Positions 1 through 64,000 of a stretch of DNA of 64,000 bases are shown one piece after another. Numbering within the stretch: position 1 is the stretch's first letter; each line of letters begins with the position of its first letter. A program made the position numbers and the translations under genes. The stretch covers positions 10,751-74,750 of the forward strand of contig CAYHBT010000001.1 of assembly GCA_964354935.1 (NCBI GenBank). The letters are read 5' to 3'. A model generated the notes under the pieces. It searched no databases and had not been told where the DNA came from. It saw only the letters and a list, made by a program, of their open reading frames with translations. The stretch comes from an uncultured Candidatus Saccharibacteria bacterium (GTDB lineage Bacteria; Patescibacteriota; Minisyncoccia; Phycocordibacterales; UBA9973).

Positions 1-1
1 T

Positions 2-1861
2 TTCGCTTTTGCCAAAAAATTCAATATTCCTTTACATGAAGTTGTTGAACCGCTTTTTGTTGATACTAGTAGTATTAGTGGAGTTCAAAATGATAAGCCT
101 TTTGTTGAACGAGAAGTTATTTCGGCTATCGTCAAACATTGGTCCGAAGACAAATATATAGGCCTTAGATGGAAAAAGGTTAATTGGGGAACTTTTATTA
201 CTGGCGGAGTAGAAGATGGTCAGACACCCGAAGAAGCGGCGCGAAGAGAAATAGAGGAGGAAACAGGTTACTTTAATTTCAAATCAGTTAAGGTCTTAGG
301 ACGTTCTTATAGTAAATTTTATCATGTACCGAAAAAGCAAAATCGTTTTGCGCATTTTACTAATTTTTATTTTGAATTAAAAAATGGAGAACAGAAAGTA
401 ATTTCGGAAGAAGAAAAAGGCAATCATGACATAGTCTGGCTTAAACCCGAAGAAATAGAAAATTTTATTACAGCCGAAGGCCAGAGACGCGATTGGAATT
501 TAGTGCAGGGAACAGAAAAAGCCATCGCAAAAAATGGAATTTTACTAGAACCATTAGAATTTAAAGGCAGGGAATGGGGTGAAGTGCGGGAAGATGTTAT
601 TAATTTTATTGTCAAAAATGGCTGGGGAGAAAGAAAAGTAAACTACAAACTCCGCGACTGGGTTTTTTCGAGGCAGAGGTATTGGGGCGAGCCTATACCG
701 GTGGTGCATTGCGCTAAGTGTGGCGTAGTCCCTGTTCCGGAGAAAGATTTGCCGGTGGAATTGCCGAAAGTAAAAAATTATCAGCCGACGGATAGCGGAG
801 AATCGCCGCTCGCCAATATTACAAAGTGGGTAAATACGAAATGTCCAAAGTGTAAAGGGCCTGCGAAGAGGGAAACAGACACGATGCCAAACTGGGCGGG
901 AAGTTCTTGGTATTTTTTGAGATATGTTGATGCTAAAAACAATAAAGAGTTTGCAAGCAAGAAAAATTTGGAATATTTCACGCCAGTCGATTGGTACAAC
1001 GGCGGAATGGAGCATACGACTTTGCATTTATTGTATTCTCGTTTCTGGCATAAATTTTTATATGATTTGAAAGTCGTGCCTACCAGCGAACCATATATGA
1101 AGCGTACTTCGCAAGGAATGATTTTAGGCGAAGGGGGGGTAAAAATGTCGAAATCTCTCGGGAATGTGATCAATCCGGACGATATTGTGAAAACCTACGG
1201 CGCAGACACTCTTCGATTGTATGAAATGTTTATGGGCCCGTTTGATCAATCAGTGGCATGGTCGTCGGAATCTATGATTGGACCGAGGAGGTTTTTGGAA
1301 AAAGTTTGGAGAATTGGATTTTCTATATCCTCGCCAAAGAAGAAAAATTCTTCGGCTTTCCTCCACCCTTCGGGCGGAACCTTCCGCCAGCAGAATTCTT
1401 CTTCTTTGGCTCGTCTCTTAAACAAAACCATCAAAAAAGTTTCAGAAGATATTGAAGGTATGAATTTCAACACGGCAATTTCCAGCATGATGATATTGGC
1501 GAACGAAATGGAAAAGACAGAAAATATTTCTATTGAAGATTATAAAATATTTTTAAAGCTTCTCTCACCATTTGCGCCACATATCTCGGAAGAGTTGTGG
1601 TCAATACTGGGTAATAAAAAGTCTATAAGTTTGGAATCTTGGCCGGCATATGATGTTTCTAAAATAAAAGACGATGAAATAAAAATTGTAATACAAATAA
1701 ACGGCAAACTTCGCGCAGAAATTATAATTCAAGCGGAAGACTCGGAAGAAAAAATCAAAGAAAAAGCTCTTGCAAACGAGTCTATTTCAAAGCATATCAC
1801 AGGTAAAAATATCAAAAAGGTAATATATGTAAAAAACCGACTTATCAACATTGTGCTGTAG
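2..1861 (+). CDS. leuS: leucyl-tRNA synthetase, C-terminal portion (5' end truncated by the window). Reading frame 2 is open from position 2. A Nudix-like domain lies upstream of the RDW/YWG catalytic motif.
   Basis: Carries GERKVNYKLRDWVFSRQRYWGEPIP and KMSKS motifs and a class I LeuRS C-terminal anticodon-binding region. The frame is continuous upstream of the first Met, through to the listed ORF 503..1861. Confidence 0.9.
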   Translation, partial: FAFAKKFNIPLHEVVEPLFVDTSSISGVQNDKPFVEREVISAIVKHWSEDKYIGLRWKKVNWGTFITGGVEDGQTPEEAARREIEEETGYFNFKSVKVLGRSYSKFYHVPKKQNRFAHFTNFYFELKNGEQKVISEEEKGNHDIVWLKPEEIENFITAEGQRRDWNLVQGTEKAIAKNGILLEPLEFKGREWGEVREDVINFIVKNGWGERKVNYKLRDWVFSRQRYWGEPIPVVHCAKCGVVPVPEKDLPVELPKVKNYQPTDSGESPLANITKWVNTKCPKCKGPAKRETDTMPNWAGSSWYFLRYVDAKNNKEFASKKNLEYFTPVDWYNGGMEHTTLHLLYSRFWHKFLYDLKVVPTSEPYMKRTSQGMILGEGGVKMSKSLGNVINPDDIVKTYGADTLRLYEMFMGPFDQSVAWSSESMIGPRRFLEKVWRIGFSISSPKKKNSSAFLHPSGGTFRQQNSSSLARLLNKTIKKVSEDIEGMNFNTAISSMMILANEMEKTENISIEDYKIFLKLLSPFAPHISEELWSILGNKKSISLESWPAYDVSKIKDDEIKIVIQINGKLRAEIIIQAEDSEEKIKEKALANESISKHITGKNIKKVIYVKNRLINIVL

Positions 1862-1908
1862 TTCTTTTGAGTTTGCATTTTTTTATTAAACCATAGTATA
1901 ATCTGCTT

Positions 1909-4077
1909 ATGCGATCAAACACATTTGACAGGCTTTCGTTTTTGTCACTCTTTTTAGTAATAATATTATTACCTTTTTTCTTTTTACCTTTTACCAATAT
2001 TCCGGTGGGGATTTCTAAGGGAGCGCTTCTGGTGATTGGGCTTGCTTTTTCTGTTATTTTTTGGGGTTTTGCCAGATTTTTTGACGGAAAAATCATTCTT
2101 CCAAAATCAATGTTTCTTGCGGCGGGTGGGGGGATAGTTTTAGTATTTTTCCTTTCGGCTCTTTTAGTGAAAGCTTCGCAAGTGTCTTTCTTTGGCACAA
2201 TGCTTGATGTCGGCACTTTTTGGTTTATGTTTGCTGGTTTTCTTTTGATGCTTATGTGTTCTATTTCTTTCCGTCACCCCAAGAGCGCTAGGCTGGTTTT
2301 ATTTGGAGCGATACTTTCTGCCGCGATTGTTTTAATTTTTCAAGCTATTCGTTTGTTGGCACCTCAAATTCTATCGCTGGGAGTGTTGGCTTCAAAAACC
2401 GATAATTTAATCGGTTCTTGGAACGAGCTGGGTATTTTTGCCGGATTTTCCGCAATAATGTCGCTTCTTGTTGTTGAATTTTTTTCAACTACAAGAATGG
2501 AAAAATTAATACTTCAATCTCTGATTGTGCTTTCAATGATATTGATTGCTGCTGTTAATTTTGCATTTGTGTGGGGTTTGCTCGGACTTTCGGCTTTGAT
2601 AATCTTCGTCTATAAAATTTCAATTTCTTCTAGTCGTAAGTTTGCGCAAGAATCAAAAGTGGAAGAAAATGGAGAGAAACATATTCATATATCCGGTGAA
2701 GGTGAAGAAAAAAATTATTTTCCAGTCTTTTCTTTTGCGATAGTGATGATTTCCCTGTTATTTTTTATGTCCGGACAGTCCATAGGATCAATATTGCCAA
2801 ATCGTCTCGGAATACAAAACAATGAAGTCGGTCCCAGTTTTCAAGCTACGGTTGAAGTTGCCAAATCAGTTCTTAAAGACAATCTTATTTTCGGTATAGG
2901 TCCAAATAAATTTGGAGAAGCTTGGACTATGTACAAGCCGAAGGCGGTAAATAGCACCGCTTTCTGGAATGTTTCTTTTGATACGGGTTCTGGATTGCTG
3001 CCAACCTTGGTCGCTACTACTGGTTATGCCAGTATCCTTGCTTGGCTCGTATTTTTTGTCTTTTTTATGATAAGTGGTGTCAAGTCTATTTTTTCGAGCA
3101 TCAAACATGGAATAAATTGGGAGACGATGGCTTTTTTCCTTCTGTCTCTATATTTATTTATTTCTTCTTTCTTTTATTCGACCGGTTCGGTAATATTTTT
3201 ACTCGCTTTAGCTTTCGCCGGAGTGTTTGCTGGTTTATCTGCCACAAACAACAAAGAGGGAGAAATTTCCATAGCGTTTTTAAGTGACCATAGGAAAAGT
3301 TTCTTTTCGATGATGTTTCTGGTTGTTTTGGTGATTCTTTCAGTGGCTGTCTCTTTTAAATATGTGGAACGTTTTGTTTCTGTTTCGTATTTTAGAAAAG
3401 CGCTTGCAGCAGAAACTGTTCCGGAAGCTATTACCTCAATTAGTAAAGCTCTTTCTCTATATACTAATGATTTATATTTGCGAGCGTATTCAGATGTTTA
3501 TCTTTTGAAATTAAATTCTTTAGTTTCTAAAGGAGATTCTTTGTCGGAAGCGGAAAAGACAGATTTACAGACAAGTTTAGATCAAGCTGTTTTGGGTGAT
3601 CAGCAGGCAATTGTCTATAATCCTAAAAATTATTTAAATTTTAGAGCTCTCGGTTCTCTGTATCAAAATCTAGCTTCATACGGAGTGAAAGATGCTTACG
3701 CTCGAGCAGTCGAAGCTTATCAAGCAGCTTCTACTTTAAATCCAAACAACCCCGGACTTAAGCTTTCTATGGCCATCTCATCTATTGCGGATAAAAAAAT
3801 TGATTCAGCGAAAGAGTATACTAATGCTGCTCTGGTTTTAAAACCAGATTATATAGATGCGTGGATTGTTCTCGCAGAAATAGCTAAAAGCGAAGGAGAT
3901 ACAAAAAATGCGCTTGAGTATGCGGAGACAGCTCTATATTTGGCTCCCACAAATGAAGATTTGAAAAAATATGTTAATTCTTTTAAAAACTCCAACTCTT
4001 CTTCGGTGACAGCTCCTTCGAATATTACTCCTCCTGATACTTCAAAGACCCCCGACGGTCCTATTAAGAAAAAATAA
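1909..4077 (+). CDS. polytopic membrane protein, O-antigen ligase (Wzy_C)-like with C-terminal TPR repeats
   Basis: At least 10 predicted TM helices, followed by TPR-like repeats (AYSDVYLLKL, ALGSLYQNLASYG, AYQAASTLNP, ALYLAPTNEDL). Confidence 0.6.
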   Translation: MRSNTFDRLSFLSLFLVIILLPFFFLPFTNIPVGISKGALLVIGLAFSVIFWGFARFFDGKIILPKSMFLAAGGGIVLVFFLSALLVKASQVSFFGTMLDVGTFWFMFAGFLLMLMCSISFRHPKSARLVLFGAILSAAIVLIFQAIRLLAPQILSLGVLASKTDNLIGSWNELGIFAGFSAIMSLLVVEFFSTTRMEKLILQSLIVLSMILIAAVNFAFVWGLLGLSALIIFVYKISISSSRKFAQESKVEENGEKHIHISGEGEEKNYFPVFSFAIVMISLLFFMSGQSIGSILPNRLGIQNNEVGPSFQATVEVAKSVLKDNLIFGIGPNKFGEAWTMYKPKAVNSTAFWNVSFDTGSGLLPTLVATTGYASILAWLVFFVFFMISGVKSIFSSIKHGINWETMAFFLLSLYLFISSFFYSTGSVIFLLALAFAGVFAGLSATNNKEGEISIAFLSDHRKSFFSMMFLVVLVILSVAVSFKYVERFVSVSYFRKALAAETVPEAITSISKALSLYTNDLYLRAYSDVYLLKLNSLVSKGDSLSEAEKTDLQTSLDQAVLGDQQAIVYNPKNYLNFRALGSLYQNLASYGVKDAYARAVEAYQAASTLNPNNPGLKLSMAISSIADKKIDSAKEYTNAALVLKPDYIDAWIVLAEIAKSEGDTKNALEYAETALYLAPTNEDLKKYVNSFKNSNSSSVTAPSNITPPDTSKTPDGPIKKK

Positions 4078-4082
4078 TAAAA

Positions 4083-5762
4083 ATGGATAGGATTCTCCGG
4101 ATCTTTGGCAAAGAGTACGCAAACATAAATCAAGCCGCGTTGCTTTTGGGTTCTTTTGCTTTTCTTTCACAAGTGCTGGCTTTATTCCGTGATCGCTCCA
4201 TTGCCCATTTTATAGGTCCCTCACCCTTGCTCGACGCTTATTATGCGGCTTTTCGCATACCGGATCTTATTTTTATCTGCATAGCGTCGCTAGCTTCTAT
4301 CACAGTGCTTATTCCATTTATCACAGCGAAGATGAATGCGGGTGTAGTGACGGACCAAGCACGCAAGTATCTCAACGATGTTTTTACTGTTTTTTTGATA
4401 ATGATAATATTTGTCTCTCTTGTGGCTTTTTTTGCTATACCGTATTTGACATCTTTTATCGCACCAGGATTTACGCCAGATATGCAAGCAAAGGTTATTG
4501 AGCTTTCACGCATAATGCTCCTTTCTCCGATATTGCTAGGACTTTCTAATTTGTTTGGAAGTATCACACAACTTTTTTCTAAATTTTTTATTTACTCTTT
4601 GAGTCCAATTTTTTATAATATTGGAATTATTATTGGTGTTATTTTTTTGTATCCTTTGTTTGGAATTTATGGATTAGCAACTGGAGTTGCTTTCGGAGCC
4701 TTGATGCATTTTGGTATACAAGCATTTGCATCTAAAAGTTGTGGCTTTACGCTCCGATTTTCTTTTTCGATTAATTTTTCCGATATCAAAGCTTTGGCTC
4801 TCATATCTCTTCCAAGGACATTGGGTCTCGCGTTCAACAACATAGCCCTGATTTCTATTATCGCTCTCGCATCATATTTGGAAGAAGGTTCTATCTCAAT
4901 TTTTAATCTTTCTTTCAACCTTCAATCTGTGCCACTTAATATCATCGGCATCTCTTATGCGGTTGCGGCTTTCCCAACTTTAGCCAAATCAATTTCTTTG
5001 GGAAAACTGGAAGAATTCAGAAAACATCTTAAATCTGCCGCGCGGGCAATAATTTTCTGGTCTTTGCCAGTAACTTTTCTTTTTATAGTGCTTCGCGCAC
5101 AGATTGTGCGTGTGATTCTCGGTTCTGGAAGTTTTTCTTGGGATAACACTCGTCTAGTGGCGGCGTCGCTCGCAATTTTTTCTATTTCTGTCATTGCGCA
5201 GGGAATGATTGCTCTACTGTCTAGAGCTTATTATGCAAGGGGAGATACCAAGCGTCCACTTACAGTAAATTTATTTTGTTCTATTTTAATCATAATTTTA
5301 TCTTTTGTCTTTACATATCTATTTGAAAATCTACTTTTGTTTAGATATTTCATCGAATCTCTGCTTAAGGTGTCGGATATTCCGGGTACCGCAGTCCTTA
5401 TGCTACCGCTCGCTTATTCTGTCGGTACTATTTTTAATGCTATCCTGCATTGGTTTTTTGTCAGGCGAGATTTTATGGGAGGGGAATCTTTTATCACCAA
5501 GACATTTTTCCAAAGTTTGGGCGCCTCGTTCTTTCTGGGGTTAGTGGCTTATCTATCCTTAAATATTATTTCTCCCATCTTTGGCACCACCACATTTTTG
5601 GGGGTGTTTCTGCAGGGGTTTATTTCCGGAATTTTTGGAATAATAGCGGCTGTTTTTGTGCTTTATCTTTTAAATAATGAGGAACTCAAAGATATAATTA
5701 AAACTCTCAAAACTAAATTTTGGAATACTAAAATCATCGCCTCCTCTCAGGAGGGGCTTTAA
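4083..5762 (+). CDS. murJ: lipid II flippase MurJ (MviN)
   Basis: N-terminal LSQVLALFRDRSIAHFIGPSPLLDAYYAAFRIPDLIF signature of the MurJ family. 14 TM helices. Confidence 0.85.
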   Translation: MDRILRIFGKEYANINQAALLLGSFAFLSQVLALFRDRSIAHFIGPSPLLDAYYAAFRIPDLIFICIASLASITVLIPFITAKMNAGVVTDQARKYLNDVFTVFLIMIIFVSLVAFFAIPYLTSFIAPGFTPDMQAKVIELSRIMLLSPILLGLSNLFGSITQLFSKFFIYSLSPIFYNIGIIIGVIFLYPLFGIYGLATGVAFGALMHFGIQAFASKSCGFTLRFSFSINFSDIKALALISLPRTLGLAFNNIALISIIALASYLEEGSISIFNLSFNLQSVPLNIIGISYAVAAFPTLAKSISLGKLEEFRKHLKSAARAIIFWSLPVTFLFIVLRAQIVRVILGSGSFSWDNTRLVAASLAIFSISVIAQGMIALLSRAYYARGDTKRPLTVNLFCSILIIILSFVFTYLFENLLLFRYFIESLLKVSDIPGTAVLMLPLAYSVGTIFNAILHWFFVRRDFMGGESFITKTFFQSLGASFFLGLVAYLSLNIISPIFGTTTFLGVFLQGFISGIFGIIAAVFVLYLLNNEELKDIIKTLKTKFWNTKIIASSQEGL

Positions 5763-5796
5763 AATAGTAATTTTAAATGCTAAGATGGTTTGATAT

Positions 5797-7557
5797 ATGA
5801 AAGTTAATTTTTTAAGAATTTTTCATTATCTTTGGCCTCAAGCAAAAAAACACCGAGTTTCTTTGGTGCTTGTGCTTTTTGCTTATGGGGTTGGGGTGGC
5901 ACTCGACGCTCTCCTTAAACCCCTTATTTTCAAACAAATTATCGACCTTTTTTCCTCTAGCGAAAATAGGGAAATTGTTTTACACCAAGCATTATATTTT
6001 GCCGCAATTACCTGTGTAGTTATATTTTTCTACAACATAGCATATCGTGTAGGAGATTATTCCGCTTCTTATTTTCAAAGCAAAGTGATCAAGCGTCTAT
6101 ATGATTTGACCTTTGAAAATTTAATGAAGCATTCTTATCATTTTTTTTCCAATAATTTCTCCGGAAGCATTATTGCTAAAGCAAAACGCTTTGCAAGATC
6201 TTTTGAAGTGTTATCCGATATAATCTTTTTTCAGATTTGGTTCTCTCTCATCACTCTTATCGGAGTCTTTATTATTTTATTTTTTAAGACTCAATTGCTC
6301 GCTTATATATTTTTAGGCTGGTCTTTGTTCTATATCGGTGTCACTCTTTTGTTTGTCAGGAAAAAAATCAAATACGATATTGCTGAAGCGGCGGCGGATT
6401 CGATGGTCACAGGTCGTTTTTCTGACGCTATTTTAAACATTTTGAACATAAAGATATTCAGCAGTAATAAAAAAGAGGAGCAGAGTTTCAGGTTGGTGAC
6501 CAAAGATCAGGAAATAAAACAACGTAACGCTTGGAATTTTAGTAATTTTCAAAATATGGCTCAGTCTTTGATGATGGCTGTGTTGCAAGTCACTGTCCTT
6601 TTTGCCAGTATTCGTCTTTGGTATGAAGGAGATATGTCATTGGGTATGTTGGTGCTTCTCCAAACATATATGCTCACTCTATTTGATATTTTATGGAATT
6701 TGGCGCGCTCGCTCACTAAAGCAATGAAGGCGCTGACCGACATGAAAGAGGTGGTTGATATTTTTGATTTACCTATCGACATCATTGATCCAAAAAAGCC
6801 GGAAGTTTTAAAAATAAATAAAGGACACATTGTTTTTCAAAATGTCTCTTTTGCCTATAAGGGTGGAAATGCCGTATTGAAAAATTTCAATTTAGATATT
6901 ACCCCTGGGGAGCGCATTGGTTTGGTTGGGCATTCAGGCGCCGGTAAATCGACTATCACTAAACTGCTTCTTCGTTTTGCCGATACAGTGGAAGGAAGTA
7001 TCATTATTGATGGGCAAGACATAAAAAATTTAACGCAAAATGATTTGCGTTCGGTTATTTCTTACGTTCCGCAAGAATCTATTTTATTTCATCGCACAAT
7101 CGGAGAAAATATTGCTTACAGTAAGCCACAAGCTACACAAAAAGAAATAGTTGAAGCCGCAAAAAAGGCGCACGCTGATGAGTTTATTTCCCAAATGCAA
7201 AAAGGCTATGAAACAATGGTGGGTGAGCGCGGAGTGAAACTCTCCGGCGGAGAAAGACAGCGAGTGGCGATAGCTCGCGCGATGCTGAAAGATTCGCCGA
7301 TACTAATGCTGGATGAGGCGACGAGTTCGCTAGATAGCATCAGCGAATCGTACATTCAGGACGCCTTCAATAAACTAATGGAAGGAAAAACAACTATTGT
7401 GATTGCGCACCGACTTTCGACTGTCCAAAAAATGGACAGAATTATTGTTTTAGAACAAGGTAAAATTGTTGAAGAGGGTACGCATAAAGAACTTTTAGAA
7501 AAGAAAGGTTTTTACGCCAATCTTTGGGAACATCAGACAGGTGGATTTTTGGAATAA
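5797..7557 (+). CDS. ABC exporter, fused permease and ATP-binding domains (MsbA-like)
   Basis: Six N-terminal TM helices. Walker A GHSGAGKST, ABC signature LSGGERQRVAIARA, Walker B ILMLDEATSSLD. Confidence 0.85.
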   Translation: MKVNFLRIFHYLWPQAKKHRVSLVLVLFAYGVGVALDALLKPLIFKQIIDLFSSSENREIVLHQALYFAAITCVVIFFYNIAYRVGDYSASYFQSKVIKRLYDLTFENLMKHSYHFFSNNFSGSIIAKAKRFARSFEVLSDIIFFQIWFSLITLIGVFIILFFKTQLLAYIFLGWSLFYIGVTLLFVRKKIKYDIAEAAADSMVTGRFSDAILNILNIKIFSSNKKEEQSFRLVTKDQEIKQRNAWNFSNFQNMAQSLMMAVLQVTVLFASIRLWYEGDMSLGMLVLLQTYMLTLFDILWNLARSLTKAMKALTDMKEVVDIFDLPIDIIDPKKPEVLKINKGHIVFQNVSFAYKGGNAVLKNFNLDITPGERIGLVGHSGAGKSTITKLLLRFADTVEGSIIIDGQDIKNLTQNDLRSVISYVPQESILFHRTIGENIAYSKPQATQKEIVEAAKKAHADEFISQMQKGYETMVGERGVKLSGGERQRVAIARAMLKDSPILMLDEATSSLDSISESYIQDAFNKLMEGKTTIVIAHRLSTVQKMDRIIVLEQGKIVEEGTHKELLEKKGFYANLWEHQTGGFLE

Positions 7558-7596
7558 CATCAACCCCACAGGCAAGACCTATGGGGTGAAAAAAAT

Positions 7597-9429
7597 ATGA
7601 AATTAGAAAATATAAGAAATTTTTCAATCATCGCGCACATAGACCACGGCAAAAGCACCTTGGCTGATAGAATGTTGGAAATCACGCATACAGTCGAAGC
7701 GCGAAAAATGCGTGATCAAGTGCTAGATTCTATGGAGCTTGAACGCGAACGCGGGATTACTATAAAAATGCAACCCGTAAGAATGGAATACGCAGTAGGT
7801 GCCGAAAAATACATTTTAAATCTCATCGATACCCCAGGGCATGTGGATTTCTCTTATGAAGTTTCTCGCGCTCTAAAGGCTGTAGAGGGTTCTATTTTAC
7901 TGGTTGATTCCACACAGGGAGTGCAGGCGCAGACACTCACCACGCTCGCTATGGCTCGCGGAGACAGTCTTGAGGGAGAGAGGAAGATTATTCCGGTGAT
8001 TTCCAAAATAGATTCGCCACTGGCTAGAATATCTGAAGTAAAAGAAGAGGTTGTAAAACTTTTAGGTTGCGATGAAAGCGAGATACTTTTAGTGTCGGGG
8101 CGTACAGGAGAAGGAGTCGAGAATCTTTTACAGGAAATAATAAAACGCGTTCCAGCGCCACCCTCCTCCCCTCATGAAGGGGAGGAGGGTGGGGTGGTGG
8201 GGGTGTTGCGCGCTTTGATTTTTGATTTCAAATATTCCAATCACCGAGGCGTGATAGTTTTTGTGCGAGTTCTTGATGGTAATGTTAAAAAAGGCGACAA
8301 TCTGCTATTTGCAGTTTCTGGTGAAAAATTTACCGCGCTTGAAGTGGGAACTTTCTCGCCAGAAGAAACCGCCCGTGAATCTCTTTCTTCGGGGGAAATC
8401 GGTTATATTGTCACTGGCATAAAAAAACCCGGTATCGCTTCGGTTGGAGACACAATTACTAAATTATCCAATCCTTTGCCTGCGCTTTCTGGATATATGC
8501 AGCCTATGCCGGTGGTCTGGGCGAGTGTCTTTCCGGAAGACGCCGATGATTTTGCTTTGCTTAAACTTTCTTTGGGCAAGCTTAAACTTTCTGATTCATC
8601 TTTCTCTTTTGAAGAAGAATCCTCGGGATCTTTGGGTAGAGGATTTCGTTGCGGATTTCTCGGAATGCTCCACTTGGAAATTATCACCGAAAGGCTTAAG
8701 CGAGAGTTTAATTTAAACTTGGTGATTACGACTCCTTCTATTATCTATGAAGTGGAAAACAATCAAGGGAAAAAAGAAAAAATTTATTCTCCCTATTTTT
8801 TTCCGGACGATGGAAATATAAAAGTCGTATTCGAACCTTGGGTGCACGCTCGCATCATTACACCTTCTCAATATTTGGGCAATATTATGCAAATTTTATT
8901 TGATCACGAAGCCGAAATCGGAGAAACCGAAAATTTCGGGGATAATCGCTCATCTATATCAGTCAGAATGCCTCTGCGTGAATTAATGCGTAATTTTTTC
9001 GATGAATTAAAAAGCACTTCTTCCGGCTATGGATCGATATCATATGAAATGGCGGAAATGCGCGAAGCGGATGTCACTCGGCTCGATATACTGGTGGCAG
9101 ACGAAGTCGTCCCTGCGTTTTCTAAAGTTATTTCCAAAAAAAGAGCTGAAGTTGAGGCGGAAAGTTCTGTTTTGAAATTGGAAAGTTTGCTGCCTCGACA
9201 GATGTTTACTCTCAAAATTCAAGGCAAGGCATTTGGGCGTATTATTTCTTCACGCACACTTTCTGGTATGAAAAAAGATGTTACTGCTCATATGTACGGA
9301 GGCGACATCACTCGTAAAATGAAACTTCGCGAAAAACAAAAGAAAGGTAAAAAGAAAATGAAAGAGCGTGGAAGAGTGAATATTCCGCAAGATGTATTCT
9401 TGAAAATGATGCGCAACGGAGAGAACTAG
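7597..9429 (+). CDS. lepA: elongation factor 4 (LepA)
   Basis: N-terminus IRNFSIIAHIDHGKSTLADR with GTPase motifs. Full LepA domain order. Contains an in-frame 15-bp palindrome encoding PPSSPHEGEEGG. Confidence 0.9.
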   Translation: MKLENIRNFSIIAHIDHGKSTLADRMLEITHTVEARKMRDQVLDSMELERERGITIKMQPVRMEYAVGAEKYILNLIDTPGHVDFSYEVSRALKAVEGSILLVDSTQGVQAQTLTTLAMARGDSLEGERKIIPVISKIDSPLARISEVKEEVVKLLGCDESEILLVSGRTGEGVENLLQEIIKRVPAPPSSPHEGEEGGVVGVLRALIFDFKYSNHRGVIVFVRVLDGNVKKGDNLLFAVSGEKFTALEVGTFSPEETARESLSSGEIGYIVTGIKKPGIASVGDTITKLSNPLPALSGYMQPMPVVWASVFPEDADDFALLKLSLGKLKLSDSSFSFEEESSGSLGRGFRCGFLGMLHLEIITERLKREFNLNLVITTPSIIYEVENNQGKKEKIYSPYFFPDDGNIKVVFEPWVHARIITPSQYLGNIMQILFDHEAEIGETENFGDNRSSISVRMPLRELMRNFFDELKSTSSGYGSISYEMAEMREADVTRLDILVADEVVPAFSKVISKKRAEVEAESSVLKLESLLPRQMFTLKIQGKAFGRIISSRTLSGMKKDVTAHMYGGDITRKMKLREKQKKGKKKMKERGRVNIPQDVFLKMMRNGEN

Positions 9430-9430
9430 T

Positions 9431-9472
9431 AGTGAGAGCTTTAGGCTCTAGGGAGAGTCTAAAGCTCTCACT
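9431..9472 (+). terminator. perfect 14-bp inverted repeat hairpin after lepA (AGTGAGAGCTTTAG...CTAAAGCTCTCACT). Belongs to the cagagcctaaRgc palindrome family.
   Basis: Inverted repeat read directly from the sequence. Downstream of it is an AT-rich stretch. Confidence 0.5.
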
Positions 9473-9580
9473 GAATGTTATTTTAGGCTGAAAATCGGAG
9501 AATAGAGCAAAATCATACTAATAATAATAAGAATGCTCACTGCCGCCCAAGCCATCTGTATCTTCTTTTGATGTTTTTTA

Positions 9581-9985
9581 TTGAAAAGCATATACTTAGT
9601 ATATCATTATATGAAAAGTTTTCAACAAAAAAGAGGATGGAGAAACATTCTGCAATCAAGACCTGTCTTAGTTTTTTTGTTTTTTTTACTTTTCATTTTT
9701 GCTTGGGGAGTGTTTGGCTTTATGGGCAAGATGAGAGCAACTAGCGAAAATCGTAAAATAGCCGAAAATAAAGTGGCACAACTACAAAAACAAAAAGCTA
9801 ATCTACAAAAAGAAATCAGTTCTCTGAATACCGAAGACGGTCGCGAAGAAAGTATTCGAGAAAGATTTCCTGTGGCCAAAGAGGGCGAAGAAGTGATTAT
9901 GATTATTGAAGATAAAAATAAGCCGGAAGTGAAGAAAGAAGATTCCGGAGGATTTTTTTCTTTTTTTGTTAATTTATTTAAATAA
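9581..9985 (+). CDS. septum formation initiator-like protein (FtsB/DivIC family)
   Basis: A single TM helix, then a coiled coil (KVAQLQKQKANLQKEISSL) and an ESIRERFPVAKEGEEVI motif resembling FtsB. Confidence 0.5.
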   Translation: MKSIYLVYHYMKSFQQKRGWRNILQSRPVLVFLFFLLFIFAWGVFGFMGKMRATSENRKIAENKVAQLQKQKANLQKEISSLNTEDGREESIRERFPVAKEGEEVIMIIEDKNKPEVKKEDSGGFFSFFVNLFK

Positions 9986-10002
9986 TATGATATAATGCGA
10001 TT

Positions 10003-11016
10003 ATGAAAATTGCATTATATGGTGTAGAAAAATCAGAACAATCCGTGTTTTTTAGTTCTCTTTCCGGTTCAGATATTTCATTTATTGAAGGAAAACTTGA
10101 TGAAGATAATACTGAAAAGGCAAAAGATGCCGATATGGTGTGTGTTTTTGTAGATTCAACAATAAATAAAATAGTTTTAGATTCTCTGCCTAATCTAAAA
10201 TTCATAGTCACGCGTTCGACTGGGCTTAATCATATTGATTGCGAATATGCTAAGAATAAAGGGATAAAAATTTCTTCTGTGCCCGCCTATGGCTCTCACA
10301 CTGTTGCCGAGTTTACTTTCGGATTAATTTTGAATCTTTCTAGAAATATAATTAAAGCAAACAACTATATTAGAGCATCATCTGATTTTAATTATTTTTT
10401 GGGAATGGAAGGATTTGATTTGTCTAATAAGACTTTAGGAATTATCGGTACAGGGAAAATAGGAAAAAATGTATTAAAAATAGCGAAAGGTTTTGCGATG
10501 AATGTGGTCGCCTATGATCTTCATCCGGATTTAATCTTTGCGAAAGAAAATAATTTTGAATACAAAAGTTTTCAAGAAGTTATTTCTCAATCCGACATAA
10601 TAACTCTACACGCTCCTTATAATAAAGAAAATCATCATTTAATAAACAAGGAAAATGTTTCTATTATGAAAAAAGGAGTTTTTCTGATAAATACTGCTCG
10701 TGGCGAGCTGATCGATACGGATGCGCTTATTTTCGGACTCAAGGAGGGGATTATTGCCGGAGCCGGCCTCGATGTGCTGGAAGGGGAAAAAGAATTAAAA
10801 GAAGAAATAGAGATTCTCGCTTCATCTTCAAGGTTGACCAGAATACAAGATTATAAAACGCTTCTTGAAGATCGCGTCTTGATCGATATGCCAAATGTGA
10901 TCATTACTCCACACATCGCTTTTTATACCCGTGAAGCTGTCGCTGAAATTTTAAAAGTGACCATTTTAAATATTCAAGGTTTTATTAATAACAATCCAAT
11001 AAATCTTGTACAATAA
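10003..11016 (+). CDS. D-isomer-specific 2-hydroxyacid dehydrogenase (hydroxypyruvate/glycerate dehydrogenase-like)
   Basis: Rossmann GIIGTGKIGKNV motif. Catalytic region resembles that of D-2-hydroxyacid dehydrogenases. Overlaps the start of the glycerate kinase gene (taATGa). Confidence 0.75.
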   Translation: MKIALYGVEKSEQSVFFSSLSGSDISFIEGKLDEDNTEKAKDADMVCVFVDSTINKIVLDSLPNLKFIVTRSTGLNHIDCEYAKNKGIKISSVPAYGSHTVAEFTFGLILNLSRNIIKANNYIRASSDFNYFLGMEGFDLSNKTLGIIGTGKIGKNVLKIAKGFAMNVVAYDLHPDLIFAKENNFEYKSFQEVISQSDIITLHAPYNKENHHLINKENVSIMKKGVFLINTARGELIDTDALIFGLKEGIIAGAGLDVLEGEKELKEEIEILASSSRLTRIQDYKTLLEDRVLIDMPNVIITPHIAFYTREAVAEILKVTILNIQGFINNNPINLVQ

Positions 11017-12287
11017 TGAAACGCTGGATACAGAATTTTGAAGAATTAGCTACGACAGAAAATCGAAAATTGATTCTAAATATTGCCGAAGCGGGTCTGG
11101 AATCAATTGATACAGAAGCTGTAATATCAAATTCAGTCAAACTCCAGAATGATGTTTTAAACATTATGGGTGAGGACTTTGATTTATCTAAATTTAAAAA
11201 AGTAAAAGTTGTTGGTTTTGGCAAAGCTTCTATTGATGGAGCTCACGCCTTGGAAAAAATTTTGGGTTCAAAGATTACGGCTGGCGCTGTAGTTGGTTTA
11301 CACAAGGGCGATTCAAAATATATTGAAATTTTTGCTGGAACTCACCCTCGACCCAGCCAGACCAATGTCGATGCTGGAGAGAAAATATATGAAATAGTAA
11401 AAGATTCTGGGGCAGAAGATTTAATTATTGTTTTGGTTTCAGGAGGTGGTTCCGCCTTGCTGTGTTATTCAGACAATGAATGCGAAAATAATGTTGCACT
11501 CTATGATCAATTTTTAAAAGTGGGGGGAACCATAGGAGAAATTAATACAATAAGAAAACATCTTTCAATACTAAAAGGTGGCGGTTTGGCAAAAATTGCC
11601 TATCCTGCGACAGTTGTTGGTCTGATTTTTTCTGATATCCCTGGAGATCATTTTGAAGATGTGGCGTCCGGTCCGACTTATAAAGATAAAAGCACGACAG
11701 AAGATGCTCTTAAAATTATCAGCAAATATAATTTAAGCAAATTTGATTTACTGGAGACGCTCAAAGAAGATAAATATTTTGAAAAAGTTAAAAATTTTGT
11801 TTTAGTTTCAAATAAAACAGCTCTTTTGGCGATGGCTAAAAAATCCAATGAGCTTGGTCTTAAGCCAAACATCATTTCGACTGAAATGTATGATGAAGTC
11901 AAAAGCGCTCTCGTGAAAATTTTTGACGCTAAAGAAAATGACACAGTTGTTTTAGCCGCCGGCGAACCCAAGCTCGAGGTTAAAAAGAAAGGCGGTAGCG
12001 GTGGCAGGAGTCTCTTTATGGGGCTACAGGCTATCCAGATGGGGCTAGTAGATAAAGATTCTGTATTAATACCCCTAGCTTCTGATGGTATGGATAATAG
12101 CGACGCGGCGGGAGCAATAATAGACCAAAATACCTTGGATAAAATAAAAAACTCAGGTTTCGATACGCAAAAGCATTTAGACGACTTCGACGCTTATCCG
12201 GTTTTCCAAAATTCTAAAGACATCATTATGACCGGCCCCACCGGCGCCAATGTTTCTGATTTGATGATTTTGCTTACGAAGAAATAA
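11016..12287 (+). CDS. glycerate 2-kinase (MOFRL family)
   Basis: LVSGGGSALL and KVVGFGKAS motifs typical of MOFRL/GckA glycerate kinases. Confidence 0.7.
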   Translation: MKRWIQNFEELATTENRKLILNIAEAGLESIDTEAVISNSVKLQNDVLNIMGEDFDLSKFKKVKVVGFGKASIDGAHALEKILGSKITAGAVVGLHKGDSKYIEIFAGTHPRPSQTNVDAGEKIYEIVKDSGAEDLIIVLVSGGGSALLCYSDNECENNVALYDQFLKVGGTIGEINTIRKHLSILKGGGLAKIAYPATVVGLIFSDIPGDHFEDVASGPTYKDKSTTEDALKIISKYNLSKFDLLETLKEDKYFEKVKNFVLVSNKTALLAMAKKSNELGLKPNIISTEMYDEVKSALVKIFDAKENDTVVLAAGEPKLEVKKKGGSGGRSLFMGLQAIQMGLVDKDSVLIPLASDGMDNSDAAGAIIDQNTLDKIKNSGFDTQKHLDDFDAYPVFQNSKDIIMTGPTGANVSDLMILLTKK

Positions 12288-13030
12288 TGAAACTAATCAA
12301 TTTAAATCTTCAAGGAGGTGTTGTATATGGACCTCTGATAGAATTTGTAAAAAAATACTCACCTGATATTGATATTTTTTGTTTTCAAGAAGTATTTCAT
12401 AATGCGCTAATTACAAGACCGCTTTTAGGTAATGTCCGGCCGAATCTTTTTTCTGAACTTAAAGATATTCTTCCCAATTTTAATGGGTATTATGCTGTTC
12501 CGATAGAAAATGATGTCGGCGGGTTGGCGATATTTATAAAAAAATCTTTTATTGTTAATAAAGTTGATAATATCGTTATTTTTCCGGAATTGAATACGAC
12601 AGAAGATGAAAATGATGATAGTTATTTTTCTATGGGCAGAAATTTACAATATGTGGAATTTAGCTATTTAGAAAAAACGTATATCGTTTTTAATTTTCAT
12701 GGCATGTGGATTGCAAAAGGGAAAGCGGATACAGAGAAACGCATTCTGCAATCTGAGAAGATAAGGGAAATTTTTGATAAATTAAAAGGAGCTAGGATTT
12801 TATGTACAGACTTAAATGTTACACCAGATACCGAAAGTATAGCTATTTTAAGAAAAGGAAACAAGGATTTAGTTCAGGAATATGGAATAACCTCAACCAG
12901 AAGTTTATCCAAAGGAAGATCGGAAGTAGTTGATTATGTAATAGTTTCTCTGGAAGTAGAAGTTAAAAATTTTGAAACTCTAAAAGAAGAAGTTTCGGAT
13001 CATTTGCCGTTGTTTTTAGATTTTAAATAA
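12287..13030 (+). CDS. endonuclease/exonuclease/phosphatase (EEP) family protein
   Basis: CFQEV catalytic Glu, TDLN, and C-terminal SDHLPL motifs. Confidence 0.65.
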   Translation: MKLINLNLQGGVVYGPLIEFVKKYSPDIDIFCFQEVFHNALITRPLLGNVRPNLFSELKDILPNFNGYYAVPIENDVGGLAIFIKKSFIVNKVDNIVIFPELNTTEDENDDSYFSMGRNLQYVEFSYLEKTYIVFNFHGMWIAKGKADTEKRILQSEKIREIFDKLKGARILCTDLNVTPDTESIAILRKGNKDLVQEYGITSTRSLSKGRSEVVDYVIVSLEVEVKNFETLKEEVSDHLPLFLDFK

Positions 13031-13049
13031 ATATCTATCCTTTTCCCAC

Positions 13050-13105
13050 GTTTTCGCAAGAACTTTTCGCAAGAACCGTTTTCGCAAGAACCGTTCTTGC
13101 GAAAG
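13050..13105. repeat. REP cluster: three tandem ttttcgcaagaac units ending in the perfect palindrome ttcgcaagaaccgttcttgcgaa
   Basis: Palindrome read directly from the sequence. It is repeated at 13805..13830. Confidence 0.8.
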
Positions 13106-13130
13106 TCTGGATGTTTAGTATAATTAAAGA

Positions 13131-13799
13131 ATGTTTCGTAAAGATCCATTTCTAACTGGTGAATACTACCACTTGTACAACCGTGGCATAGACAAGCGGG
13201 TAATTTTTAAACTAAAAAGAGATTACGAAAGATTTATGATGCTTCTTTATCTTGCAAATTCAAATGACTCTTTCCGACTTGATGATATTTTAAATAAAGA
13301 ACATAAGACATTTAGTGAAGTTTTAATATTAGAGAGAGGTGAACCGCTCGTTTCCATTGGCGCATGGTGCTTGATGACAAATCATTTTCATCTTTTAATT
13401 AGGCAAGAAATTGATGGTGGGATTACTAAATTTATGAGAAAGTTGGGTGTAGGATATTCAATGTTTTTTAATATAAAATATCAGAGAACAGGATCTCTTT
13501 TTGGTGGACTATTTAAATCAAAATTAATTGGAACTGATGATAATTACATGAGACAGTTGCTTGGATATATTCACATCAATCCTCTTGAGATAGAATTTCC
13601 CGAATGGAAAAATCAGATTAAAAAATCTTCAGTTGATATGAAAAAATTTCTTGAATCTTATAGATATTCTAGTTACCAAGATTATCTTGGCAAAGATAGA
13701 GTTGAGAAAAATATAATCAACCCTAAAGCTTTCCCTGAGTATTTTGAGAATTCAAAAAAGTTTGAGGATTTTGTTGATAATTATTTTGTTGAAATTTAA
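13131..13799 (+). CDS. REP-associated tyrosine transposase (RAYT; IS200-like Y1 HUH transposase) copy 1
   Basis: GEYYHLYNRG, HUH motif NHFHLL, and catalytic-Tyr region YIHINPLE. Confidence 0.8.
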   Translation: MFRKDPFLTGEYYHLYNRGIDKRVIFKLKRDYERFMMLLYLANSNDSFRLDDILNKEHKTFSEVLILERGEPLVSIGAWCLMTNHFHLLIRQEIDGGITKFMRKLGVGYSMFFNIKYQRTGSLFGGLFKSKLIGTDDNYMRQLLGYIHINPLEIEFPEWKNQIKKSSVDMKKFLESYRYSSYQDYLGKDRVEKNIINPKAFPEYFENSKKFEDFVDNYFVEI

Positions 13800-13804
13800 C
13801 CGAC

Positions 13805-13830
13805 TTTCGCAAGAACCGTTCTTGCGAAAG
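13805..13830. repeat. REP palindrome tttcgcaagaaccgttcttgcgaaag (3' flank of RAYT-1)
   Basis: Same palindrome as at 13081..13103. Confidence 0.8.
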
Positions 13831-13836
13831 TTGCTA

Positions 13837-15006
13837 TTATCCTTTTCCTACGGCTTCTGAGATATTTTTGTAGCCGTCTTTTTGGAGGAGTTGCACTAAT
13901 CCTAAATTTATATCGCTGATTAGTTGCGGACCTTCGAAAATCATTCCAGTGATGAGCTGTACGAGTGAAGCACCGGATTTTATTTTTCTATACGCGTCTT
14001 CTGCGCTAGATATTCCGCCGACGCCGATGATTACAAACTTTCCGTTTGTTTTTTTGTAAATATATCTTATTAATTCATCAGAAAGATTATCCAATACTTT
14101 GCCCGAAAGTCCGCCTAATTCTGATACATTTTTATCTATAATGTTTTTGTTGTCGCGGCTTTTTGTTAAATTAGTGCAAATAAATCCATCGATTTTCCAT
14201 TTTTCTGCGGTCTCGATTATTTCGCCAATTTCTTTTTTATCTAGGTCCGGAGACATTTTTAGAAAAATGGGTTTATTTTTAGGGACGGACATAATTTTTT
14301 CAAGCAAAGCATTTAATTTTACGCCATCATTAAACGGTTGACCGCCGAAAGCGTTTGGACAGCTGATGTTGATAGTGAAATAATCACCGATATCAGCCAA
14401 AATTTTATAAGCCTTAAAATAATCTCCTATTGCATTTTCAAGATCGGCTGTTTCTTTGCAGTTGGTCTTGGCTATGCTTATCCCGACCGGAATAGAGAAT
14501 TTTTTATTTTTTAATCTTTCAGCGATTTTTTCACAGCCGTCGTTTGCAAGACCATAATAAACAGCCAACGATTTGGATTTTTTTAATCGCCAAAGACGAG
14601 GTCTTGGATTACCTCTGCAAGGTTCTCCTGTGATTGATCCGGCTTCCATAAAACCGAATCCAATTGCTGGCATAATTTCCGTCAATTCAGCATTTTTGTC
14701 AAAACCAGCCGAAAGACCAACGGGGTTTTTAAATTTAATTCCCAAAATCTTTTGCTCCAAAGCCGGATTAAAATAATTAAAGCAAGCGCGGGAAATAGCT
14801 CTCGTTGTCGCATATTTACCCCAAAAAATTAGAAAGGCAGACATCCAGTCGTGAACCAATTCCGGATCAAATTTAAAGAAAATGGGCTTAAAAATCCATT
14901 TATACTTCTTTTCGATTATGAAATTTCTGGCAACAATTAGCTTATCTTGCATATGTTTTAATGGTAGCAAAAATGTGGTAAAATAAAAAGCGCAATGGAA
15001 GAACAA
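13837..15006 (-). CDS. pyrD: dihydroorotate dehydrogenase, class 2-like (quinone-type) with an N-terminal extension
   Basis: GFGFMEAGSIT, NISCPN and GVGGISSAEDA motifs of a DHODH TIM barrel. About 70 aa of hydrophobic N-terminal extension. Confidence 0.8.
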   Translation of the reverse strand: MFFHCAFYFTTFLLPLKHMQDKLIVARNFIIEKKYKWIFKPIFFKFDPELVHDWMSAFLIFWGKYATTRAISRACFNYFNPALEQKILGIKFKNPVGLSAGFDKNAELTEIMPAIGFGFMEAGSITGEPCRGNPRPRLWRLKKSKSLAVYYGLANDGCEKIAERLKNKKFSIPVGISIAKTNCKETADLENAIGDYFKAYKILADIGDYFTINISCPNAFGGQPFNDGVKLNALLEKIMSVPKNKPIFLKMSPDLDKKEIGEIIETAEKWKIDGFICTNLTKSRDNKNIIDKNVSELGGLSGKVLDNLSDELIRYIYKKTNGKFVIIGVGGISSAEDAYRKIKSGASLVQLITGMIFEGPQLISDINLGLVQLLQKDGYKNISEAVGKG

Positions 15007-16221
15007 GCAGAATATCCAATCAGTGCGATTTTAGCGGAAGAAATAAAGGATTCAAGGGGGAATCCGACCATTAAGGTCACGATCTCAGTCGGCGGTGTCT
15101 CCGACAGTTTTTCGGTGCCGTCCGGCGCCAGCACCGGTATTCACGAAGCACACGAATTGCGTGATGGCGACGGTAGAGGGGTAAAAGATGCAATTAAAAA
15201 AATAAACGACACAATTGCTCCGGCTTTGATTGGTAAAAATGTTCTCAATCAAAAAGAAATAGATAAAATAATGCTCGTGCTCGACGGCACTCCCAATAAA
15301 GATAATTTGGGCGGAAATTCAATGATTGGGGTAAGTATTGCTTGCGCTAAGGTTGCAGCTAAGGTGACTAATCGTGAGGTTTATGAATATTTGCGGACAT
15401 TAGAAGAGATGAAAAGTTCAAGAAAGACGCCGTATCTTTTTATGAATTTAATCAATGGTGGTAAACACGCGAAGAATGATCTAGCGTTTCAGGAATATCA
15501 CATAGTACCTGAGACATCAAATACAGCAGAAGCAATTAATATTGGTATTAAAATACAAAATACTTTAAAAGAAATTATTGTAAAAGATTTGGGCGAAGAA
15601 TCTTTGGTTTTAGGAGACGAAGGGGGGTTCGCGCCCAAAACAAGTGATATTTGTAAACCACTTACTTATTTGACCGAAGCGATAGAAAAAAATAATTTGC
15701 AAGATAAAGTTCGCCTAGCTCTCGATGTCGCCGCTTCTTCTTTTTACGAAAATGGCGTTTATAAAATTGCGAATAAAAATGTCGCCTCGGAAGGTCTGAT
15801 GGATATTTATAATTCTTTAATTTCAGAATTTAATCTATTTTCGATAGAAGATCCTTTTGATGAAGAAGATTTCGAAAATTTTAAAAAGCTGAAAGAAAAA
15901 AATCCCAGCCTGTATGTCGTCGGCGATGATCTGACTGTTTCCAATAAATTTAGATTAAGCAGGGCGATTGAAAACAAAAGTATAAATGCGATTATCATAA
16001 AACCGAATCAAATCGGTACATTGTCGGAAACGCTTGAGACGATGAAGCTTGCTAGAGAAAATGATATAGAAATCATTGTGAGCCACAGAAGCGGGGAAAC
16101 AGATGATGATTTTATTGCAGACTTGGCCTATGCTTTTGGTTGTTTTGGTTTTAAATCTGGCTCTCCTTTAAAACCCGAAAGAATGGTAAAATATCAAAGA
16201 TTAATAGAAATAACAAAATAA
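14995..16221 (+). CDS. eno: enolase
   Basis: SGASTGIHEAHELRDGD and SHRSGETDDDFIADLA motifs. Confidence 0.9.
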   Translation: MEEQAEYPISAILAEEIKDSRGNPTIKVTISVGGVSDSFSVPSGASTGIHEAHELRDGDGRGVKDAIKKINDTIAPALIGKNVLNQKEIDKIMLVLDGTPNKDNLGGNSMIGVSIACAKVAAKVTNREVYEYLRTLEEMKSSRKTPYLFMNLINGGKHAKNDLAFQEYHIVPETSNTAEAINIGIKIQNTLKEIIVKDLGEESLVLGDEGGFAPKTSDICKPLTYLTEAIEKNNLQDKVRLALDVAASSFYENGVYKIANKNVASEGLMDIYNSLISEFNLFSIEDPFDEEDFENFKKLKEKNPSLYVVGDDLTVSNKFRLSRAIENKSINAIIIKPNQIGTLSETLETMKLARENDIEIIVSHRSGETDDDFIADLAYAFGCFGFKSGSPLKPERMVKYQRLIEITK

Positions 16222-16223
16222 TT

Positions 16224-17021
16224 ATGAATTCAAAAGCGCAAATTATGGCTACTATCGGTCCAGCCACCAAAGATAAAAAAATAATCGGAGAAATGATAGC
16301 AGGTAATATGGACATTGCTCGTTTGAATTTTTCTTGGGGAACTCATGAAGAGCACACTCTTTATATTAAAAATATCAGAGAAGAGGCGCAAAAAGCCGGT
16401 AGAATTATTCCAATCGTTCAGGATTTGTCCGGTCCAAGAATACAAGAAATAGCTGGACATAAATTCAACATCGAAGCGCTGGAGCTGATTACATCTAAAG
16501 ATTTGTCTGATTTAAAATTTGGCATTGAGCAAGGGGTGGATTATGTAGCGATGTCGTTTGTCGGACACAAAGACGACATTTCTAATTTACGGGATAAAAT
16601 GCGGGAATTCGGCAAAGTGATTCCGATTATTGCCAAAATTGAACGCGAAATCGCGGTTCGCAACATAAATGAAATTATAGAAAATTCCGATGCCATTATG
16701 GTCGCTCGCGGAGATTTAGGAAATGAAGTTCCGCTTGAGCAGATTCCTTTTATTCAAAAGGATATTATTGAAAAATGCAAAGCGGCAGGTAAGCCGGTAA
16801 TCGTCGCCACTCAAATAATGGAATCTATGATGCACAATCCATATCCGACTCGCGCCGAAGTCACAGATGTCGCCTATGCTGTATTAAATGGGGCAGATAT
16901 TCTAATGCTTTCGGAAGAAACCGCCATAGGAAAATATCCGCTCGAATCCGTCGCGATGATGGAAAGGGGAATGATTGAAGCGGAAAAACATCTAAAAGAT
17001 ATTAAAATAAATAGTTTATAA
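16224..17021 (+). CDS. pyk: pyruvate kinase, minimal form (A-domain TIM barrel only; no B lid domain and no C-terminal domain)
   Basis: IMATIGPA, ARLNFSWG, IIAKIE, MVARGDLG, KPVIVATQIMESM and MLSEETAIGKYP motifs. Only 265 aa. Confidence 0.8.
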   Translation: MNSKAQIMATIGPATKDKKIIGEMIAGNMDIARLNFSWGTHEEHTLYIKNIREEAQKAGRIIPIVQDLSGPRIQEIAGHKFNIEALELITSKDLSDLKFGIEQGVDYVAMSFVGHKDDISNLRDKMREFGKVIPIIAKIEREIAVRNINEIIENSDAIMVARGDLGNEVPLEQIPFIQKDIIEKCKAAGKPVIVATQIMESMMHNPYPTRAEVTDVAYAVLNGADILMLSEETAIGKYPLESVAMMERGMIEAEKHLKDIKINSL

Positions 17022-17024
17022 AAG

Positions 17025-17095
17025 TGCGGAATGGGGTAATCGAAACCCCGCCTAATCCTTGGGAAGGACTCATTCTACCACTAAACTAATTCCGC
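17025..17095 (-). tRNA. tRNA-Gly(CCC)
   Basis: Reverse complement reads gcggaattagtttagtggtagaatgagtccttcccaaggattaggcggggtttcgattaccccattccgca. Anticodon loop ttCCCaa. No encoded CCA. Confidence 0.75.
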
Positions 17096-17108
17096 ATATT
17101 GTCCAACA

Positions 17109-17133
17109 TTGTCCAACACTCGGTGTTGGACAA
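17109..17133. repeat. REP palindrome ttgtccaacactcggtgttggacaa, with a tandem half-copy just upstream
   Basis: Perfect palindrome. Flanks RAYT-2. Confidence 0.8.
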
Positions 17134-17799
17134 TCAATTTATCCAATCTAATTCTTCCTTTAACAGTTTTGCCGAGCTTGTTTTCACAAATTCATCATAT
17201 TCGTTTTTATTTTTAAACTGTCCGTTGATTATAGCAGTAATCAATAATTCTTCAAATCTATTTTTATTTACACAATCTTGATAGCTTGACCAAGGGTAAA
17301 TATTTTCTTTATTCAGCCACTCTTTTAATTCTCTTGGATTTCTGTGGATATACGCAGACAGGTATAGAAGCTGATTATTATCTTTTACATGTACTGCTTT
17401 GTATGGTCCCTGAAATAGGTGTCCTGATTTGTGGTATTTTGTATTGTAATATTTTGTATAACTATTCAAAACTCTTTGCATATATCTAGCGATACCATTT
17501 TCTTCAACTTCCTTAACGATCAAGTGAAAATGGTTTGACATTAAACAAAAAGAGGTGAGTTCCACGAATCTACCTTTTACGATTTCTTTTTTGGTTTTTA
17601 TATCAATGTCAAACACTGAGTGTTGGACAAATGATTTTATCGAACGACCAATCTGTTGAAAAACAGTAGGGGATTGAAAGTATAAAATTAAAAACAAAAA
17701 TCTTATTCTATCCATGTTGTCGTGAAAGATTAATTGTTTACTCATTCCGCGATTAAAGATATGATAATACTCTCCCGGTGCTATTTTTATATTTCTCAT
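17134..17799 (-). CDS. REP-associated tyrosine transposase (RAYT) copy 2
   Basis: GEYYHIFNRG, MSNHFHLIV and YIHRNPRE motifs. Confidence 0.8.
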   Translation of the reverse strand: MRNIKIAPGEYYHIFNRGMSKQLIFHDNMDRIRFLFLILYFQSPTVFQQIGRSIKSFVQHSVFDIDIKTKKEIVKGRFVELTSFCLMSNHFHLIVKEVEENGIARYMQRVLNSYTKYYNTKYHKSGHLFQGPYKAVHVKDNNQLLYLSAYIHRNPRELKEWLNKENIYPWSSYQDCVNKNRFEELLITAIINGQFKNKNEYDEFVKTSSAKLLKEELDWIN

Positions 17800-17826
17800 A
17801 TTACTATTATATAACTTTATTTCTAA

Positions 17827-17851
17827 CTGTCCAACACTCGGTGTCGGACAG
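17827..17851. repeat. REP palindrome ctgtccaacactcggtgtcggacag (other flank of RAYT-2)
   Basis: Near-perfect palindrome. Same family as the one at 17109. Confidence 0.75.
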
Positions 17852-17994
17852 TTGCAGGGTTAAAGGAGAATGTGATAAAATTAAAATATGTCAAAACAAG
17901 ATGAATTTCCAAAGTCACAAGGAGCTGATAATACAAAAGAAGGTATAATGGCTAGAAAGGCAAGATTGTTGCAAGAGCAGAGAGAGAGAGAAGA

Positions 17995-18291
17995 TTGTCA
18001 GAGATTTTTGAAAAATTTAACCCAATAGAACAAGAACGTTTTCGTTTAGAATTTTATGAAACCAGAGAATGGGAATCTTTTTTACAAAATTTGAGTGAAG
18101 TTATTAATAGTTTGCTTTTAGCTGATGTATTTGCAGACAATGAGGAGTTAGAAAAAGAGTGTAAAGAGGTTTTATCGTTGGTTGACAATAAAGATGTTAG
18201 TCAACCCAAGAAATATTACGATTTAGTTGGGAAAATATCCACTTTCTTTTTTGAAAGGAATATCTATATACATTCAAAATTACCAGATTAG
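17995..18291 (+). CDS. hypothetical protein (acidic, about 98 aa), possibly using a TTG start. A 48-aa ORF at 17888..18034 overlaps it in another frame.
   Basis: ORF only. Confidence 0.3.
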   Translation: MSEIFEKFNPIEQERFRLEFYETREWESFLQNLSEVINSLLLADVFADNEELEKECKEVLSLVDNKDVSQPKKYYDLVGKISTFFFERNIYIHSKLPD

Positions 18292-18348
18292 TATTTTTAT
18301 TTTTTATGATATACTAAAAGCAATTAACAATTAGTTTTTTTAATTTTT

Positions 18349-18594
18349 ATGCCAAATACAAACAAAGAAGTAATAATTTATTCGACTCCAACCTGCCATT
18401 TCTGCCATATGGCAAAAGATTTTTTTAAGGAAAACAACATTGCTTATACCGAACACGATGTGGCAAGCGATCAAGCTAAAAGAAAAGAATTAGTGGAAAA
18501 AAGCGGACAACTTGGCGTGCCGGTCATTATCATCGGCGGCGAACTCGTCGTCGGCTTCAATAAACCTAAAATAGTAGAGTTGCTTGGACTTTAA
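18349..18594 (+). CDS. glutaredoxin-like protein (NrdH/YruB-type)
   Basis: CHFC active site and a thioredoxin-fold C-terminus (GVPVIIIGGELVVGF). Confidence 0.8.
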   Translation: MPNTNKEVIIYSTPTCHFCHMAKDFFKENNIAYTEHDVASDQAKRKELVEKSGQLGVPVIIIGGELVVGFNKPKIVELLGL

Positions 18595-18621
18595 TCTATC
18601 TCTAATATACTATTGTACTAT

Positions 18622-18693
18622 GCCCTCGTAGTTCAATGGATAGAACAAATTCGTCCTAAGAATTGGATGTCAGTTCGATTCTGGCCGAGGGCA
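18622..18693 (+). tRNA. tRNA-Arg(CCT)
   Basis: Sequence gccctcgtagttcaatggatagaacaaattcgtCCTaagaattggatgtcagttcgattctggccgagggca. Cloverleaf with a TTCGATT T-loop. Confidence 0.7.
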
Positions 18694-18733
18694 CAATTTT
18701 GATTTTTCTTTCTATTTTTGCTAGTATTTACTT

Positions 18734-18970
18734 ATGTTGCCGGAAGAAAGAGAACTTTTAAAAAAGAGTGTCAGTCTTGCGGAAGAGAATAATAAAATGC
18801 TTCATCTAATGAGGCGTTCTCAGCGGGTTTCGCAATTTATGAGCCTTTTGTATTGGGTGCTCATTATAGGTTCCGCCGTCGGCGCATATGTTCTTATCCA
18901 GCCGTATGTAGATCAAGTTGTGGAAACTTACGGAAGTTTTAGTTCGATGATTAAGAATTTTGCAAGATAA
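18734..18970 (+). CDS. hypothetical small membrane protein
   Basis: One predicted TM helix (LLYWVLIIGSAVGAYVLI). Confidence 0.35.
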   Translation: MLPEERELLKKSVSLAEENNKMLHLMRRSQRVSQFMSLLYWVLIIGSAVGAYVLIQPYVDQVVETYGSFSSMIKNFAR

Positions 18971-19058
18971 ATATATTGAGATGAAACTAAAAAAGTTGAA
19001 AAGACGTGATTATATTGCTAGTATAGTCAAAGATGGTTTTATAAAAATAAAACCTTAG

Positions 19059-19130
19059 GCCGAGGTAGCTCAGTAGTAGAGCTCTCCCCTGAAGAGGGAT
19101 AGGTCGGCAGTGCGATTCTGCCCCTCGGCA
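19059..19130 (+). tRNA. tRNA-Phe(GAA)
   Basis: Sequence gccgaggtagctcagtagtagagctctcccctGAAgagggataggtcggcagtgcgattctgcccctcggca. The T-loop reads tgcgatt, not the canonical ttcgatt. Confidence 0.75.
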
Positions 19131-19249
19131 CATATTCGGAATAAGTAGAGCCGACGCTGTACTCAGCTCCGACGATTCTGTCGGAGAGCCGACCTTGCGT
19201 CGGCTTTGGTAGTAGCGTTCCCCTCCGACGCTACGGTCGGAGCAGGCTG

Positions 19250-19306
19250 AAGAGGGATAGGTCACCAGTTCGATTCTGGTCCTCGGCACAAAGCACCAAC
19301 ATACAA
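19250..19306 (+). pseudogene. duplicated 3' half of tRNA-Phe (anticodon loop through acceptor end) with a canonical TTCGATT T-loop. It lies 120 nt downstream of the intact gene.
   Basis: ctgaagagggataggtcaccagttcgattctggtcctcggca parallels residues 32-73 of the upstream tRNA-Phe. Confidence 0.6.
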
Positions 19307-19308
19307 AA

Positions 19309-19334
19309 GAGCACACTGCTGTGCTCTTTTTCTG
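19309..19334 (+). terminator. rho-independent terminator (agagcacactgctgtgctct + TTTTT)
   Basis: Hairpin followed by a T-tract. Confidence 0.6.
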
Positions 19335-19575
19335 TGCTTTGTGCAGACGGAAGTATGTTTTTCTAGTAAGAAAAATAACTGAGTCCGGGGCTGGAAAATT
19401 TGCTTTTGACGGAAAGCAAATTATTGTGGCTCACATGAACTATGAACGCGAAGCGTTCTAATAATAGTATTCTCGCGGATTTCTTTTTAAAAATTCGGCG
19501 GGATTCGGAACTCTGCCCGCAGGAGAGATGTGCTATGAGGAATGTGTAGAGGATTTTTATACGAGATTCGTTTAG

Positions 19576-20538
19576 TTATTCTAATTCCAAGCCTATTCTG
19601 TTTTTTTTTGCTAAATTTAGATAATGTTTTCCAATTGCAATATCAAATATAGCCATACCCATTGGATTAAACATAACTGGCTGTTCTTTAGAATAAGATT
19701 TCATGCAGTTATTTATCACCATATCCACAATAGATTTCGTGTTCTCTTTCTGTAATGTTTTCTCAATGTGAAAAATTTCAATATCTGTTTTCTCCCTGCA
19801 CACTTCCTCCCAGTTATCTACTATTATTGAATTTTTCACAAACTCATACATATTGGTTTTATAATCTCGCAGTGACACATTAAGGAGTAAAGAACCTGGC
19901 TTTGGCTTTTTATCAATATATGTTTTTTTAGATACAGTGCATGTGATTACAACGTCACTTTGTTCGTATGCCTCTAACCAATTTCTTGCAATTACCACCT
20001 TGGGATTATTTTGAAAATTTTCTGGATCAATCTCTCGAAGATCATGAATAATAATTTTTGAAATTTTATCACCATATAATTCTTTGCACATATGATAGTG
20101 ATATTGACCGATGGGTCCAAAACCAATGATTCCAACGGTGAAACTATTTAAATTTCTAACTTGTAAAAAATATCTCAGGACTAAAGAACTTACGGATACT
20201 GTACGGATTATACTCAGACGATTGGCATTAATAATTGAGAGAAATTGACCCGTATTTGAGTTGTTTAGAATGATAACACTAGAAGCTCTCGGAATCTTTT
20301 TCTCGATATTTTTTGGGAAACTTGCAATCCATTTTATTCCAGCTATGTTGAATTTTCCACCAATATATGCTGGCATTGCAATGATCCTGTTTTTTAAATC
20401 CTTAAATCGTAGATATGGCTTAACAGGCTGAACTATGTCTGATTGGGCCAAACATTTAACCGCATCGACGATTATATCTGTGCACGATTTCCAATCAATA
20501 CCAAGCTTGTCTATATCTTTTTCATTTAAATAAATCAT
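19576..20538 (-). CDS. sbnB: SbnB-like NAD-dependent dehydrogenase (ornithine cyclodeaminase/mu-crystallin family). In SbnB this is the second step of L-2,3-diaminopropionate synthesis.
   Basis: Blocks VQPVKPYLR, RIIAMPAYIGGKFNIAGIKWIAS, VVITCTV and NPMGMAIFDI match S. aureus SbnB as recalled from memory. Translationally coupled to the upstream PLP enzyme (ATGA overlap). Confidence 0.7.
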   Translation of the reverse strand: MIYLNEKDIDKLGIDWKSCTDIIVDAVKCLAQSDIVQPVKPYLRFKDLKNRIIAMPAYIGGKFNIAGIKWIASFPKNIEKKIPRASSVIILNNSNTGQFLSIINANRLSIIRTVSVSSLVLRYFLQVRNLNSFTVGIIGFGPIGQYHYHMCKELYGDKISKIIIHDLREIDPENFQNNPKVVIARNWLEAYEQSDVVITCTVSKKTYIDKKPKPGSLLLNVSLRDYKTNMYEFVKNSIIVDNWEEVCREKTDIEIFHIEKTLQKENTKSIVDMVINNCMKSYSKEQPVMFNPMGMAIFDIAIGKHYLNLAKKNRIGLELE

Positions 20539-21491
20539 ATTGTTATTCCAAAATTTTCTTTACACCACTTAGCATTAAATATTGTGGTCAAGTATCGTTT
20601 ACCGTTGTCGGCAAAGATGGTTAACACAGTAGGTGGTTCAGCAAATGTTTTATTTTTGAAATAGGTCTCAATTGCAGATATTACAGATCCTGATGAACCA
20701 CCGACAAATAGGCCATGATCTTTTATAAGTCGATGGCACATTTCAATTGCTGATTTTTCTGGTACTTTTATGACTTCATCAATCTGAGCACTTTGCAGTA
20801 TTGACGGAACCATACTTGAACCCATTCCAGGGATATAACGTTTTTTTGGTTCACCGCCAAATATAATTGAACCTTCAGTATCGACTGCAATTATTTTTGT
20901 CTGAGGAAATAATTTCTTGATTTTTTGAGACACTCCTGTAATAGTTCCACCTGAACTTACGCCTACGAATACATAATCTATAATGGATAGATCATTACAA
21001 ATTTCAGTGCCTAATGTTTCATAATATGCAGCAGCATTGTATGGGTTGCTGTACTGGTTTACCCAGTATGAATTTGGGTATGCCGAAATTAGTTCCTTAA
21101 CTTTTTTGATGCGGTTGAGCAAGTAGCCTCCATTTCCATCAACTTCAGAAATCTTTGTGACATGCTCTGTCAGATTTTTCAAGATTGCTTCGTTGATGGG
21201 TGAGATGTTTTTGTCTATGATACAGTGGAATTTTAAGTCTAATTTTTTACAGTATGAAGCTAAGGAGATGCCTAAATTCCCCGATGACGACTCGATGATT
21301 ACAGTGTCTTTATTAATCTCACCAGTTGAAAGTACTTTATTAAGAATATAAGATGCAGCACGATCTTTAACGCTACCAGTTGGGTTATAGCCTTCCAGTT
21401 TTGCAAACAATTTAATATTGTCTAAACCATTATGGTTAATTTTAATGAGAGGAGTATTACCCACATTGTCTAGAAAATCTTTATATATCAT
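20535..21491 (-). CDS. sbnA: SbnA-like PLP-dependent enzyme (cysteine synthase fold). In SbnA this condenses O-phospho-L-serine with L-glutamate.
   Basis: KDR PLP-lysine region (TGSVKDRAASYIL), IESSSGNLGISLA, GGYLLNRIKKVKEL, YWVNQYSN, IIAVDTEGSIIFG and GMGSSMVPSIL, as in the SbnA family. Confidence 0.7.
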   Translation of the reverse strand: MIYKDFLDNVGNTPLIKINHNGLDNIKLFAKLEGYNPTGSVKDRAASYILNKVLSTGEINKDTVIIESSSGNLGISLASYCKKLDLKFHCIIDKNISPINEAILKNLTEHVTKISEVDGNGGYLLNRIKKVKELISAYPNSYWVNQYSNPYNAAAYYETLGTEICNDLSIIDYVFVGVSSGGTITGVSQKIKKLFPQTKIIAVDTEGSIIFGGEPKKRYIPGMGSSMVPSILQSAQIDEVIKVPEKSAIEMCHRLIKDHGLFVGGSSGSVISAIETYFKNKTFAEPPTVLTIFADNGKRYLTTIFNAKWCKENFGITI

Positions 21492-21646
21492 CGAAGTTCC
21501 TTTAATTTAGATGGTTAGTAATATATAATAGTATTTATTATTAGTCAAGCAAAACGTAATGGTTCAATAGCTTGAAATAATAAGACAGATCGAATACTTT
21601 TATGTTAATATATAAACACTTATCTATATTATAAATAAGTATAAAG

Positions 21647-22402
21647 ATGAAAGAAAATTTACCAAAACAAAATCCATCGCTCGGCATTAATGTTTTTAGA
21701 CACGGTAAATCACGATACAAACAAGAAGAAGTGCTAATTGAAGAAGCTAGGGACTTAACAGCAGAAGGAGTTGATGATGTTAAAAAAAGTGCTGAAGCAT
21801 TAGTTAAGCTTATTAAACCAGATGAAGAGGTTGAGATCTGGTCATCTCCGATGGGGAGAACATTACAAACTGCAAAAATAATTGCTCAGGTTTTAGAGGA
21901 AAAGCAAGTACATATTCGAAAAAAAGGAGATTCTAATAAACATGGGATAAAAGTTTTCGAACAATTTTCGGAAGTTAAAAATTTTTCGTGGAAACTTTTT
22001 TATCCACTTGTAGCTGGTGGTGAAGTTGAATTTGCTGGAAATCAACGAGACTTTCTATTACGTCGTTTATTTTCTCCTTCATTTAAAATGCCTTTAGTAA
22101 AAAATGTCTTAAAAGAAGGACTTGTTGAATTCAAACGAATAAGTAATATGGGTACGAATGATAAAAAAGGATTTAATCGTAAGTTTAGACGAAAAGATCG
22201 TCAGGAATTAAACTATTATCTAAATCATAAAGAAGAAGTAGGGTTTGGAAAAGCTATTTCTGAAGAAGATCAAATGACATTAACTCAAAATAATGCAAGA
22301 TTTTTAATCCAAAAAATGAACATTCCAGAGAGTATTTTAAATAAGCCTTTTCAGCAATTAAGTAATACTGAAATACAAATTTTAAGTGCTGCATTGCGTT
22401 AG
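21647..22402 (+). CDS. histidine phosphatase superfamily protein (phosphoglycerate mutase-like) with a C-terminal extension
   Basis: RHG motif (VFRHGKSRY) and IWSSPMGRTLQTA. Confidence 0.6.
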   Translation: MKENLPKQNPSLGINVFRHGKSRYKQEEVLIEEARDLTAEGVDDVKKSAEALVKLIKPDEEVEIWSSPMGRTLQTAKIIAQVLEEKQVHIRKKGDSNKHGIKVFEQFSEVKNFSWKLFYPLVAGGEVEFAGNQRDFLLRRLFSPSFKMPLVKNVLKEGLVEFKRISNMGTNDKKGFNRKFRRKDRQELNYYLNHKEEVGFGKAISEEDQMTLTQNNARFLIQKMNIPESILNKPFQQLSNTEIQILSAALR

Positions 22403-22484
22403 GTAAAAGATTAAAAAATTAAAGAAATATCCTTAGATTGATTTATGATTATTAGATCAATGATAGTATCTAAATAATTTTAAA

Positions 22485-23327
22485 ATGGACACAAATTATG
22501 GAAAAAAAACTGCTCCTCCCACTCAATTAATTGCTGAATCTTTTGGTTCTAGAAAAAAACCAGTCCCTTTGAAGGGTGGACAATGTACAACTTATATTTC
22601 TGGAAATATAGTTCTAAAACCAGTTGGACGCGCCGAATCATTAATCTGGAAAGCAGAAGTTTTTAACAATTTGCCCGAAGTTTCAGTTTCTAATGTTCGT
22701 TTCACTAAATACATTAAATCGATTTATAATACATGGATACACGAAGGTTATAGTGCATACTTTTTCTTAGCAGGAAAACATGTAAGTGGTAAATATAAAG
22801 AAAAATTAAAGGCTAGTTGCGAATATCATAAACTTCTTAAAAATATTAAAAAACCTAGTTTTTTAGATGTTCCCGGAGGTCCTTGGTCAACAGCTAATAA
22901 GGTTGCTTTAGATGAAAAGGAATTTGATTATGATTATGATTTTTTTGATTTATATAATCAGATAAAACCACATTTAGAACCCCTAGATAAAAATAAACAG
23001 TTAATTCACGCAGATTTATCAGGAAATTTTCTTTTTGATGAAATTTTACCTCCGGCCATTATAGATTTTTCTCCTGCTTGGGCGCCAAACGGATTTGCTG
23101 AAGCAATAATGTTGGCTGATGCAATTGTTTGGGAAAATGCTGACTACAAAGATTTGGAGGTTTTTAAGAAAGTACCTAATATTGGAAAATTGGTGTGGAG
23201 GGGAATTTTAACTAGAATTGTAGAACAAGCTGAACATATTAAATGGTTTGGTAAAGATAGAGTATTGGCTGTTAAGGACGCACAAGCATTTCAAAAGGCA
23301 ATAGATTATTTAAAAGTAAATTATTAG
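22485..23327 (+). CDS. APH/choline-kinase-like phosphotransferase family protein
   Basis: Gly-rich loop plus Lys (LKGGQCTTYISGNIVLKPV), catalytic loop HADLSGNFLF, and IDFSPAW. Confidence 0.5.
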   Translation: MDTNYGKKTAPPTQLIAESFGSRKKPVPLKGGQCTTYISGNIVLKPVGRAESLIWKAEVFNNLPEVSVSNVRFTKYIKSIYNTWIHEGYSAYFFLAGKHVSGKYKEKLKASCEYHKLLKNIKKPSFLDVPGGPWSTANKVALDEKEFDYDYDFFDLYNQIKPHLEPLDKNKQLIHADLSGNFLFDEILPPAIIDFSPAWAPNGFAEAIMLADAIVWENADYKDLEVFKKVPNIGKLVWRGILTRIVEQAEHIKWFGKDRVLAVKDAQAFQKAIDYLKVNY

Positions 23328-23347
23328 TTGCTCACAATTGAATTTTT

Positions 23348-23845
23348 CTAGAGCGATTTGACTTTAATGTTATTGGTTTTGTCTTTGTCCACTTTTTGCA
23401 GCTTGATGGTGAGCAGGCCGTGTTTTTCGGTCGCTTCGACTTCTTCCGGTTCTATTTCTTGCGGGAGTGAAAGAGTGCGAGAAAATCTTCCCCAATATAA
23501 TTCTTTGGTGAAATAATTTTCATCGTCTATATTGCGATGCTCTTCGCGTTGGCCGATGATGGTGATGATATCGCGAGCGATGGTCAACTCCAAATCTTCC
23601 GGTTTTACTCCGGCTACCATTGTCTGCACGACGATTTCCGTCGGAGTCTGATAGACATCGACTGCCAGCTCTGCTTCTTCATTTTCTTCTTCAATCCAAT
23701 TGTTGTTGGTCTCCTGTTTTTTTTCTTTATCGTTATTTTTACGCGAATGCGCGCCGACTGAAATTCTTTTCGGCTCTTCGTATTCTTCTTTTTCAGCGTG
23801 AGTATTTCCAGTTAGTCTATCCCAAAAACTTCTTTTTTTATCCAT
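23348..23845 (-). CDS. Hsp20/alpha-crystallin small heat-shock protein with a charged N-terminal extension
   Basis: Alpha-crystallin domain spanning VDVYQTPTEIVVQTMVAGVKPEDLELTIA through GLLTIKLQK. Confidence 0.75.
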   Translation of the reverse strand: MDKKRSFWDRLTGNTHAEKEEYEEPKRISVGAHSRKNNDKEKKQETNNNWIEEENEEAELAVDVYQTPTEIVVQTMVAGVKPEDLELTIARDIITIIGQREEHRNIDDENYFTKELYWGRFSRTLSLPQEIEPEEVEATEKHGLLTIKLQKVDKDKTNNIKVKSL

Positions 23846-23920
23846 CCCATTATAAATTAAATTAATAATCTTTGTTTATATATCCCGTTCGATTAAATTT
23901 ATAACGGGACAAGTAAATTT

Positions 23921-24640
23921 TTATTTCATTCTTCTTACTTTTTCAAAAAGTAACATCATAATAATAGTCACGACCCACAAGAAACCAAACACTTTCAGAA
24001 AGTCATTTCCACTATTCCTTATTATAAAAAAATTAAAGACACTATGCAAGAGGATAGCCGAGATTAGGCCAAGAAAGAGGTACAATACTCTTTTAAACAT
24101 TCCGGAATACATAGAAATCCCGAGCATTATTCCTAAAATTCCACTAGAAACGGTGTGTAAAAGAGTCGATCCTAAAAATCTGAGCTCTCCGGTTAGCAAT
24201 CCGACCGTGTTTTGTCCCAATTGAAGCGGTTTGATTAAAAATAGGGCGTTTTCAAGGGCTGCAAAGCCCAAGGCGGCAGTTATTAAGTAAACTGGCCAAT
24301 CCATCGGTTCATCAATAAAGCTTGTTCGGGCGAGCACAATTAGCACTGCGAGATACTTGATCACTTCTTCGACGCTTGCCCAAAGCGCGATTTGACTTTC
24401 CGCTCCGCCGATATGCGTTTGGATAAATCTTTGTATGGGCAAAGCAAAAATCACTCCTGCCATACCAACGATAAATACCACCGCGAGAATCCCTTTTGGT
24501 TCAGGATTCCTTTTGTCTTCTTTGAGCCAAAACCACAACCATAAAAGAGAGGGAATAATTCCCCCTAAAAAAGCCAAGCCTAAAATTTTCGGGTCGCTAG
24601 TCATTTGGCTTGCCCGCCAAACTGGAGGGCCATTTTTCAA
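23921..24640 (-). CDS. PrsW-family intramembrane metalloprotease-like membrane protein
   Basis: Multiple TM helices. EEVIKY, FAALEN and HTVSSG motifs. Confidence 0.5.
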   Translation of the reverse strand: MKNGPPVWRASQMTSDPKILGLAFLGGIIPSLLWLWFWLKEDKRNPEPKGILAVVFIVGMAGVIFALPIQRFIQTHIGGAESQIALWASVEEVIKYLAVLIVLARTSFIDEPMDWPVYLITAALGFAALENALFLIKPLQLGQNTVGLLTGELRFLGSTLLHTVSSGILGIMLGISMYSGMFKRVLYLFLGLISAILLHSVFNFFIIRNSGNDFLKVFGFLWVVTIIMMLLFEKVRRMK

Positions 24641-26762
24641 CCATTAATAAATTTTTATTTTTAGTTGGCATCATAGACCATATTTCTTCAGTGACGAATG
24701 GAGTGAAAGGATGCAGAATTTTTAAAATTTTTATAAGAGTGCTAATTAAAAATTGTTTGCGTGAAAGTATTATTGCCTCATGTAAGTTTGCTGTTTCAAA
24801 AATTGATTTACTTTCTTCAATAATGATATCCGCAAATCGCCCCCATGTATAATGATAAATTTTTTCGGCAGCAATATAAAATTTATATTCGTCCATCTCT
24901 TTAGTTATTTCGCTGATTAAGTTGTCTATTTCTTTTATTTGGTCTTTATCTTCTTGATTAAAATCAGTAAAATTTTCATCATATTTTATATCTTTCGTAT
25001 TGTCCAAGACAAATCTTGTTATATTCCAAATTTTGTTTGCAAAATTTTTATAGCCCCTAATTTTATCTTCAGATAAAGCAAGCGAAGTTCCCGGAGTGTT
25101 ACCTACAACCATTCCCATACGAAATGCGTCAGTGCCGTATTTCTCCGTTAGTATTAATGGATCAATAACATTTCCTTTGCTTTTGCTCATTTTTTGCCCC
25201 TTTGCGTCTAGGACTAGTCCGTGCAGATAAACGGTGGTAAAAGGTACTTTTCCTGTTATGTAAAGTCCCAACATAATCATTCTCGAAACCCAAAAAAATA
25301 TTATTTCTCCGGCTGTTTCCATCACATCGGTCGGGTAAAATGTTTTAAAATCAGGGGAGTCAGGATAACCGAGAGTTACAAAAGGCCATTGGCCTGATGA
25401 AAACCAAGTATCAAAAGTGTCGTGGTCTTGTGTAACTTCACTGCTACATTTTTCACATTTTTCAATTTTGTTTTCTAGATCTACCATGCCATGTCCGCAT
25501 TTAGCGCAAATTTTTGCCGGAATGGGAATGCCCCAGACTATTTGTCTCGAGATATTCCAATCCATTATATTTTCTAGCCAGTAAGTTGTGATCTTTTTAT
25601 AATGCTCGGGAATATATTTTATTTCTTCATTATTTATTTTTTCTAACGCTTTTTCCGCGAGCGGTTTCATTTTTACGAACCATTGGCTTTTTATTTGTGG
25701 TTCAATGATTGTTCCGCATTTATAACAAGTTCGGACGACATGTTTATAATTTTCATCTATTTTTTCCACCAAACCTTTTTTTTGAAGTTTTTCAACTATC
25801 AATGCTCGCGCTTTTTTTATATGCTGTCCCGCGAACTCTCCAGCGATAGGGAGCAGTTTGCCATTTTCATCAATAACTTGCTCTTTATCTAAATTATGTC
25901 TTTCAGCTATTCCAAAGTCAGTCGCATCGTGCCAAGGAGTGATGGTCATTACACCAGTACCGAAATTCATATCCAAAGCATCGTCTTTTATGATCGTGGC
26001 CGTAATTTTTCCATTTATCCACTCCAATTCAAATTGCTCTCCATCTTCGTATTGTTTATAGCGTTTATCGTCAGGATGCATAACAACATATTTATCTCCG
26101 AATTTTGTTTCAGGTCTTGAAGTTGATATCGTAAATGGTCCATATTTTAAATAATAATATGGCTCAACTCTTTCTTCGTCTTTTATTTCAAGATCAGAAA
26201 AAGAAGTTTGATGTTTTGAGCACCAACTAACAATTCTATTTCCTCGATAGATTAAATTGTCATCATTCATTCTTTTAAATGTCTGATAGACAGTTTTTAT
26301 CACATCAGGATCAAGGGTAAATTTTTCTCGTGACCAATCACAGGAAGCTCCCATTTTTTTTATCTGAGATTTTATATTTTTTGAATTGGTGAGAGTAAAG
26401 TCTAAAATTTCTTTATATAGTTGTTTTGGTTCTATTTCAAATCTAGTTCGTCCTTCTTTTTCTAATTTTTTTTCATAAACAACTTGAGTTTCAAAACCGG
26501 CATGGTCTAGTCCCGGAAGCCAAAGCGTTTTGAATCCTCTCATTCTTTTGTAACGAACCATTATGTCTTCAATCGTCATCACTAAGCCGTGCCCGGCGTG
26601 CAGAGAACCATTAGCATTAGTCGGGGGCATTATGAGTGTAAAGGGCTTCGCCTTAGGATCAGCCGTTTTGTCCGGATTAAAAAAACCGCTATCTTCCCAT
26701 AGCTTGTAGATTCTTTCTTCGGTTTCTTTGGGGTTGTAGGGCTTTTTTAGCTTTTCGTCCAT
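24597..26762 (-). CDS. valS: valyl-tRNA synthetase (short C-terminus)
   Basis: PPTNANGSLHAGH (HIGH), KMSKSKGN, and an editing domain (TSRPET, GTGVMTITPWHD). Confidence 0.9.
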   Translation of the reverse strand: MDEKLKKPYNPKETEERIYKLWEDSGFFNPDKTADPKAKPFTLIMPPTNANGSLHAGHGLVMTIEDIMVRYKRMRGFKTLWLPGLDHAGFETQVVYEKKLEKEGRTRFEIEPKQLYKEILDFTLTNSKNIKSQIKKMGASCDWSREKFTLDPDVIKTVYQTFKRMNDDNLIYRGNRIVSWCSKHQTSFSDLEIKDEERVEPYYYLKYGPFTISTSRPETKFGDKYVVMHPDDKRYKQYEDGEQFELEWINGKITATIIKDDALDMNFGTGVMTITPWHDATDFGIAERHNLDKEQVIDENGKLLPIAGEFAGQHIKKARALIVEKLQKKGLVEKIDENYKHVVRTCYKCGTIIEPQIKSQWFVKMKPLAEKALEKINNEEIKYIPEHYKKITTYWLENIMDWNISRQIVWGIPIPAKICAKCGHGMVDLENKIEKCEKCSSEVTQDHDTFDTWFSSGQWPFVTLGYPDSPDFKTFYPTDVMETAGEIIFFWVSRMIMLGLYITGKVPFTTVYLHGLVLDAKGQKMSKSKGNVIDPLILTEKYGTDAFRMGMVVGNTPGTSLALSEDKIRGYKNFANKIWNITRFVLDNTKDIKYDENFTDFNQEDKDQIKEIDNLISEITKEMDEYKFYIAAEKIYHYTWGRFADIIIEESKSIFETANLHEAIILSRKQFLISTLIKILKILHPFTPFVTEEIWSMMPTKNKNLLMVEKWPSSLAGKPND

Positions 26763-26800
26763 ACCCCAATAATATCATATTTATCCGCCCTTTGGCGAGG

Positions 26801-27955
26801 TTAAAGCTTTAAATTACCAGTCGCTTTAATGGATTCCGGCTTGGGGACTTTTTTCTTGTTTTTTATATAATTTAAATATCCGGCGATGCCGATCATTAGA
26901 GAATTGTCTCCTGCTAGACCTTTTGGAGGCAAAAAGAGTTTGGTTTGGCGGCCAACATTTTTCTTCATTTCTCTTTGTAGATGTGTATTGCAAGCTACTC
27001 CGCCGGCGACGATCAAAGTTTTTACGTCGTATTTTTCCATCGCTTTTTTGGTTTTATGGACGAGGCATTCGATTGCTGCGTTTTCAAATTCTAGAGCTAT
27101 CTTAGATTTTATCTCATCTGTTAATTTTCCGTCCGGAGAAATTTTTCTGATTAAATACAAAACAGCGGTTTTTAATCCCGCGAAAGAAAAATCAAAATTT
27201 TTACTGTGGAGCATGGGGCGAGGCAGGGAACAAGAGAAATCAAATCTTGTGGGGTCGCAATTTTTCTGCTGAAAAATTTGCTCCGTCCTCGGCCCGTCGG
27301 CCTGCGTAGACCCCCCAAGATTTATTTCTCTTGTTCCTCTTAACTGCTCCGCCAGTTTTGAAATCTGTGGACCGCCAGGGTAGGGAAGATCGAGCATTCT
27401 AGCGACTTTATCAAAAGCTTCGCCGACGGCATCGTCCAAAGTTTTGCCGATGATTTCGTAATCCATCCATTTTTTCATCAACACCAGTTGCGTGTGTCCG
27501 CCGGAAACCAAAAGTGATAATGCCGGAAATTTTATTTTGGAAACTGCAAATTTTCCTTTATGTTTTCCAAACACAGAAAGTATGTGCCCTTCCATATGGT
27601 TTACCGGAATCAAAGGTGTATTCCATTTTTCCGCCAAATTTTTCGCAAAAGAAATTCCTTCCCAGAGGCACATTTCTAGTCCCGGACCATAAGTGACGGC
27701 GATAGCGTCTACCGGTCTTCCTTTTTTATCCAACTTTGCTTGTTTCAAACTTGCCTCTAAAACAATCGGCAGGTTTTCTGCGTGTTCTCTTTTTGCCAAG
27801 ACAGGATACACTCCGCCGTAAGGAATATGAACATTTATCTGCGAATTTGAATTATTCGCTAAAACTTTAAAAGAAGCATTTGTGATGCCTCCCTTTATCT
27901 CCATTATGCTTATTGCTGTGTCATCACAACTTGTCTCAATACTTAAAAGTTTCAT
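26801..27955 (-). CDS. tsaD: tRNA N6-adenosine threonylcarbamoyltransferase TsaD, with an in-frame insertion of about 38 aa
   Basis: IETSCDDTAISI, HMEGH, VSGGHTQL and YPGGPQIS motifs. The insertion LRGTREIN...RFDFSCS lies before LPRPM. Confidence 0.85.
   Translation of the reverse strand: MKLLSIETSCDDTAISIMEIKGGITNASFKVLANNSNSQINVHIPYGGVYPVLAKREHAENLPIVLEASLKQAKLDKKGRPVDAIAVTYGPGLEMCLWEGISFAKNLAEKWNTPLIPVNHMEGHILSVFGKHKGKFAVSKIKFPALSLLVSGGHTQLVLMKKWMDYEIIGKTLDDAVGEAFDKVARMLDLPYPGGPQISKLAEQLRGTREINLGGSTQADGPRTEQIFQQKNCDPTRFDFSCSLPRPMLHSKNFDFSFAGLKTAVLYLIRKISPDGKLTDEIKSKIALEFENAAIECLVHKTKKAMEKYDVKTLIVAGGVACNTHLQREMKKNVGRQTKLFLPPKGLAGDNSLMIGIAGYLNYIKNKKKVPKPESIKATGNLKL
27227..27337. repeat. hairpin element copy A: about 29-bp inverted-repeat arms flanking a conserved 52-nt core (ttttctgctgaaaaatttgctccgtcctcggcccgtcggcctgcg), inserted in-frame in tsaD
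   Basis: The core is about 90% identical to the one at 52777..52828. The arms differ between copies. Confidence 0.75.
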
Positions 27956-27956
27956 G

Positions 27957-28029
27957 TGCGCGATACAGGATTCGAACCTATGGCCTACCCCACGTCAAGG
28001 GGTCGCTCTACCAACTGAGCTAATCGCGC
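27957..28029 (-). tRNA. tRNA-Val(GAC)
   Basis: Reverse complement reads gcgcgattagctcagttggtagagcgaccccttGACgtggggtaggccataggttcgaatcctgtatcgcgca. Confidence 0.8.
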
Positions 28030-28041
28030 TCAATCTAGATA

Positions 28042-29289
28042 TTAGCTTTTTTCTTGTATTCGTTCAAGCGCCAATATGAAAGCTCCCATGCGGAGCGAGG
28101 TTTTTGATTCTCGAGCTTTTTGGGAAACTTTTTTAGCCGCCGATTCCATAATCTTTTTTAATTTTTCAAAAACTGCTTTTTCCGTCCAATGTTCGCTTTT
28201 TAAATTTTGTTCCCATTCAAAATAGGATACGGTGACGCCTCCGGAATTCGCTAAAATATCCGGTATAACAGAAATGCCTTTTTTAAATAAAATTTCATCG
28301 GCTTCCGGCGTGATGGGGCCGTTTGCGAGTTCTAAAATAGCTTTAGCTTTTATTTTATTCGCGTTCTTTTCGGTGATGACATTTTCAAAAGCGGCAGGCA
28401 CCAAGAGATCACAGGGGAGTTCGAGCAATTCCTCATTTGTTATATTTTCCGCTTCCGGAAAATTTTTCAAACCGCCCGTTGTTTTTTTGTAAGCTTCAAC
28501 TTTTTTCAAATCCAGACCGTCTTTTTTAAAAATTGCGCTATGTGAGTCAGAGACAGCTATTACAGTATGTCCATTTTCAGCAAAAATACGCGCCGCATTT
28601 CCGCCGACATTTCCAAATCCCTGAATCGCTACTTTACATTTTTGCGGTTTTCGCGGAAGCCTTGCTTCCGCGCGGAGAGCTTCAAAGACATAAAATCCAC
28701 CGAGCCCAGTCGCAGGACCTCGGCCTTCTGAACCCTGCCCGCCCTGTGGCGTGGCTCCTTTTTCGACAGGTTTGCCGGTAAATGTGGCGCCTGTCCGGTC
28801 GCCGGTTATCTTGGAGTATTCATCTACCATATAAGCCATTATTTCTCCGTTGGTATTTACATCCGGAGCTGGCACATCTTTGTAGGGTCCCAAAACATCG
28901 GCAAGACCCTGCACCCACCCACGCGAAAGTCTTTCTAGTTCATCTTTAGACAAATCTTTTGGGTCAACTGTGATTCCACCCTTGCCTCCGCCCATCGGAA
29001 TTCCGACAACCGCGCATTTGAGGGTCATCCAAAATGCGAGCGCTTTCACTTCATTTATTTCGGTGTCTGGATGATATCTGATTCCGCCTTTATAAGGTCC
29101 GAGAGCGTTGTTGTATTGCACGCGGTAACCCGAAAAAATTTTCACAGACCCATCGTCCATTTTGATAGGAATAGAAATTCTAATATCGCGATTGGGTTCG
29201 CGTAGGTGCGTGATGAAATCGTTCCCGAAATTCTTAATTTTGGCGACTTTGTCGAGTTGCGCCATTGCGTTTTGAAAAGGATTTTGCAT
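28042..29289 (-). CDS. gdhA: glutamate dehydrogenase (Glu/Leu/Phe/Val dehydrogenase family)
   Basis: GGGKGG region, QGFGNVGG Rossmann motif, plus a low-complexity Gly-rich insertion. Confidence 0.85.
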   Translation of the reverse strand: MQNPFQNAMAQLDKVAKIKNFGNDFITHLREPNRDIRISIPIKMDDGSVKIFSGYRVQYNNALGPYKGGIRYHPDTEINEVKALAFWMTLKCAVVGIPMGGGKGGITVDPKDLSKDELERLSRGWVQGLADVLGPYKDVPAPDVNTNGEIMAYMVDEYSKITGDRTGATFTGKPVEKGATPQGGQGSEGRGPATGLGGFYVFEALRAEARLPRKPQKCKVAIQGFGNVGGNAARIFAENGHTVIAVSDSHSAIFKKDGLDLKKVEAYKKTTGGLKNFPEAENITNEELLELPCDLLVPAAFENVITEKNANKIKAKAILELANGPITPEADEILFKKGISVIPDILANSGGVTVSYFEWEQNLKSEHWTEKAVFEKLKKIMESAAKKVSQKARESKTSLRMGAFILALERIQEKS

Positions 29290-29297
29290 TAGTGTGA

Positions 29298-30071
29298 TTA
29301 TATTATCAATTTCTCCAAAATCTCTAATTCTTCTTTTGAATTTACACCCAAGGCTTCGCGCGGTTCTATATCTATCGATTCTATTTTTGTTTTTTCGTTC
29401 ATTGCTATTTTTACCAAATCTGTCAGATAATATTCTTTTTGAGCGTTGTTAGTATCTAAGGTTTTTAGTTTTTCCCAAAGCCATTTTGCCTCAAAACAAA
29501 AATAACACGGATTGACTTCCGTAACTTTTTTTTCTTCCTCGCTTGCGTCTTTAAACTGGACGTCTTTGATGATATTTCCCTTAGAGTCGCGAATTATTCG
29601 CGAGAAGTCTTTATAAAATACATTTCGCCAATCTTCAAAATCGGGAAGCTTTACCGTCGCCAGTGTTATTTTTATCTTAGAGTCTAAATGTTTTTCGACT
29701 AATTTTTTTATTGTTTCCGGATTGACAAAGGGGTGGTCGCCATAAAGCACAACTATATGCTCTGCGTTATTCTCGAGTTTATCCTCTGCCGCCATTACCG
29801 CGTGTCCGGTTCCTAGCTGTTTTGTTTGCGTGGCGTAATCATATTCACTGCCGAGCTCACGCATAACGGCTTCCTTGCCGTAGCCGACGACGATTACGGG
29901 TTTATCGTCAATGCCGGATTTTCTAACAGAAGAAAGCAGATGCTTGATCAAAGACTCACCACGAATTTTTATTAAAACTTTCGGTATTTCGCTTTGCATT
30001 CTATTGCCTTTCCCTCCAGCTAAAATCACTACTTTAATTTTGTTTTTCTCAGCCATTTCAAGATTATACAC
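29298..30071 (-). CDS. sugar-phosphate nucleotidyltransferase (GlmU N-terminal-like NTP transferase)
   Basis: VVILAGGKGNRM...PKVL motif. Confidence 0.65.
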   Translation of the reverse strand: MYNLEMAEKNKIKVVILAGGKGNRMQSEIPKVLIKIRGESLIKHLLSSVRKSGIDDKPVIVVGYGKEAVMRELGSEYDYATQTKQLGTGHAVMAAEDKLENNAEHIVVLYGDHPFVNPETIKKLVEKHLDSKIKITLATVKLPDFEDWRNVFYKDFSRIIRDSKGNIIKDVQFKDASEEEKKVTEVNPCYFCFEAKWLWEKLKTLDTNNAQKEYYLTDLVKIAMNEKTKIESIDIEPREALGVNSKEELEILEKLII

Positions 30072-30074
30072 TAA

Positions 30075-31466
30075 TCAATCATTTTTAAAACATTTATAGA
30101 TCGCAACGGTATTTAAGGGAGTGTCTGGAGAAATTCTTTCAAAAGATTTGTAAGGCGCGCAGAAGTTATCGAATATGTTTTTGTCGAAATATCCTTCAAA
30201 ACCTGTGTCTTTTATGTTTTGTTCCGGATAGTCCGCTATTCGCGCTACGAGATATATGCCGGATTTTGTCGCTCTTTCTGATATCAAACTCAAGTCTTGC
30301 GCGCTGGAAGCAAAATTTTGTACATTCGTGTCTATCACATTATCGAATATTTTTTTACCGGACATCAGAGCTAGAAGCGGAGTGGCTTCCGCTGAGCCAT
30401 AAATGGGCAAATTCTCCGGCGTGTCCTTTAGCATCTCTGATATTTCTTTTGGATTTTTAAAAATCCCCTGAGGTTGGTAAATATTTACATAAGCAGACAT
30501 TGAGTAAATAGCCACAAAGATAAAAAGAACGATGAGCGTCCAAGCGAATTCTTCGCGCTTGCTGTTTAAAAAATCTAAAAATTCCACTGCAAGTATTATC
30601 ATAAAGGGGATTAAAAGATGTAGGTACATATAATACAAATCTCTATAAAGCAGAAAAAATACGGCAGAAAATATTAATGAAAAAATCCAAGTCTTATTTT
30701 TCACCACAAATGCGCCGGCAATGGCGGAAGCAAAGAGCAACCATTCAAAACTGAAGAATACTCCGAAAATTTTTAATTTATCTATTCCAAAAGGACGATT
30801 GAGGTGATGGGTGATGAGGTTGTCGAAAGTCTGCTCGGGGAAAAATATAAAAAAGGGCGATAAAACTATGAATGAAGCGGTGAGTCCACCCAAAACAATA
30901 TCTCGAGCGGGCTTGTATTCTTTGGAGAAAAGTTTATAAACCAGAAAGCCGATCAGCGCGGCTCCGGCATAGAGCTTACATAGGCAGGCGAGGGCCCAAA
31001 GCGCGCCGGACCAAAAATGTTTTTTCTTTTGATCAAGTATAAGCGCTAGCAACATAAAAAATATCATCATTTCCGCTCCGGTCACATAATCGGAGGTGGA
31101 AATAACAGTAAAGGAGAAAAGATAGAGAGCTGGAGCCAGCACTGCGTAAAGATTATTTTTTCGCAGGAGAAGGTAAAGTAAAATAGCAGAAGCGCTGTCG
31201 AATAATATCGGCAAAGCTTTAAACAAGATGATATGCGAGCCGAAAAAAGCCTTGAACCCCGTCATTAGATATATGAAAAAAGGCGGGTCAGCGTAAAAGA
31301 AATCTTTGTATGGCACAAGGCCGTGAAGCACCGCGTCCGACATATAAAAGTAGACATTTTCATCGCCAAATCTGAATTGCAAAGTGGAGAGTTTCCAGAC
31401 GACAAAAGAGGCGACAGCTAAGACGACTATCCAAATATTTTTATAAGATGTGGGCTTGTTATCCAT
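30075..31466 (-). CDS. GT-C fold membrane glycosyltransferase (family 39 / ArnT-PMT-like)
   Basis: About 12 TM helices. N-terminal luminal loop with a YKDFFYADPP motif. Confidence 0.6.
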   Translation of the reverse strand: MDNKPTSYKNIWIVVLAVASFVVWKLSTLQFRFGDENVYFYMSDAVLHGLVPYKDFFYADPPFFIYLMTGFKAFFGSHIILFKALPILFDSASAILLYLLLRKNNLYAVLAPALYLFSFTVISTSDYVTGAEMMIFFMLLALILDQKKKHFWSGALWALACLCKLYAGAALIGFLVYKLFSKEYKPARDIVLGGLTASFIVLSPFFIFFPEQTFDNLITHHLNRPFGIDKLKIFGVFFSFEWLLFASAIAGAFVVKNKTWIFSLIFSAVFFLLYRDLYYMYLHLLIPFMIILAVEFLDFLNSKREEFAWTLIVLFIFVAIYSMSAYVNIYQPQGIFKNPKEISEMLKDTPENLPIYGSAEATPLLALMSGKKIFDNVIDTNVQNFASSAQDLSLISERATKSGIYLVARIADYPEQNIKDTGFEGYFDKNIFDNFCAPYKSFERISPDTPLNTVAIYKCFKND

Positions 31467-32037
31467 AAATTTTCTTTAAAACCTTTGGAATTTTTTTAAA
31501 ATCTTCTTTCAAAACTTCGCGCATTGAGCCATCATACAGCGCCGCCGCGGGGTGATAAAGAGGGAAGAAGTATTTGGTAGACATTCCTTTAAATGCTTTA
31601 ATGAGAAGCTTTCCATGCGCTTTTCCAATTTGTAATTCAGGGAAAAAATTATTCATCGCATGCCGGCCGAGGAAGATAATAAGCTTGGGGGAAATTATTT
31701 TCAATTCATCGAGTAGCCACGCTCGGCAAGCGGATTTTTCTTCCGGCAGGGGATCGCGGTTGTTTGGTGGACGGTATTTTACTATGTTTGTAATATAAAT
31801 ATCTTCTCGTTTTAGATTTATCAACCCCAGCATCTCGTTCAAAAATTTTCCTGCCGCTCCGACAAAAGGTTCGCCTGTCTTGTCTTCGGATTTCCCCGGA
31901 GCTTCGCCGATAAAGACAATCTCCGCGCTGGCGGAGCCCACTCCCGTCACCGCCTGCGTAGCCGTTTTCTTCAGTTCGCATTGGCATTCGGATTTCCATT
32001 TCGTGTGCAGATTTTGGAGTTGTTGAGCTTTGTCCAT
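31459..32037 (-). CDS. udg: uracil-DNA glycosylase, family 4
   Basis: GEAPGKSEDKTGEPFVGAAGKFL motif. Confidence 0.8.
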   Translation of the reverse strand: MDKAQQLQNLHTKWKSECQCELKKTATQAVTGVGSASAEIVFIGEAPGKSEDKTGEPFVGAAGKFLNEMLGLINLKREDIYITNIVKYRPPNNRDPLPEEKSACRAWLLDELKIISPKLIIFLGRHAMNNFFPELQIGKAHGKLLIKAFKGMSTKYFFPLYHPAAALYDGSMREVLKEDFKKIPKVLKKIYG

Positions 32038-32198
32038 ACGCTAAATTGTATATAATTTTCAACACTTTTTCAAGTTCGCCCCGTACCAAGCTTGGCTTTG
32101 GTGCGGGGTTATCCACAGCCCAGACTTGCGTAATGTATTTTGTACGTATAAAATATATTACATTATAAATAATACATCCGCTTCAGGCGGAAAATTAT

Positions 32199-32624
32199 AT
32201 GATAGGAAAACCAGAATGGTTTAGAAGGAGAAAATACACTGGCTGGGGATTCACTCCGGTCACTTGGCAGGGTTGGGTTTATGTGATTATTATGATACTT
32301 CCGATTGTCGCGCTCGCTTCCGCAAGCAATCTGGGTAAATTTTGGATAACGGCGGTCATCATTTGGGCGGTCGTGTTTACTCTCGATTGCGCTCATATTA
32401 TCGCTCATTTGCCGAAAGACGAACGCGACCGAATGCACGAAGCGATTGCCGAGAGAAACGCTCTATGGGTGATCGTCGCCGTCTTGGCGGTCGGGATAGG
32501 GTATCAAGCCGCTACTAGCGCCGCATCTCAAGTGGTAGAGATGGACCCTGTGATTCTCATCGCTATTTTTGCGGGGCTTGTTGCTAAAATAATTTCCAAC
32601 ATTTATTTGGATAAAAAAGACTAA
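32199..32624 (+). CDS. small membrane protein (partner of the YozG-like HTH regulator). GC-rich gene.
   Basis: Three or four TM helices. Its GC content is clearly above that of the surrounding sequence. Confidence 0.5.
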
Positions 32625-32632
32625 TAAATAAA

Positions 32633-32830
32633 ATGGAAACAAAAATTGCTTATTATAGAAACAAGCTTTCTCTGACCCAAGAAGAGCTCGCGCGGGTTGT
32701 CGGCGTCACTCGGCAGACGATTATCTCGCTCGAGCAGAATCGCTACAATCCCTCGCTTCACTTGGCGTATAAAATAACCAAAGCGCTCAAACAGAAAAAC
32801 ATCGAAGATGTTTTCACTGTACAAATTTGA
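32633..32830 (+). CDS. XRE-family HTH transcriptional regulator (YozG/HTH_26-like)
   Basis: [37 protein letters not shown]. Confidence 0.8.
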
Positions 32831-32899
32831 AAAATGTGGTAATCTATTTTTTGAGCAGTACCGCCTTGGTCTCAATCCAAAGGCTATTGTCGGGATCAC

Positions 32900-33196
32900 T
32901 GGGTGATCCTAACAAGAGTCAACCAAACTGATTGGTGAAAAAGGGTCTAGTATGGATAAAAAAAAGAAGGTAGGCGGCACCAAGGTGGTGCCGATGGGAT
33001 TCAAGCCTGCTCAGGCTGAGCAGGTAAATTTCCGGCCGAAGTTCCTTCGTCCGGTCGAGAAACCGAATGTGGTTCGAGAGGTGCCGTTGGTCTGGAGACA
33101 GACCGCACGCGGGGGCACGTGGGATCGTGCCCATAGTATCTGGTAGGAGGTGTGACCGTCGGGAGAGTTCTCTCCCGGCGGTCATTTTATTTTTGC
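32900..33196 (+). ncRNA. candidate structured RNA, or a decayed foreign gene. A GC-rich run of at least six consecutive perfect hairpins ends in a strong intrinsic terminator. A 64-aa Lys/Arg-rich ORF (32952..33146) overlaps it.
   Basis: Hairpins cggcaccaaggtggtgccg, cctgctcaggctgagcagg, ggtctggagacagacc, gggcacgtgggatcgtgccc, and gaccgtcgggagagttctctcccggcggtc followed by a T-tract. Confidence 0.3.
33154..33196 (+). terminator. rho-independent terminator (14-bp stem plus a T-tract)
   Basis: gaccgtcgggagag ttc tctcccggcggtc followed by attttatttttg. Confidence 0.7.
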
Positions 33197-33239
33197 AATT
33201 TAGCTTAAAAATGTTATATTTTCTCTGTAGTCATTTTTC

Positions 33240-33311
33240 GGCTCTATCGTCTAATAGTTAGGACACGAGCTTTTCAAGCTCGGAATCCGGGTGCGATTCC
33301 CGGTAGAGTCA
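33240..33311 (+). tRNA. tRNA-Glu(TTC)
   Basis: Sequence ggctctatcgtctaatagttaggacacgagctttTTCaagctcggaatccgggtgcgattcccggtagagtca. Confidence 0.8.
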
Positions 33312-33312
33312 C

Positions 33313-34308
33313 ATGCAATCATTAATCGAGAATTTCGGGAACCAGTTGGAAGAAGCGCTCCAAATAGGGGAGAAAGCGAAGCTGGCGAAGAGGAATAAAT
33401 CTTTTGCCAATGTTTTGATTGTCGGAATGGGCGGTTCGGGCATAGCGGGGACGATTATTTCCGAGCTTGTGGCGCACGAGTCCAAGATTCCCATCTTGGT
33501 CAGCAAGCATTATTTTCTGCCGGCTTTCGTGAGCGGGGCGAGCCTCGTCATTGTCTCTTCTTATTCCGGCAATACCGAAGAATCCATCGAGGCTATCCTT
33601 TATGCTCTAAAGAAAAAAGCCAAAGTTGTCTGCATCGCTTCCGGCGGGAAAATTTTAGAAATAGCCAAGAAAAAGAAACTGGATTATATCGTCATTCCCG
33701 CGGGTATGCCTCCTAGGGCCTGTCTCGGATATTCTCTGATGCAGATGTTTTTTATTTTGAACCGTTTTGGCATCATTACCGGAAAATTCAAGAAAGATTT
33801 CAAATTGGCAATTTCACTTATCAGAAATGAAAAGCAAAATATAAAAATAGAAGCGAGAAAAATCGCGAAAGTTTTGCTCGAGAAAATACCGATTATTTAT
33901 TCTTCGGCGGGGCACGAAGGCGTGTCTGTTCGTTTTCGCCAGCAATTAAATGAGAATTCCAAAATGCTGGCGTGGCACAACATTATTCCGGAGATGAATC
34001 ACAATGAATTGGTGGGCTGGACAAAAAAAGACAAAAATTTGGCGGTGGTTATTTTCCGCAACGATTCCGATTATTCACGAGTGAAAAAGCGGATTGATGT
34101 GACCAAAGAGATAATTTCAAAATATGCGCCAAAAATAGTGGAGATTCATTCAAAAGGTAAGTCTATGATTGAAAAGGCTGTGTATCACATTCATTTGACA
34201 GACTGGGTCTCGGCCATTTTGGCGGAAATGAAAGAAATAGATAGCCGTGAGAACAAGGTGATAGATTATTTAAAGAATATACTTGCTCGCGGAGATGGTG
34301 AGATTTGA
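33313..34308 (+). CDS. bifunctional phosphoglucose/phosphomannose isomerase (archaeal-type, SIS domain)
   Basis: VGMGGSGIAG and SYSGNTEE motifs of a SIS domain. About 330 aa. Confidence 0.75.
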   Translation: MQSLIENFGNQLEEALQIGEKAKLAKRNKSFANVLIVGMGGSGIAGTIISELVAHESKIPILVSKHYFLPAFVSGASLVIVSSYSGNTEESIEAILYALKKKAKVVCIASGGKILEIAKKKKLDYIVIPAGMPPRACLGYSLMQMFFILNRFGIITGKFKKDFKLAISLIRNEKQNIKIEARKIAKVLLEKIPIIYSSAGHEGVSVRFRQQLNENSKMLAWHNIIPEMNHNELVGWTKKDKNLAVVIFRNDSDYSRVKKRIDVTKEIISKYAPKIVEIHSKGKSMIEKAVYHIHLTDWVSAILAEMKEIDSRENKVIDYLKNILARGDGEI

Positions 34309-34374
34309 ACTCACGATACCTTGCGGTATGCCGGTTTTCGAAACCGGTGCCTTAAACCACTCAGCCACATCTCC
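34290..34374 (-). tRNA. tRNA-Ser(CGA); overlaps the last 19 nt of the PGI/PMI gene on the opposite strand
   Basis: Reverse complement reads ggagatgtggctgagtggtttaaggcaccggtttCGAaaaccggcataccgcaaggtatcgtgagttcaaatctcaccatctccg. Long variable arm. Confidence 0.8.
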
Positions 34375-34392
34375 CTTTTAAAAAAGTTACAA

Positions 34393-35361
34393 CTATTTCG
34401 TATTCAACGCAAGATAAATATCTTCGAGCGCGCGGACGGCATCGCCGGCGGCGATGTTGTTTTGATGATAGAGGACATCGGTGCAATCTCCGGCCGCCCA
34501 GATGCCTTGTGTCTGCGTCTTTTGCGTTTTAGGGTCTATTATTACTCTGCCTATTTCGTCGAGCGGAACGATGTCCTTAGCAAAACCGGTGTTTGGGATT
34601 TGCCCTATCTCCACAAAAATACCGGCGACAAGAAGCTCCACGATTTCTCCGGTCGTTTTATTTTTGTAGATAATGCCTTCCACGAATTTATCGCCTTTCA
34701 CTTCCAAAATGTCGACATTTTTAACCGCTTTCATTTTTGGATTTTTCAAAACTTTTTCTACCGTAATTTCATCGGCGCGGAAAGACTCGCTTCGATGTAA
34801 GAGGGTCACAGACTTGCAGTAAGCGAGGAGCTGGGAAGCGCTTTCAAATCCGGCGTTGCCTCCACCGATCACGACGACGTCTTGCCCTTCAAATAGAGGT
34901 CCGTCACAAGAAGCGCAATAGGTGAGGCCTTTATGTTCCAGTCTGTCCGCATTTTTCGCTTCCAACTTTCTGCGTCCGCTACCTGTCGCTATTAAAATAG
35001 TTTTTGTCTCAAATTCTTGACCGGATTCCGTCTTAACTAAGAAAACAGAGCCTAAAGCTCTGTTGAGTAGAGCTTTAGGCTCTGGAGGCACCATCTTTAC
35101 TGAAATTACTTTTTCACCCTCTTTCACTTCTAATGTTTGTCCGGCTCCGGCGTTTGCAAGCACATGTGTTTTTAAATTTTCCGCGAGTTCATTGCCGGAG
35201 AGGGAAGTCGTCCCGATCCAGTTGTATATTTTTTCAGACACGACAGACTGCCCGCCCCATTCGGCAGTGACGAAAAGGGTCTGTAGTCTTTTGCGAGAAG
35301 CATAGACTGCTGCCGCCGCTCCAGCCGGCCCGCCTCCGATGATTGTTAAATCGTAAATCAT
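34393..35361 (-). CDS. trxB: thioredoxin reductase
   Basis: IIGGGPAGAAAA, CASCDGPLF redox-active disulfide, and a second NAD(P)-binding GGGNAG motif. Contains an in-frame palindrome encoding PEPKALLNRALGS. Confidence 0.9.
   Translation of the reverse strand: MIYDLTIIGGGPAGAAAAVYASRKRLQTLFVTAEWGGQSVVSEKIYNWIGTTSLSGNELAENLKTHVLANAGAGQTLEVKEGEKVISVKMVPPEPKALLNRALGSVFLVKTESGQEFETKTILIATGSGRRKLEAKNADRLEHKGLTYCASCDGPLFEGQDVVVIGGGNAGFESASQLLAYCKSVTLLHRSESFRADEITVEKVLKNPKMKAVKNVDILEVKGDKFVEGIIYKNKTTGEIVELLVAGIFVEIGQIPNTGFAKDIVPLDEIGRVIIDPKTQKTQTQGIWAAGDCTDVLYHQNNIAAGDAVRALEDIYLALNTK
35045..35084. repeat. perfect 16-bp palindrome CAGAGCCTAAAGCTCT..AGAGCTTTAGGCTCTG, in-frame inside trxB
   Basis: Same family as the hairpins at 9431..9472 and 45716..45757. 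Confidence 0.8.
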
Positions 35362-35383
35362 ATGAACCTTATTTTATCAAATA

Positions 35384-36343
35384 CTATTTAAAATTCCTAA
35401 TACTTTTTAAATTAAAAGTCTTTCCAAATATTTTTGTTGAAATTTTTTCTATTTCTGGGTGTTTTTTGAATAAATCAATAAATTGTTTCTTTTTGCCATT
35501 AAATTCTGGATTTTTACTTGAAATTAACTGATGCCACCTAGTGTGAGTTTTTAATTTACTCGCTTTTCCTTGATAGCGAAATTTGTCGAAAGACGAACCC
35601 CCACCAAATAAACTCATTTTTTCAAAGGAGAGCAAAGTTTTATCTAAGTGTAATTTTTGGGCGATATTTTTTTTGGTTTTTGAAGAAGAAAACCAATCAT
35701 CGTATTTTATCATAATTGTTTTATCGAAACCGTAAATTTGTTGTTTTCTTAAAACAAAATTGGCATAAATTTTCCACAATTTCAGAAATTTTACGAGATT
35801 TATTTTTCCGGATATTTTCTCTTCTCTCGTAATAGGCTTTTCATACATTATTCTGCTTGCAAGAAGATTGAAAGGATTGCGAATGATGACAATTGCGATT
35901 TTTTCTCCCACATTGTCGCTCACTTTATCTATGCAGTGATTTATTTTTTCGCAATCGGTGTGAAGATTATAGTTTTCAAAATTCAGAATTACATTTTTAA
36001 ATGTAGAGTATTTTTTAAATACGTTTTTTACTTCAGGAATCCAATTATTTTTTCTAAAATAGACCAATCTTTGAATAGGTCCTTCTGTAGATGCAAAAAA
36101 AGTGGCGATACGTTCTTTTACATTTTTAAAATTATAATATTTTCTATTATTTAAATAAAATTTTCTTCTTTTTTCTATGGGCTGATTTAAGGGAGAGTCA
36201 TTGAAAAAAGCCTTATTCTTTTTTAAAGATTCATATATCCAATCTGTGATTGCGTGATGTCCAGAACGAGAAATGGCAAAGACGGCAAAAACTCTGTCTA
36301 TTTTTTTTATTTTGTAGTCAATCATATACACAACCGACTTCAA
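35384..36343 (-). CDS. hypothetical protein, possibly sulfotransferase-like (P-loop-like SRSGHHAITDW and RNPFNLLASR motifs). AT-rich gene.
   Basis: Weak motif resemblance only. Confidence 0.3.
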   Translation of the reverse strand: MKSVVYMIDYKIKKIDRVFAVFAISRSGHHAITDWIYESLKKNKAFFNDSPLNQPIEKRRKFYLNNRKYYNFKNVKERIATFFASTEGPIQRLVYFRKNNWIPEVKNVFKKYSTFKNVILNFENYNLHTDCEKINHCIDKVSDNVGEKIAIVIIRNPFNLLASRIMYEKPITREEKISGKINLVKFLKLWKIYANFVLRKQQIYGFDKTIMIKYDDWFSSSKTKKNIAQKLHLDKTLLSFEKMSLFGGGSSFDKFRYQGKASKLKTHTRWHQLISSKNPEFNGKKKQFIDLFKKHPEIEKISTKIFGKTFNLKSIRNFK

Positions 36344-36363
36344 AAACTGAAACTGGTTGTTTT

Positions 36364-37548
36364 TTACTTTTTACGTCTTAAAAATGCTGGAACAGCGCTC
36401 CAATCATCTCCGTCATCTTCGATGATTTCTTCTTTTATTTCTTTCTTTTCTATTTTCTTAATGAAATCATTATTGCTGATGGTTCCGCCTTGAATAGTAT
36501 TGTGAATTCCTCTTTTGATTACGGCTGGACTTTCATCTTTGACGAGTGGGCCGGAAGCGCTTGCTCCACTAAAAAGATTCTTGCGAGGCATATCGGCAGG
36601 GAAGTTGGTAGCAATGACAGTTACTTTGAGTTCGCCTTTTTTCAAATTCTCGTCCAAGATTGTGCCGAAGATCACCTTTGCGTCCTTGTCGATGGATTCG
36701 GTGATTACTTTTGCGGCTTCCTGAATTTCGTGAATCGTCAAATCATCTCCGCCGGAAATTGCAAAGAGTACTCCTTTGGCGCCGTGAATAGATATTTCCA
36801 AAAGGGGAGAATTGATTGCAGCGACGGCAGCTTTTTCCGCGCGATTCTCTCCAGAAGAGGTTCCGATACCCATCAGCGCGCTACCAGCGTCTTTCATCAC
36901 GGCTTTGATATCGGCAAAGTCGACATTGATTATACCGGGGGTGGTGATAAGGTCGGAAATGCCTTCTACTGCTTGACGCAATACATTGTCGGCGCTAGAA
37001 AAAGCATCTTTGAAATTAGTATTTTTATCAGAAAGTTGAAGCAATTTGTCGTTTGGAATAACGATGATTGCGTCCACTTCTTTAGATAATTCTTCAATTC
37101 CTTTTTCTGCAATTTTCATTCGGTGATTGCCTTCAAAGAAGAAAGGTTTGGTCGTGACGGCGACGGTCAGGATTCCTTGCTCTTTCGCCGCGCGGGCGAC
37201 AATCGGTGCGGCGCCGGTGCCGGTGCCTCCGCCCATTCCGCAAGCAATGAAAATCATATCCGCTCCCTTGATGACATCTTGAATTTCTGATTTTGTCTCT
37301 TCGGCGGCCTTTCTGCCGACTTCCGGATCCATTCCCGCTCCGAGACCTTTCGTCAAATTTTTTCCAATGTGAATTTTTTTATCAGCCAATGAGTGGTGCA
37401 GGTCTTGCGTATCGGTATTCATACAAATAAAGGAAACTCCTTTGACTTTGGAATTGATCATATGGTTCACGGCATTTTTTCCAGATCCACCGACTCCGAT
37501 GACCATAATTCGAGCGAAACTCTCTATTGCTTGATTTACTTTTGGCAT
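36364..37548 (-). CDS. ftsZ: cell division protein FtsZ
   Basis: [13 protein letters not shown] tubulin signature. [15 protein letters not shown]. Confidence 0.95.
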
Positions 37549-37664
37549 AATTTTAGTTTTTATTGATAATTAAGGTGTATGAAAGCATACTAGCACTGAA
37601 CCTAAAAAAAGCAAATTTCCTTGCTTTTCTAGAACCTAGCCCCTAGAACCTAAAACCTAATTCT

Positions 37665-38828
37665 TTAAGGCATTAGTTGTCTTACACTTGATTTTATTGA
37701 ATTTTTTATGTCCTTAAAAAGATTTCTGAACGAGCCTTCCGAGTAACCATTGTTGTCTCTACCCGTTATCACCAGACCGAGAGCGGTAAACCACGCAGAG
37801 TCGCGGAGTTTGGTTTTAGTGGTGCCAAAGATTTCTGTCGTGCCGAGGCTGGCAGGAAGTTTGAGTGTTGATTTTGAAAGTTCCACGAGTCCTTCAGTGT
37901 TTGCTCCTCCTCCGGTAAACACAATACCCGCAGGCAAGAGCTCAGATCTCTTAATTTTCTTTAGATGATTATCTATCAACTCAAAAATATCCGAGAGACG
38001 CGCTTCAATAATTTCGTCTAATTTTTTCTTGGAAAAATCCTCAAAAATTTCTCCCTGCTTAAAGTTTTCCGCCTTATTGAGAGGGATTTTGAATCCGAGC
38101 GCAATGTCGTTGGTGATGTCGGCAGAGCCGATTGAAAAAGTGTGGATTGATATTGGTAAATTATTTTCAAAAACAGCCAAAGAAGTTTTTTGTGATCCGA
38201 TGTCTACTAGCGCCACTCCGACTATTTTTTGTTTTTGATCAAGCGCAATCTGGCTCAAAGCAATTGGAGAAGCGATGACATCAATCGTTTCGATTCCGGA
38301 TTCGGCTAAGACACTTATTAATTCATCTAGATGCTGAATGGAGTAAGTCACAAAAAGCCCTCTTACTTCGAGTTTGGTTCCGCGCATGCCTTCAGGTCGG
38401 CCTAGCACTTCTTTGCCGTCTAGTCGGAAAGAAATAGGAAAAGTCTGAATTATTTTTTTGTTAGTTAAATTTAAATTTTCCTCACAATCCTGCAGAGCTT
38501 TGCCGATGTCGAGTCCGGTCACTTCGCCGTCTGCCTTGGATACAATCGCTGTGCCGGTAGTTGTTTCTCCACGCAGAGAGATTCCTCCGACTGAAACAAA
38601 AGCGCGTTTTATTTTTATTGTTGAAGTTTTCTCTGCAGTCTCTACGGCAGTTTTTATTGAAACAAGAAGCAGAGCAGGGTCGACGACAAATCCGTGGCGC
38701 ATACCGAGCGTTTCACTCTCGCCGATGCCGATAATTTTAGGATTTTTTTCTCCTTTTAGAAACTCTCCCACCACGACTCTCGTCGAGGTGGAGCCAACGT
38801 CTATTCCGACTGAAATATTTCGTATCAT
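37665..38828 (-). CDS. ftsA: cell division protein FtsA
   Basis: Actin-like ATPase motifs VGIDVGSTSTRVVVGE and GGGANTEGL. Confidence 0.9.
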   Translation of the reverse strand: MIRNISVGIDVGSTSTRVVVGEFLKGEKNPKIIGIGESETLGMRHGFVVDPALLLVSIKTAVETAEKTSTIKIKRAFVSVGGISLRGETTTGTAIVSKADGEVTGLDIGKALQDCEENLNLTNKKIIQTFPISFRLDGKEVLGRPEGMRGTKLEVRGLFVTYSIQHLDELISVLAESGIETIDVIASPIALSQIALDQKQKIVGVALVDIGSQKTSLAVFENNLPISIHTFSIGSADITNDIALGFKIPLNKAENFKQGEIFEDFSKKKLDEIIEARLSDIFELIDNHLKKIKRSELLPAGIVFTGGGANTEGLVELSKSTLKLPASLGTTEIFGTTKTKLRDSAWFTALGLVITGRDNNGYSEGSFRNLFKDIKNSIKSSVRQLMP

Positions 38829-39189
38829 ATTTTTTTTCCGCTCTCTCCATTGTACTACTATGTTCGAGACCTTTCAAATGCAACATTCCGTGGATAACTA
38901 AGAATCCCAAGAACTGTTCGAAATTTTTGGAAAAATTCTTCGCTTCTCTTTTAATAACTGCGGGGCATAAAATTAGCTCCCCTTTATTTTTAAGCAAAGC
39001 AAAAGACAAGACATTGGTGGATTTATCTTTGTTGCGATATTTTTTATTTATCTCACGAGATTGCTTTTCATTCACAAAAGCAATCGAGAGAGAATATTTC
39101 TTTCCTAAAATATCATTCTTAATCTCAACAAAAGGCAGGCTTGGAAGCTTGCCTTTTGTTTTATTTATTAGAGAAAAATCTTCTTCCAT
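38737..39189 (-). CDS. ybeY: rRNA maturation endoribonuclease YbeY
   Basis: HGMLHLKGLEH zinc-binding motif. Its C-terminal tail overlaps the start of ftsA. Confidence 0.8.
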   Translation of the reverse strand: MEEDFSLINKTKGKLPSLPFVEIKNDILGKKYSLSIAFVNEKQSREINKKYRNKDKSTNVLSFALLKNKGELILCPAVIKREAKNFSKNFEQFLGFLVIHGMLHLKGLEHSSTMERAEKKYDTKYFSRNRRWLHLDESRGGRVSKRRKKS

Positions 39190-39195
39190 ATCGGA

Positions 39196-39435
39196 CTACT
39201 TGGTTTTGACGACCATTTTGCCGAGCTTTTTCAGATGTTCTATTTCTTTTCGGCGAGCCATTCTCTTGAGCGCGCTTTTCTTCATCTTGAGTTTGGACTC
39301 TTTTCGGACATTATAGCGGGCGCCTTTTACCTTGCGAATGATGCCGGATTCTTGAATTCTGCGTGAAAAACGACGCAAAATGCTCGAATTGTTTTCGTTT
39401 GGGTTTTTCTTCACTTCAATGACTGTGTTTGCCAT
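39196..39435 (-). CDS. rpsU: 30S ribosomal protein S21
   Basis: LRRFSRRIQESGI...KMKKSALKRMARRKE follows the bS21 pattern. Confidence 0.7.
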   Translation of the reverse strand: MANTVIEVKKNPNENNSSILRRFSRRIQESGIIRKVKGARYNVRKESKLKMKKSALKRMARRKEIEHLKKLGKMVVKTK

Positions 39436-39511
39436 ATCGCTAGATTATCACATAAATAGAATTTTGCAAAGTTTCATTGACTTTAGTCTCTAAAAAGGAT
39501 AAATTTAAAAT

Positions 39512-39988
39512 ATGAAAAGCGTAAATCAGACTGGTGACTATATAACTGAAGAAAAAAGACGCGAATTAGAAAACGAGCTCGCGGATTTGAAGGGACCAAA
39601 AAGAAAAGAAATTTTGGTGAATTTAGAGTATGCAAAATCCCTCGGCGATTTGTCGGAAAATGCCGAATATCATCAAACTCGCGAAGATCAAGGCAAGCTC
39701 GAAGAGCGTATTGCCAAAGTCGAGCAAATTTTGCAATCCTCAGAGACTTTCAAGAGACACGGCGGAGATGTAGTTTGTGTCGGTTCTAAAGTCGTCGTCC
39801 AAAAAGAAGGCAAACAAGAAGATATAATATATACTATAGTGGGGTCTGAGGAAGCAGATATGGCAAAAGGGAAAATTTCCAACAAGTCTCCTTTTGGAAT
39901 AGTGCTCTTGGGTAAAAAGAAGGGCGAAAATGTTTCTTTAAAGACCCCGAACGGAGTGGTAAAATATAAAATAATTAGTGTGTCTTAA
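39512..39988 (+). CDS. greA: transcription elongation factor GreA
   Basis: LGDLSENAEYHQTREDQ coiled-coil motif. C-terminal FKBP-like domain. Confidence 0.9.
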   Translation: MKSVNQTGDYITEEKRRELENELADLKGPKRKEILVNLEYAKSLGDLSENAEYHQTREDQGKLEERIAKVEQILQSSETFKRHGGDVVCVGSKVVVQKEGKQEDIIYTIVGSEEADMAKGKISNKSPFGIVLLGKKKGENVSLKTPNGVVKYKIISVS

Positions 39989-40010
39989 CTGAAGCTAGTA
40001 AATTAAATAA

Positions 40011-41504
40011 ATGTCTTCAATTGATGAAATTAGAGATGCCAGAATAAAAAAGCTCGAACTCTTGCGAAGCAAGGGTTCGAACCCGTATCCGGCGGATTCA
40101 AAAAGGGAGCTTTCTTTGAAGGAAGCGATAGAAAATTTCGATAAACTAGAAAAAGAAAAAAATACAAAATGGATTGCCGGCAGGATAATGTCTATCCGCG
40201 GGCAGGGAGCTATTGTCTTTGTGACATTAAATGATGGCACAGCGCTTTTCCAAGGTTTACTAAAAAAAGATATTCTAGGTGAAGATAAGTTAAATTTTTT
40301 TAGTGAAGTGGTAGACATCGGAGACTTCGTAGAAATTCAAGGTACTTTTTTTGCCACCAAGAGAGGGGAGAAGACGCTCGAAGCGAAAGATTGGCGAATG
40401 CTTTCCAAAAGCTTGCGACCGCTTCCAGAAAAATGGCACGGTTTGCAGGATGTGGAAGAAAGATTCCGAAAAAGATATTTGGATATTTTGATGAATCCGG
40501 AGCTCAAAGAGCTTTTTGAAAAGAAGGCAAAGTTTTGGAATACTATCCGCGAATATTTAATTTCTAAAAATTTTCTAGAAGTGGAGACTCCAGTGCTAGA
40601 AAATACCACAGGCGGAGCCGATGCTCGTCCGTTTATCACTCATCACAATGCTCTTGATATTGATGTGTATATGAGAATTTCCGCTGGGGAATTATGGCAA
40701 AAAAAGTTGTTAGTTGCTGGTTTTCCGAGAACATTTGAAATTGGGCGTATTTTTAGAAACGAAGGAATTTCACCGGAGCACCTGCAGGATTACACTCAGC
40801 TTGAATACTATATGGCGTATGCGGATTATGAGACGGGTATGGAAATGACCAAAGAATTATATCGATTAATTGCAGAAAAAGTTTTCGGCACAACCAAATT
40901 TAAAATAAAAGGGTTCGATATCGATTTGAATAAAGAATGGGAAATTTACGACTTCAGTAAATTAATCGAAGAAAAATTCGGCATCAATCCGGTTACAGAA
41001 ATTTATTCTAAAACAGGCAAGATGGTAGAAGAAAAAGATTTAAAAGAAATTTGTAAAAAAGCCGGTATCGAATATGAAAGTGCGGAATTTAATATCACTC
41101 GTACTATAGATAATCTTTGGAAAGTTTTAAGAAAAGAAATAGGAGGTCCGGGGTTCTTGATTAATGTTCCAGTATCACTCGAACCGCTAGCTAAGAGAAA
41201 TAGGAATAATCCAAACACAGTCGAAAGATTTCAAGTCATTCTCGCTGGCAGTGAAATGGGCAAGGGTTTCAGCGAGCTCAATGATCCAGTCGATCAGCGT
41301 GGGAGATTTATGGAACAGCAAGCTTTGCGCGACGCTGGAGATGATGAAGCGCAAATGGCAGATATGGAATTTGTGGAAGCGCTCGAATACGCGATGCCTC
41401 CGGCGTTCGGCTTCGGTCTTTCCGAAAGACTTTTTAGTTTTCTAATGGACAAACCAGTTCGCGAGACACAGCTTTTTCCTTTAATGAGGCTAAAAGAAGA
41501 ATAA
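40011..41504 (+). CDS. lysS: lysyl-tRNA synthetase (class II)
   Basis: FLEVETPVL (motif 1), FRNEGISPEHLQDYT (motif 2), and a C-terminal motif 3. Confidence 0.9.
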   Translation: MSSIDEIRDARIKKLELLRSKGSNPYPADSKRELSLKEAIENFDKLEKEKNTKWIAGRIMSIRGQGAIVFVTLNDGTALFQGLLKKDILGEDKLNFFSEVVDIGDFVEIQGTFFATKRGEKTLEAKDWRMLSKSLRPLPEKWHGLQDVEERFRKRYLDILMNPELKELFEKKAKFWNTIREYLISKNFLEVETPVLENTTGGADARPFITHHNALDIDVYMRISAGELWQKKLLVAGFPRTFEIGRIFRNEGISPEHLQDYTQLEYYMAYADYETGMEMTKELYRLIAEKVFGTTKFKIKGFDIDLNKEWEIYDFSKLIEEKFGINPVTEIYSKTGKMVEEKDLKEICKKAGIEYESAEFNITRTIDNLWKVLRKEIGGPGFLINVPVSLEPLAKRNRNNPNTVERFQVILAGSEMGKGFSELNDPVDQRGRFMEQQALRDAGDDEAQMADMEFVEALEYAMPPAFGFGLSERLFSFLMDKPVRETQLFPLMRLKEE

Positions 41505-41721
41505 GAAACAAACTTGCCTAAGTCGGACTTCGGCAGTCTGTATAAATGAAAAACTCCGGAATCAAAGATTCTCGGAGCATCTTGGTGGGCGCTTTTTGCA
41601 CCCGATTTTGGAGCACTACCTCCCTCTCACTTAGACCCGCGTAATTGCTACTGTCTTTGTGAGAGGGAGGCCGATCAATATACGCCAGAGACATTATCTC
41701 ACAAAATATAATTTAAGTAAA

Positions 41722-41754
41722 TAAAAAAACCCGAGGGTACCATGTGGTCCTCGG
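41722..41754 (-). terminator. intrinsic-terminator-like hairpin cccgagg..cctcggg. The T-tract is on the minus strand, so it may be bidirectional.
   Basis: A-run on the plus strand before the stem. Confidence 0.4.
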
Positions 41755-41928
41755 GCTCAACCGGATGGCAGATTTATTTGCCGAACTGGTTTCGATCTTG
41801 CCCACGAGCTCGGGAGAGGGTTGCGGGTCGGAGGTGGGGAAATCCCGCAACCACCTTTTTCCCGATGGGTCTGCTCGTGGGCAAAATCTATAATACTTAA
41901 AGTTTTTAATTTGTCAAATTTATGACTA

Positions 41929-41965
41929 TTTTGAACATATGTAAAAGATAGTAAGATAAAAATTA
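41929..41965 (-). promoter_or_regulatory. conserved about 30-nt palindromic motif (cttacTATCTTTTACATATGTTCAAaatagtcataa on the minus strand), copy 3, about 250 nt upstream of mraZ
   Basis: Same motif as at 55882..55919 and 56541..56575. Core ACATATGT palindrome. Confidence 0.5.
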
Positions 41966-42208
41966 TTTATAAATAAAAACGCTCCTGAGGTGTTAGCCTA
42001 GGAGCGAAATTGGTGGCGCATCGCGCCGATTTAGTTTGGAAGAATTACCCCCTGCTAGCTCTTGTGTCACACTCGCGGTGCGAATTAACAAGAAACCAAC
42101 AGGGGGGGTCAACCAAACCGCCATATTCCTATGGCGAGAAAAGTATAAAACTTAAAGACACCAAAGTCACTAAAGTTATCCACAGGGTAGCTTTGTATTT
42201 CGCTTGTT

Positions 42209-42712
42209 TTGTTTTATGGGTGGAGTACAATATATATGAAGTGGGAAAAAGTGGGAAATAATAATTTTATGCTAATCGGAGAATACATACACACAATCGA
42301 TGAGAAGAGTAGAATTTCTTTGCCGGTAAAATTTCGCAAAGAGATGGGCAGAAAAATCATTATTACTCCAGGGCTTGGTCAGTGTTTGTTTATCTTTACA
42401 AACAAAGAATGGGAAAAAGTGAGCAAGAGGCTTTCTAGTTCAGATTCAGATCTTTCGTTTCTTAAAGCTGATCAAAGAAATTTCAATCGATATATGTTTG
42501 GACGAGCGGCAGAAGTAGAAATTGATTCAATAGGTAGAATGCTAATTCCTGAATATTTACAGACAAGAATTGGTTTGAAAAATTCGGCGGCGATTATCGG
42601 AGTCAAAGACAGAGTGGAAATTTGGAATGAGAAGATGTGGTCGGAGCAGAAAGCAATCGTCGAAAAGCAAGCGGAAGAATTAGCGGAAAAGCTTGGAAAC
42701 GAAGAGAAATAA
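42209..42712 (+). CDS. mraZ: transcriptional regulator MraZ (likely true start MLIGEY at 42269)
   Basis: Tandem MraZ repeats: GEYIHTIDEKSRISLP and GRAAEVEIDSIGRMLIP. Confidence 0.85.
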   Translation: MFYGWSTIYMKWEKVGNNNFMLIGEYIHTIDEKSRISLPVKFRKEMGRKIIITPGLGQCLFIFTNKEWEKVSKRLSSSDSDLSFLKADQRNFNRYMFGRAAEVEIDSIGRMLIPEYLQTRIGLKNSAAIIGVKDRVEIWNEKMWSEQKAIVEKQAEELAEKLGNEEK

Positions 42713-43613
42713 GATGAGCGTACACAAGACAGTTCTTTTAAATGAAGCTATAGAAGGTTTAAACCTAAAAGCAAAATCAACCGTATTGGACGGCACATTT
42801 GGCGGCGGTGGGCACAGCTTAGAGATTTGTCGCAGATTTCCTGATGTAAAAATAATCGCCCTTGACCAAGACAAGAATGTTTTTGTGCGGGAAGATAAAT
42901 TCAAAAGTTGCAACATTTCTTTTGTTAATGAAAATTTTAGGAATATAGATAAAGTTTTGTCCGCCCAAGGCGGACTCACCTCGGGCGAGGAGAAAATAGA
43001 TGGAATCATTTTTGATTTAGGTTTGAGTTCTGATCAGTTGGAAAGTTCCGGACGAGGATTTTCTTTTATGCGAGATGAGCCGCTCATAATGACGATGAAA
43101 GAAAATCCTCTTCCGGAAGATATCACAGCTTTTGAGGTTGTGAATACTTGGGCAGAGGAAAGTTTGGCTGATATTATTTATGGTTACGGTGAAGAAAAGC
43201 AGGCTCGACCGATTGCTAAATCGATAGTGGAGTTTAGAAAGAAAAGAGAGATTAAAACCACTTTTGATTTAGTCAAAATAATCGAGCAAGCGATTCCTGC
43301 CAGATTTCGAAGGGGAAGAATCCACTGCGCGACCAAAACTTTTCAAGCAATCAGAATCGCGGTGAATGATGAATTGGGCGCATTATCTGAAGGGCTATCC
43401 AAAGGATTTCAGGCATTAAAGGTGGGAGGCAGAATGTCAGTGATAACATTTCATAGTTTGGAGGATCGGATAGTCAAGAGATTTTTTAAAAAACAAGCAG
43501 AAGAAAAGATGGTCTTATTAATAAATAAAAAACCAATCACCGCAAGCATTGAAGAAATTAAAAATAATCCGAGGGCTAGAAGCGCAAAGTTAAGAATTTT
43601 AGAAAAAAAATAA
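42693..43613 (+). CDS. rsmH: 16S rRNA (cytosine1402-N4)-methyltransferase RsmH (likely start MSVHKTV at 42717)
   Basis: VLDGTFGGGGHS SAM-binding motif. Confidence 0.9.
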   Translation: METKRNKMSVHKTVLLNEAIEGLNLKAKSTVLDGTFGGGGHSLEICRRFPDVKIIALDQDKNVFVREDKFKSCNISFVNENFRNIDKVLSAQGGLTSGEEKIDGIIFDLGLSSDQLESSGRGFSFMRDEPLIMTMKENPLPEDITAFEVVNTWAEESLADIIYGYGEEKQARPIAKSIVEFRKKREIKTTFDLVKIIEQAIPARFRRGRIHCATKTFQAIRIAVNDELGALSEGLSKGFQALKVGGRMSVITFHSLEDRIVKRFFKKQAEEKMVLLINKKPITASIEEIKNNPRARSAKLRILEKK

Positions 43614-43617
43614 AAAT

Positions 43618-44013
43618 ATGAAGCAAATAAGTTCAAAATTAAATATGTATGTAAGCAGTGTCGGTATTGTAAACAACAATATCGAAAAGCTTGCCTTAAA
43701 ACTCATCACATGGTCTTTTGGGGCGTTTGCGCTTCTCTATATTTTATTTTTAGGAAATATGGTTATAAATATTGTCGAACGCCGAAGTTTTGAGACTGAA
43801 GCACGCTCACTTTCAAGTGAAGTTGGCGATTTAGAGCTCATTTATTTATCAATGTCCAAAGATATCGATCTCACTTTGTCGTATTCTATGGGATTTAAAG
43901 AAACCAAAACAACATTTGCCAACCGTAAATCTCTCAGTTCTGCCGGTTTCAATTCTGTGTCTCCTGTTGATGAAATATTTGAAAGCGTAAAAGCAACTCA
44001 AAATGGCATCTAG
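43618..44013 (+). CDS. ftsL: FtsL-like cell division membrane protein
   Basis: Single TM helix. Sits between rsmH and ftsI in the dcw cluster. Confidence 0.5.
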   Translation: MKQISSKLNMYVSSVGIVNNNIEKLALKLITWSFGAFALLYILFLGNMVINIVERRSFETEARSLSSEVGDLELIYLSMSKDIDLTLSYSMGFKETKTTFANRKSLSSAGFNSVSPVDEIFESVKATQNGI

Positions 44014-45715
44014 TCTCATTTGGCGATCTAAAATTATTTTATTTTGCTTTATAATTTTTAGTTTGGTTTTGATATCCAAACTTTTTTTGGTGCAGGTGGT
44101 GCGTGGTAGCGATTATTCCGAATTGGCGGATCGTCAGTATTCCACTCCTTCTCCAAATATCTATGAACGCGGAACTATTTTTTTTCAAAGTAAGGACGGA
44201 CAACTCATTTCGGCTGCCACCCAGACTACCGGATTCAAAATTGCCATCAATCCAAGCAAAATTTCTGATGTGGAAAGTGTTTTTCAGAGACTTTCTAAAA
44301 TAATAAAATTAGACCAAGTCGATTTCATTTCTAAAGCTGGCAAAAAAAATGATCCATACGAAGAGATTGCCTTTCATCTTTCCAAGGAAGAGGCGGACGC
44401 GGTATCCAACTTGAAAATTTCTGGTCTGAGTATTTTTAAGGAAAAATGGCGTTTTTACCCTGGTGGATCTTTGGCTTCTCATACGCTCGGTTTGGTGGGG
44501 TATAAAGATGCCGAGCTCGGAGGACGCTACGGTCTCGAGAGATTTTACAACGACGAGCTTCTGCGCACCAACGACAATCTGTATGTAAATTTTTTTGCTG
44601 AAGTTTTTTCCGATATAAATCGCACCCTATTCAGCGGAGGAATCAAAGAAGGTGATATCGTGACGACCATTGAGCCGACTGTTCAAAATTTTTTAGAGAA
44701 AAAATTAGAAGAAGTGAAAGAAAAATATCAGGTGGATTCGATTGGCGGGATCATTATGAATCCGATTGATGGTTCGATTTATGCTATGGGCGTGAAGCCG
44801 GATTTTAATCCAAACGATTTTTCTCAAGTCAAAAAGACTTCTACCTTTTCTAACCCTTTAGTGGAGAATGTTTTAGAATTCGGCTCCGTCGTAAAACCAC
44901 TGGTGATGGCTTCCGCGCTTGATGCCGGCGTCGTCACTCCCGCTACTACCTATAACGACAAGGGATCAGTGATAGTTGAAAAAAAAGAAATTTTTAATTT
45001 TGATAAAAAAGGCAGAGGTCCGGAGACGACAATGCAGGAAGTACTCAATCAATCTCTCAATACCGGAATGGTTTTCGTGGAACAAAAACTCGGCAAAGAA
45101 AAATTTAAAGATTACTTGCTTTCATATGGCATTAAAGAAAAAACTGGAATTGATTTACCAAACGAAACTAGGGGGTTGGTAGCCAATTTAAATAGTCCGC
45201 GTGAAATAGAATATGCAAACGCTGCTTTTGGTCAAGGTATAGCTTTGACGCCTATGGAGATGATTCGAGCGCTTGCTTCACTTTCAAATGGAGGAAATTT
45301 GGTTGTGCCTCATATTGCCAAAGAAATACTCTATGAAAGCGGTGGTTCAAAAAAAATCACTTATCCTGTGACTCGCGCAAAAATAAGCAAAGAAACATCC
45401 GAGGTGATAACCGGAATGTTGGTGGAGGTGATGGATAAAGCCATTAAAAGCGGTGCGGGAAAATTAGAGCATTTTAATGTGGCAGTAAAAACCGGCACAG
45501 CGCAGGTTGCAGACAACACCACGGGGGGATACTATGAAGATAGACATACTCATTCATTTGTGGGATATTTCCCAGCTTATGATCCGAAATTTATTGTTTT
45601 TCTGTATGCAGTAAATCCAAAGGGGGTGCCGTATGCCGCGACGACTTGGTCTGATCCGTTTTTAGATATCACCAAGTTTTTATTGAATTATTATGAAATT
45701 TCACCGGACAGATAA
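44003..45715 (+). CDS. ftsI: peptidoglycan D,D-transpeptidase FtsI (class B PBP)
   Basis: SVVKP (SxxK), SLN and KTGTA motifs. N-terminal TM anchor. Confidence 0.85.
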   Translation: MASSLIWRSKIILFCFIIFSLVLISKLFLVQVVRGSDYSELADRQYSTPSPNIYERGTIFFQSKDGQLISAATQTTGFKIAINPSKISDVESVFQRLSKIIKLDQVDFISKAGKKNDPYEEIAFHLSKEEADAVSNLKISGLSIFKEKWRFYPGGSLASHTLGLVGYKDAELGGRYGLERFYNDELLRTNDNLYVNFFAEVFSDINRTLFSGGIKEGDIVTTIEPTVQNFLEKKLEEVKEKYQVDSIGGIIMNPIDGSIYAMGVKPDFNPNDFSQVKKTSTFSNPLVENVLEFGSVVKPLVMASALDAGVVTPATTYNDKGSVIVEKKEIFNFDKKGRGPETTMQEVLNQSLNTGMVFVEQKLGKEKFKDYLLSYGIKEKTGIDLPNETRGLVANLNSPREIEYANAAFGQGIALTPMEMIRALASLSNGGNLVVPHIAKEILYESGGSKKITYPVTRAKISKETSEVITGMLVEVMDKAIKSGAGKLEHFNVAVKTGTAQVADNTTGGYYEDRHTHSFVGYFPAYDPKFIVFLYAVNPKGVPYAATTWSDPFLDITKFLLNYYEISPDR

Positions 45716-45757
45716 ACAGAGCCTAAGGCACTGGCTAGCCAGTGCCTTAGGCTCTGT
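45716..45757 (+). terminator. perfect 19-bp palindrome ACAGAGCCTAAGGCACTGG..CCAGTGCCTTAGGCTCTGT after ftsI
   Basis: Same family as the palindromes at 9431 and 35045. Confidence 0.5.
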
Positions 45758-45766
45758 AAAGCAACT

Positions 45767-47071
45767 ATGAAAACCACATTCAAAAAAATAATAGCTTATA
45801 TTTTGCGCTTGGAATCGCAATTGGTTCTCGCTAAATATAAACCAAAAATTATCGCTATCACCGGTAGCGTCGGCAAGACTTCCACCAAAGATGCCGTCTA
45901 TGCTGTGCTTTCAAAAGTCGCCCATGTTCGCAAAAGCGAAAAAAGTTACAACAGCGAAATCGGGCTGCCACTCACTATTTTAGGAATCCCTAATGGCTGG
46001 AACAATCCTTTCGTGTGGTTTTTAAATATTCTGAAAGGTCTATGGCTTTTCATTGTGCCCTTTAAGCGGAATAAATATCCGAAATGGCTGGTGCTCGAAG
46101 TCGGAGTCGGCAAGGAAGGAGATATGCGTCGTACGGCTTCGTGGCTCCAAACCGATGTGGTCATCATCACCGCAATCGGAGAAACTCCTGTGCATATCGA
46201 ATTTTTTAGTTCGCGCAAGCATTTAATTGAAGAAAAATCACAGCTTATAAAAACTCTTAAAAAAGACGGGCTTCTGATATTAAATGCCGATGACCCTGAT
46301 GTATTGTCGATGAAAACTAAAACAAGAAATCTGACAACAACTTTTGGTTTTGGAGAAAATGCCGATGTGCTTGGGTCTAGCGATAGTATGACTTACGACG
46401 AAAAAGGAGTTCCCATTGGGGTAACTTTTCGAATCGATGAAGCGGGCACAAGTTTGCCGATTGTCATCGAGGGGGTTTTTGGCAGGAATCATATATATGC
46501 ATCTTTGGCGTCTTTAGCGCTCGCTTCGGCGTTAAAATTGAATATGATATCAGCGATAGAAGCTCTTAAAAATTATGATATTGCTCCGGGGAGAATGCGG
46601 TTATTGCAAGGCATCAATGGTTCGATGATTATTGACGATACTTACAATTCTTCTCCGACCGCTTCTCTGTCTGCGCTTTTGACATTGGGGCAAGTGAAAT
46701 GTCTGGGGAGAAAAATAGCAGCGCTTGGCGATATGCTTGAATTAGGTAAACACACCGAGGAAGCTCACAAAAACATAGGAAAAATTGCCAAAGACTATTG
46801 TGATATTTTGGTAGTTGTCGGATCCCGAGCTCAAGGAATAAAAGAAGGCGCGATAGAGGCGGGTATGAACAAAGAAAATATTTTTGATTTTTTAAAATCG
46901 CTGGAAGCTGGAGAATTTATAAAAACTTTTGTGCAGAAAGGGGATTTAGTGTTGGTGAAAGGCTCTCAAGGAATGCGTATGGAGCGAGTCTCCGAGTCGA
47001 TACTTTTTGATAAAGAAAACAAAGAAAAATTGCTCGTCCGCCAAGACAAAGAGTGGCAAAAAAAACTGTAA
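45767..47071 (+). CDS. murF: UDP-N-acetylmuramoyl-tripeptide--D-alanyl-D-alanine ligase MurF
   Basis: ITGSVGKTSTKD P-loop and Mur ligase middle and C-terminal domains. Confidence 0.85.
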   Translation: MKTTFKKIIAYILRLESQLVLAKYKPKIIAITGSVGKTSTKDAVYAVLSKVAHVRKSEKSYNSEIGLPLTILGIPNGWNNPFVWFLNILKGLWLFIVPFKRNKYPKWLVLEVGVGKEGDMRRTASWLQTDVVIITAIGETPVHIEFFSSRKHLIEEKSQLIKTLKKDGLLILNADDPDVLSMKTKTRNLTTTFGFGENADVLGSSDSMTYDEKGVPIGVTFRIDEAGTSLPIVIEGVFGRNHIYASLASLALASALKLNMISAIEALKNYDIAPGRMRLLQGINGSMIIDDTYNSSPTASLSALLTLGQVKCLGRKIAALGDMLELGKHTEEAHKNIGKIAKDYCDILVVVGSRAQGIKEGAIEAGMNKENIFDFLKSLEAGEFIKTFVQKGDLVLVKGSQGMRMERVSESILFDKENKEKLLVRQDKEWQKKL

Positions 47072-47072
47072 G

Positions 47073-47321
47073 TTAAATTTCTCCTATAAATTTAGCGATC
47101 CATTTTTCCGCTTTATCAACTACGGAGGAGACGTGACTAGATTTTTGCGCGTGTTTTTGAATATGAAAACGGACGATGGGAAAATAAAGTGAAAGAAGTA
47201 AAAAGCCGATTACTAAGAAGAGAATTCCCTGCAAGACAGGTAACACCAAGCCGAGTAATCCCAGTACAATAAATACAATTCCAGAGGTTAGGATTAAAAC
47301 TTTTTTTATCTGCTTTTGCAT
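47073..47321 (-). CDS. small two-TM membrane protein
   Basis: Hydrophobic segments only. Confidence 0.35.
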   Translation of the reverse strand: MQKQIKKVLILTSGIVFIVLGLLGLVLPVLQGILFLVIGFLLLSLYFPIVRFHIQKHAQKSSHVSSVVDKAEKWIAKFIGEI

Positions 47322-47352
47322 AATTAGATTGTAACAAAAATTTTATAAATTA

Positions 47353-48651
47353 TTAAGCGTTGCTTCCAGCAATGTATCCCGTCGTCCAGCAGAGCTGAAG
47401 AGAAAATCCTCCGCTCGGGCGGTTTATGTGTAATAGGTCTCCAGTGATAAAGAGATTTTCAAAAATTTTCGACCGCATTGTTTTCGTGTCGATTTCCGCC
47501 AAATCTACTCCGCCGTCGGCGACCACCGCTCTATCGAAACCCATAAGTCCGGTGATGGTTGCAGGTAGAGCTTTCAAAAGAGAAATTAAGCGCTTGCGGG
47601 ATTCTCGCGAAAGGCTATGGATTTTGGTTTCGGTATCTAAATCTTTCAAGAGAGACAAAATTGCTTTTGCTGTGCCATTTGGCAAAAGTTCAGGCAAAAT
47701 ATTTTTAAACATTTTATTTTTATTATCATCAAAAAGTTTCAATATTTTTTTCTCTAGCCTAGATTCGTCATTCTCCGGAAAAAGATCGATTTTTGCAGTG
47801 ACGGCTCCTTCTTCGAGCAAGTCGGCGATTTTTCCGGCAGAGTTTAATATGAGCGGACCAGAAAGACCGAAGTGAGTGAATAAAAGTTTACCCGTTTTAG
47901 AAAATTTTTTCTTGCCGTTTACGCAGAAAGTGATTTTCATGTTTGGAACAGAAATGCCGGATAGAGATTTTATCCATTCATCTTCGACTTTTATCGGCAC
48001 AATTGTCGGAGTGGGGGATTTTACAGTATGACCCAAATTTTTGAGCCAATTAAATCCATCTCCTGTCGAGCCTGTTTCGGGGTGTGAATTGCCTCCGGTT
48101 GCCAATATGTATGAATGAGCGGTGTATGTGTCGTTGCCGGATTGGATACCAGTAATTACCCCCACCTTGCCTCCCCCTACATAGGGGGAGGTGCCGAAGG
48201 CGGAGGGGGTATGAGAGGTCAGTATTTTTTTCACCGCCGAATTTGTTTTTATCATTACTCCTAAACTTTTCAAATCTTTTTCCAAAACCTTAAAAACATC
48301 AAAAGCTTTTTCTGTTTTCGGGAAGGCTCTTTTGCGCGCCTGCACAACAAGGGGTAGACCTCTCTTTTCAAAATATTCAAATGTCTCTTTTACTCCAAAC
48401 TGCGCGAAAGAAGAATACAAAAACTGCTCGGCTTCTCCGTAATTTTTTAATAGCGCACGGGTATCATATTCAGCATTGGTGATGTTGCATCTGCCTCCGC
48501 CGGTGATTTTTAGTTTTTTCCCAAGCTCGCGATTTTTCTCTATTAGCAACACTTTTTTGCCGTTTTGCGCGCTACAAGCGGCCGCCATCATTCCAGACGC
48601 TCCTCCGCCGATTACAATTACATCAAAATCATTTTCAGGGTTTTTATGCAT
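47353..48651 (-). CDS. HI0933/BaiN-like FAD-dependent oxidoreductase
   Basis: DVIVIGGGASGMMAA FAD-binding motif and a GGGRCNITN motif. Contains a GC-rich in-frame palindrome at 48170..48191. Confidence 0.75.
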   Translation of the reverse strand: MHKNPENDFDVIVIGGGASGMMAAACSAQNGKKVLLIEKNRELGKKLKITGGGRCNITNAEYDTRALLKNYGEAEQFLYSSFAQFGVKETFEYFEKRGLPLVVQARKRAFPKTEKAFDVFKVLEKDLKSLGVMIKTNSAVKKILTSHTPSAFGTSPYVGGGKVGVITGIQSGNDTYTAHSYILATGGNSHPETGSTGDGFNWLKNLGHTVKSPTPTIVPIKVEDEWIKSLSGISVPNMKITFCVNGKKKFSKTGKLLFTHFGLSGPLILNSAGKIADLLEEGAVTAKIDLFPENDESRLEKKILKLFDDNKNKMFKNILPELLPNGTAKAILSLLKDLDTETKIHSLSRESRKRLISLLKALPATITGLMGFDRAVVADGGVDLAEIDTKTMRSKIFENLFITGDLLHINRPSGGFSLQLCWTTGYIAGSNA

Positions 48652-48727
48652 TTAGTCTAACTATACAGAATTTCAGCTTATTTTCAATTTCGCATACGTA
48701 TTGTGTATGCAAATAATGATCGCCCTT

Positions 48728-49600
48728 TTATCTCTCAAGCAAATGAGAAATATCGCCTATTGGGGTGAGTTTGAATCTGTTTAGGAGCGGGGAGAGGATG
48801 TCTACGAATTTTTTAATTTTATCAAGCTCAGCATCGAGTTCGGCAAAACTATTGAATCTTTTTTTGCTGTAAATCACCAGTTCACCATCTACGAATTCCA
48901 TGTCGTGATTCCATTTTGAGTCGAGAAGGAGCGCGAAAATTTGCGGAGTAAAAATTTGGAGCGTCTCTATCTCATATTCTTTCGGTGAATACAATTTAAA
49001 TTTATCTTCAAATTCGCTCGGTAGAGTTATTTTAGCAAGAGGAGAAAAAAAAGAAGGGGCATTCGAATACCAATCGCTTTTGTAATTCAAATAAAGATGC
49101 GGAAATGTTCCGGTGAATTTTATTTCAAATACCGTAAATGAATATGTTGTTTTATTTTTTCCGCTACCGATAGTGTATTGATATTCAAAGATATGAAAGG
49201 GATGATTGTTGTAACTACCGGAAATTCCGTGGCTTACATTCGGCGAATGCCCGATATTAAATAAAAGAGCTTTTTCGTGCGAGATGTCTTTACTCAATGT
49301 GTATTCCCATCCGTATTTTAGGGCAAGCTGTTTCCAAAATGCTTCACGAACTCGTGAATAGATTATTGTGAACCACACTACCAAAAGAATCCAAGGGAAA
49401 GCAGGAATCCAAAATCCTAGTTCTGATGAAGTAATTTCCGGCGGCAAATATAAAATACAAGCTACTGTCCAGATTAATAACAGCAAAATCGTAAGAATAA
49501 TTTTTCTAGATTTTTTCTTGAGAGCCTGAAAAAATAACTGCTTTACATCAAGCACTTCGCCGTATTCAGGAGAAGGGGATTCAGGTTTGGTTTCGTTCAT
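48728..49600 (-). CDS. hypothetical membrane-anchored protein
   Basis: Two N-terminal TM helices. No recognisable motifs. Confidence 0.35.
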   Translation of the reverse strand: MNETKPESPSPEYGEVLDVKQLFFQALKKKSRKIILTILLLLIWTVACILYLPPEITSSELGFWIPAFPWILLVVWFTIIYSRVREAFWKQLALKYGWEYTLSKDISHEKALLFNIGHSPNVSHGISGSYNNHPFHIFEYQYTIGSGKNKTTYSFTVFEIKFTGTFPHLYLNYKSDWYSNAPSFFSPLAKITLPSEFEDKFKLYSPKEYEIETLQIFTPQIFALLLDSKWNHDMEFVDGELVIYSKKRFNSFAELDAELDKIKKFVDILSPLLNRFKLTPIGDISHLLER

Positions 49601-49733
49601 AATATGGACTGATTATAACATTTTTGATTTATTAACAAAAAATGCTATATTTGGCAGCGAGGGAGAAGAAAAAAATGTATTTTTACTTCGACCGAGTGAA
49701 CCAAATATATTGTACTCAATATATTTTTTCTAC

Positions 49734-49805
49734 GGCTCTATCGTCTAACGGTTAGGACGAATCCTTCTCAAGGATTAAATCGCGGTTCGATTCCGCGTAG
49801 AGTCA
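49734..49805 (+). tRNA. tRNA-Glu(CTC)
   Basis: Sequence ggctctatcgtctaacggttaggacgaatcctTCTCaaggattaaatcgcggttcgattccgcgtagagtca. The anticodon CTC sits in the loop ttCTCaa. Confidence 0.8.
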
Positions 49806-49946
49806 CAACGAAATTTATTAAGATAATGTTGGTAATTTACGCATATGCAGAAATTACCAACAAAAAAATTATTCCTCCAACTTCGGTTTCTCCACTTCGA
49901 GTGGTGTCTGCTTTGTTAATTTTATTTCTTGTTATATAATTAAAAT

Positions 49947-50294
49947 ATGGAAAATACAAAACTTGTAGTCGAAAATTTTAGGACAAAATCCGCGATGTCT
50001 GCAATAGAGACTGAGCAAAACATCAGAAAGTTTGGCAGAATTTTATCGAGGGCCCGTGCGGAGCTTCAAGTTTCTAGGGCATATATGGCTCAAATACTTG
50101 GTGTGCGTGAACCTGCTATAATCCAGTGGGAAGAGGGTAAAGCTTTTCCAGAAAGAAGGAGACTTGCGGATATAGCCAAAATCTATGAAATAGATCTAGC
50201 AGAATTAATCACAGCCTATGAAATTTCGACAAATGTTCATAAAAAAAGTACCGAAGTTGTAAAAACAATACGGGGTATGGGCGGATCATATTAA
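49947..50294 (+). CDS. XRE-family HTH DNA-binding protein
   Basis: ARAELQVSRAYMAQILGVREPAIIQWEEGKAFP helix-turn-helix. Confidence 0.7.
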   Translation: MENTKLVVENFRTKSAMSAIETEQNIRKFGRILSRARAELQVSRAYMAQILGVREPAIIQWEEGKAFPERRRLADIAKIYEIDLAELITAYEISTNVHKKSTEVVKTIRGMGGSY

Positions 50295-50301
50295 TTTTTT
50301 C

Positions 50302-51357
50302 TTATTCCTCTATTTTCGGCTTTTCCACTTCCAGCAAAGTCAGCTCCGGCGAAGTGCCGGCGATACGCAACACATCTTTGTCTATCTTTTTAAGTTCTTT
50401 ACTGGAAGCATTGTAATGATTGGAGACGGTATTGAGCGCGTTGCCTAATTTCACATGATATTCATCATAGGCTTTCAGGTGTTTTCCCAAATCGGAGACT
50501 TTTTTGATTATTTCTTTGGCAGATTCTTCTATTTTGAGAGCTTTGAGTCCTTGCAAGACGGTCTGCAAATACGCGAGGAAAGAAGTCGGACTCGTGATGA
50601 TCACTTTGTATTTTCCTGCGGCCCTTTGGATTAGGTTTTCATTATCTTCTCCCGCGCCGACTTTGTTGGTAATCAAATCATAATAAATGGCTTCGTGAGG
50701 GATAAACATAAAGGCGAAATCGGTCGTGCCTTTTGTCGGCTGGATGTATTTGGAAGTTTCGACAATTCTATTTTTCAAATCATTCTCAAAAATTTTCTCT
50801 AGCTTTTTCTTTTCTGTTTCGTCTCTTTCCTCAACCATCTTGTTATAATTCTCCAGCGAGAATTTTGAGTCTATCGGAATGATTTTGTCTTTCACGAAGA
50901 CTACGGCGTCAACTATGGTTTTGTCTGGGAATTCATACTGCATCTGATAGCTCCCCGGAGGGAGGACATTTTTCAGAACTGTCTCGAGGTAATATTCACC
51001 CAGTATTCCGCGCTGTTTTGGATTCTTCAAAATATTCTCCAAGCTCTGCAATTGATCGGCGAAAGAAATGACTTGCTTGTTTGTCTCGTCGAGTCTCGTG
51101 AGCCTCTCCGTCACATCGCGAATAATTTTATTTGATTCAGAAGAATGAAATTTCAAGCTCTCATTGACCTGCTTGTGGCTTTCGCCAATCTTATTGTCTA
51201 CTGTTCGCGAGAGTTCATTTATCTGTGTTAAAATTAAATTTAAACCGATTTCTTTTTCTTTTGAATCTTCACCATCTTCTTTTCTTTTTCCAAAGACAAA
51301 AAAGCCCACTACCAACCCTCCCAAAATTGCTATAAAAATCCAGACGATGTTTTGCAT
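50302..51357 (-). CDS. rmuC: DNA recombination protein RmuC
   Basis: N-terminal TM helix, a long coiled coil, and a conserved RmuC C-terminal nuclease-like domain (FAFMFIPHEAIYYD). Confidence 0.75.
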   Translation of the reverse strand: MQNIVWIFIAILGGLVVGFFVFGKRKEDGEDSKEKEIGLNLILTQINELSRTVDNKIGESHKQVNESLKFHSSESNKIIRDVTERLTRLDETNKQVISFADQLQSLENILKNPKQRGILGEYYLETVLKNVLPPGSYQMQYEFPDKTIVDAVVFVKDKIIPIDSKFSLENYNKMVEERDETEKKKLEKIFENDLKNRIVETSKYIQPTKGTTDFAFMFIPHEAIYYDLITNKVGAGEDNENLIQRAAGKYKVIITSPTSFLAYLQTVLQGLKALKIEESAKEIIKKVSDLGKHLKAYDEYHVKLGNALNTVSNHYNASSKELKKIDKDVLRIAGTSPELTLLEVEKPKIEE

Positions 51358-51394
51358 TAGTTTATTTTAGCATATTTTAGAATTTGTATTTCAA

Positions 51395-51440
51395 CCCCTC
51401 CTCAATTGAGGAGGGGTACCCTTTAGGGCGGGGTGGTAAT
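51395..51440. repeat. GC-rich palindrome CCCCTCCTCaattgAGGAGGGG with a G-rich tail. Intergenic copy of the lepA/oxidoreductase palindrome family.
   Basis: Read directly from the sequence. Confidence 0.7.
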
Positions 51441-51524
51441 TTAAAAAATAAGTAAAAATAAGAAACCGCCTGCAAGAGCCAGACGGTCTCTCACAAGCGG
51501 CGATGCGCACGCTTTCAATTTTCA

Positions 51525-51752
51525 TTATGAAATCCTTTCCACGATGATTCCAGATTTTTTAAGTTTCTGGATATCTTCGTCGTTGACATTTAACATTGAA
51601 AAAATAGGTCCAGTTTTTTCTTTTGATTTGGAAAGCAAGAATTGTTCTTTTCCCACCATTCCTTCAAGACTCTTTCCCGTAATAAGAACGATGTCATCTG
51701 TGACCTCATTGATGCTTTTTTCCTTTGGCCAACTCACAAGCTGTATTTCCAT
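51525..51752 (-). CDS. hypothetical small protein
   Basis: ORF only. Confidence 0.3.
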   Translation of the reverse strand: MEIQLVSWPKEKSINEVTDDIVLITGKSLEGMVGKEQFLLSKSKEKTGPIFSMLNVNDEDIQKLKKSGIIVERIS

Positions 51753-51861
51753 ATTTTTTTATCCCTTTCGTGAAAAAATTTAACACACACACGATACGAT
51801 TGTCAAGAAAACTTTGTTAATTTTAAGTTCAGGAATATAATTGTTTTATGTATTTATCTTA

Positions 51862-51899
51862 TCCAAAAACAAACCCGCCCAAGCGGTAAAGCTTGGGCG
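51862..51899 (-). terminator. rho-independent terminator of the exonuclease gene (CGCCCAAGC-ggtaaa-GCTTGGGCG plus a T-tract on the minus strand)
   Basis: Perfect 9-bp stem with a T-rich tail on the minus strand. Confidence 0.65.
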
Positions 51900-52001
51900 A
51901 GGTATAAATACAATCCTAATATCCTATAGGCGAGGGCAACTTTCGTTACTATTAGATTATAGTATATGTGTGCTAAAAATACAATGAGCTGTGGATAACC
52001 A

Positions 52002-52718
52002 TTATTTCCCCAAATAATGTTTTAAAGTATATATCCAATCCTCATCTATCTGGTCGCCCGCAAGTTTTTGGGCTAGCAGCCATTCTAAATAATCTCTATT
52101 TGTCTTTAAAACATCTTCAATTTTTTTGCCGATATGTTTGCCGAAGTTAAACGAACGAAGGAGGGAAGGGTGGCCGGAGATTTCTATCATTTTTTCTATG
52201 GCTTCGCTTTCACTTACTTTATCCTCTGACATTATTTTATTTTTCAGTCGTTCAAAAAGTTTCTCCAAGACCATCACATCGCCGAGGGCGTCGTGCGCCG
52301 TCGCGTCTATTTCTATATCGAGATAGTAACGCAGGTATTGGAGTTTGTATTGTGCTATTTTTTCTTCTTTATCCAAAAATCTGGCAACTCGCAAGGTGCA
52401 GATAAAGTTCGCAGGTTCTATACCTTCTTTTTTAATAATCATCAAATCAAAAGGCGCGTTGTGGGCGACCACGACAGAATCCTCATCTTCAAAAATGGAT
52501 TTTATTTTTTCTTTGTCTTCACTTTCGGAAAAAGATGGTTTGTCCGCCACCATTTTATTAGTGATGTGATGTACGGCAGAAGCTTCCGGGGGGATTTTGA
52601 TTTCCGGCTTGTAAAGACCGACAAACTTTTCATCACCGGATTTGTAAGCAATCTGGCACAAAAAATCTTTCTGTTCGTTGCCCGTGGTTTCTGTATCAAA
52701 GAATATAAGTTTAGACAT
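52002..52718 (-). CDS. DEDDh 3'-5' exonuclease (DnaQ/epsilon-like) with a C-terminal FGKHIGKKIEDV...YLEWL domain
   Basis: FFDTETTG (Exo I), VAHNAPFD (Exo II) and HDALGD (Exo III) motifs. Confidence 0.75.
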   Translation of the reverse strand: MSKLIFFDTETTGNEQKDFLCQIAYKSGDEKFVGLYKPEIKIPPEASAVHHITNKMVADKPSFSESEDKEKIKSIFEDEDSVVVAHNAPFDLMIIKKEGIEPANFICTLRVARFLDKEEKIAQYKLQYLRYYLDIEIDATAHDALGDVMVLEKLFERLKNKIMSEDKVSESEAIEKMIEISGHPSLLRSFNFGKHIGKKIEDVLKTNRDYLEWLLAQKLAGDQIDEDWIYTLKHYLGK

Positions 52719-52746
52719 TTCACTATTTTAACATAGTTTGATATAA

Positions 52747-52858
52747 TACAGAAAGGAAATTTGCTGTTTTTGGGTCACATAATTTTCTGCTGAAAATTTG
52801 TTCCTTCTCGGCCCGTCGGCCTGCGAAAGACCCAAAAACAGCAAATTTCCTTTCTGTA
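52747..52858. repeat. hairpin element copy B: perfect 30-bp inverted-repeat arms (tacagaaaggaaatttgctgtttttgggtc / gacccaaaaacagcaaatttcctttctgta) flanking the conserved 52-nt core. Intergenic.
   Basis: The core matches copy A in tsaD. The arms are unrelated to those of copy A. Confidence 0.8.
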
Positions 52859-52859
52859 T

Positions 52860-53309
52860 ATGTTGCATGAACAAATAAAATCTGGAATAAAAGAAGCCAT
52901 GATGGCGAAAGATGCCTTGCGTCTTGCGTCATTTCGGGCCATGTCGGCCGCTTTTACCAACGAGCTGGTCGCTAAAAACAAAAAACCGCAAGATATGCTC
53001 TCCGACGAAGAGGCGATTGCTGTGATTGCTCGACTCGCCAAACAACGCAAAGATTCCATCGAGCAATTTAAAAAAGGAGGCAGGGAGGATTTGGTCAAAG
53101 AAGAACAAGCTGAGCTTTCAATATTAGAAACCTATCTGCCGAAAATGATGAGTAAAGCAGAAGTTGAAAAAATTGCTAAAGCGAAAAAGGCTGAATTGGG
53201 TATTACTGATGCCACCAAGAAAGGAATGCTGATGTCGGCGTTGATGAAAGATTTGAAAGGCAAGGCAGACGGCGCTGTAGTCAAAGAAGCCGTCGATTCA
53301 CTTTTCTAA
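52860..53309 (+). CDS. yqeY: GatB/YqeY domain protein
   Basis: YqeY-like helical domain. About 149 aa. Confidence 0.7.
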   Translation: MLHEQIKSGIKEAMMAKDALRLASFRAMSAAFTNELVAKNKKPQDMLSDEEAIAVIARLAKQRKDSIEQFKKGGREDLVKEEQAELSILETYLPKMMSKAEVEKIAKAKKAELGITDATKKGMLMSALMKDLKGKADGAVVKEAVDSLF

Positions 53310-53328
53310 AAATTGGCGGCGAAAAATT

Positions 53329-54234
53329 ATGGAAAGAACAAACAAAAAACTGGTCACGCACGACGGCTCGTTTCATACGGACGATATTTTTGCCTGTGCT
53401 GCTCTTTCGCTCGTTCTTGAAAAAAATGGTGAAGCTTTTGAGATTATTCGCACGAGAGATGAAGAGATTGTAAAAAGCGGGGATTTTGTCTTTGATGTAG
53501 GAGGTATATATGATGAAAAAAATAATCGGTTTGATCATCATCAGGCTGGTGGAGCGGGAAAAAGAGAAAATGGTATTGAGTATTCTTCTTTTGGCCTCGT
53601 TTGGCGTAAATTCGGTGTTGAAATTTCCGGCAATCAAGAAGTCGCTCAATTTATAGAACAAAAGCTCGTAATTCCGGTCGATGCCAATGACAACGGAATT
53701 GATTTATACAAAAATAATTTTCCAAATGTTTCTGTGTATACGCTGCAAGATATTTTCGCCACCTTTTCTCCGACCGCATTGGAAGATTTAGAAAAAGATA
53801 AGCAATTTTTAATTGCGCTTATTTGGGCGAAAGAAATTTTAAAAAGAGAAATAAAAAAAGCGAATGATCAAATAGAAATTACTAAAATTATTCGAGGTTT
53901 TTACAACCAAGCAAAAGACAAGAGATTGATTGTGATAGATGCGCCGAAAGTTTCTAGGTTTGAAATTTGGGATAGCTTGCAAGATTTTTCCGAACCTCTC
54001 TTTGCGGTCTATGGAGACAATGAAGGCTGGTCTGTGGTGGCAATGAGAAAAGATAAAAATAGTTTTGGCAACAGAAAGGATTTTCCAAAATTATGGGGTG
54101 GTAAAAAAGCAAAAGAATTGCAAGATATTGCGGGTGTTGATGATGCTGTCTTCTGCCACAACAAGCTTTTCTTATCAATTGCCAAAACAAAAGAAGGAGC
54201 TATCAAATTAGCGCAAATTGCTGTAGAATCCTAA
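53329..54234 (+). CDS. MYG1/UPF0160-family metal-dependent hydrolase
   Basis: THDGSFHTDDIFACAAL N-terminal motif and DHHQ. Confidence 0.7.
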   Translation: MERTNKKLVTHDGSFHTDDIFACAALSLVLEKNGEAFEIIRTRDEEIVKSGDFVFDVGGIYDEKNNRFDHHQAGGAGKRENGIEYSSFGLVWRKFGVEISGNQEVAQFIEQKLVIPVDANDNGIDLYKNNFPNVSVYTLQDIFATFSPTALEDLEKDKQFLIALIWAKEILKREIKKANDQIEITKIIRGFYNQAKDKRLIVIDAPKVSRFEIWDSLQDFSEPLFAVYGDNEGWSVVAMRKDKNSFGNRKDFPKLWGGKKAKELQDIAGVDDAVFCHNKLFLSIAKTKEGAIKLAQIAVES

Positions 54235-54236
54235 AT

Positions 54237-55229
54237 ATGGCATTTATTGATGAAATACAAATACACGCAGAAGCTGGTCGCGGTGGCAACGGCGTCGTGC
54301 GCTGGCATCGGCAGAAATTCGAGCCAAAAGGCGGACCGGCGGGTGGAGACGCGGGGCGGGGTGGAGATTTTTTCGTACGAGCAATTCGCGATGTGCATGT
54401 GCTTTTGAAATATAAAGCCAAAAAGAATTTTAGCGCGGGCAGGGGAGAAGACGGCGGAAGTAAAAGTCTACACGGAGCAAACGGCGAAGATTTTATTTTA
54501 GATTTGCCCATTGGTTCCATTGTTACCAATTTAGCGACGGAGGAAAAATGGCAATTGACCGAGGAGGGGCAACAGATTTTGCTTTTAAAGGGAGGCTTTG
54601 GCGGATTTGGCAATGAGCATTTTAAAAGTTCGGTCAACACAACTCCACGCGAATCAAATACCGGCGGACCCGGAGAGACGGGGGATTTCAAAATAGAACT
54701 CGAGCTTTTTGCCGATATTGGATTTGTGGGGCTTCCAAACGCGGGCAAGTCTTCGCTATTGAATGCGCTCACCAATGCAGATGCAAAAGTGGGAGATTAT
54801 GCTTTCACGACTCTTGATCCGAATTTGGGGGATTTTCACGGTTATATAATTGCCGATATTCCGGGAATTATCGAAGGAGCTTCTGAAGGAAAAGGGCTAG
54901 GTGTAAAATTCTTGCGTCATATCAAACGCACCAAAATGCTTGCGCACTTGGTATCTTTTGAAAATCCAAATATGATGAAAAGCTACAAAGAGATTCGTAA
55001 AGAACTCCAAAAATACGATAAAGATTTGAATTTAGGCGAAGAGGGACTTTCTGAAAAAGAAGAAATAATTATTTTGACAAAGACAGATGTGGTAGACGAA
55101 AAAGTTGTCGATAAAAAAATTAAAGACTTCAAGAAAGTTAGTAAAAATATTTTTGCAATCTCCTTATATGATGATAAAATAGTAAAAAAGTTCGCTGACT
55201 CTCTCATAAAAATTTTGAAAAAAGCTTAA
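54237..55229 (+). CDS. obg: GTPase Obg
   Basis: N-terminal Gly-rich Obg fold (GRGGNGVVRW, GGPAGGDAGRGGD). G1 GLPNAGKSS, DIPGII. Confidence 0.9.
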   Translation: MAFIDEIQIHAEAGRGGNGVVRWHRQKFEPKGGPAGGDAGRGGDFFVRAIRDVHVLLKYKAKKNFSAGRGEDGGSKSLHGANGEDFILDLPIGSIVTNLATEEKWQLTEEGQQILLLKGGFGGFGNEHFKSSVNTTPRESNTGGPGETGDFKIELELFADIGFVGLPNAGKSSLLNALTNADAKVGDYAFTTLDPNLGDFHGYIIADIPGIIEGASEGKGLGVKFLRHIKRTKMLAHLVSFENPNMMKSYKEIRKELQKYDKDLNLGEEGLSEKEEIIILTKTDVVDEKVVDKKIKDFKKVSKNIFAISLYDDKIVKKFADSLIKILKKA

Positions 55230-55239
55230 AAAATAATTT

Positions 55240-55850
55240 ATGAAAATTTTTAGGAACGGTTTAGCAACAGGATTGATTCTCCAGCTTGCGGTAGGTCCAG
55301 TATTTTTTTTATCACTAATCTCGCATTGCAAAGAACAATTTTTGACGGATTGGCTGGTGTGGTGGCGGTCACTATAGTTGATTACTTTTATATTATGCTA
55401 TCCGTTCTAGGTATTGGGAAATTATTAGAAAACAAGAAGATTAAAAAGTGGTTTGGAATTTTGAGTTCGATTATATTGGTTGTCTTTGGAATGATTATCA
55501 TAAAGGGTGCAATGAATGGAAACGTTTTAACTACCATTAACGCCAATTCAGCGAATTTATTTTCCAGTTTCATTTCCGTTTTTCTCCTTACTGTTTCTAG
55601 TCCCATGACTATTGTTTCCTTTACAAGCATATTTTTCACAAAAGCCATTGAATATAATTATACAAAAAAGGAATTGTTTATTTTTGGTTTCGGGACTGGA
55701 ATGGCAACATTTTTGTTTATGGGAACATTTGTAATTTTATTTTCCTTAATCAAAGGAACCATGCCTATATTACTAACTCAAACATTGAATATGGTTGTTG
55801 GATGTTTACTTGTTGCATATGGAGGAATAAGATTTTTAAAAACATTGTAA
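55240..55850 (+). pseudogene. LysE/RhtB-family translocator, frameshifted at a T8 homopolymer (55303..55310). N-terminal 20 aa are in one frame, the rest in ORF 55326..55850.
   Basis: Frame A reads MKIFRNGLATGLILQLAVGPVFF. After the T-run, frame B continues ...ITNLALQRTIFDGLAGVV. A run of nine T would restore a single ORF. Confidence 0.55.
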
Positions 55851-55881
55851 GAAATTATTGAGACTTCTTTTTGTTTTATTA

Positions 55882-55919
55882 TTTATGACTATCTTTTACA
55901 TATGTTTAAGATGGTCATA
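55882..55919 (+). promoter_or_regulatory. conserved about 30-nt palindromic motif, copy 1 (ttatgacTATCTTTTACATATGTTTAAgatggtcataa), 30 nt upstream of the PaaX-like gene. A TATAAT sits at 55936.
   Basis: Repeat of the motif at 56541 and 41929(rc). Confidence 0.55.
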
Positions 55920-55947
55920 AGGATTATGTTATTGTATAATAGGCAAC

Positions 55948-56502
55948 ATGAAAGGAGAAATAATTTATAAAATTCTAAATTCTTTGGGTGATGTGGTGCT
56001 TGACCAAGTTGATTTTGTAAACGCTTTTTTGGCGGCAGGATATGGCGCAACAGGCAATAAAATAAATTATGAATTTTCAAAAATACAAGACAAAAGAATT
56101 AGAAGACAGCTGGAAAAAGAAAAAATATCAAAATTTAAAAATTACTTAGCCAAGCTCAAAGGTAACGGACTGATTTTAGAGAATGAATCAAAAAAAATAT
56201 ATCTAAGCGAAAAAGGCAAGAACAAATTAAATAAATTTAAAAATTCCCCTTTATCAAACAAAGAAAATTATAAAAAGAAAATAGGGGAAAGAGTTGTGGT
56301 TGTCAGCTATGACATACCAATAGCTTTTAACAAAGAAAGAAATATTTTGAGAGATATGTTGCGTATGCTAGGTTTCAATTTAGTTCATAAAAGTGTCTGG
56401 ATTGGCAAGGTTTTATTACCCGAGAGATTTGTTGCTGATTTAAGCAAATTGGGAATTTTGGATTATGTAGAAATTTTAGAAGTAACAAAAAACGGTACTT
56501 AA
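55948..56502 (+). CDS. PaaX-like transcriptional regulator (N-terminal winged HTH plus a Cas2/VapD-like middle domain; lacks the usual PaaX C-terminal domain)
   Basis: IYLSEKGKNKL wing. RVVVVSYDIPIAFNKERNILRDMLRMLGFNLVHKSVWIG resembles the PaaX/Cas2 fold pattern. Confidence 0.5.
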   Translation: MKGEIIYKILNSLGDVVLDQVDFVNAFLAAGYGATGNKINYEFSKIQDKRIRRQLEKEKISKFKNYLAKLKGNGLILENESKKIYLSEKGKNKLNKFKNSPLSNKENYKKKIGERVVVVSYDIPIAFNKERNILRDMLRMLGFNLVHKSVWIGKVLLPERFVADLSKLGILDYVEILEVTKNGT

Positions 56503-56540
56503 AAATCAAAAGATTAATTAATCTAATTTATTGCGGGTTT

Positions 56541-56575
56541 CTTACTATCTTTTACATATGTTCAACATCGTAAGG
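56541..56575 (+). promoter_or_regulatory. conserved about 30-nt palindromic motif, copy 2 (cttacTATCTTTTACATATGTTCAAcatcgtaagg), 55 nt upstream of gatB
   Basis: Repeat of the motif at 55882 and 41929(rc). Confidence 0.55.
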
Positions 56576-56627
56576 TTCTGTAGGAAGATTTATTAAAATA
56601 TTTTAAATATGTTAATATATTAGAGTT

Positions 56628-58058
56628 ATGGCGAACAAATATTACCCCACAATTGGACTAGAGATTCACGCAGAATTAAAGACGGAAACCAAGATGTTTT
56701 GTGGTTGCAGGAATAATCCTGATGAGGAGAAGCCGAACACTAATATTTGTCCGGTTTGTATGGCGCATCCGGGGGCTTTGCCGGTTTTAAACAAGAAAGC
56801 CATAAAGAATGTTATCAAAGTTGGCTTGGCGGTCGGCGGCAAGATTGCAGACTTCACAGAATTTGACCGAAAAAATTATTTTTATCCGGACATCCCGAAA
56901 GGTTATCAGATTTCGCAGTACAAATATCCGATAGTTTCTGGTGGAAATTTGGCGGGCATAGACATCACTCGAGTGCATTTAGAAGAAGATACAGCGAATA
57001 ATAAACATGACAGGGGAGACTTCTCTTTGATTGATTTCAACCGTTCCGGCGTGCCGCTTATGGAGCTTGTGACTGAAGCGCATACTTTTGAAAGTGCAGA
57101 GGAGACAGCTAAGACAGCCTCAAAATTTGCCAAAGAGCTTCAGCTTATACTTTGGTACTTGGGTGTGTCTGAAGCGAATATGGAGAAAGGCGAAATGCGA
57201 GTGGAAGCGAATATTTCTGTTTCCACTGACCCCAAAAAATTAAGCACAAAAGTGGAAGTAAAAAATTTGAACTCTTTCAAGAGTGTGGAAAAAGCAATCA
57301 AGTTTGAGATAGATAGAATGATAGAACTTCATGAAAGCGGCAAAGCGTCGGAAATAGTGCAGGAGACGCGCGGCTGGGACGAATCAAAGCAGAAAACTTT
57401 TTCGCAGAGAAAAAAAGAGGGGAGTGCGGACTATCGATATTTTCCTGAGCCGGATTTACCGAAGCTGTATTTGCATAAGGCTTTCGATTTAGAAAAAATA
57501 AAAAAAGAATTGCCGGAATTACCGGAGGCAAAACGCGCACGATATAAAAAAGATTTTGGAATAAAAGAAGAAGATATAGAGGTTTACATAAATGATCCTG
57601 AACTGGGCGCATGGTTTGAAGAAGCGGCGAAGATTTTGAAAGATAAAGAAAAAATAAAAATAGCATCAAATTATATTACGACAGACTATATGGGTCTCAA
57701 AAAAGCCCACTTGGCGGTTAAACCGCCAAGTGTTGGGAATTTCGCTGAATTAATAAATTTGGTGGCAGAAAATAAAATTTCTTCACGAGTAGCGAAAGAT
57801 ATCTTGGCGATGATTGTTGTAAGCGATGAATCGCCGCTTAAAATTGCAACAGAAAAAAATCTTCTACAAAGTAGCGACACAGGTGAACTTAAAAAAATTG
57901 CTCAAAAAATTATCGATGCCAATCCGAAAGTTGTGGCAGACTACAAAGGCGGTAAAGAACAGGCCACAATGTCCTTGGTTGGACAAATAATGAAAGAAAC
58001 CAAAGGCTCGGCGAATCCGGCGGTGACGAAGCAAATATTAGTTGAACTTCTAAAATAA
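56628..58058 (+). CDS. gatB: aspartyl/glutamyl-tRNA amidotransferase subunit B
   Basis: YPTIGLEIHAEL and CGCRNNPDE N-terminal region. C-terminal YqeY-like domain. Confidence 0.9.
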   Translation: MANKYYPTIGLEIHAELKTETKMFCGCRNNPDEEKPNTNICPVCMAHPGALPVLNKKAIKNVIKVGLAVGGKIADFTEFDRKNYFYPDIPKGYQISQYKYPIVSGGNLAGIDITRVHLEEDTANNKHDRGDFSLIDFNRSGVPLMELVTEAHTFESAEETAKTASKFAKELQLILWYLGVSEANMEKGEMRVEANISVSTDPKKLSTKVEVKNLNSFKSVEKAIKFEIDRMIELHESGKASEIVQETRGWDESKQKTFSQRKKEGSADYRYFPEPDLPKLYLHKAFDLEKIKKELPELPEAKRARYKKDFGIKEEDIEVYINDPELGAWFEEAAKILKDKEKIKIASNYITTDYMGLKKAHLAVKPPSVGNFAELINLVAENKISSRVAKDILAMIVVSDESPLKIATEKNLLQSSDTGELKKIAQKIIDANPKVVADYKGGKEQATMSLVGQIMKETKGSANPAVTKQILVELLK

Positions 58059-58132
58059 GAGTACTTGTCCCGTTAGAAATTCTACGGATATGTTATAATA
58101 ATTAAAATTATTAATTTAAAATTTCTAACGGG

Positions 58133-59005
58133 ATGAAAACATACAAAGAATATATTTTAGAAGCCGACCAAAAGGGAATCGCGATTGGGCATTTTAATGT
58201 TTCAAATTTAGAAGCCTTGCATGGTATTTACAATGCGGCAAAAAAATTAAACTTGCCGATTATTATCGGACTCTCCGAGGGAGAAGAGGCGTTTTTCGGC
58301 AAAGAAGAAGCTGTCGCTGTCGTCAGAGCTTTGCGAACAAGAGATAATTATCCGATATTTTTGAATGCCGATCACCATTATAGTTTTGAAGCGGTCAAGG
58401 CGTCGCTTGACGCGGGTTTTGATTCCGCGGTCATTGATCTGGTCAAGCTTCCGCTCGAAGAAAACATAAGAATCACCAAACAATGCGTCGAATACGCTCG
58501 CGAGCTTTCTAAAAAAGAAAACAGAGAAATTTTGATAGAAGCGGAACTGGGTTTTATCGGTTCTTCTTCAAAAATTTTAGACAAAATTCCTGATGGCGTG
58601 TCGGAAGCGACGATGACTACGCCGGAAGACGCAAAATATTTCGTCGAGGCGACCGGAGTAGATCTGCTCGCGCCTTCTATCGGCAATGTTCACGGAATGG
58701 TTAAAAGCGGAAATCCAAGGCTTCATCCAGAACGAGTCAAAGCTATTCGCGCGGCGACCGGCGTTCCGCTTGTCCTGCACGGCGGGTCTGGTTCGATGGA
58801 CGAAGATTTCATCGCTTGCATCAAAGAAGGGGTGGATATCGTACACATAAATACCGAAATCCGCGTCGCTTTCACTAATACATTGAGGAAATCTTTGGCG
58901 GAAAATCTAGAAGAAATCACTCCTTACAAATATATGCCTGCAAGCATCGATGCGGTCCAAAAAGTTGTCGAATCCCGACTGAAATTATTTAGCGGAATGA
59001 AATAA
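58133..59005 (+). CDS. fba: class II fructose/ketose-bisphosphate aldolase
   Basis: GHFNV, the His-rich metal site LNADHH, and HGGSG. Confidence 0.85.
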   Translation: MKTYKEYILEADQKGIAIGHFNVSNLEALHGIYNAAKKLNLPIIIGLSEGEEAFFGKEEAVAVVRALRTRDNYPIFLNADHHYSFEAVKASLDAGFDSAVIDLVKLPLEENIRITKQCVEYARELSKKENREILIEAELGFIGSSSKILDKIPDGVSEATMTTPEDAKYFVEATGVDLLAPSIGNVHGMVKSGNPRLHPERVKAIRAATGVPLVLHGGSGSMDEDFIACIKEGVDIVHINTEIRVAFTNTLRKSLAENLEEITPYKYMPASIDAVQKVVESRLKLFSGMK

Positions 59006-59009
59006 TTTT

Positions 59010-60860
59010 TTGAAAAACTTGAAATCTGAAATTAAAAAATTTTTTAAGGGAGATGCGGAGGATAGTGAAGCGACCCTCTTTAAGTATTCGCACGATGCGA
59101 GCTTGCTCGAAGTGATGCCCAAGCTCGTGCTTTTTCCGAAAGATTCGGAAGATGTGAAAAATTTGCTTAAATGGGTGAATGCAAATTCCACTCGCTCAGA
59201 CTTACTAGAAAAATACGGCAAACTTTCTGTGACTGCCAGATGCGCGGGGACAGATATGTCGGGTGGAGCCATCGGAGAATCGATTATTTTGGATTTTACT
59301 CGTTATATGAATAAATTAATCGGCGGACCGTTGCCGATTGGCGGTGCGGGATTTAAAAAGAATAAAAATTATCCAGTTACGACTTCATCTATCACCGTGG
59401 AGCCCGGAATGTTTTATCGGGATTTTGAAAAAATAACTTTAGCAAAAGGACTTATCTTGCCCTGCTTCACCGCTTCAAAAAGCTTGAATGCGATGGGTGG
59501 AATGTTTGGCAACAATTCAGCGGGAGAGCGCACTTTGAAATATGGCAAAACCGAAGATTATATTTTGGAGACAAAGGTTGTCCTTGCTGATGGCAGTGAA
59601 TGCGTAGTTAAACCTTTAAACAAAGAAGAATTAAATAAAAAAATCGCACAGAATGATTTCGAAGGAGAAATTTATAAAAAAATATCTCAATTAATCACGC
59701 AAAATGAAGACGAGATAAGACATTCCAAACCAGTCGTTCATAAAAATTCTGCCGGATACTATATTTGGAATGTTGTGGAGGATTCGGCTGTAAAAAATTC
59801 TTCCGCTTTCCTCCACCCTGCGGGCGGAACCTTCCGCGGGGCGAATTCTTCACAGCCGAATCCTGAAGTGCCAAAAAATTCTCTTGATTCCTATTTTGAT
59901 CTAAACAAACTTCTCGTCGGCTCGCAAGGCACTTTAGGTATTGCGACCGAGCTGACTTTCAAAATAATACCGGAAAATAAGTATTCCAAATTAGTAGCGA
60001 TTTTTATGAAAGATCTGGCGCCGCTTGGTCGCTTGGTTGATGAGATTTTAAGATTAAACCCTGAAACACTAGAATCTTACGATGACAAGACGATGAGGTT
60101 GGCGGTACGATTTTTCCCAGATTTTTTGAAAACCAAAGGAATCTTTGGAATGTTGAAATTAATGAGGAATTTTTTGCCTGAATTTTTAATGATGATAAAG
60201 GGCGGTTTTCCAAAGCTGATTCTTTTGGTTGAATTTACCGGAGATGATGAAAAATTCGTCAATCAAAAATGTTTAAAGCTAGCAGATCAAATTAAAAATT
60301 TTAAATTAGAAGTTCACATCACCAAGTCCAACGAAGAGGCGAATAAATATTGGGATATCAGAAGAGAGAGTTTTGCTCTTTTGCGAAAACATGTAAAAGG
60401 AATGCGTACAGCGCCGTTTATTGATGATATCATCGTGCGACCAGAATTTCTACCGAAATTTATTCCCGAGCTGAATACTATTTTAAGCAAATATAATCTA
60501 ACTTACACGCTGGCGGGGCACGCGGGAGATGGCAATTTTCATATTATTCCTCTGATGGATTTCAAACGCCCCGATATTGCTAAAATAATAATGGATCTTT
60601 CTGAGAAAGTTTACGATTTAGTGGCGAAATATCAAGGTTCAATTACCGCCGAACACAATGACGGATTAATTCGCACTCCATATCTTAGTAAAATGTACGA
60701 CGAGATAATGCTTAAAATTTTCGCGCAAATTAAGGAAATTTTTGACTCCAAAAATATTTTAAATACTGGAAAAAAAGTCCCGACAGAAAATTTCGGTGGA
60801 ACGAAAGAATACATTGCTTCGCATATCGCGATGGAACACCAAGCTGGGCACAAAATTTAA
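59010..60860 (+). CDS. FAD-linked oxidase (GlcD/D-lactate dehydrogenase-like, FAD_binding_4 plus C-terminal domain) containing the same in-frame 60-nt repeat found in leuS
   Basis: FAD_binding_4 region (GAGTDMSGGA). C-terminal oxidase domain. Shares the repeat peptide KNSSAFLHPAGGTFR with leuS. Confidence 0.7.
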   Translation: MKNLKSEIKKFFKGDAEDSEATLFKYSHDASLLEVMPKLVLFPKDSEDVKNLLKWVNANSTRSDLLEKYGKLSVTARCAGTDMSGGAIGESIILDFTRYMNKLIGGPLPIGGAGFKKNKNYPVTTSSITVEPGMFYRDFEKITLAKGLILPCFTASKSLNAMGGMFGNNSAGERTLKYGKTEDYILETKVVLADGSECVVKPLNKEELNKKIAQNDFEGEIYKKISQLITQNEDEIRHSKPVVHKNSAGYYIWNVVEDSAVKNSSAFLHPAGGTFRGANSSQPNPEVPKNSLDSYFDLNKLLVGSQGTLGIATELTFKIIPENKYSKLVAIFMKDLAPLGRLVDEILRLNPETLESYDDKTMRLAVRFFPDFLKTKGIFGMLKLMRNFLPEFLMMIKGGFPKLILLVEFTGDDEKFVNQKCLKLADQIKNFKLEVHITKSNEEANKYWDIRRESFALLRKHVKGMRTAPFIDDIIVRPEFLPKFIPELNTILSKYNLTYTLAGHAGDGNFHIIPLMDFKRPDIAKIIMDLSEKVYDLVAKYQGSITAEHNDGLIRTPYLSKMYDEIMLKIFAQIKEIFDSKNILNTGKKVPTENFGGTKEYIASHIAMEHQAGHKI

Positions 60861-60862
60861 AT

Positions 60863-60888
60863 TTGCGTTAGAGGTCTTACCTAGTGCA
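60863..60888. repeat. degenerate REP3 copy (ttgcgttagaggtcttacctagtgca)
   Basis: Resembles the gcgttaggtcttgcctaacgc palindrome. Confidence 0.5.
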
Positions 60889-60900
60889 GAAAAAATTATT

Positions 60901-61419
60901 ATGGATCAACAATTTAAACAAATAAATCAAAATCAGTTTTCAAAAGGTGAGATTGAAAGTACAAGAAAGCTTAAGGAAAGAGCAGATATTAAACAAAATA
61001 TCGTTACAGCTATTCACAACGGAAATGCTGAACAATTAGTGAACGCTATTCAGAAAGCTAGGTATGTATTATTTGATCTTGAACACAAAGACCCCAAAAT
61101 AATGGATAGACAGAATAGATTGCATGTTGATGACGGCCACTGGCAGAGGCAGTTTGAAAAATTTCTTCAGGAAGTAAAAAGGAATGACGAACGCAAAGAT
61201 TATACTAATAATTCAGGCGAGATATATCTAGATGGTGTTTCAAGGATTTTCATTGAAGTTAAAGGAGATGAAGTCAAGCTTATACCTTCTTCGGTGTCTA
61301 AAGCAGAAGTCGCAAATATCTTAGCTCTCATAAATCAAGCCTTTGATTTTTATTACGACAAAGATAAATCAGTAGTTAGCCCAGAACTGAAAGCCTATAT
61401 TGAAACCAACCCAAATTAG
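60901..61419 (+). CDS. hypothetical protein bracketed by REP3 copies (listed ORF 60796..61419; likely start MDQQF at 60901)
   Basis: ORF only; no motifs recognised. Confidence 0.35.
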   Translation: MDQQFKQINQNQFSKGEIESTRKLKERADIKQNIVTAIHNGNAEQLVNAIQKARYVLFDLEHKDPKIMDRQNRLHVDDGHWQRQFEKFLQEVKRNDERKDYTNNSGEIYLDGVSRIFIEVKGDEVKLIPSSVSKAEVANILALINQAFDFYYDKDKSVVSPELKAYIETNPN

Positions 61420-61423
61420 ATTA

Positions 61424-61449
61424 CTGCGTTAGGTCTTGCCTAACGCAAG
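61424..61449. repeat. REP3 palindrome ctgcgttaggtcttgcctaacgcaag
   Basis: Perfect palindrome. The listed RAYT-3 ATG lies inside it. Confidence 0.8.
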
Positions 61450-62143
61450 GGTTATTTGGTATTATATTAATATGTCTATTCGGAAAGTGAACTTAGTTCA
61501 AGGTGAGTATTATCACATTTACAATCGCGGCAATAGTAAACAGAAAATTTTCCACGACAAGGAGGATTATTTAAGATTCATTTCTTTGCTTTATATTTCA
61601 AATACAAGCGAAAGTTTTAATCTTTACGATTTAAGCAGAGATCCTAATTTTAATATTTACGAGTTAGAAAGGAATAATCTTTTGGTTAACATAGGAGCAC
61701 ATTGTCTGATGCCAAATCATTTTCATATATTGATGACCGAAATATCAGAAGGAGGAATAAGTAAATTTATGCAAAAACTAGGTACTGCTTATTCTATGTA
61801 TTACAACACAAAGTACGAAAGAACTGGCGGGTTGTTTGAGGGCAAGTTTAAAGCTCAACACGCAAGTACAGATCGACATTTAAAATATTTATTTTCTTAT
61901 ATACATTTAAATCCAGTAAAGCTTATTCAAAGAGATTGGAAAGAGAAAGGGATTAAAAATAAAAGAGAAGCGATAGACTATCTGATTAAATATACTTATT
62001 CAAGCTACCTAGATTTTATGGGGGACAAGCGAGTTCAAAATAAAATATTAAATTTAGAATCATTCCCAAATTACTTCCCTAACAAGACTTCATTTAACGA
62101 AGAAATTTTTGAGTGGCTTAGCTTTCAGGAAGAATTGCGTTAG
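61436..62143 (+). CDS. REP-associated tyrosine transposase (RAYT) copy 3 (probable start MSIRKVN at 61473)
   Basis: GEYYHIYNRG, MPNHFHILM and YIHLNPVK motifs. Confidence 0.8.
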   Translation: MPNARVIWYYINMSIRKVNLVQGEYYHIYNRGNSKQKIFHDKEDYLRFISLLYISNTSESFNLYDLSRDPNFNIYELERNNLLVNIGAHCLMPNHFHILMTEISEGGISKFMQKLGTAYSMYYNTKYERTGGLFEGKFKAQHASTDRHLKYLFSYIHLNPVKLIQRDWKEKGIKNKREAIDYLIKYTYSSYLDFMGDKRVQNKILNLESFPNYFPNKTSFNEEIFEWLSFQEELR

Positions 62144-62169
62144 GCAAGACCTAACGCAACCTAACGCAA
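62135..62169. repeat. REP3 palindrome ttgcgttaggcaagacctaacgcaa plus a cctaacgcaa half-copy. Overlaps the RAYT-3 stop codon.
   Basis: Perfect palindrome in inverted orientation relative to 61424. Confidence 0.8.
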
Positions 62170-62205
62170 TTTGCATTTTAATTTTTTTTCTGTATACTTG
62201 AATTT

Positions 62206-62898
62206 ATGTTTGTAATTAAAGCTTCCAAGCGAGATTTGGACACAAAATTAGGAGTTTTAAGGAAATCCGGAATTATTCCGGCTGTTTTTTATGGAGCTGG
62301 CAAGGAAAGTACTTCTATTTCTATTTCGAATACTGAATTCAAGAAAGTCTGGAGAGAAGCCGGGGAATCTTCGGCTGTTAAAATCGGAATGGACAAAGGC
62401 GGAGATATTGATGTGCTAATTCACGAGGTGCAAGTCGATCCGGTAACCGATGAGCCAATACATGTAGATTTTCTCGCTATCGATATGACAAAGAAAATCA
62501 AAGTTAAAGTTCCTCTCGTCTTTGAAGGCATTTCCGGCGCAGTCAAGAGTGGAATTGGAAATCTTGTGAAGGTTCTTCACGAAATTGAAATCGAAGCCTT
62601 GCCAGCCGCATTGCCTCAGAATCTAAAAGTTGATATTTCCAAGCTTGAAGGTCTAGATAATAATATCATTGTTTCCGATATAAAACTTCCATCTGGAGTC
62701 GTGGCAATCACACACGGTACTGATGTCGTCGCTTCTATTGTCGCTCAGGTTGAGGAAAAAGAAGAAGTCGCCGCGCCGGTTGATTTGTCTGCTATTGAAG
62801 TAGAAAAGAAAGGCAAGGTTGAAGAGGAAGGAGCCGGAGCAGATGCTGCCGCCCCAGCTAAAGACGAAAAACCTGAAAAGAAAGCGGAGAAGAAGTAA
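62206..62898 (+). CDS. rplY: 50S ribosomal protein L25/general stress protein Ctc, with a C-terminal Ala/Lys/Glu-rich tail
   Basis: bL25 beta-barrel pattern (VFYG, VKIG, VQVDPVTDEPIHVDF) plus a CTC-type second domain. Confidence 0.8.
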   Translation: MFVIKASKRDLDTKLGVLRKSGIIPAVFYGAGKESTSISISNTEFKKVWREAGESSAVKIGMDKGGDIDVLIHEVQVDPVTDEPIHVDFLAIDMTKKIKVKVPLVFEGISGAVKSGIGNLVKVLHEIEIEALPAALPQNLKVDISKLEGLDNNIIVSDIKLPSGVVAITHGTDVVASIVAQVEEKEEVAAPVDLSAIEVEKKGKVEEEGAGADAAAPAKDEKPEKKAEKK

Positions 62899-62933
62899 AA
62901 TAAAAAATTAAAATTATGCTATAATAAAAACTA

Positions 62934-64000
62934 TGGGTAAGAAAACCATAGTTTTTATTTTGTTGGGTTTTGTATATATATTTAGTTTTTCCATCTCGAA
63001 ATCAATTTTGGCTTTTGATTGTCTTTCTCTCACCATATCCTCCGCTCAATCGGACAAAGATTATTGCAAAGGCGAGTTGGCTCAAATAGAAGCTGAACTC
63101 GCAGGACTAATAAATCAGCAAAAAGAGCAACAAAAACAAACAGGCACATTGAAGGGTGATGTCGACTATTTGACTAGTCAAATTAATGCCCTGAAGGCAA
63201 AAATCAAAGCGAGGGGCCTTATCATTGCCCAGCTTAAAGTAAATATAATAGAAAAAAACAATACCATCAAATCGCTTTCGGAAAAAATAGAGCGTGAACA
63301 TGAATCTTTGGCCCAACTTTTACGCAATACCAACGAATTTGATGAAGAGACAATAATACATTTAGTATTATCAGACGACAGTGTTTCTGGTTTTTTTAGC
63401 GATCTAGAATCTTATGCTTCAATCAAGCAAGCGGTAAAAAATTCAATTGATATTATCAATGGAGTAAAAGTCCAGACTGAAATTGCAAAAAAAGATTTAG
63501 AGATAAAACAAGATGCTGAGACTGATGCTAAAGCAGAACTTGAAAGCGCTCAAAAAAAAGTGTCTCAATCTGAAGCAGACAAAAAAGTATTATTGGCAAT
63601 TTCAAAAAACAAAGAGGCTGAATATCAAAAACTCGCGGCACAGAAAAAAATTCAAGCAGATAGAATTCGTAGCGCCCTATTCAGCCTTGCCGGCATATCG
63701 CAAAAAATAGATTTCGGCACGGCGCTTGAGTATGCAAATTTTGTAAAAAATCAGACAGGAGTGGATCCAGCTTTTTTGCTGGCTATTTTGACGCAGGAAA
63801 GTAATTTGGGATCAAATGTCGGCCAATGCTATCTGACCAATACCGAAACCGGAGCCGGAGTCGGCAAAAATACCGGAGCTGTTTTTGCAAATGTAATGAA
63901 GCCGACTCGTGATGTCGGACCTTTTTTAGAAATAACAAATATGCTTGAGATAAACGCTTTTCAAACTGCTGTTTCTTGTCCAATTGCCGGAGTCGCGGGG
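62934..64000 (+). CDS. secreted or membrane-anchored coiled-coil protein with a C-terminal lytic transglycosylase (SLT) domain. 3' partial: runs off the window.
   Basis: N-terminal signal/TM segment, a long coiled coil, and an SLT motif LLAILTQESNLGS. No stop codon before the window ends. Confidence 0.6.

Follow-up and report, generated by a model that had tools for sequence, protein, structure and literature searches.

A tRNA-Phe locus in a CPR genome as the probable remains of a GIY-YIG nuclease cassette with palindromic hairpins

In the window (the whole 64,000-nt stretch of DNA that was analysed), an intact tRNA-Phe gene is followed at a short distance by a second, damaged copy, and palindromes lie between the two. 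The question raised by this locus is which kind of event left a second tRNA-Phe in such a state. A sequence-only reading had taken it for the signature of site-specific integration into a tRNA 3' end, possibly the scar of a decayed element, and had named a single tRNA with a long insertion as the alternative. Comparative analysis indicated that the element is not an integrase att scar but a GIY-YIG nuclease cassette, placed at the 5' end of the tRNA and accompanied by insertions of palindromic hairpins. The locus is probably what is left, after decay, of a SegB-like free-standing GIY-YIG homing-endonuclease cassette and its palindromic hairpins at a CPR tRNA gene. Of the earlier idea, the involvement of a decayed mobile element was retained, but integrase/att recombination at the tRNA 3' end was not. 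The arrangement was identical base for base in three independent assemblies (ERR3856788, ERR3856787, and ERZ4201065), and an assembly artefact was thereby ruled out. The features are collected in Table 1.

Table 1. Features of the tRNA-Phe locus in window coordinates ("ghost" is the interrupted second tRNA-Phe; 15/16 means between tRNA nt 15 and 16)
Feature	Coordinates	Strand	Evidence or remark
GIY-YIG nuclease gene remnant, last 27 codons (IEMKLKKLKRRDYIASIVKDGFIKIKP) and stop	18975..19058	+	tblastn; C-terminus comparison
Promoter-like site, TTGAAA-17-TAGTAT, TG upstream	18996..19024	+	consensus scan; putative
tRNA-Phe(GAA), intact, class B	19059..19131	+	ARAGORN; Rfam tRNA, 62.4 bits at 19059-19130
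Spacer ATATTCGGAATAAGTAGA	19132..19149	+	sequence comparison
Ghost tRNA nt 1-15, degenerate 5' end, GCCGAcgcTGTA-CTCAG	19150..19166	+	gapped alignment to class-A tRNA-Phe
Tandem hairpin pair, CTCCGAC-GATTCT-GTCGGAG and AGCCGAC-CTTGC-GTCGGCT, 39 nt	19167..19205	+	inserted at ghost nt 15/16
Ghost tRNA nt 16-31 (TTGGTAGtAGCGTTCCC), class-A D-loop	19206..19222	+	alignment; direct-repeat family D3
Single hairpin, CTCCGAC-GCTACG-GTCGGAG, and CAGG tail, 24 nt	19223..19246	+	inserted at ghost nt 31/32
Ghost tRNA nt 32-75: anticodon loop, variable loop, T-arm, acceptor 3' strand, discriminator	19247..19290	+	
Intrinsic-terminator-like hairpin and T run	19305..19330	+	kept after the intact class-A gene of L004
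Conserved structured element	19338..19437	+	RNAalifold, 7 loci: 22 pairs, 12 with compensatory changes
Island of about 3.9 kb	19438..23340	.	synteny; Pfam, NCBIfam; junction sequences

ARAGORN called a single tRNA-Phe(GAA) in the locus, and the odd T-loop (TGCGATT) that had been pointed out in it was confirmed; G55 replaces U55 there. The D-loop (AGTAGTAG) was atypical too, lacking GG and carrying A18 in place of G18. Class comparison with relatives showed that this type of sequence, designated class B and also found in more than 30 CPR contigs, extends through the whole intact gene, D-loop included. By sequence class, the intact gene is of a different, apparently incoming type relative to the downstream copy. 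Since its 5' half is also of the foreign class, the gene does not combine a resident 5' half with a 3' half brought in by an element, as had been supposed.

The downstream copy was called as a tRNA by neither ARAGORN nor Rfam. Its nt 32-75 had 89% identity to the intact gene over 44 nt, with the acceptor strand shared, and were identical at 44/44 positions to the class-A tRNA-Phe of four relatives (L003, L004, L006, and L008); its T-arm was canonical (ACCAG TTCGATT CTGGT). A degenerate 43-nt tRNA pattern matched the 64 kb only at these two copies (0 expected). If the hairpins were treated as insertion blocks, a whole class-A tRNA-Phe could be threaded through 19150-19290, and the score of the 5' part was reached by 0 of 1000 shuffles. 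In this threading, nt 16-31 matched class A at 16/16 positions, with one T added in the D-stem, and the first 15 nt were degenerate, with three extra bases, G10 missing, and one acceptor mismatch. When the hairpins were removed in silico, the 5' end still contained the indels and the mismatch. The canonical T-loop and the common acceptor described earlier are present, but the copy is not merely a displaced 3' half: as judged from the alignment, almost all of a second tRNA-Phe gene is present, and it belongs to another sequence class. Its 5' extremity allows a second reading, in which AGCCGACGCT (19149-19158) represents a truncated hairpin, with 5' arm and loop retained and joined to ...GTAG, on the model of the canonical junction TAG/AGCCGAC in L025, L048, L049, L053, and L062.

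The history of this ghost was indicated by the locus L004 of Nomurabacteria, where an intact canonical tRNA-Phe occupies its place. The ghost and the stretch downstream of it were 92.6% identical to L004, and the flanking genes 69-78%. The terminator that had been predicted after the second copy was found as a hairpin with a T run and, on this comparison, is the ancestral terminator of the class-A gene; the view that the downstream copy is the original, displaced gene was borne out. Starting 18 nt past the intact gene, the former resident class-A tRNA-Phe is present with its own terminator as a hairpin-interrupted ghost. What had looked like an odd half tRNA is an interpretable fossil of the replacement of one tRNA-Phe by another sequence class, and at this locus segments of different ancestry meet along a recombination seam.

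The ccgacg-type palindromes reported between the two copies were found as three CCGAC-N5-6-GTCGG hairpins (19167-19186, 19187-19205, and 19223-19242) within the 115 nt (19132-19246) that separate the intact gene from the copy of nt 32-75. Four such hairpins were observed in the whole window against 0.23 expected, and cassette-type units were confined to the tRNA-Phe locus. Against Rfam, the spacer had no match to an RNA family or intron, even at E<=10. The hairpin pair is inserted at the identical tRNA position (CTCAG, pair, TTGG) in L052, L063, and L066. The 24-nt insertion lies at the edge of the ghost anticodon loop; a homologous insertion at nt 31/32 (TGCCGACGTAAAGTCGGCA CAAG / CTGAAGAG) was found in the ghost tRNA-Phe of L057-L060, and a similar tail (GTCGGGAGCAGG/CTGG) in L036.

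Related loci that together span about 0.45 Mb contained about 30 units of the cassette-type hairpin, placed in several contexts. The unit is about 20 nt long and the pair about 40 nt; the core does not vary between units, and the two outer pairs covary and are Watson-Crick in every case. The units are G+C-rich in an A+T-rich genome and occur in both orientations. Within tRNA fragments, the insertion sites recur across lineages (nt 10/11, 15/16, and 31/32). Derivation of the hairpins from the local acceptor stem (GCCGAGG) was rejected; the CCGAC core also occurs beside the acceptors GCCTGGG, GCCAAGA, and GCGCGAT.

Upstream, the intact tRNA-Phe is directly abutted at nt 1 by 84 nt of a nuclease gene, of which only the last 27 codons are left. 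Analysis by tblastn aligned 18975-19055 with residues 60-86 of the L025 GIY-YIG protein (85% identity, E=1.7e-9), and the remnant aligned residue by residue with the C-termini of the full-length genes from L025, L048, L049, and L052. The stump is the 3' end of an 86-aa GIY-YIG nuclease whose catalytic domain was judged from full-length relatives. In L028, the relative closest to the window on the upstream side, exactly these 84 nt are missing. The promoter-like site sits within the remnant, 34 nt 5' of the tRNA, and the same motif was found in the 3' ends of full-length nuclease genes (L025, L048, and L052); from its position and sequence it may serve as a promoter. Between the intact gene and the ghost, the spacer ATATTCGGAATAAGTAGA tentatively resembles CTCATTCGGTATATAAATA in the L025 ghost tRNA.

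The nuclease adjoined a tRNA gene (Phe, Val, Thr, Met, or Glu) in 13/13 distinct CPR (Patescibacteria) lineages, a count made on full-length copies of the nuclease family and two more distant GIY-YIG genes, and every nuclease locus inspected neighboured a tRNA. In 12 of the 13 lineages the nuclease lies directly 5' of the intact tRNA, behind a hairpin-split duplicate of the tRNA 5' end. The remaining one (L068, tRNA-Met) has a frameshifted nuclease, with the hairpin-split fragment between nuclease and intact tRNA. The cassette order is upstream gene, split tRNA 5' piece, short spacer, GIY-YIG ORF, and intact tRNA. The 5' piece comprises tRNA nt 1-10, 1-15, or 1-25 and is split by a CCGAC/GTCGG hairpin pair at nt 10/11 or 15/16; the ORF stops 0-13 nt 5' of the tRNA, or its stop is the TAG of tRNA nt 8-10. 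Cassettes were found at tRNA-Phe (L025/L043, L048, L049-51, L052, L053-56, L057-60, and L061), tRNA-Val (L062 and L063/64), and tRNA-Thr (L066/67); the more distant GIY-YIG genes with a like layout were L042 (tRNA-Phe, with a different palindrome) and L033/L036 (tRNA-Glu).

The GIY-YIG ORFs encode 85-90 aa, of which PF01541 spans residues 2-70 (E=2.7e-14 and 3.4e-15 for full-length relatives). The closest solved structures were the single-domain UPF0213 proteins 1zg2 and 1ywl, and no separate DNA-binding domain was found in these 85-90-aa proteins, which consist of a bare catalytic domain. Each full-length nuclease gene of the family that was inspected had a hairpin directly beside it, within a tRNA fragment, and the hairpin pair lay 4-30 nt 5' of the nuclease start codon in all except L068. 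More distant nuclease subfamilies have different palindromes in the corresponding place, which argues that hairpin and nuclease travel as a unit.

Ghost tRNA copies recurred at other loci. In L057-60, the ghost carries the hairpin at nt 31/32, which is present in one or three tandem copies, depending on the sample; in L025, the ghost is reduced to the tRNA ends, around an interior of hairpins. L014, L062, L066, and L040 also contained ghost fragments. The window departs from the canonical order, with the hairpin module 3' of the intact tRNA and the left ghost absent, so its history needs at least one deletion and one illegitimate junction. In genome annotation, such ghosts could easily pass for att sites or for noise from tRNA pseudogenes. 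The pattern TCCCCT-N10-40-CTGAAGAGGGATAGGTC, written for the recurrent anticodon-loop insertion, had no match in metagenome contigs; the insertion surfaced instead through the nuclease protein neighbours.

Several observations suggested that the cassettes move and that the loci are mosaic. The empty locus L034 and the locus L025, with a 415-nt cassette that ends exactly at tRNA nt 1, were 95.7-98% identical over most of the flanking sequence, and only 82.7% identical in the ORF just upstream. Close relatives thus differed in whether they had the cassette, its junction was precise, and the flanks were mosaic. At the tRNA-Thr locus of L066, the ghost was of Phe type. In the window, the upstream ORF was 92% identical to that of L028, and Hsp20 only 76%. 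A phage as the vector was rejected: viral contigs had 0 matches to the hairpin module and only one spurious protein match.

Cleavage by the nuclease and mobility of the cassette are suggested by this anatomy and comparison, and we infer that the neighbouring tRNA is the target. The nuclease would cut tRNA gene DNA in or near the conserved D-arm, at TAG^CTCAG^TTGGTAGAGC. Repair on a cassette-bearing template would copy the nuclease gene, a functional tRNA, and the adjoining flank into the broken locus, which would be homing of the kind known from SegB of phages T4/T6. With two tRNA-Phe copies, one would be dispensable and retained only as a hairpin-bearing wreck; the hairpins would disrupt extra copies of the target and may also be cis sites of the nuclease. 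The solo hairpin pair at nt 15/16 may be the residue of recombination between repeated TTGGTAGAGC segments of the inserted element. The nuclease gene would then decay, as homing endonuclease genes do after fixation, and its 3' end may have been kept because it carries the promoter-like site serving the tRNA. Some points are at odds with this scheme. The presumed target would persist in the reconstituted intact tRNA, so that the scheme does not account for self-immunity, and a bare catalytic domain of 86-90 aa counts against site specificity of the SegB or I-TevI kind. The idea that class B, with its G55 T-loop, is the cassette's nuclease-resistant allele did not hold as a simple rule: the tRNA that follows a full-length cassette is class-A-like in L049-56 and L061 and of class B in L025, L042, and L048. 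Since the intact tRNA behind the nuclease may be of either class, the odd T-loop is not explained by the cassette.

The site specificity of SegB and I-TevI is conferred by a DNA-binding domain, which SegB carries in addition to its catalytic part. SegB of phages T4/T6 is a GIY-YIG homing endonuclease in a tRNA cluster that recognises a conserved tRNA motif, and it drives co-inheritance with flanking tRNA genes and recombination-dependent tandem amplification of the adjacent tRNA gene (PMC2330249; PMC13096335). In both systems a GIY-YIG gene lies among or beside tRNA genes, and the window has the expected footprints: its tRNA-Phe is duplicated, its flanks are mosaic, and its nuclease gene is in decay. 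The CPR cassette differs in that it resides in cellular genomes, with none found in the viral collection; that its 86-90-aa protein is a bare UPF0213-like catalytic domain; that its gene is fixed directly 5' of one tRNA; and that a conserved palindromic hairpin splits the duplicated 5' fragment of the tRNA, a feature not described for SegB. The cassette would extend tRNA-linked homing of the SegB type beyond phages, to cellular genomes whose gene sets are tiny. In such genomes, a tRNA gene present in single copy offers an unusually safe and conserved place to land.

GIY-YIG proteins have also been found in insertions of CPR rRNA genes; some of these insertions, which are not group I or group II introns, encode a GIY-YIG ORF, and they were reported to be sparse and without sign of homing (PMC11270868). 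They share with the cassette the group of organisms and the link of a GIY-YIG ORF to a structural RNA gene. They lie inside rRNA genes, whereas the ORF of the cassette has an intact tRNA as its neighbour, comes with a duplicated 5' fragment split by a hairpin, and recurs at many loci.

As a tentative and broader proposal, the cassettes may represent an undescribed selfish element of CPR bacteria, consisting of a minimal GIY-YIG nuclease of about 86 aa and a cognate hairpin of about 20 nt. Such an element would home into the D-arm of tRNA genes (Phe, Val, Thr, Met, and Glu), spare its host by regenerating or bringing an intact tRNA, hop among tRNAs that share TAGCTCAGTTGGTAGAGC, and shed solo hairpins as non-autonomous insertions in ghost tRNAs and protein-coding genes. 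If this were true, the hairpin would be the recognition structure of the nuclease and would replace the missing DNA-binding domain. The protein is a candidate for a structure-guided minimal nuclease. Small GIY-YIG proteins of the UPF0213/COG2827 type are very common and, to our knowledge, have no established function. A subfamily locked to tRNA 5' ends, with a hairpin-split fragment, offers a concrete hypothesis for them that can be tested at the bench. In the literature on GIY-YIG genes and tRNAs in CPR, on COG2827/UPF0213, and on palindromic tRNA insertions, of which coverage was incomplete, this architecture was not found described.

It is unlikely, on the present evidence, that a redundant tRNA-Phe simply decayed after ordinary tandem duplication or horizontal acquisition, with REP- or MITE-like hairpins landing in it by chance and the GIY-YIG gene as a non-causal neighbour. 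Invasion of coding and RNA genes by palindromic elements has precedents in the Rickettsia palindromic elements and the yeast mitochondrial GC clusters. With these, and with REP/REPIN sequences and their RAYT, the present hairpins share G+C richness, a conserved core, covarying stems, and both orientations, and they too are found between genes, within RNA gene copies, and in frame in a protein gene. CCGAC hairpin pairs distant from nuclease genes were found in frame in ValRS (L041 and L042) and upstream of Hsp20 (L003); the hairpins could be independent elements. A Y1_Tnp / REP-associated-transposase-like ORF, by which they might have been moved, lies 1.3 kb upstream at 17134-17799. Its score against the RAYT model was 33 bits (cut-off 80), however, and no CCGAC hairpin was found at its flanks; a REP/RAYT link for the hairpins is doubtful. 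The units differ from the short palindromic invaders in their small size, in being tied to a GIY-YIG gene and not flanking a Y1 transposase, and in recurring at specific tRNA positions. Chance landing also fits poorly with the hairpin beside every full-length nuclease gene of the family inspected, with the other palindromes in the corresponding place of distant subfamilies, and with insertion sites that repeat across lineages.

Insertion by a tyrosine or serine recombinase, which supplied a new 3' half of the tRNA-Phe and was followed by a deletion leaving a 115-nt scar between attL and attR, appears very improbable. A direct repeat of nt 32-75 on either side of a short insert, the ancestral terminator on the downstream copy, and the variable cargo found 3' of tRNA-Phe in relatives would all suit it. 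Islands, prophages, and ICEs that target tRNA genes likewise use the tRNA as a landing site, restore it intact, leave the displaced partial copy as a direct repeat, and bring variable cargo beside it. The cassette, in contrast, has no integrase and in its canonical form duplicates and restores the 5' end of the tRNA and not the 3' end, and the window received a whole tRNA of another class. No recombinase or integrase gene was found among the ORFs of 17.1-24.6 kb (Pfam and NCBIfam) or in L015 at 12.7-25 kb (precomputed Pfam), the Y1 ORF being the only transposase-like one near the locus. The att-like 43-mer occurred once per locus in 14 CPR genomes and in 0 viral contigs, and no second att-like copy was found in any of these genomes or in the viral collection. 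Recombinase insertion is further contradicted by the foreign class of the intact gene's 5' half, by the ghost's own nt 16-31 and degenerate nt 1-15, and by the homology of the spacer to the hairpin module of nuclease cassettes.

A functional interrupted copy, its hairpins removed from the transcript as intervening sequences as in CPR rRNA to give two tRNA-Phe species, is scarcely credible: the perfectly conserved 3' 44 nt with their own terminator, the CPR rRNA gene insertions, and the homologous hairpins at one tRNA position in two lineages would agree with it, but the 5' end is damaged as described, the D-stem has an extra T, tRNA searches made no call, no group I, group II, or bulge-helix-bulge signature was found in the copy, the ghosts of L025, L014, and L057-60 lack large parts of the tRNA, and the intact gene needs no splicing.

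Two further features lie downstream of the ghost and its terminator. The structured element at 19338-19437 recurs 3' of tRNA-Phe or tRNA-Val in several CPR loci and is context, outside the duplication. It had no Rfam family above threshold; a glutamine riboswitch was considered but scored 14.9 bits, below the cut-off of 35, and was discarded as not significant. The left copy of the island's flanking repeat forms the 3' end of the structured element. The SbnAB-like island, which had been placed just beyond the tRNA, does lie downstream, but it is a separate insertion with its own imperfect flanking repeat, absent from all relatives compared. It codes for an ornithine cyclodeaminase-like protein, a PLP-dependent enzyme, a histidine phosphatase, and a TIGR02569-like ORF, and it sits between the tRNA locus and the convergent Hsp20 gene, flanked by AATTATTGTGGCTCACA and AATTATTAGTTGCTCACA.

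ARAGORN analysis of the window revealed seven tRNA genes, among them tRNA-Phe(GAA) at 19059-19131 (62.4 bits with Rfam), which had the T-loop TGCGATT and a D-loop (AGTAGTAG) without the usual GG. A repeat finder located a 44-nt direct repeat (19089-19132 and 19247-19290, 89% identity), and the second copy had the T-loop TTCGATT and the T-stem ACCAG/CTGGT. A degenerate 43-mer spanning both copies had no other match in the 64 kb (0 expected). Within the 115-nt spacer from the intact gene to the second copy, three hairpins shared a CCGAC...GTCGG core; hairpins of this type numbered four in the whole window (0.23 expected). The identical sequence was found on contigs of three independent assemblies, so an assembly artefact was ruled out. 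The arrangement described in the sequence-only reading was confirmed.

A scan for the anticodon-to-3'-end pattern in one genome per species returned 14 loci with a single copy at each, all from the Candidate Phyla Radiation (CPR; Patescibacteria) where named (Nomurabacteria, Saccharibacteria, Paceibacterota). These loci fell into two tRNA-Phe classes, the canonical class A (D-loop AGTTGGTAG, T-loop TTCGATT) and class B (D-loop AGTAGTAG, T-loop TGCGATT). The intact tRNA-Phe of the window was class B over its full length, and the second copy was class A. A metagenome scan added 28 further loci of class B whose gene neighbourhood was the same. Across the loci, all 35 genes with G55 in the T-loop had A replacing G18 in the D-loop; class B is thus a coherent natural variant and not a chimera. 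In the class-B gene (window 19059-19131, more than 30 CPR loci), G55 replaces the near-universal U55 (pseudouridine), and its pairing with A for G18 has the look of covariation at the G18-psi55 tertiary contact. One intermediate tRNA-Phe had AGTTAGTA with TGCGATC, and the lineage of contig L057 had C55 (TCCGATT). The class-B T-loop raises the question of the role of TruB and TrmA in these organisms.

Gapped alignment showed that a complete class-A tRNA-Phe could be threaded through 19150-19290, with inserts that coincided exactly with the hairpin pair and the third hairpin. The upstream 115 nt scored 31 against tRNA nt 1-33, compared with 7.8 ± 3.2 for shuffled sequences (0 of 1000 equalled it). 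As judged from this threading and the shuffles, a simple duplication of the 3' half is excluded for the second copy, referred to below as the ghost. The arrangement had been read from sequence as site-specific integration into a tRNA 3' end with a displaced 3' half, possibly the scar of an excised or decayed element; the displaced old copy and the decayed element were supported, but the integrase/att mechanism was not.

Features of the ghost tRNA-Phe and its 3' flank in the window
Feature	Position	Remark
Ghost block, tRNA nt 1-15	19150-19166	degenerate
39-nt insert between ghost nt 15 and 16	19167-19205	hairpin pair
Ghost block, tRNA nt 16-31	19206-19222	one extra T
24-nt insert between ghost nt 31 and 32	19223-19246	third hairpin
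Ghost block, tRNA nt 32-75	19247-19290	perfect
Terminator-like hairpin and T run	19305-19330	3' of second tRNA-Phe copy

In the class-B loci L025 and L043, the upstream ORF was separated from the tRNA by an 86-aa ORF matching PF01541 (GIY-YIG). By tblastn, window 18975-19055 encoded the last 27 residues of this ORF at 85% identity and stopped one codon short of the tRNA; locus L028 was without exactly this stretch. A protein search gave 101 nuclease homologues, from CPR-type sources wherever named. Genomic context was examined for 10 of these together with L025, L042 and L033/L036 (13 distinct lineages), and the nuclease gene adjoined a tRNA gene in all 13. A common order was found in 12: a tRNA 5' piece split by a palindromic hairpin or pair, the next few tRNA nt, a spacer, the nuclease ORF and the intact tRNA, the 5' piece coming from the same tRNA as the intact gene. 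The exception, L068, had a frameshifted nuclease and a hairpin-split fragment between the nuclease and an intact tRNA-Met. The tRNA partner within the family was Phe in seven lineages, Val in two, and Thr and Met in one each; two more distant GIY-YIG genes had the same layout, in L042 (tRNA-Phe, different palindrome) and L033/L036 (tRNA-Glu). Nuclease genes preceded tRNAs of both class A and class B, so the unusual T-loop is a separate matter. Decay of the nuclease gene was seen in the window and in L040, which retained only tRNA nt 1-10 and a few nuclease-derived bases. The element in the window is a fossil, but it led to a nuclease family worth testing for a specialist in mobile DNA.

The hairpin pair had two sites, between nt 10 and 11 and between nt 15 and 16, and its orientation at the second was the reverse complement of that at the first. 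The nt 15/16 form (CTCAG-pair-TTGG) occurred in the window, L052, L063 and L066. In hairpins linked to the cassette (nuclease gene, hairpins and tRNA fragment), the CCGAC/GTCGG core was invariant and the two outer pairs were always Watson-Crick and covarying (AG/CT, GG/CC, TC/GA, CC/GG, CT/AG, TG/CA); chance CCGAC/GTCGG matches had no outer Watson-Crick pairs. Some hairpin pairs had no accompanying nuclease gene, as in the valyl-tRNA synthetase (ValRS) genes of L041 and L042, where the pair was in frame. There, a 39-nt CCGAC pair (L041 1346-1388, L042 4126-4168) lay in the C-terminal linker (...EEIWQILL-PRRKVGEPTEASA-LMVEKWP); the window orthologue (24597-26762) had no insert. This insertion resembles the invasion of coding genes by Rickettsia palindromic elements, which are, with REP/REPIN and yeast mitochondrial GC clusters, alike to the cassette hairpins.

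Ghosts recurred in relatives. In L057-L060, an intact tRNA-Phe behind the nuclease was followed 58 nt on by a partial second copy starting near nt 24, with a CCGAC hairpin between nt 31 and 32 as in the window, another replacing the 3' strand of the anticodon stem, and a perfect T-arm, acceptor strand and terminator at its 3' end. The 23-nt hairpin unit GCCGACGTAAAGTCGGCACAAGC of this ghost had three tandem copies in two samples and one in two others (L057/L060 versus L058/L059, about 1915-1985); outside it the contigs were 98.6% identical. Between nuclease and tRNA, L025 had a skeleton in which tRNA nt 1-10 and the final 8 tRNA nt enclosed just two hairpins and 19 nt, and 3' ghosts lay further downstream in L014 and L062. 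At a tRNA-Thr locus, L066 had a Phe-type ghost (GCCGGGGTAG CTCAG-pair-TCGGTAG), the simplest reading of which would be that the cassette moved between tRNA genes with a common D-arm sequence.

Loci L034 and L025 were 95.7-98% identical over most flanking sequence and differed by a 415-nt cassette with its right end at tRNA nt 1; the ORF just upstream was only 82.7% identical, as expected if it lay in a co-conversion tract. Loci L049 and L050 shared 97.9% identity as far as the final base of tRNA-Phe, after which they were unrelated, so the tRNA 3' end is also a rearrangement breakpoint. A 53-nt segment containing GAGCGACGGCGAG occurred in inverted orientation.

The tRNA-Phe of relatives was flanked on one side by a small conserved ORF (window 18734-18970) and on the other by a convergent Hsp20 gene (window 23348-23845). 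In L004 (Nomurabacteria), an intact class-A tRNA-Phe was followed by a terminator and a conserved element of about 100 nt, as in window 19291-19437; the ghost 3' half, terminator and element were 92.6% identical over 190 nt, and the flanking genes only 69-78%. This downstream match indicates that the class-A copy of the window occupies the ancestral context. The upstream ORF of the window shared 92% identity with that of L028, a class-B locus without the insertion, and Hsp20 only 76%. By these unequal identities, the locus is a mosaic with seams at the tRNA.

The element of about 100 nt (window 19338-19437) was also present in L004, L003, L014, L021, L024 and L062, downstream of tRNA-Phe or tRNA-Val, and in L014 and L062 it lay between the intact tRNA and the ghost 3' end. 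Its consensus was GTGAG.CGGAG-[hairpin]-GAG.CGGGGTCGCG-[hairpin with GACGG loop]-CGTGACC, and RNAalifold predicted 22 pairs, 12 with compensatory changes. It matched no Rfam family (top match glutamine riboswitch, 14.9 bits, not significant). The element is a candidate for a new structured RNA or for one more mobile module.

These comparisons demonstrated the anatomy and recurrence of the cassette, conservation of hairpin structure, presence/absence polymorphism and mosaic flanks. In the homing mechanism proposed as most likely, the nuclease would cut the DNA of tRNA genes within the D-arm or close to it, and repair from a cassette-bearing template would spread the nuclease gene along with a working tRNA, as phage SegB, the closest known system, does. 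The hairpins may inactivate spare target copies or be the structure recognised by the 86-aa enzyme. An element {hairpin}[nt 16-25]-nuclease-[nt 1-15], inserted between nt 15 and 16, could lose its nuclease by recombination between repeated TTGGTAGAGC segments. What remained would be a tRNA complete apart from a solo hairpin, and the window ghost looks like this. Such loss would be survivable only with a class-B copy present. Weak points of this proposal are that the presumed target would persist in the intact tRNA, that the window order (hairpin module after intact tRNA) requires extra rearrangements, a nearby weak RAYT-like ORF, the hairpin pairs without a nuclease gene, and a nuclease in which a DNA-binding domain was absent. 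Elements integrating into tRNA genes are similar in outcome only. In CPR rRNA genes, insertions that are not introns have been noted to contain GIY-YIG ORFs (PMC11270868). A literature search with incomplete coverage yielded no account of a minimal GIY-YIG gene that is fixed at tRNA 5' ends and accompanied by a tRNA fragment split by a hairpin.

A promoter-like sequence (TTGAAA-17-TGcTAGTAT) lay in the retained nuclease 3' end, 34 nt upstream of the tRNA; it was kept in close relatives and may account for the survival of just this end. The 10-mer TTGCTAGTAT occurred at 19015-19024, within the nuclease remnant upstream of the tRNA, and at 18718-18727, just upstream of the small conserved ORF of 18734-18970, a site occupied in many relatives by TTTTTGCTAGTATTTAC; both copies look like extended -10 promoter elements.

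A 221-aa ORF (17134-17799, minus strand) matched Y1_Tnp (IS200-like, E=3e-9), was sub-threshold for the REP-associated tyrosine transposase model (33 bits, cut-off 80), had no CCGAC hairpins beside it, and was kept in L006 (78% nucleotide identity). An island of about 3.9 kb (19438-23340), absent from all relatives, encoded an ornithine-cyclodeaminase-like protein and a PLP-dependent enzyme (SbnA/B-like pair), a histidine phosphatase and a TIGR02569-like ORF. No recombinase was present, and the island was flanked by an imperfect 17/18-nt direct repeat, AATTATTGTGGCTCACA (19421-19437) and AATTATTAGTTGCTCACA (23321-23338). At the same spot after tRNA-Phe, relatives carried a cupin and TrmB (L053-56), a PLP enzyme (L050) or an MFS transporter (L025, L027, L034).

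Follow-up and report, generated by a model that had tools for sequence, protein, structure and literature searches.

A predicted L-2,3-diaminopropionate gene pair beside a deletion scar in a groundwater Patescibacteria genome

Genes and features of the locus

The analysed stretch of DNA (hereafter the window) comprises 64 kb of a metagenome-assembled genome (MAG) of groundwater Patescibacteria (CPR). At the locus studied here it contains the following features, given with the evidence used:

19059-19131, plus strand: tRNA-Phe (GAA), intact, on the backbone side of the block (ARAGORN; Rfam tRNA model, 62.4 bits)
19147-19292, plus strand: tRNA-like element (repeat family D1; multibranch fold)
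19305-19330, plus strand: hairpin with a T-run after it, resembling a terminator and lying downstream of the tRNA region (consensus scan; inverted repeat I3)
19484-22041: block arm A, comprising sbnB, sbnA, the divergent intergenic region and hisPhos codons 1-131 (blastn)
19576-20538, minus strand: sbnB, predicted NAD-dependent ACEGA dehydrogenase of the OCD/mu-crystallin fold, 320 aa, intact (TIGR03944)
20535-21491, minus strand: sbnA, predicted PLP-dependent N-(2-amino-2-carboxyethyl)-L-glutamate synthase, 318 aa, intact (TIGR03945)
21520-21548, minus strand: sequence TTGACT-17-TATATT in front of sbnA, resembling a sigma-70 promoter (weak evidence)
21647-22402, plus strand: chimeric ORF, deletion scar (blastn, homology break, intact genes of relatives)
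22022-22041: deletion junction with the 20-bp microhomology GAAGTTGAATTTGCTGGAAA (overlap of arms A and B; three-way alignment of the window, L001 and L086, blastn)
22022-23326: block arm B, comprising the 3' end of a KsgA-like gene and the kinase-like gene (blastn)
22485-23327, plus strand: APH/choline-kinase-fold small-molecule kinase, TIGR02569-like, 280 aa, intact (TIGR02569, AlphaFold2, Foldseek)
23348-23845, minus strand: HSP20, first backbone gene (Pfam; blastn)

The four ORFs of a preliminary description of this DNA were all found at their positions, and the motifs quoted for them are present in the translations. Loci used for comparison are designated by L numbers.

The sbnA-sbnB pair

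The two minus-strand genes had been described as an SbnA/SbnB-type pair and not as CysK/OCD enzymes, an assignment on which profile scores, best PDB matches, conserved residues and translational coupling agree. SbnA reached 393.9 bits with TIGR03945, passing the NCBIfam cutoff of 349.95, versus 227 bits with cysKM. SbnB was matched over its full length by TIGR03944 (315.3 bits versus at most 95 bits for OCD-type models), a score that narrowly misses the NCBIfam trusted cutoff of 326.9 by 11.6 bits. The best PDB match of SbnA was 5D84 (SbnA, E = 8e-78), that of SbnB was S. aureus SbnB 4M54 (E = 9e-41; next match 5e-18). The substrate-binding residues of SbnA, to which the preliminary description had drawn attention, are conserved as well: K42, R127, Y147 and S180 align to K47, R132, Y152 and S185 of 5D84, i.e. 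to the PLP lysine and the three residues for O-phosphoserine selectivity. The coupling of the two genes is evident from an ATGA overlap, by which sbnA and sbnB are joined in an operon that survived the deletion described below intact.

With its HMM families, best PDB matches and conserved selectivity residues, and with two neighbouring genes running in the same direction, the pair resembles that for L-2,3-diaminopropionate (L-Dap) in staphyloferrin B synthesis of S. aureus (PDB 5D84-5D87, 4M54). In contrast to S. aureus, the window lacks NIS synthetases (SbnC, E, F), an SbnI-type serine kinase and a transporter, its host has a reduced Patescibacteria genome and is no siderophore producer, and its SbnB is distant from the S. 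aureus protein (143 bits, phmmer). The earlier statement that NRPS and siderophore synthetase genes are missing nearby was borne out, since NRPS, NIS synthetases and ATP-grasp ligases were all absent among the ORFs of at least 300 aa in the 64 kb.

By analogy with the S. aureus enzymes, which have been characterised, SbnA would condense O-phospho-L-serine with L-glutamate to ACEGA, which SbnB would oxidise with NAD+ to L-Dap and 2-oxoglutarate. We regard the pair as a predicted, intact two-gene L-Dap pathway in a groundwater CPR genome. Such genes had been called unexpected in a minimal genome. This view could not be maintained, as many Patescibacteria MAGs encode SbnA at 60-70% identity; some of these homologues already carry the SbnA label from NCBI or JGI.

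Comparison with L001 yielded omega values of 0.168 for sbnA and 0.135 for sbnB (dS 0.08 and 0.15, respectively), which span the whole divergence from L001 and not specifically the time after the deletion. By this measure, both genes are under purifying selection. The intergenic region upstream of sbnA including the promoter match is conserved; the number of promoter-type sites in the region was no higher than in shuffled sequence.

The deletion scar and the ancestral block

The ORF at 21647-22402 had been interpreted as a gene for a PGAM-like histidine phosphatase, but turned out to be an incomplete fusion: it starts with hisPhos codons 1-131, and the same reading frame continues with codons 225-349 of a gene for a KsgA/RsmA-like methyltransferase. 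Its His_Phos_1 match is restricted to residues 16-90, covering the RHG half only, and its homology to L001 ends abruptly, while in its tail it shares 94-95% identity with RrnaAD of L086 and L096. The intact HisPhos proteins of relatives have 274-276 aa and a distal IIIVTHD motif; the distal catalytic histidine is absent from the chimera. At the junction, the microhomology matches the RrnaAD parent in 18 of 20 positions.

By blastn, the identity of arm A with L001 and L096-L099 is 95.6-95.9%, that of arm B with L086, L096 and L100 95-96%. In blastn comparisons, positions 22022-22974 of the window correspond to 950-1 of L096, and 19484-22041 to 11019-8451. Since these flanking segments match, L096 positions 951-8450 are missing from the window. 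A single deletion of ~7.5 kb at the 20-bp microhomology has fused hisPhos codon 131 to codon 225 of the KsgA-like gene. Lost with it were SHMT, QueC, the carbamoyltransferase, the catalytic half of the phosphatase and everything between, and none of the lost genes was found elsewhere in the 64-kb window.

The intact block of ~11 kb is present on L096, L097 and L100, which are closely related groundwater Patescibacteria contigs. Its order is kinase-like gene, KsgA-like methyltransferase, 224-aa protein, SHMT, GT2, NodU-like carbamoyltransferase, QueC, Vut_1/YhhQ, 106-aa protein and HisPhos, followed divergently by sbnA-sbnB. Positions 19484-23326 of the window are probably best explained as a 3.8-kb remnant of a block of ~11.3 kb, which was exchanged between lineages and shortened by the deletion, with sbnAB remaining intact.

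In L091, a more distant relative (SbnA 70% identical), SHMT, QueC and Vut_1 are kept beside sbnAB.

Besides a remnant with an intact pathway, a decaying leftover has to be considered, i.e. a lineage that is losing the block, with the deletion as one step and the role of sbnAB gone together with the partner genes. The large deletion directly adjoins sbnAB, neither consumer nor partner genes were found in the 64 kb, and the locus tolerates damage, as its truncated KsgA-like and HisPhos genes demonstrate. We think this rather unlikely, because both genes have kept their full length, with HMM alignments from end to end and intact catalytic residues; the low omega values and the conserved promoter-containing upstream region argue in the same direction, and the operon was spared by a deletion ending short of it.

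The plus-strand gene at 22485-23327 is, as had been described, a genuine and intact APH/choline-kinase-fold phosphotransferase with a complete set of catalytic residues. It scored 72 bits with TIGR02569 (cutoff 136.75), and PF01636 is matched by 27 of 37 members of its family, in which K45, H175, D177, N181 and D194 are invariant. The AlphaFold2 model (pLDDT 93.4) gave homoserine kinase II 2ppq as best Foldseek match (TMq 0.67), followed by APH(9), aminopropanol kinase and LicA. The fold, the Lys, HxDxxxxN and the Asp of DFS are shared with these kinases, but the identity to any solved one is just 11-16%. The omega value of 0.166 covers all of the divergence that separates the gene from L001 and L086, not specifically the time since the deletion.

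As one reading, the preliminary description had combined this kinase, the phosphatase and sbnAB in a self-contained L-Dap module. In its fullest form, the kinase would phosphorylate serine and so provide SbnA with O-phosphoserine, the HisPhos would act on this pool like a phosphoserine phosphatase and regulate it, and the ancestral SHMT would supply serine. A dedicated serine kinase, SbnI, reportedly feeds SbnA in S. aureus, and the best structural neighbour of the window kinase, a type-II homoserine kinase, phosphorylates an amino-acid hydroxyl. Moreover, on L096 and L097 a single segment of ~11 kb contains SHMT and the kinase together with an intact HisPhos gene that diverges from sbnA, and L091 also has SHMT near sbnAB; some functional linkage within the ancestral block may exist. 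For the window, we hold such a module to be quite improbable. Its phosphatase is the deletion scar, its SHMT is deleted, and the kinase belongs to a different gene neighbourhood, for which reason the four-gene module fails. In the intact ancestor the kinase gene follows the KsgA-like gene on its downstream side, at a distance of about 7.5 kb from sbnA. Members of the kinase family are common in CPR without sbnAB, usually behind the methyltransferase gene, and homologues at 54-61% identity have neither sbnAB nor SHMT nor KsgA as neighbour, while nine cluster-type CPR sbnAB loci contain neither kinase nor HisPhos within 7-10 kb. The APH of L091 is not detectably homologous to the window kinase, and HisPhos reached only 20-22 bits with the PspA phosphoserine phosphatase model (cutoff 350). 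The conserved neighbour of the window kinase is the KsgA-like methyltransferase gene and not a gene of an amino-acid pathway. The kinase would be an unrelated neighbour that the deletion brought next to sbnA.

Exchange of the block and the tRNA-Phe region

Horizontal acquisition had been proposed on the grounds of AT content and the neighbouring tRNA. The conclusion stands, whereas both lines of evidence proved weak or misplaced. The block is indeed poorer in GC (0.33 and 0.30) than the window (0.38) and its immediate flanks, but sbnA (z -0.64) and sbnB (z -1.30) fall inside the gene-to-gene spread of the window; extreme GC3 values were confined to the chimera (z -2.46) and the kinase gene (z -2.27). 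What supports horizontal movement is a roughly tenfold discordance in dS. The block is 96% identical to L001 with a dS of about 0.1, while the adjoining backbone from HSP20 on is only ~70% identical (blastn), with dS values of 0.85 for HSP20 and 1.79 for PrsW. At least three flanking contexts of the block were seen (window, L001, L096-L098). The block has been recently exchanged between diverged CPR lineages. Neither an integrase nor flanking repeats nor a tRNA turned up at its edges in the other loci.

The duplication of the 3' half of tRNA-Phe was confirmed: positions 19247-19290, 158 nt from the tRNA, are a 44-nt copy with 89% identity. They belong to a tRNA-like element that neither Rfam nor ARAGORN called at normal settings and that folds into a closed multibranch structure (-61.9 kcal/mol, z = -2.89). 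The block is not bracketed by the repeats, though. Site-specific recombination of an island into tRNA-Phe with the half-copy as att scar would agree with the nearby duplication, with the several genomic contexts of the block and with a serine recombinase ~7 kb from sbnB in L098. It is nonetheless very improbable, as the two copies enclose only ~115 nt, a third copy is absent from the window and the block edge at 19484 lies about 190 nt past the repeat; no integrase lies within or next to the window's block, and all other block-carrying loci lack a tRNA. A mis-join of two populations could be suspected in a MAG with a junction at a short shared sequence, but can practically be dismissed, as the same chimera and junction were recovered in the separate per-run assemblies ERR3856787 and ERR3856788 within 5.9-kb and 13.6-kb stretches identical to the NCBI/ENA contig over all junctions, and a microhomology of 18 out of 20 nt is below the usual assembly k-mer length.

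sbnAB in other CPR genomes

In 9 of 12 CPR contexts, SbnAB is accompanied by a KamA-type aminomutase, ATP-grasp ligases and a C39 peptidase. The complete six-gene cluster (KamA-type aminomutase, SbnA, SbnB, a Ddl-like ATP-grasp enzyme, a probable ATP-grasp enzyme of ~450 aa and a C39-like peptidase) was seen on contigs L002-L005, L007-L010, L012, L092 and L093; no description of it was found in the searchable literature. The window shares the coupled sbnA-sbnB arrangement, but none of the four partner genes occurs within its 64 kb, and sbnAB is without these partners in L001, L096 and L091 as well. We use the term orphan L-Dap genes in the sense of no partner within the 64-kb window, not genome-wide. 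From this context, sbnAB would act as a precursor-supply module whose usual partners are absent from the window, so that L-Dap would either serve gene products encoded elsewhere in the genome or be released.

The combination of a KamA-family 2,3-aminomutase, two ATP-grasp ligases (the second one probable) and a C39-like peptidase suggests an NRPS-independent small peptide or amide containing Dap. Dapdiamide-type pathways lead to Dap-containing natural products by ATP-grasp enzymes independently of NRPS. The CPR cluster is similar to them in that SbnA/SbnB-type L-Dap would be ligated by ATP-grasp enzymes and not by NRPS, while the window differs by having no ligase. The cluster-type proteins are 59-71% (SbnA) and 55-68% (SbnB) identical to those of the window, and the window SbnA nests within the cluster-bearing CPR clade in a neighbour-joining tree calculated without support values.

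The sbnA and sbnB homologues

The block at 19484-23326 is the remnant of a gene block of approximately 11.3 kb, which is intact on contigs of related groundwater Patescibacteria. The preliminary description had placed four ORFs here, all of which were found at their positions, together with every peptide motif that it had quoted:

19576-20538, minus strand: sbnB-like ORF
20535-21491, minus strand: sbnA-like ORF
21647-22402, plus strand: ORF of 251 aa, described as a histidine phosphatase
22485-23327, plus strand: kinase-like ORF of 280 aa

The first two genes had been called SbnA and SbnB and translationally coupled. The coupling is visible as an ATGA overlap, in which sbnA ends and sbnB begins, and on sequence comparison the assignment of the pair as SbnA/SbnB homologues holds. 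SbnA reached 393.9 bits on the NCBIfam model TIGR03945 (N-(2-amino-2-carboxyethyl)-L-glutamate [ACEGA] synthase), which is above the trusted equivalog cutoff of 349.95, while the competing models cysKM and cysK scored 227.1 and 213.8 bits, respectively. Its closest solved structure is Staphylococcus aureus SbnA (5D84, E = 8e-78); the top cysteine synthase gave 1e-48. In the alignment with 5D84, residues K42, R127, Y147 and S180 correspond to K47, R132, Y152 and S185. K47 is the PLP Schiff-base lysine and the other three have been credited with the selective binding of O-phosphoserine (PMC12414870). The lysine and the O-phosphoserine residues are all kept; loss of the latter would have counted against the call of the preliminary description.

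SbnB scored 315.3 bits on TIGR03944 (ACEGA dehydrogenase), 11.6 bits under the trusted cutoff of 326.9. The alignment covered the full length of the model (residues 1-319 to positions 1-324 of 327); the second-best family gave 94.9 bits. S. aureus SbnB (4M54, E = 9e-41) is the closest solved structure, followed by the alanine dehydrogenase 1omo (5e-18), and the protein is nearer to characterised SbnB than to ornithine cyclodeaminase, alanine dehydrogenase or P2C reductase. The sbnB-sbnA pairing recurs in all relatives. Compared with the 95-97% identical counterparts on L001, a contig of a relative, omega values of 0.17 (sbnA) and 0.135 (sbnB) were obtained. By analogy with the characterised S. 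aureus enzymes, SbnA would convert O-phosphoserine and L-glutamate to ACEGA, from which SbnB would release L-2,3-diaminopropionate (L-Dap) and 2-oxoglutarate with NAD+. The window enzymes are ordinary SbnA/SbnB homologues. SbnA homologues with 59-71% identity are frequent in Patescibacteria (Berkelbacteria, Paceibacterota, Minisyncoccia, Saccharibacteria), and the databases (NCBI or JGI) already label some of them SbnA in several Patescibacteria MAGs.

The hybrid ORF and the 7.5-kb deletion

The 251-aa ORF had been taken for a PGAM-like histidine phosphatase. Its match to His_Phos_1 (PF00300, branch 1) is confined to residues 16-90 in Pfam and includes the RHG catalytic motif (FRHGKS, residues 17-22); past residue 131 the ORF departs from the phosphatase sequence. 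Intact homologues have 274-276 aa and a distal IIIVTHD motif at approximately residue 210, which is absent from the window ORF. The DNA of L001, which encodes an SbnA with 97% identity, is nearly the same across the first 131 codons, and the homology ends abruptly at window position 22041; the L001 gene runs on to 274 aa and contains the canonical distal motif. From 22022 on, the window is 95.6% identical to another relative, L086, where the equivalent DNA comprises the 3′-part (codons 225-349) of the gene for a KsgA/RsmA-like methyltransferase of 349 aa and then a kinase-like gene. The two homologies share 20 bp, GAAGTTGAATTTGCTGGAAA, of which the methyltransferase parent matches 18. The ORF is thus a fusion scar, in which only the RHG half of the phosphatase is present. 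With the distal histidine gone, the product should be inactive as a phosphatase, judged from the mechanism of the family. Annotators will label this deletion product a histidine phosphatase.

On L096, L097 and L100, contigs carrying the intact block, both parent genes reside on a single molecule. The gene order is kinase-like, KsgA-like, 224-aa protein, SHMT, GT2 glycosyltransferase, NodU-like carbamoyltransferase, QueC, Vut_1, 106-aa protein and HisPhos (276 aa), followed by the divergent SbnA-SbnB. Window positions 22022-22974 correspond to L096 950-1 and positions 19484-22041 to L096 11019-8451; therefore, L096 951-8450, approximately 7.5 kb, was removed from the window by one microhomology-mediated deletion. 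Second copies of SHMT, QueC, Vut_1, GT2, carbamoyltransferase and KsgA-like genes were not found within the 64-kb window.

Two other origins of the hybrid were considered. Independent acquisition of two patches (19484-22041 and 22022-23326) was rejected, as L096 and L097 carry both of them on one contig. An assembly artefact is unlikely, since the runs ERR3856787 and ERR3856788, assembled separately, gave the exact chimeric protein with 5.9-13.6 kb of identical surrounding DNA.

The 3′-part of the hybrid ORF (22022-22402, plus strand) is a KsgA/RsmA-like 16S rRNA dimethyltransferase gene cut down to its last 125 codons. An intact gene of this type was not detected within the 64-kb window. If there is no copy elsewhere in the genome, the lineage is without a near-universal rRNA modification enzyme. 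In the intact block, the NodU/CmcH-like carbamoyltransferase and GT2 genes lie between QueC and SHMT (L096:4354-6048, L097:4318-6048); they are not present in L091, another relative, and were lost by deletion in the window. Conceivably, the carbamoyltransferase of the ancestral block would carbamoylate Dap to ureidoalanine.

The kinase-like gene and the supply of phosphoserine

The APH-like kinase of the preliminary description is present, with a kinase fold and the complete set of catalytic residues. The protein itself gave no Pfam match, while 27 of 37 aligned homologues matched PF01636; on TIGR02569 it scored 72 bits, under the cutoff. K45, H175, D177, N181 and D194, which represent the catalytic lysine, the HxDxxxxN loop and the metal-binding aspartate, are invariant in the family. 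For an AlphaFold2 model (pLDDT 93.4), Foldseek ranked the type-II homoserine kinase 2ppq first (TMq 0.67), ahead of APH(9), aminopropanol kinase and LicA; the probability was 1.00 for 2ppq, 3i0o, 6ef6 and 4r78. The 280-aa ORF is a real APH/choline-kinase-fold enzyme with a bilobal kinase fold.

By its genomic context the kinase gene belongs with the KsgA-like gene, which precedes it in L086, L087, L096 and L100; in the intact block the kinase gene is approximately 7.5 kb away from sbnA. It adjoins the sbnAB pair in the window only because of the deletion. Kinase homologues with 50-60% identity are common in Patescibacteria, and those in this range (L090, L101, L102) have neighbour genes unrelated to sbnAB. 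A metagenome scan with the kinase as query yielded just six loci, too few for co-occurrence statistics. An APH gene near sbnAB in L091 was compared and does not belong to the same family.

A self-contained module, in which a kinase/phosphatase pair supplies or regulates phosphoserine for L-Dap synthesis, had been offered as one reading. This proposal has to be abandoned, as the phosphatase is a fusion scar and the kinase an unrelated neighbour placed there by the deletion. The plausible-looking four-gene module is a deletion artefact, in which unrelated genes were juxtaposed. For the intact ancestral block (SHMT, APH-fold kinase, HisPhos, SbnAB), a route from serine via phosphoserine to Dap has a low probability; it stays testable because the kinase structurally resembles homoserine kinase.

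A 2-hydroxyacid dehydrogenase gene (10003-11016) is directly followed by a glycerate 2-kinase gene (together 10003-12287, plus strand). The dehydrogenase is not a convincing SerA-type source of phosphoserine, given its best matches (VanH, D-lactate dehydrogenase, glyoxylate reductase) and the adjacent glycerate 2-kinase. The pair may constitute a hydroxypyruvate/glycerate shunt linked to serine metabolism.

Horizontal exchange of the block

Horizontal acquisition had been suggested on account of a low GC content and a tRNA-Phe duplication. The acquisition itself was corroborated, by comparative evidence better than these two features. Compared with L001, nucleotide identity is 95.6% in the block and 68-76% in the syntenic backbone next to it (HSP20-PrsW-ValRS-TsaD); dS amounts to 0.08-0.15 in the block versus 0.85-1.79 in the backbone. 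Moreover, three different sets of flanks surround the block in the window, in L001 and in L096-L098. In the window, its neighbours are tRNA-Phe at one end and HSP20 at the opposite end. In L001, HSP20 adjoins the sbnB side, and the orientation of the block is therefore opposite to that in the window. RecQ, Bles03, DUF6155, helicase, Fic and serine recombinase genes are located on the sbnB side in L096-L098. The discordant divergence and the differing flanks are strong sequence-based evidence that the block has been horizontally exchanged. For the ultra-small genomes of the Patescibacteria (CPR), the locus is a clean, datable case both of the exchange of a gene block and of a microhomology-mediated deletion.

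Composition is weak evidence for such movement. The block (GC 0.33 and 0.30 versus 0.38 for the window) is indeed more AT-rich than its immediate flanks. However, in GC, GC3 and codon usage sbnA and sbnB are within 1.3 SD of the window genes (GC z-scores of -0.64 and -1.30, respectively; GC3 about -0.95 for both), and extreme GC3 values were confined to the chimera (z -2.46) and the kinase gene (z -2.27).

The duplicated tRNA sequence does not enclose the block. The following elements were located beside the block:

19059-19131: tRNA-Phe(GAA)
19147-19292, plus strand: GC-rich tRNA-like element
19247-19290: copy of the tRNA-Phe 3′-half, 44 nt, 89% identical

tRNA-Phe and the half-copy are 158 nt apart, both on one side of the block, and no third half-site bracketing the block was found in the window. 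We also found no integrase in or beside the block in the window and no tRNAs at the block edges in the other block-bearing loci. A tRNA-targeted integrative island, whose repeats would have to flank the block, is very improbable on these grounds.

The tRNA-like element lies between tRNA-Phe and the block, and its last 44 nt are the half-copy. In the predicted fold (-61.9 kcal/mol, z = -2.89), four hairpins are enclosed by a pairing of 5′ GCCGA and 3′ TCGGC. It was called neither as a tRNA nor as an intron-containing tRNA (Rfam at relaxed E-value; ARAGORN with intron and pseudogene settings), apart from a pseudo tRNA-Arg of low confidence when the settings were relaxed furthest. Possible identities are a degenerate tRNA gene, an old att scar and a structured RNA.

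At 23327-23348 and at L001:3478-3491, the approximately 96% identical block meets the HSP20 gene at its 3′-end in both cases, by opposite ends of the block, and the backbones of the window and L001 around HSP20 are only about 70% identical. Repeats or a recombinase accounting for this contact were found in neither of the two. The genes past the sbnB side of the intact block (L096:11571-17609, L098:4915-12009; RecQ, Bles03, DUF6155, AEP-TOTE/DEAD helicase, Fic, serine recombinase) resemble a mobile element or a defence island.

Partners of sbnAB in Patescibacteria and the rest of the window

The reported lack of NRPS and siderophore synthetase genes was confirmed: NRPS, IucA/IucC synthetases and ATP-grasp ligases were not detected among the ORFs of at least 300 aa in the 64-kb window, the largest of which has 722 aa. 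In this respect the locus differs from staphyloferrin B-type NIS and NRPS clusters, in which an IucA/IucC-type synthetase gene or an NRPS module lies near sbnAB.

In nine of twelve distinct CPR contexts examined, sbnAB is part of a conserved cluster together with genes for a KamA-family radical-SAM 2,3-aminomutase, a Ddl-like ATP-grasp ligase, a protein of about 450 aa with weak BesA/LdmS/pre-ATP-grasp similarity and a stand-alone C39-like cysteine peptidase. The cluster was found at the following loci and also in L007-L010 and L012:

L004:4231-10324
L002:2896-8927
L092:8001-15264, the only one with a diaminobutyrate transaminase
L093:398-5910

This composition suggests that a small peptide or amide with Dap and a beta-amino acid is made independently of an NRPS. 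In the searchable literature on SbnA and Dap in these bacteria, and on Dap in connection with ATP-grasp enzymes and aminomutases, a description of the cluster was not found. The cluster may be a sign of a Dap-containing metabolite in organisms regarded as nearly devoid of biosynthetic capacity, and it is a more promising target than the window locus.

The four partners are absent from the window (tblastn, two divergent query sets), and the window SbnA nests in the cluster-bearing CPR clade in a neighbor-joining tree without support values. L091 is a second case of orphan sbnAB. As SHMT, QueC, Vut_1 and the 106-aa gene are kept nearby, this neighbourhood is old in the sub-lineage.

A more far-reaching reading would combine an undescribed NRPS-independent use of L-Dap in Patescibacteria with an alternative, mobile route from Gly via Ser and O-phosphoserine to Dap in the block family of the window. 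In most lineages sbnAB would be wired to the KamA-type aminomutase, two ATP-grasp ligases and the C39-like peptidase, and the product might be a small diamino-acid or beta-amino-acid peptide, e.g. one that modifies the cell envelope or acts as an effector between cells. In the block family, SbnA would be fed by SHMT together with the APH-fold kinase, which would represent a novel kind of L-serine kinase, and the window would have kept a minimal kinase-SbnA-SbnB core after the deletion. We regard the two parts together as improbable. The Mur ligase following FtsI, considered as MurE and thereby as a hint at a cell-wall role of Dap, turned out to be MurF.

Elsewhere the window has the gene content of an ordinary Patescibacteria-type chromosome and encodes aminoacyl-tRNA synthetases, MurJ, LepA, enolase, FtsZ/FtsA, MraW-FtsI-MurF, GatB, Obg, TsaD and glutamate dehydrogenase. 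An IS200/Y1-transposase-like (RAYT-like) gene of 221 aa (17134-17799, minus strand) is located 1.3 kb upstream of tRNA-Phe, and the REP-like palindrome TGTCCAACACTCGGTGTTGGACA occurs with it in three copies (17109-17132, 17607-17630 and 17828-17850). Directly after the enolase gene and before a tRNA-Gly, the pyruvate kinase ORF (16224-17021, plus strand) comprises just 265 aa, approximately half of the usual length.

Follow-up and report, generated by a model that had tools for sequence, protein, structure and literature searches.

Palindromic elements with a conserved structured core and copy-specific arms in Patescibacteria, with one copy in frame in tsaD and one upstream of yqeY

Two long hairpins in the window (the whole 64-kb stretch of DNA analyzed) were assigned, with a probability of roughly 0.6, to a Patescibacteria-specific family of non-coding, non-autonomous, mobile or formerly mobile palindromic elements resembling MITEs and Rickettsia palindromic elements (RPEs). 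Copy A (27227-27337) lies inside tsaD, whereas copy B (52746-52859) separates the −10 box of yqeY from its start codon; a stem of ~30 bp around the same core of ~52 nt is common to both. The family is apparently undescribed, and full-text literature searches on Patescibacteria/CPR returned no description of such elements.

The initial annotation had reported two loci with a near-identical core and inverted-repeat arms, and their coordinates and sequences were as first described (Table 1). The arms of copy A formed 28 matched pairs with one mismatch and one bulge, those of copy B were 31 nt each and 100% complementary, and the arms of the two copies were unrelated apart from the innermost GGGTC/GACCC. 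The 18-mer TCGGCCCGTCGGCCTGCG occurred exactly twice in the window (0.02 expected). Both copies folded into a long stem and a three-way junction carrying two small hairpins, with energies of −55 to −63 kcal/mol and z-scores of −8 to −12 versus shuffles on either strand. A covariance model of the family, trained on 45 members, matched only copies A and B in the 64 kb, the next best hit (21 bits) being an overlap with copy A on the other strand. A third hairpin (19395-19428), which had been said to resemble the arms of copy B but to have no core, was an ordinary 13-bp hairpin scoring 9.5 bits with the family model (E = 1.7) and does not belong to the family.

Table 1. Positions in the window of tsaD, the yqeY promoter-like site and the parts of the two hairpins
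Feature	Position	Strand	Remarks
tsaD ORF	26801..27955	-	384 aa; copy A = residues 207-243; Pfam TsaD match split in two around the insert
Copy A left arm	27227..27256	+	tsaD sense (minus) strand encodes DPTRFDFSCS
Copy A conserved core	27257..27308	-	Covariance-model match 27254-27309, minus strand, 62.2 bits; fold; alignment
Copy A P3 hairpin	27257-27281		AUUUUUC-AGCA-GAAAAAU plus 3-bp outer stem
Copy A P2 hairpin	27291-27302	-	GGCC-GACG-GGCC
Copy A right arm	27309..27337	+	tsaD sense strand encodes GTREINLGG
yqeY promoter-like site	52719..52747	+	TTCACT-17-TGnTATAAT
Copy B left arm	52746..52776	+	Starts within the last two bases of the yqeY −10 hexamer TATAAT (52742-52747)
Copy B conserved core	52777..52828	-	Covariance-model match 52774-52828, minus strand, 74.5 bits; fold
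Copy B P3	52777-52801		
Copy B P2	52810-52821		
Copy B right arm	52829..52859	+	Last base just before the yqeY ATG at 52860

As single-stranded DNA or RNA, the core (~52-55 nt) forms a three-way junction. P1 consists of the nearly perfect inverted-repeat arms (20-47 bp), P2 has the consensus NNN-G(G/C)A-GGCC-GACG-GGCC-GA-N'N'N', and P3 has the consensus NNN-NN-UUUUC-AGCA-GAAAA-N'N'-A-N'N'N'. The core loops and the junction were kept across orders and the stems covaried; within the arms, the inner ~5-11 bp were subfamily-specific and the distal part was copy-specific. In the covariation alignment, 94.9% of cells were paired (75.6% in shuffles), double changes were present in 15 of the 17 pairs, and the covariation score of 0.446 (versus 0.106) was matched by none of 500 shuffles, slid controls giving ~0.05. 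Mismatches in the distal arms were unevenly distributed between strands: those of the G.U type numbered 27 on the strand opposite the search pattern and 8 on the other, and purine-purine mismatches had the same asymmetry (25 versus 3), a possible sign that one strand is under selection, either as RNA or as single-stranded DNA. The persistence of the core loops and junction across very divergent lineages, and in coding sequence whatever the frame, is unexpected of selfish decaying repeats and could reflect a host function instead.

An exact-pattern scan of species-representative genomes returned 107 further copies, nearly all in MAGs of Patescibacteria/Paceibacteria, with labels such as Patescibacteria, Paceibacterota, Nomurabacteria and Kaiserbacteria. 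The core is thus not limited to the two loci of the window, and these copies bore out the earlier proposal that the family is dispersed, keeps its core while the arms differ from copy to copy, and is distinct from a classical MITE with fixed TIRs. The elements were about 90-170 nt long, non-coding and multi-copy, with 3-5 strict-pattern copies in each of several MAGs and two in the 64 kb of the window. At L013, L017, L037 and L066, cores were identical within one genome and the distal arms were different; in the subfamily of L015, L072, L073, L021, L056, L098 and L101, the whole 125-nt unit, arms included, was conserved at different loci. Most copies were intergenic and filled whole spacers, either between convergent genes or all the way from a stop to a start codon. 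When orientation was compared with that of the flanking genes, 12 intergenic copies were on the same strand, 18 on the opposite strand, 15 between convergent and 9 between divergent genes, and this mixed orientation argues against a strand-specific role as cis-RNA.

No recurring family that could represent a linked transposase or partner was detected among 571 flanking ORFs, which clustered only as orthologous housekeeping genes, and clear direct repeats of the kind left by target-site duplication were not seen by eye in the AT-rich flanks. A transposase, a target-site duplication or an autonomous partner was thus not detected in these flanks, and the proposed mobility is deduced from the distribution of copies and from site polymorphism.

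Copy A leaves the tsaD reading frame open across residues 207-243. The peptide EINLGGSTQADGPR of the predicted TsaD product spans the insert. In the AlphaFold model, pLDDT fell below 50 at residues 210-239 only, the insert being a low-confidence coil and the remainder confident, and the 37 extra residues are predicted to form a disordered surface loop. An insert was present at the same site in ~112 of 120 TsaD orthologues (64-82% identity), and all of these ~112 proteins read through it. Together with the low-pLDDT segment, the read-through orthologues agree with the original description of the tsaD copy as an in-frame, tolerated loop insertion. The inserts occurred in at least three frames of one orientation, in reverse orientation, as double inserts and as a GC-rich variant with the P3 stem wholly replaced and its loop retained; their arms diverged between orthologues yet remained paired. 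Since frames and both orientations varied at this one site, it is the DNA that is conserved and not the peptide. On the same observations, the tsaD segment is not a recent private insertion.

The eight short TsaD orthologues lacked the hairpin. Their apparently empty sites were rejected as a pre-insertion state, because purine-rich and pyrimidine-rich remnants of both arms remained; they look like secondary deletions and therefore do not reveal the original target. In the genome scan, read-through in-frame copies were found in five genes (tsaD, a RecG-like gene, a PrmC-like gene, DnaE and a methyltransferase), all in one orientation and in one frame through P2. Of seven in-ORF copies inspected in the DNA itself, six were open and in frame.

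Insertion was also traceable at the yqeY site, where 74 orthologous exonuclease-yqeY spacers were compared. About 25 of them were empty and 35 nt long, with the promoter 6 nt from the ATG in a leaderless layout. Neither arm was present in the empty spacers, and the arms of copy B were hence part of the inserted DNA. Copy B converts the leaderless-type layout into a hairpin leader of 113 nt and −61 kcal/mol, and yqeY expression is probably altered as a side effect. The family model matched 21 loci among the 74 spacers (the two orientations at 14 and 7 loci, and two copies at 4), and other hairpin families occupied the same spot in some genomes. The initial annotation had also considered arms built from target sequence. 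For copies A and B this was not shown: the arms belong to the inserted DNA, and no third arm copy was recovered from the flanks, either with 16-mers (≤2 mismatches, ±600 nt; 6 of 56, low-complexity) or by Smith-Waterman comparison with the ±150-nt flanks, using those of other loci as control. The resemblance noted between a copy A arm and the nearby tsaD flank was likewise not above chance (51 copies, whose own ±150-nt flanks were no better than those of other loci).

Insertion of the core into the loops of pre-existing hairpins is possible. Coreless hairpins at the yqeY site (L141, L126), which on alignment corresponded to a single arm and the tip of the second, were discarded as examples of a pre-existing hairpin, as partial deletion fits at least as well. 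At the yqeY site, different cores were combined with partly homologous outer arms, which does not in itself demonstrate loop insertion.

Local origin of the arms was seen in a tRNA-linked subtype only, in other genomes. Its copies were on the tRNA strand in ~15 of 20 loci and 40-90 nt downstream of the tRNA. The 3' arm reproduced exactly the final ~18 nt of the neighboring tRNA gene and the 5' arm was its inverted copy; the stem copied the 3' strand of the tRNA acceptor and T-arm. Such a layout, tRNA(...X)-spacer-X'-core-X, would be expected from a small folded or circular DNA integrating at X by single crossover. It is conceivable, if speculative, that Patescibacteria have an undescribed insertion or recombination system that acts on hairpins in a single-strand, structure-specific manner, with the Y-shaped core as its recognition module and a stem that is not fixed and copies or mimics a genomic site, or that the core is a processed small RNA derived from long stems or tRNA-like minihelices.

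In the favored reading of copies A and B as members of a mobile or formerly mobile family, the core would be recognized by a trans-acting mobilizing or recombining activity. Template switching during replication between the arms would keep them complementary while they diverge and would flip the core; such switching between inverted-repeat arms homogenizes the arms and inverts the spacer (PMC8604942, PMC7202029). Cores would stay alike through ectopic conversion or continuing spread. Copy A would then be an old insertion in tsaD, translated as a disordered loop of 37 residues, with selection keeping only the frame open, for which Rickettsia palindromic elements provide a precedent of palindromic elements in frame (PMC10969869).

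A functional structured RNA module is a rather unlikely alternative. The Y core would bind a conserved protein or act as a small RNA, P1 or the tRNA-minihelix-like stem of the tRNA-linked copies would offer RNase III, RNase P or RNase Z a point of processing, and paralogues would keep loops and vary stems. Strong covariation in P2 and P3, the invariant GACG and AGCA loops, a conserved bulged A, the replacement of the entire P3 stem with retention of the loop in the GC-rich tsaD variant, G.U and G.A mismatches that are more frequent on one strand, and the position of tRNA-linked copies downstream of tRNA genes on the same strand, with a stem copying the tRNA end, are all consistent with it. However, intergenic copies had no orientation preference relative to flanking genes, either core orientation occurred at the same site in both the yqeY leader and the tsaD mRNA, copies were present in essential ORFs, whose mRNA would be lost if it were processed, and many orthologous sites were empty, hence dispensable. 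The covariation may also stem from homogenization of short inverted repeats by template switching. In addition, there was no Rfam match: Rfam 15 at gathering thresholds returned tRNAs only in the window and 14 related loci, and searches with copy A at E ≤ 10 gave spurious matches only. ARAGORN called no copy as a tRNA, and readings of the core or the tRNA-linked subtype as hammerhead, K-turn, SRP, tmRNA, Y-RNA or armless tRNA were rejected, as the consensus motifs, judged by eye, did not fit. The element could also have a DNA-level function for the host, as a folded site used by a recombinase, by a replication or segregation factor or in DNA uptake, maintained by the cell and not selfish. Orientation independence, conservation of the core across orders and the tRNA-linked layout, which fits a small folded or circular DNA recombining once at X, agree with this idea; it was nevertheless considered improbable, as the density is low and irregular (two copies per 64 kb), the element can be absent from its sites, the same spots are shared with several unrelated hairpin families, and copies lie inside coding regions.

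Excision of the element from the RNA or the protein, as for an intron or intein, which would leave TsaD without the 37 residues, is very improbable. In its favor, pairing of the arms would juxtapose the coding ends on either side, and the tsaD gene of L039 had its frame broken by a single extra C in a C4/C5 run inside the element, with both gene halves intact. An assembly error or a recent mutation could account for that break, and it stands against the in-ORF copies that were open and in frame and the ~112 TsaD proteins that read through, when about two thirds would be expected out of frame if the element were not translated. No ribozyme or intron matches were obtained (Rfam, E ≤ 10), and 37 residues are far below intein size. 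Split genes and introns were also rejected for copies between tandem genes, which extended from a normal stop codon to a normal start codon. That the hairpins are plain intrinsic terminators, or that the two look alike by chance, is hardly credible. Many copies do lie between convergent genes, but copy A falls within an ORF, and copy B, which lies between a promoter and a start codon, had no T-tract terminator signature, with no terminator-like site in 52600-52950; chance falls far short of explaining the 52-nt core that the two share and that recurs in >100 genomes.

Patescibacteria have tiny, streamlined genomes whose mobile and repetitive DNA is little known. Here palindromic elements, of this family and at least one other in the same window, colonize intergenic spacers and essential proteins, among them TsaD, DnaE, RecG-like, aminoacyl-tRNA synthetase and RsmH-type proteins. 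They lengthen proteins by frame-dependent, non-conserved loops and alter the spacing between promoter and start codon, and such inserts are to be expected by annotators and structural modellers. The combination of a conserved structured core, free arms, covariation and tRNA-end copying points to a recognition mechanism not yet described. If the core is a recognition module or a processed small RNA, the family would be a new class of element and not a MITE variant. The family and its covariance model can serve as a marker for genome dynamics in uncultured CPR lineages.

Among known systems, RPEs are palindromic repeats of ~100-150 bp in a reduced genome, often in frame in housekeeping genes, fold-compatible and with no linked transposase, and each of their families reportedly encodes its own conserved peptide (PMC10969869). 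The analogy drawn earlier with RPEs was apt, as in-frame read-through copies were present in housekeeping genes, at tolerated protein positions. RPEs as described are set apart by their peptide: here the peptide varies (three frames, both orientations) and the nucleotides are conserved. The conserved part here is an internal two-hairpin core with copy-specific arms, and the host phylum also differs. MITEs such as Correia, ERIC and BOX/RUP are short, non-coding and multi-copy, form long transcript hairpins and are intergenic or promoter-proximal; inversion has been reported for Correia elements, and RNase III cuts at the paired TIRs (PMC10969869). The present family is likewise small, non-coding and multi-copy, but MITEs have TIRs conserved family-wide and target-site duplications from a parent IS, whereas here the termini vary among copies and the center is conserved. 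L015, L072, L073 and their relatives, with conserved arms, come closest to MITEs. Changing yet complementary arms and inversion of the core at orthologous sites are features shared with template-switch mutagenesis (PMC8604942, PMC7202029). That is a mutational process and not an element, and it does not account for the origin of the core, its dispersal or its conserved loops.

REP/REPIN sequences are mostly intergenic hairpin repeats recognized as folded single strands and mobilized in trans by a RAYT (Y1 HUH) transposase, the product of a single-copy gene elsewhere in the genome. A REPIN consists of two inverted copies of one short REP, whereas the core here is asymmetric, with two different hairpins, which argues against a REP doublet, and no RAYT/TnpA gene was next to any copy (571 flanking ORFs). 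Integron attC and CTX-phage attP sites are folded single-stranded DNA hairpins of variable sequence used by tyrosine recombinases. In attC the stem base (R/L boxes) is conserved and the center is variable; the opposite was found here, with a conserved center and a variable base in place of conserved R''/L'' and L'/R' boxes around a variable center. No linked integrase or Xer-type gene was found among the flanking ORFs. As a lead only, the tRNA-linked stem, in reproducing the 3' end of the neighboring tRNA gene, resembles attC/attP.

Both hairpin loci of the initial annotation were confirmed in coordinates and sequence, and its description of their arms as unrelated holds, only the innermost GGGTC/GACCC being common to copies A and B. 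The 18-mer TCGGCCCGTCGGCCTGCG, common to both, occurs exactly twice in the window (0.02 expected). Whichever strand is taken, each copy folds as a stem of about 30 bp (P1) that ends in a three-way junction bearing two small hairpins (P2 and P3), at -55 to -63 kcal/mol (z-scores -8 to -12). A search of the 64-kb window with R1, a covariance model built from 45 family members, found only copies B and A (74.5 and 62.2 bits). The third hairpin, formerly regarded as resembling copy B's arms, scored 9.5 bits (19383-19429, E = 1.7) and is not a member.

Hairpin elements and associated features in the window
Feature	Position	Strand	Details
Copy A	27227-27337		left arm 27227-27256, right arm 27309-27337; one mismatch and one bulge between arms
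Copy A core	27257-27308
Copy B	52746-52859		arms 31 nt, 100% complementary
Copy B core	52777-52828
Copy B site			between extended -10 element TGnTATAAT (ends 52747) and yqeY ATG (52860); copy B fills the whole gap
tsaD ORF	26801-27955	minus	hosts copy A in frame, residues 207-243
tRNA gene	27957-28029	minus	ends 1-2 nt before tsaD start codon at 27955
Second-family copy	1333-1410		in class-I aminoacyl-tRNA synthetase ORF 503-1861, between catalytic and anticodon-binding domains
Second-family copy	59779-59864		in FAD-linked oxidase ORF 59010-60860, between its two domains
Inverted repeat	43046-43118		24 nt, 92% complementary; within coding sequence of RsmH/MraW ORF 42693-43613
Third palindrome family	9431-9472
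Third palindrome family	35046-35084
Third palindrome family	45716-45757		perfect 42-nt palindrome

Copies were aligned on the strand opposite to the search pattern, i.e. the window minus strand and tsaD sense strand. The core runs from one P1 arm through P2 (NNN-G(G/C)A-GGCC-GACG-GGCC-GA-N'N'N'), a linker and P3 (NNN-NN-UUUUC-AGCA-GAAAA-N'N'-A-N'N'N') to the other P1 arm. Covariation was tested on 45 sequences, some of them diverged variants that had been collected without the search pattern. Paired cells made up 94.9% of the core stems (75.6% after shuffling), both-sided changes were found at 15 of 17 core pairs, and the covariation score of 0.446 (vs 0.106) was attained in none of 500 shuffles; slid controls scored ~0.05. 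Variants replace the stems and keep the loops: P2 occurs as GGAU-GACG-AUCC and GCGC-GACG-GCGC, and P3 of a GC-rich tsaD variant as CUGUGCG-AGCA-CGCACAG.

Arms across the family are 20-47 bp long and nearly perfect. Their inner 5-11 bp are conserved within a subfamily (e.g. TTTTAAAAACC...GCTTTTTAAAA), the distal parts differ even between identical-core copies in one genome (L013, L017, L037, L066), and in one subfamily conservation extends over the arms to the full 125-nt unit (L015, L072, L073, L021, L056, L098, L101). For the long-armed type, no extra arm copy was found in the element flanks, which leaves the proposal of target-built arms unsupported. Among 54 non-redundant copies, distal-arm mismatches were strand-asymmetric, with 27 of G.U type on the minus-equivalent strand vs 8 on the other and 25 vs 3 for purine-purine mismatches, a possible sign either of mutational bias or of selection acting on a single strand, as RNA or ssDNA.

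Further copies, anticipated in the initial annotation, were sought by scanning a single genome of each species for TCTGCTGAAAA-N6-24-GGCCCGTCGGCC; this gave 107 loci, with 3-5 strict-pattern copies per genome in several MAGs. Almost every locus carries the label Patescibacteria, Paceibacterota, Nomurabacteria, Kaiserbacteria, Adlerbacteria, Uhrbacteria or Minisyncoccia. Two are labelled Proteobacteria (L002 and L020, from Pseudomonadales and Burkholderiales MAGs); these contigs are probably mis-binned, since L020 is sequence-identical to the Patescibacteria locus L106. Rfam 15 has no family at the element sites, and full-text searching found no description of such elements in Patescibacteria/CPR. 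Long-armed copies are mostly intergenic and often fill the entire spacer, with arms that abut or run into the stop and start codons. They show no orientation bias with respect to the genes beside them: 12 are co-oriented, 18 anti-oriented, 15 lie between convergent genes and 9 between divergent ones. Split genes were ruled out for copies between tandem genes. No transposase appears to be linked, as the 571 flanking ORFs contain no recurrent protein family. Five copies sit in long ORFs whose reading frame continues through the element (tsaD, a RecG-like helicase, a PrmC-like methyltransferase, DnaE and another methyltransferase); these five have one orientation and one frame across P2 (QADGP).

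The copy B spacer is divergent and shared by yqeY and an RNase T/ExoX-type exonuclease gene. From metagenomes, 80 orthologous exonuclease-yqeY loci were collected (exonuclease identity 72-83%), of which 74 had usable spacers. About 25 of these spacers (within L116-L195) are only 35 nt long and lack the hairpin and both arms; on the yqeY side, 6 nt separate TATAAT from the ATG (TATAAT-N6-ATG), with a similar layout on the other strand, which suggests leaderless mRNAs. At 21 loci, R1 detected the family within the spacer (14 in the window's orientation, 7 opposite, 4 with two copies). Other loci carry different hairpin elements of like architecture at the same spot: a ~186-nt class with the core's 5' part in common, one of ~140 nt, and short hairpins that have no core. 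The 6-nt gap has been struck by at least four hairpin-element classes in different genomes. In orthologous copies (window, L092, L107, L116, L136, L167) the outer arms are homologous and diverged, and still paired. L141 and L126 align to a single arm and the tip of its partner, and partial deletion would fit them at least as well as the pre-existing hairpins formerly proposed. From its empty and variously filled states, the spacer is an insertion/deletion hot spot, and the arms of copy B came along with the element. With copy B, a -61 kcal/mol hairpin comes to lie between the -10 box and start codon of yqeY, a gene leaderless in relatives, whose expression is likely affected.

At tsaD, an insert was found at exactly one position (between KLAEE.R and LPRPM) in about 112 of the 120 closest TsaD proteins (64-82% identity). 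At least 53 of the 120 are of QADGPR type, 14 use a second frame (RRxTGxR), one a third, and 11-14 have a reverse-oriented core (NFSAEKFxQSSGRRPAES); 8 are short, and the remaining proteins contain double inserts or variant cores. The tsaD insertion is not a recent one private to this genome. In the DNA of eight orthologues, arms differ between species yet stay complementary through many double changes in coding sequence. Given this and the several frames, nucleic-acid sequence and structure are what is conserved, the peptide only following. In the short sites both arms survive as purine-rich and pyrimidine-rich remnants, which suggests secondary deletion. Copy A contributes 37 residues to TsaD, in frame as originally noted; the AlphaFold model (mean pLDDT 86.9) falls below 50 only at residues 210-239, modelled as coil, which agrees with a tolerated surface loop. 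In the L039 orthologue (3600-3900) the element has an extra C (C5 vs G4 in the opposite arm) that breaks the frame, leaving the N- and C-terminal halves, each otherwise intact, in different frames; an assembly error or a young pseudogene may explain this or, improbably, excision. A genome with a double-insert tsaD (L113) has a further family copy in the spacer directly preceding the gene (1427-1488, 45.5 bits). In the window, tsaD has essentially no upstream spacer because of the adjoining tRNA gene.

In other genomes, a tRNA-linked subtype (L068, L090, L051, L014, L028, L062, L038, L031, L050, L070) has extended P2 and P3 and a short P1. In about 15 of 20 loci, its core follows a same-strand tRNA gene at a distance of 40-90 nt. 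Directly 3' of the core, the last ~18 nt of that tRNA (T-loop to discriminator) are duplicated exactly (Trp, Leu-GAG, Leu-CAG, Leu-TAA, Glu and others), and the 5' arm repeats this tRNA 3' end imperfectly in inverted form; these arms clearly are local sequence. A small folded or circular DNA joining by one crossover at X would leave the layout tRNA(...X)-spacer-X'-core-X. This underlies an improbable reading in which the core would be recognised by a new kind of hairpin-based insertion or recombination system whose stem copies a genomic site. The intervening spacer also forms a hairpin, with a conserved base that in several genomes reads AATGATTCGC...GCGAAGCATCATT.

The family is best explained as a non-autonomous palindromic repeat, because of its distribution, site polymorphism, orientation independence, dispensable sites, lack of linked genes and frame-agnostic presence in ORFs. 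A functional RNA would be in keeping with the deeply conserved loops, the strand-asymmetric mismatches and the co-orientation of tRNA-linked copies with their tRNAs; it was judged improbable, and a DNA site more improbable still.

The closest analogues of the palindromic repeat are Rickettsia palindromic elements (RPEs) and the small non-autonomous inverted-repeat elements known as MITEs (PMC10969869); unlike either, it has free termini and keeps its conserved part inside, as a covarying two-hairpin core. The initial interpretation was partly supported as a whole; its likening to RPEs rather than fixed-TIR MITEs agrees with the conserved core, copy-specific termini and in-frame ORF copies. Replication template switching between inverted-repeat arms homogenises arms and inverts spacers (PMC8604942, PMC7202029), and would keep the arms complementary and leave the core in both orientations. 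The family would represent an RPE/MITE-like palindromic element of unusual architecture in a little-studied phylum.

Other hairpins were also observed in the window. A second family of the same architecture has the core GCTTTCCTCCACCCTKCGGGCGGAACCTTCCGC and copy-specific arms of 19-22 bp; both copies lie in frame inside ORFs and encode KNSSAFLHP(S/A)GGTFR. In RsmH, the segment KENPLPED after the conserved GRGFSF is the inverted complement of that motif's own coding DNA, and the repeat looks like a template-switch conversion within the gene. A third palindrome family is built on AGAGCCTAARGC.
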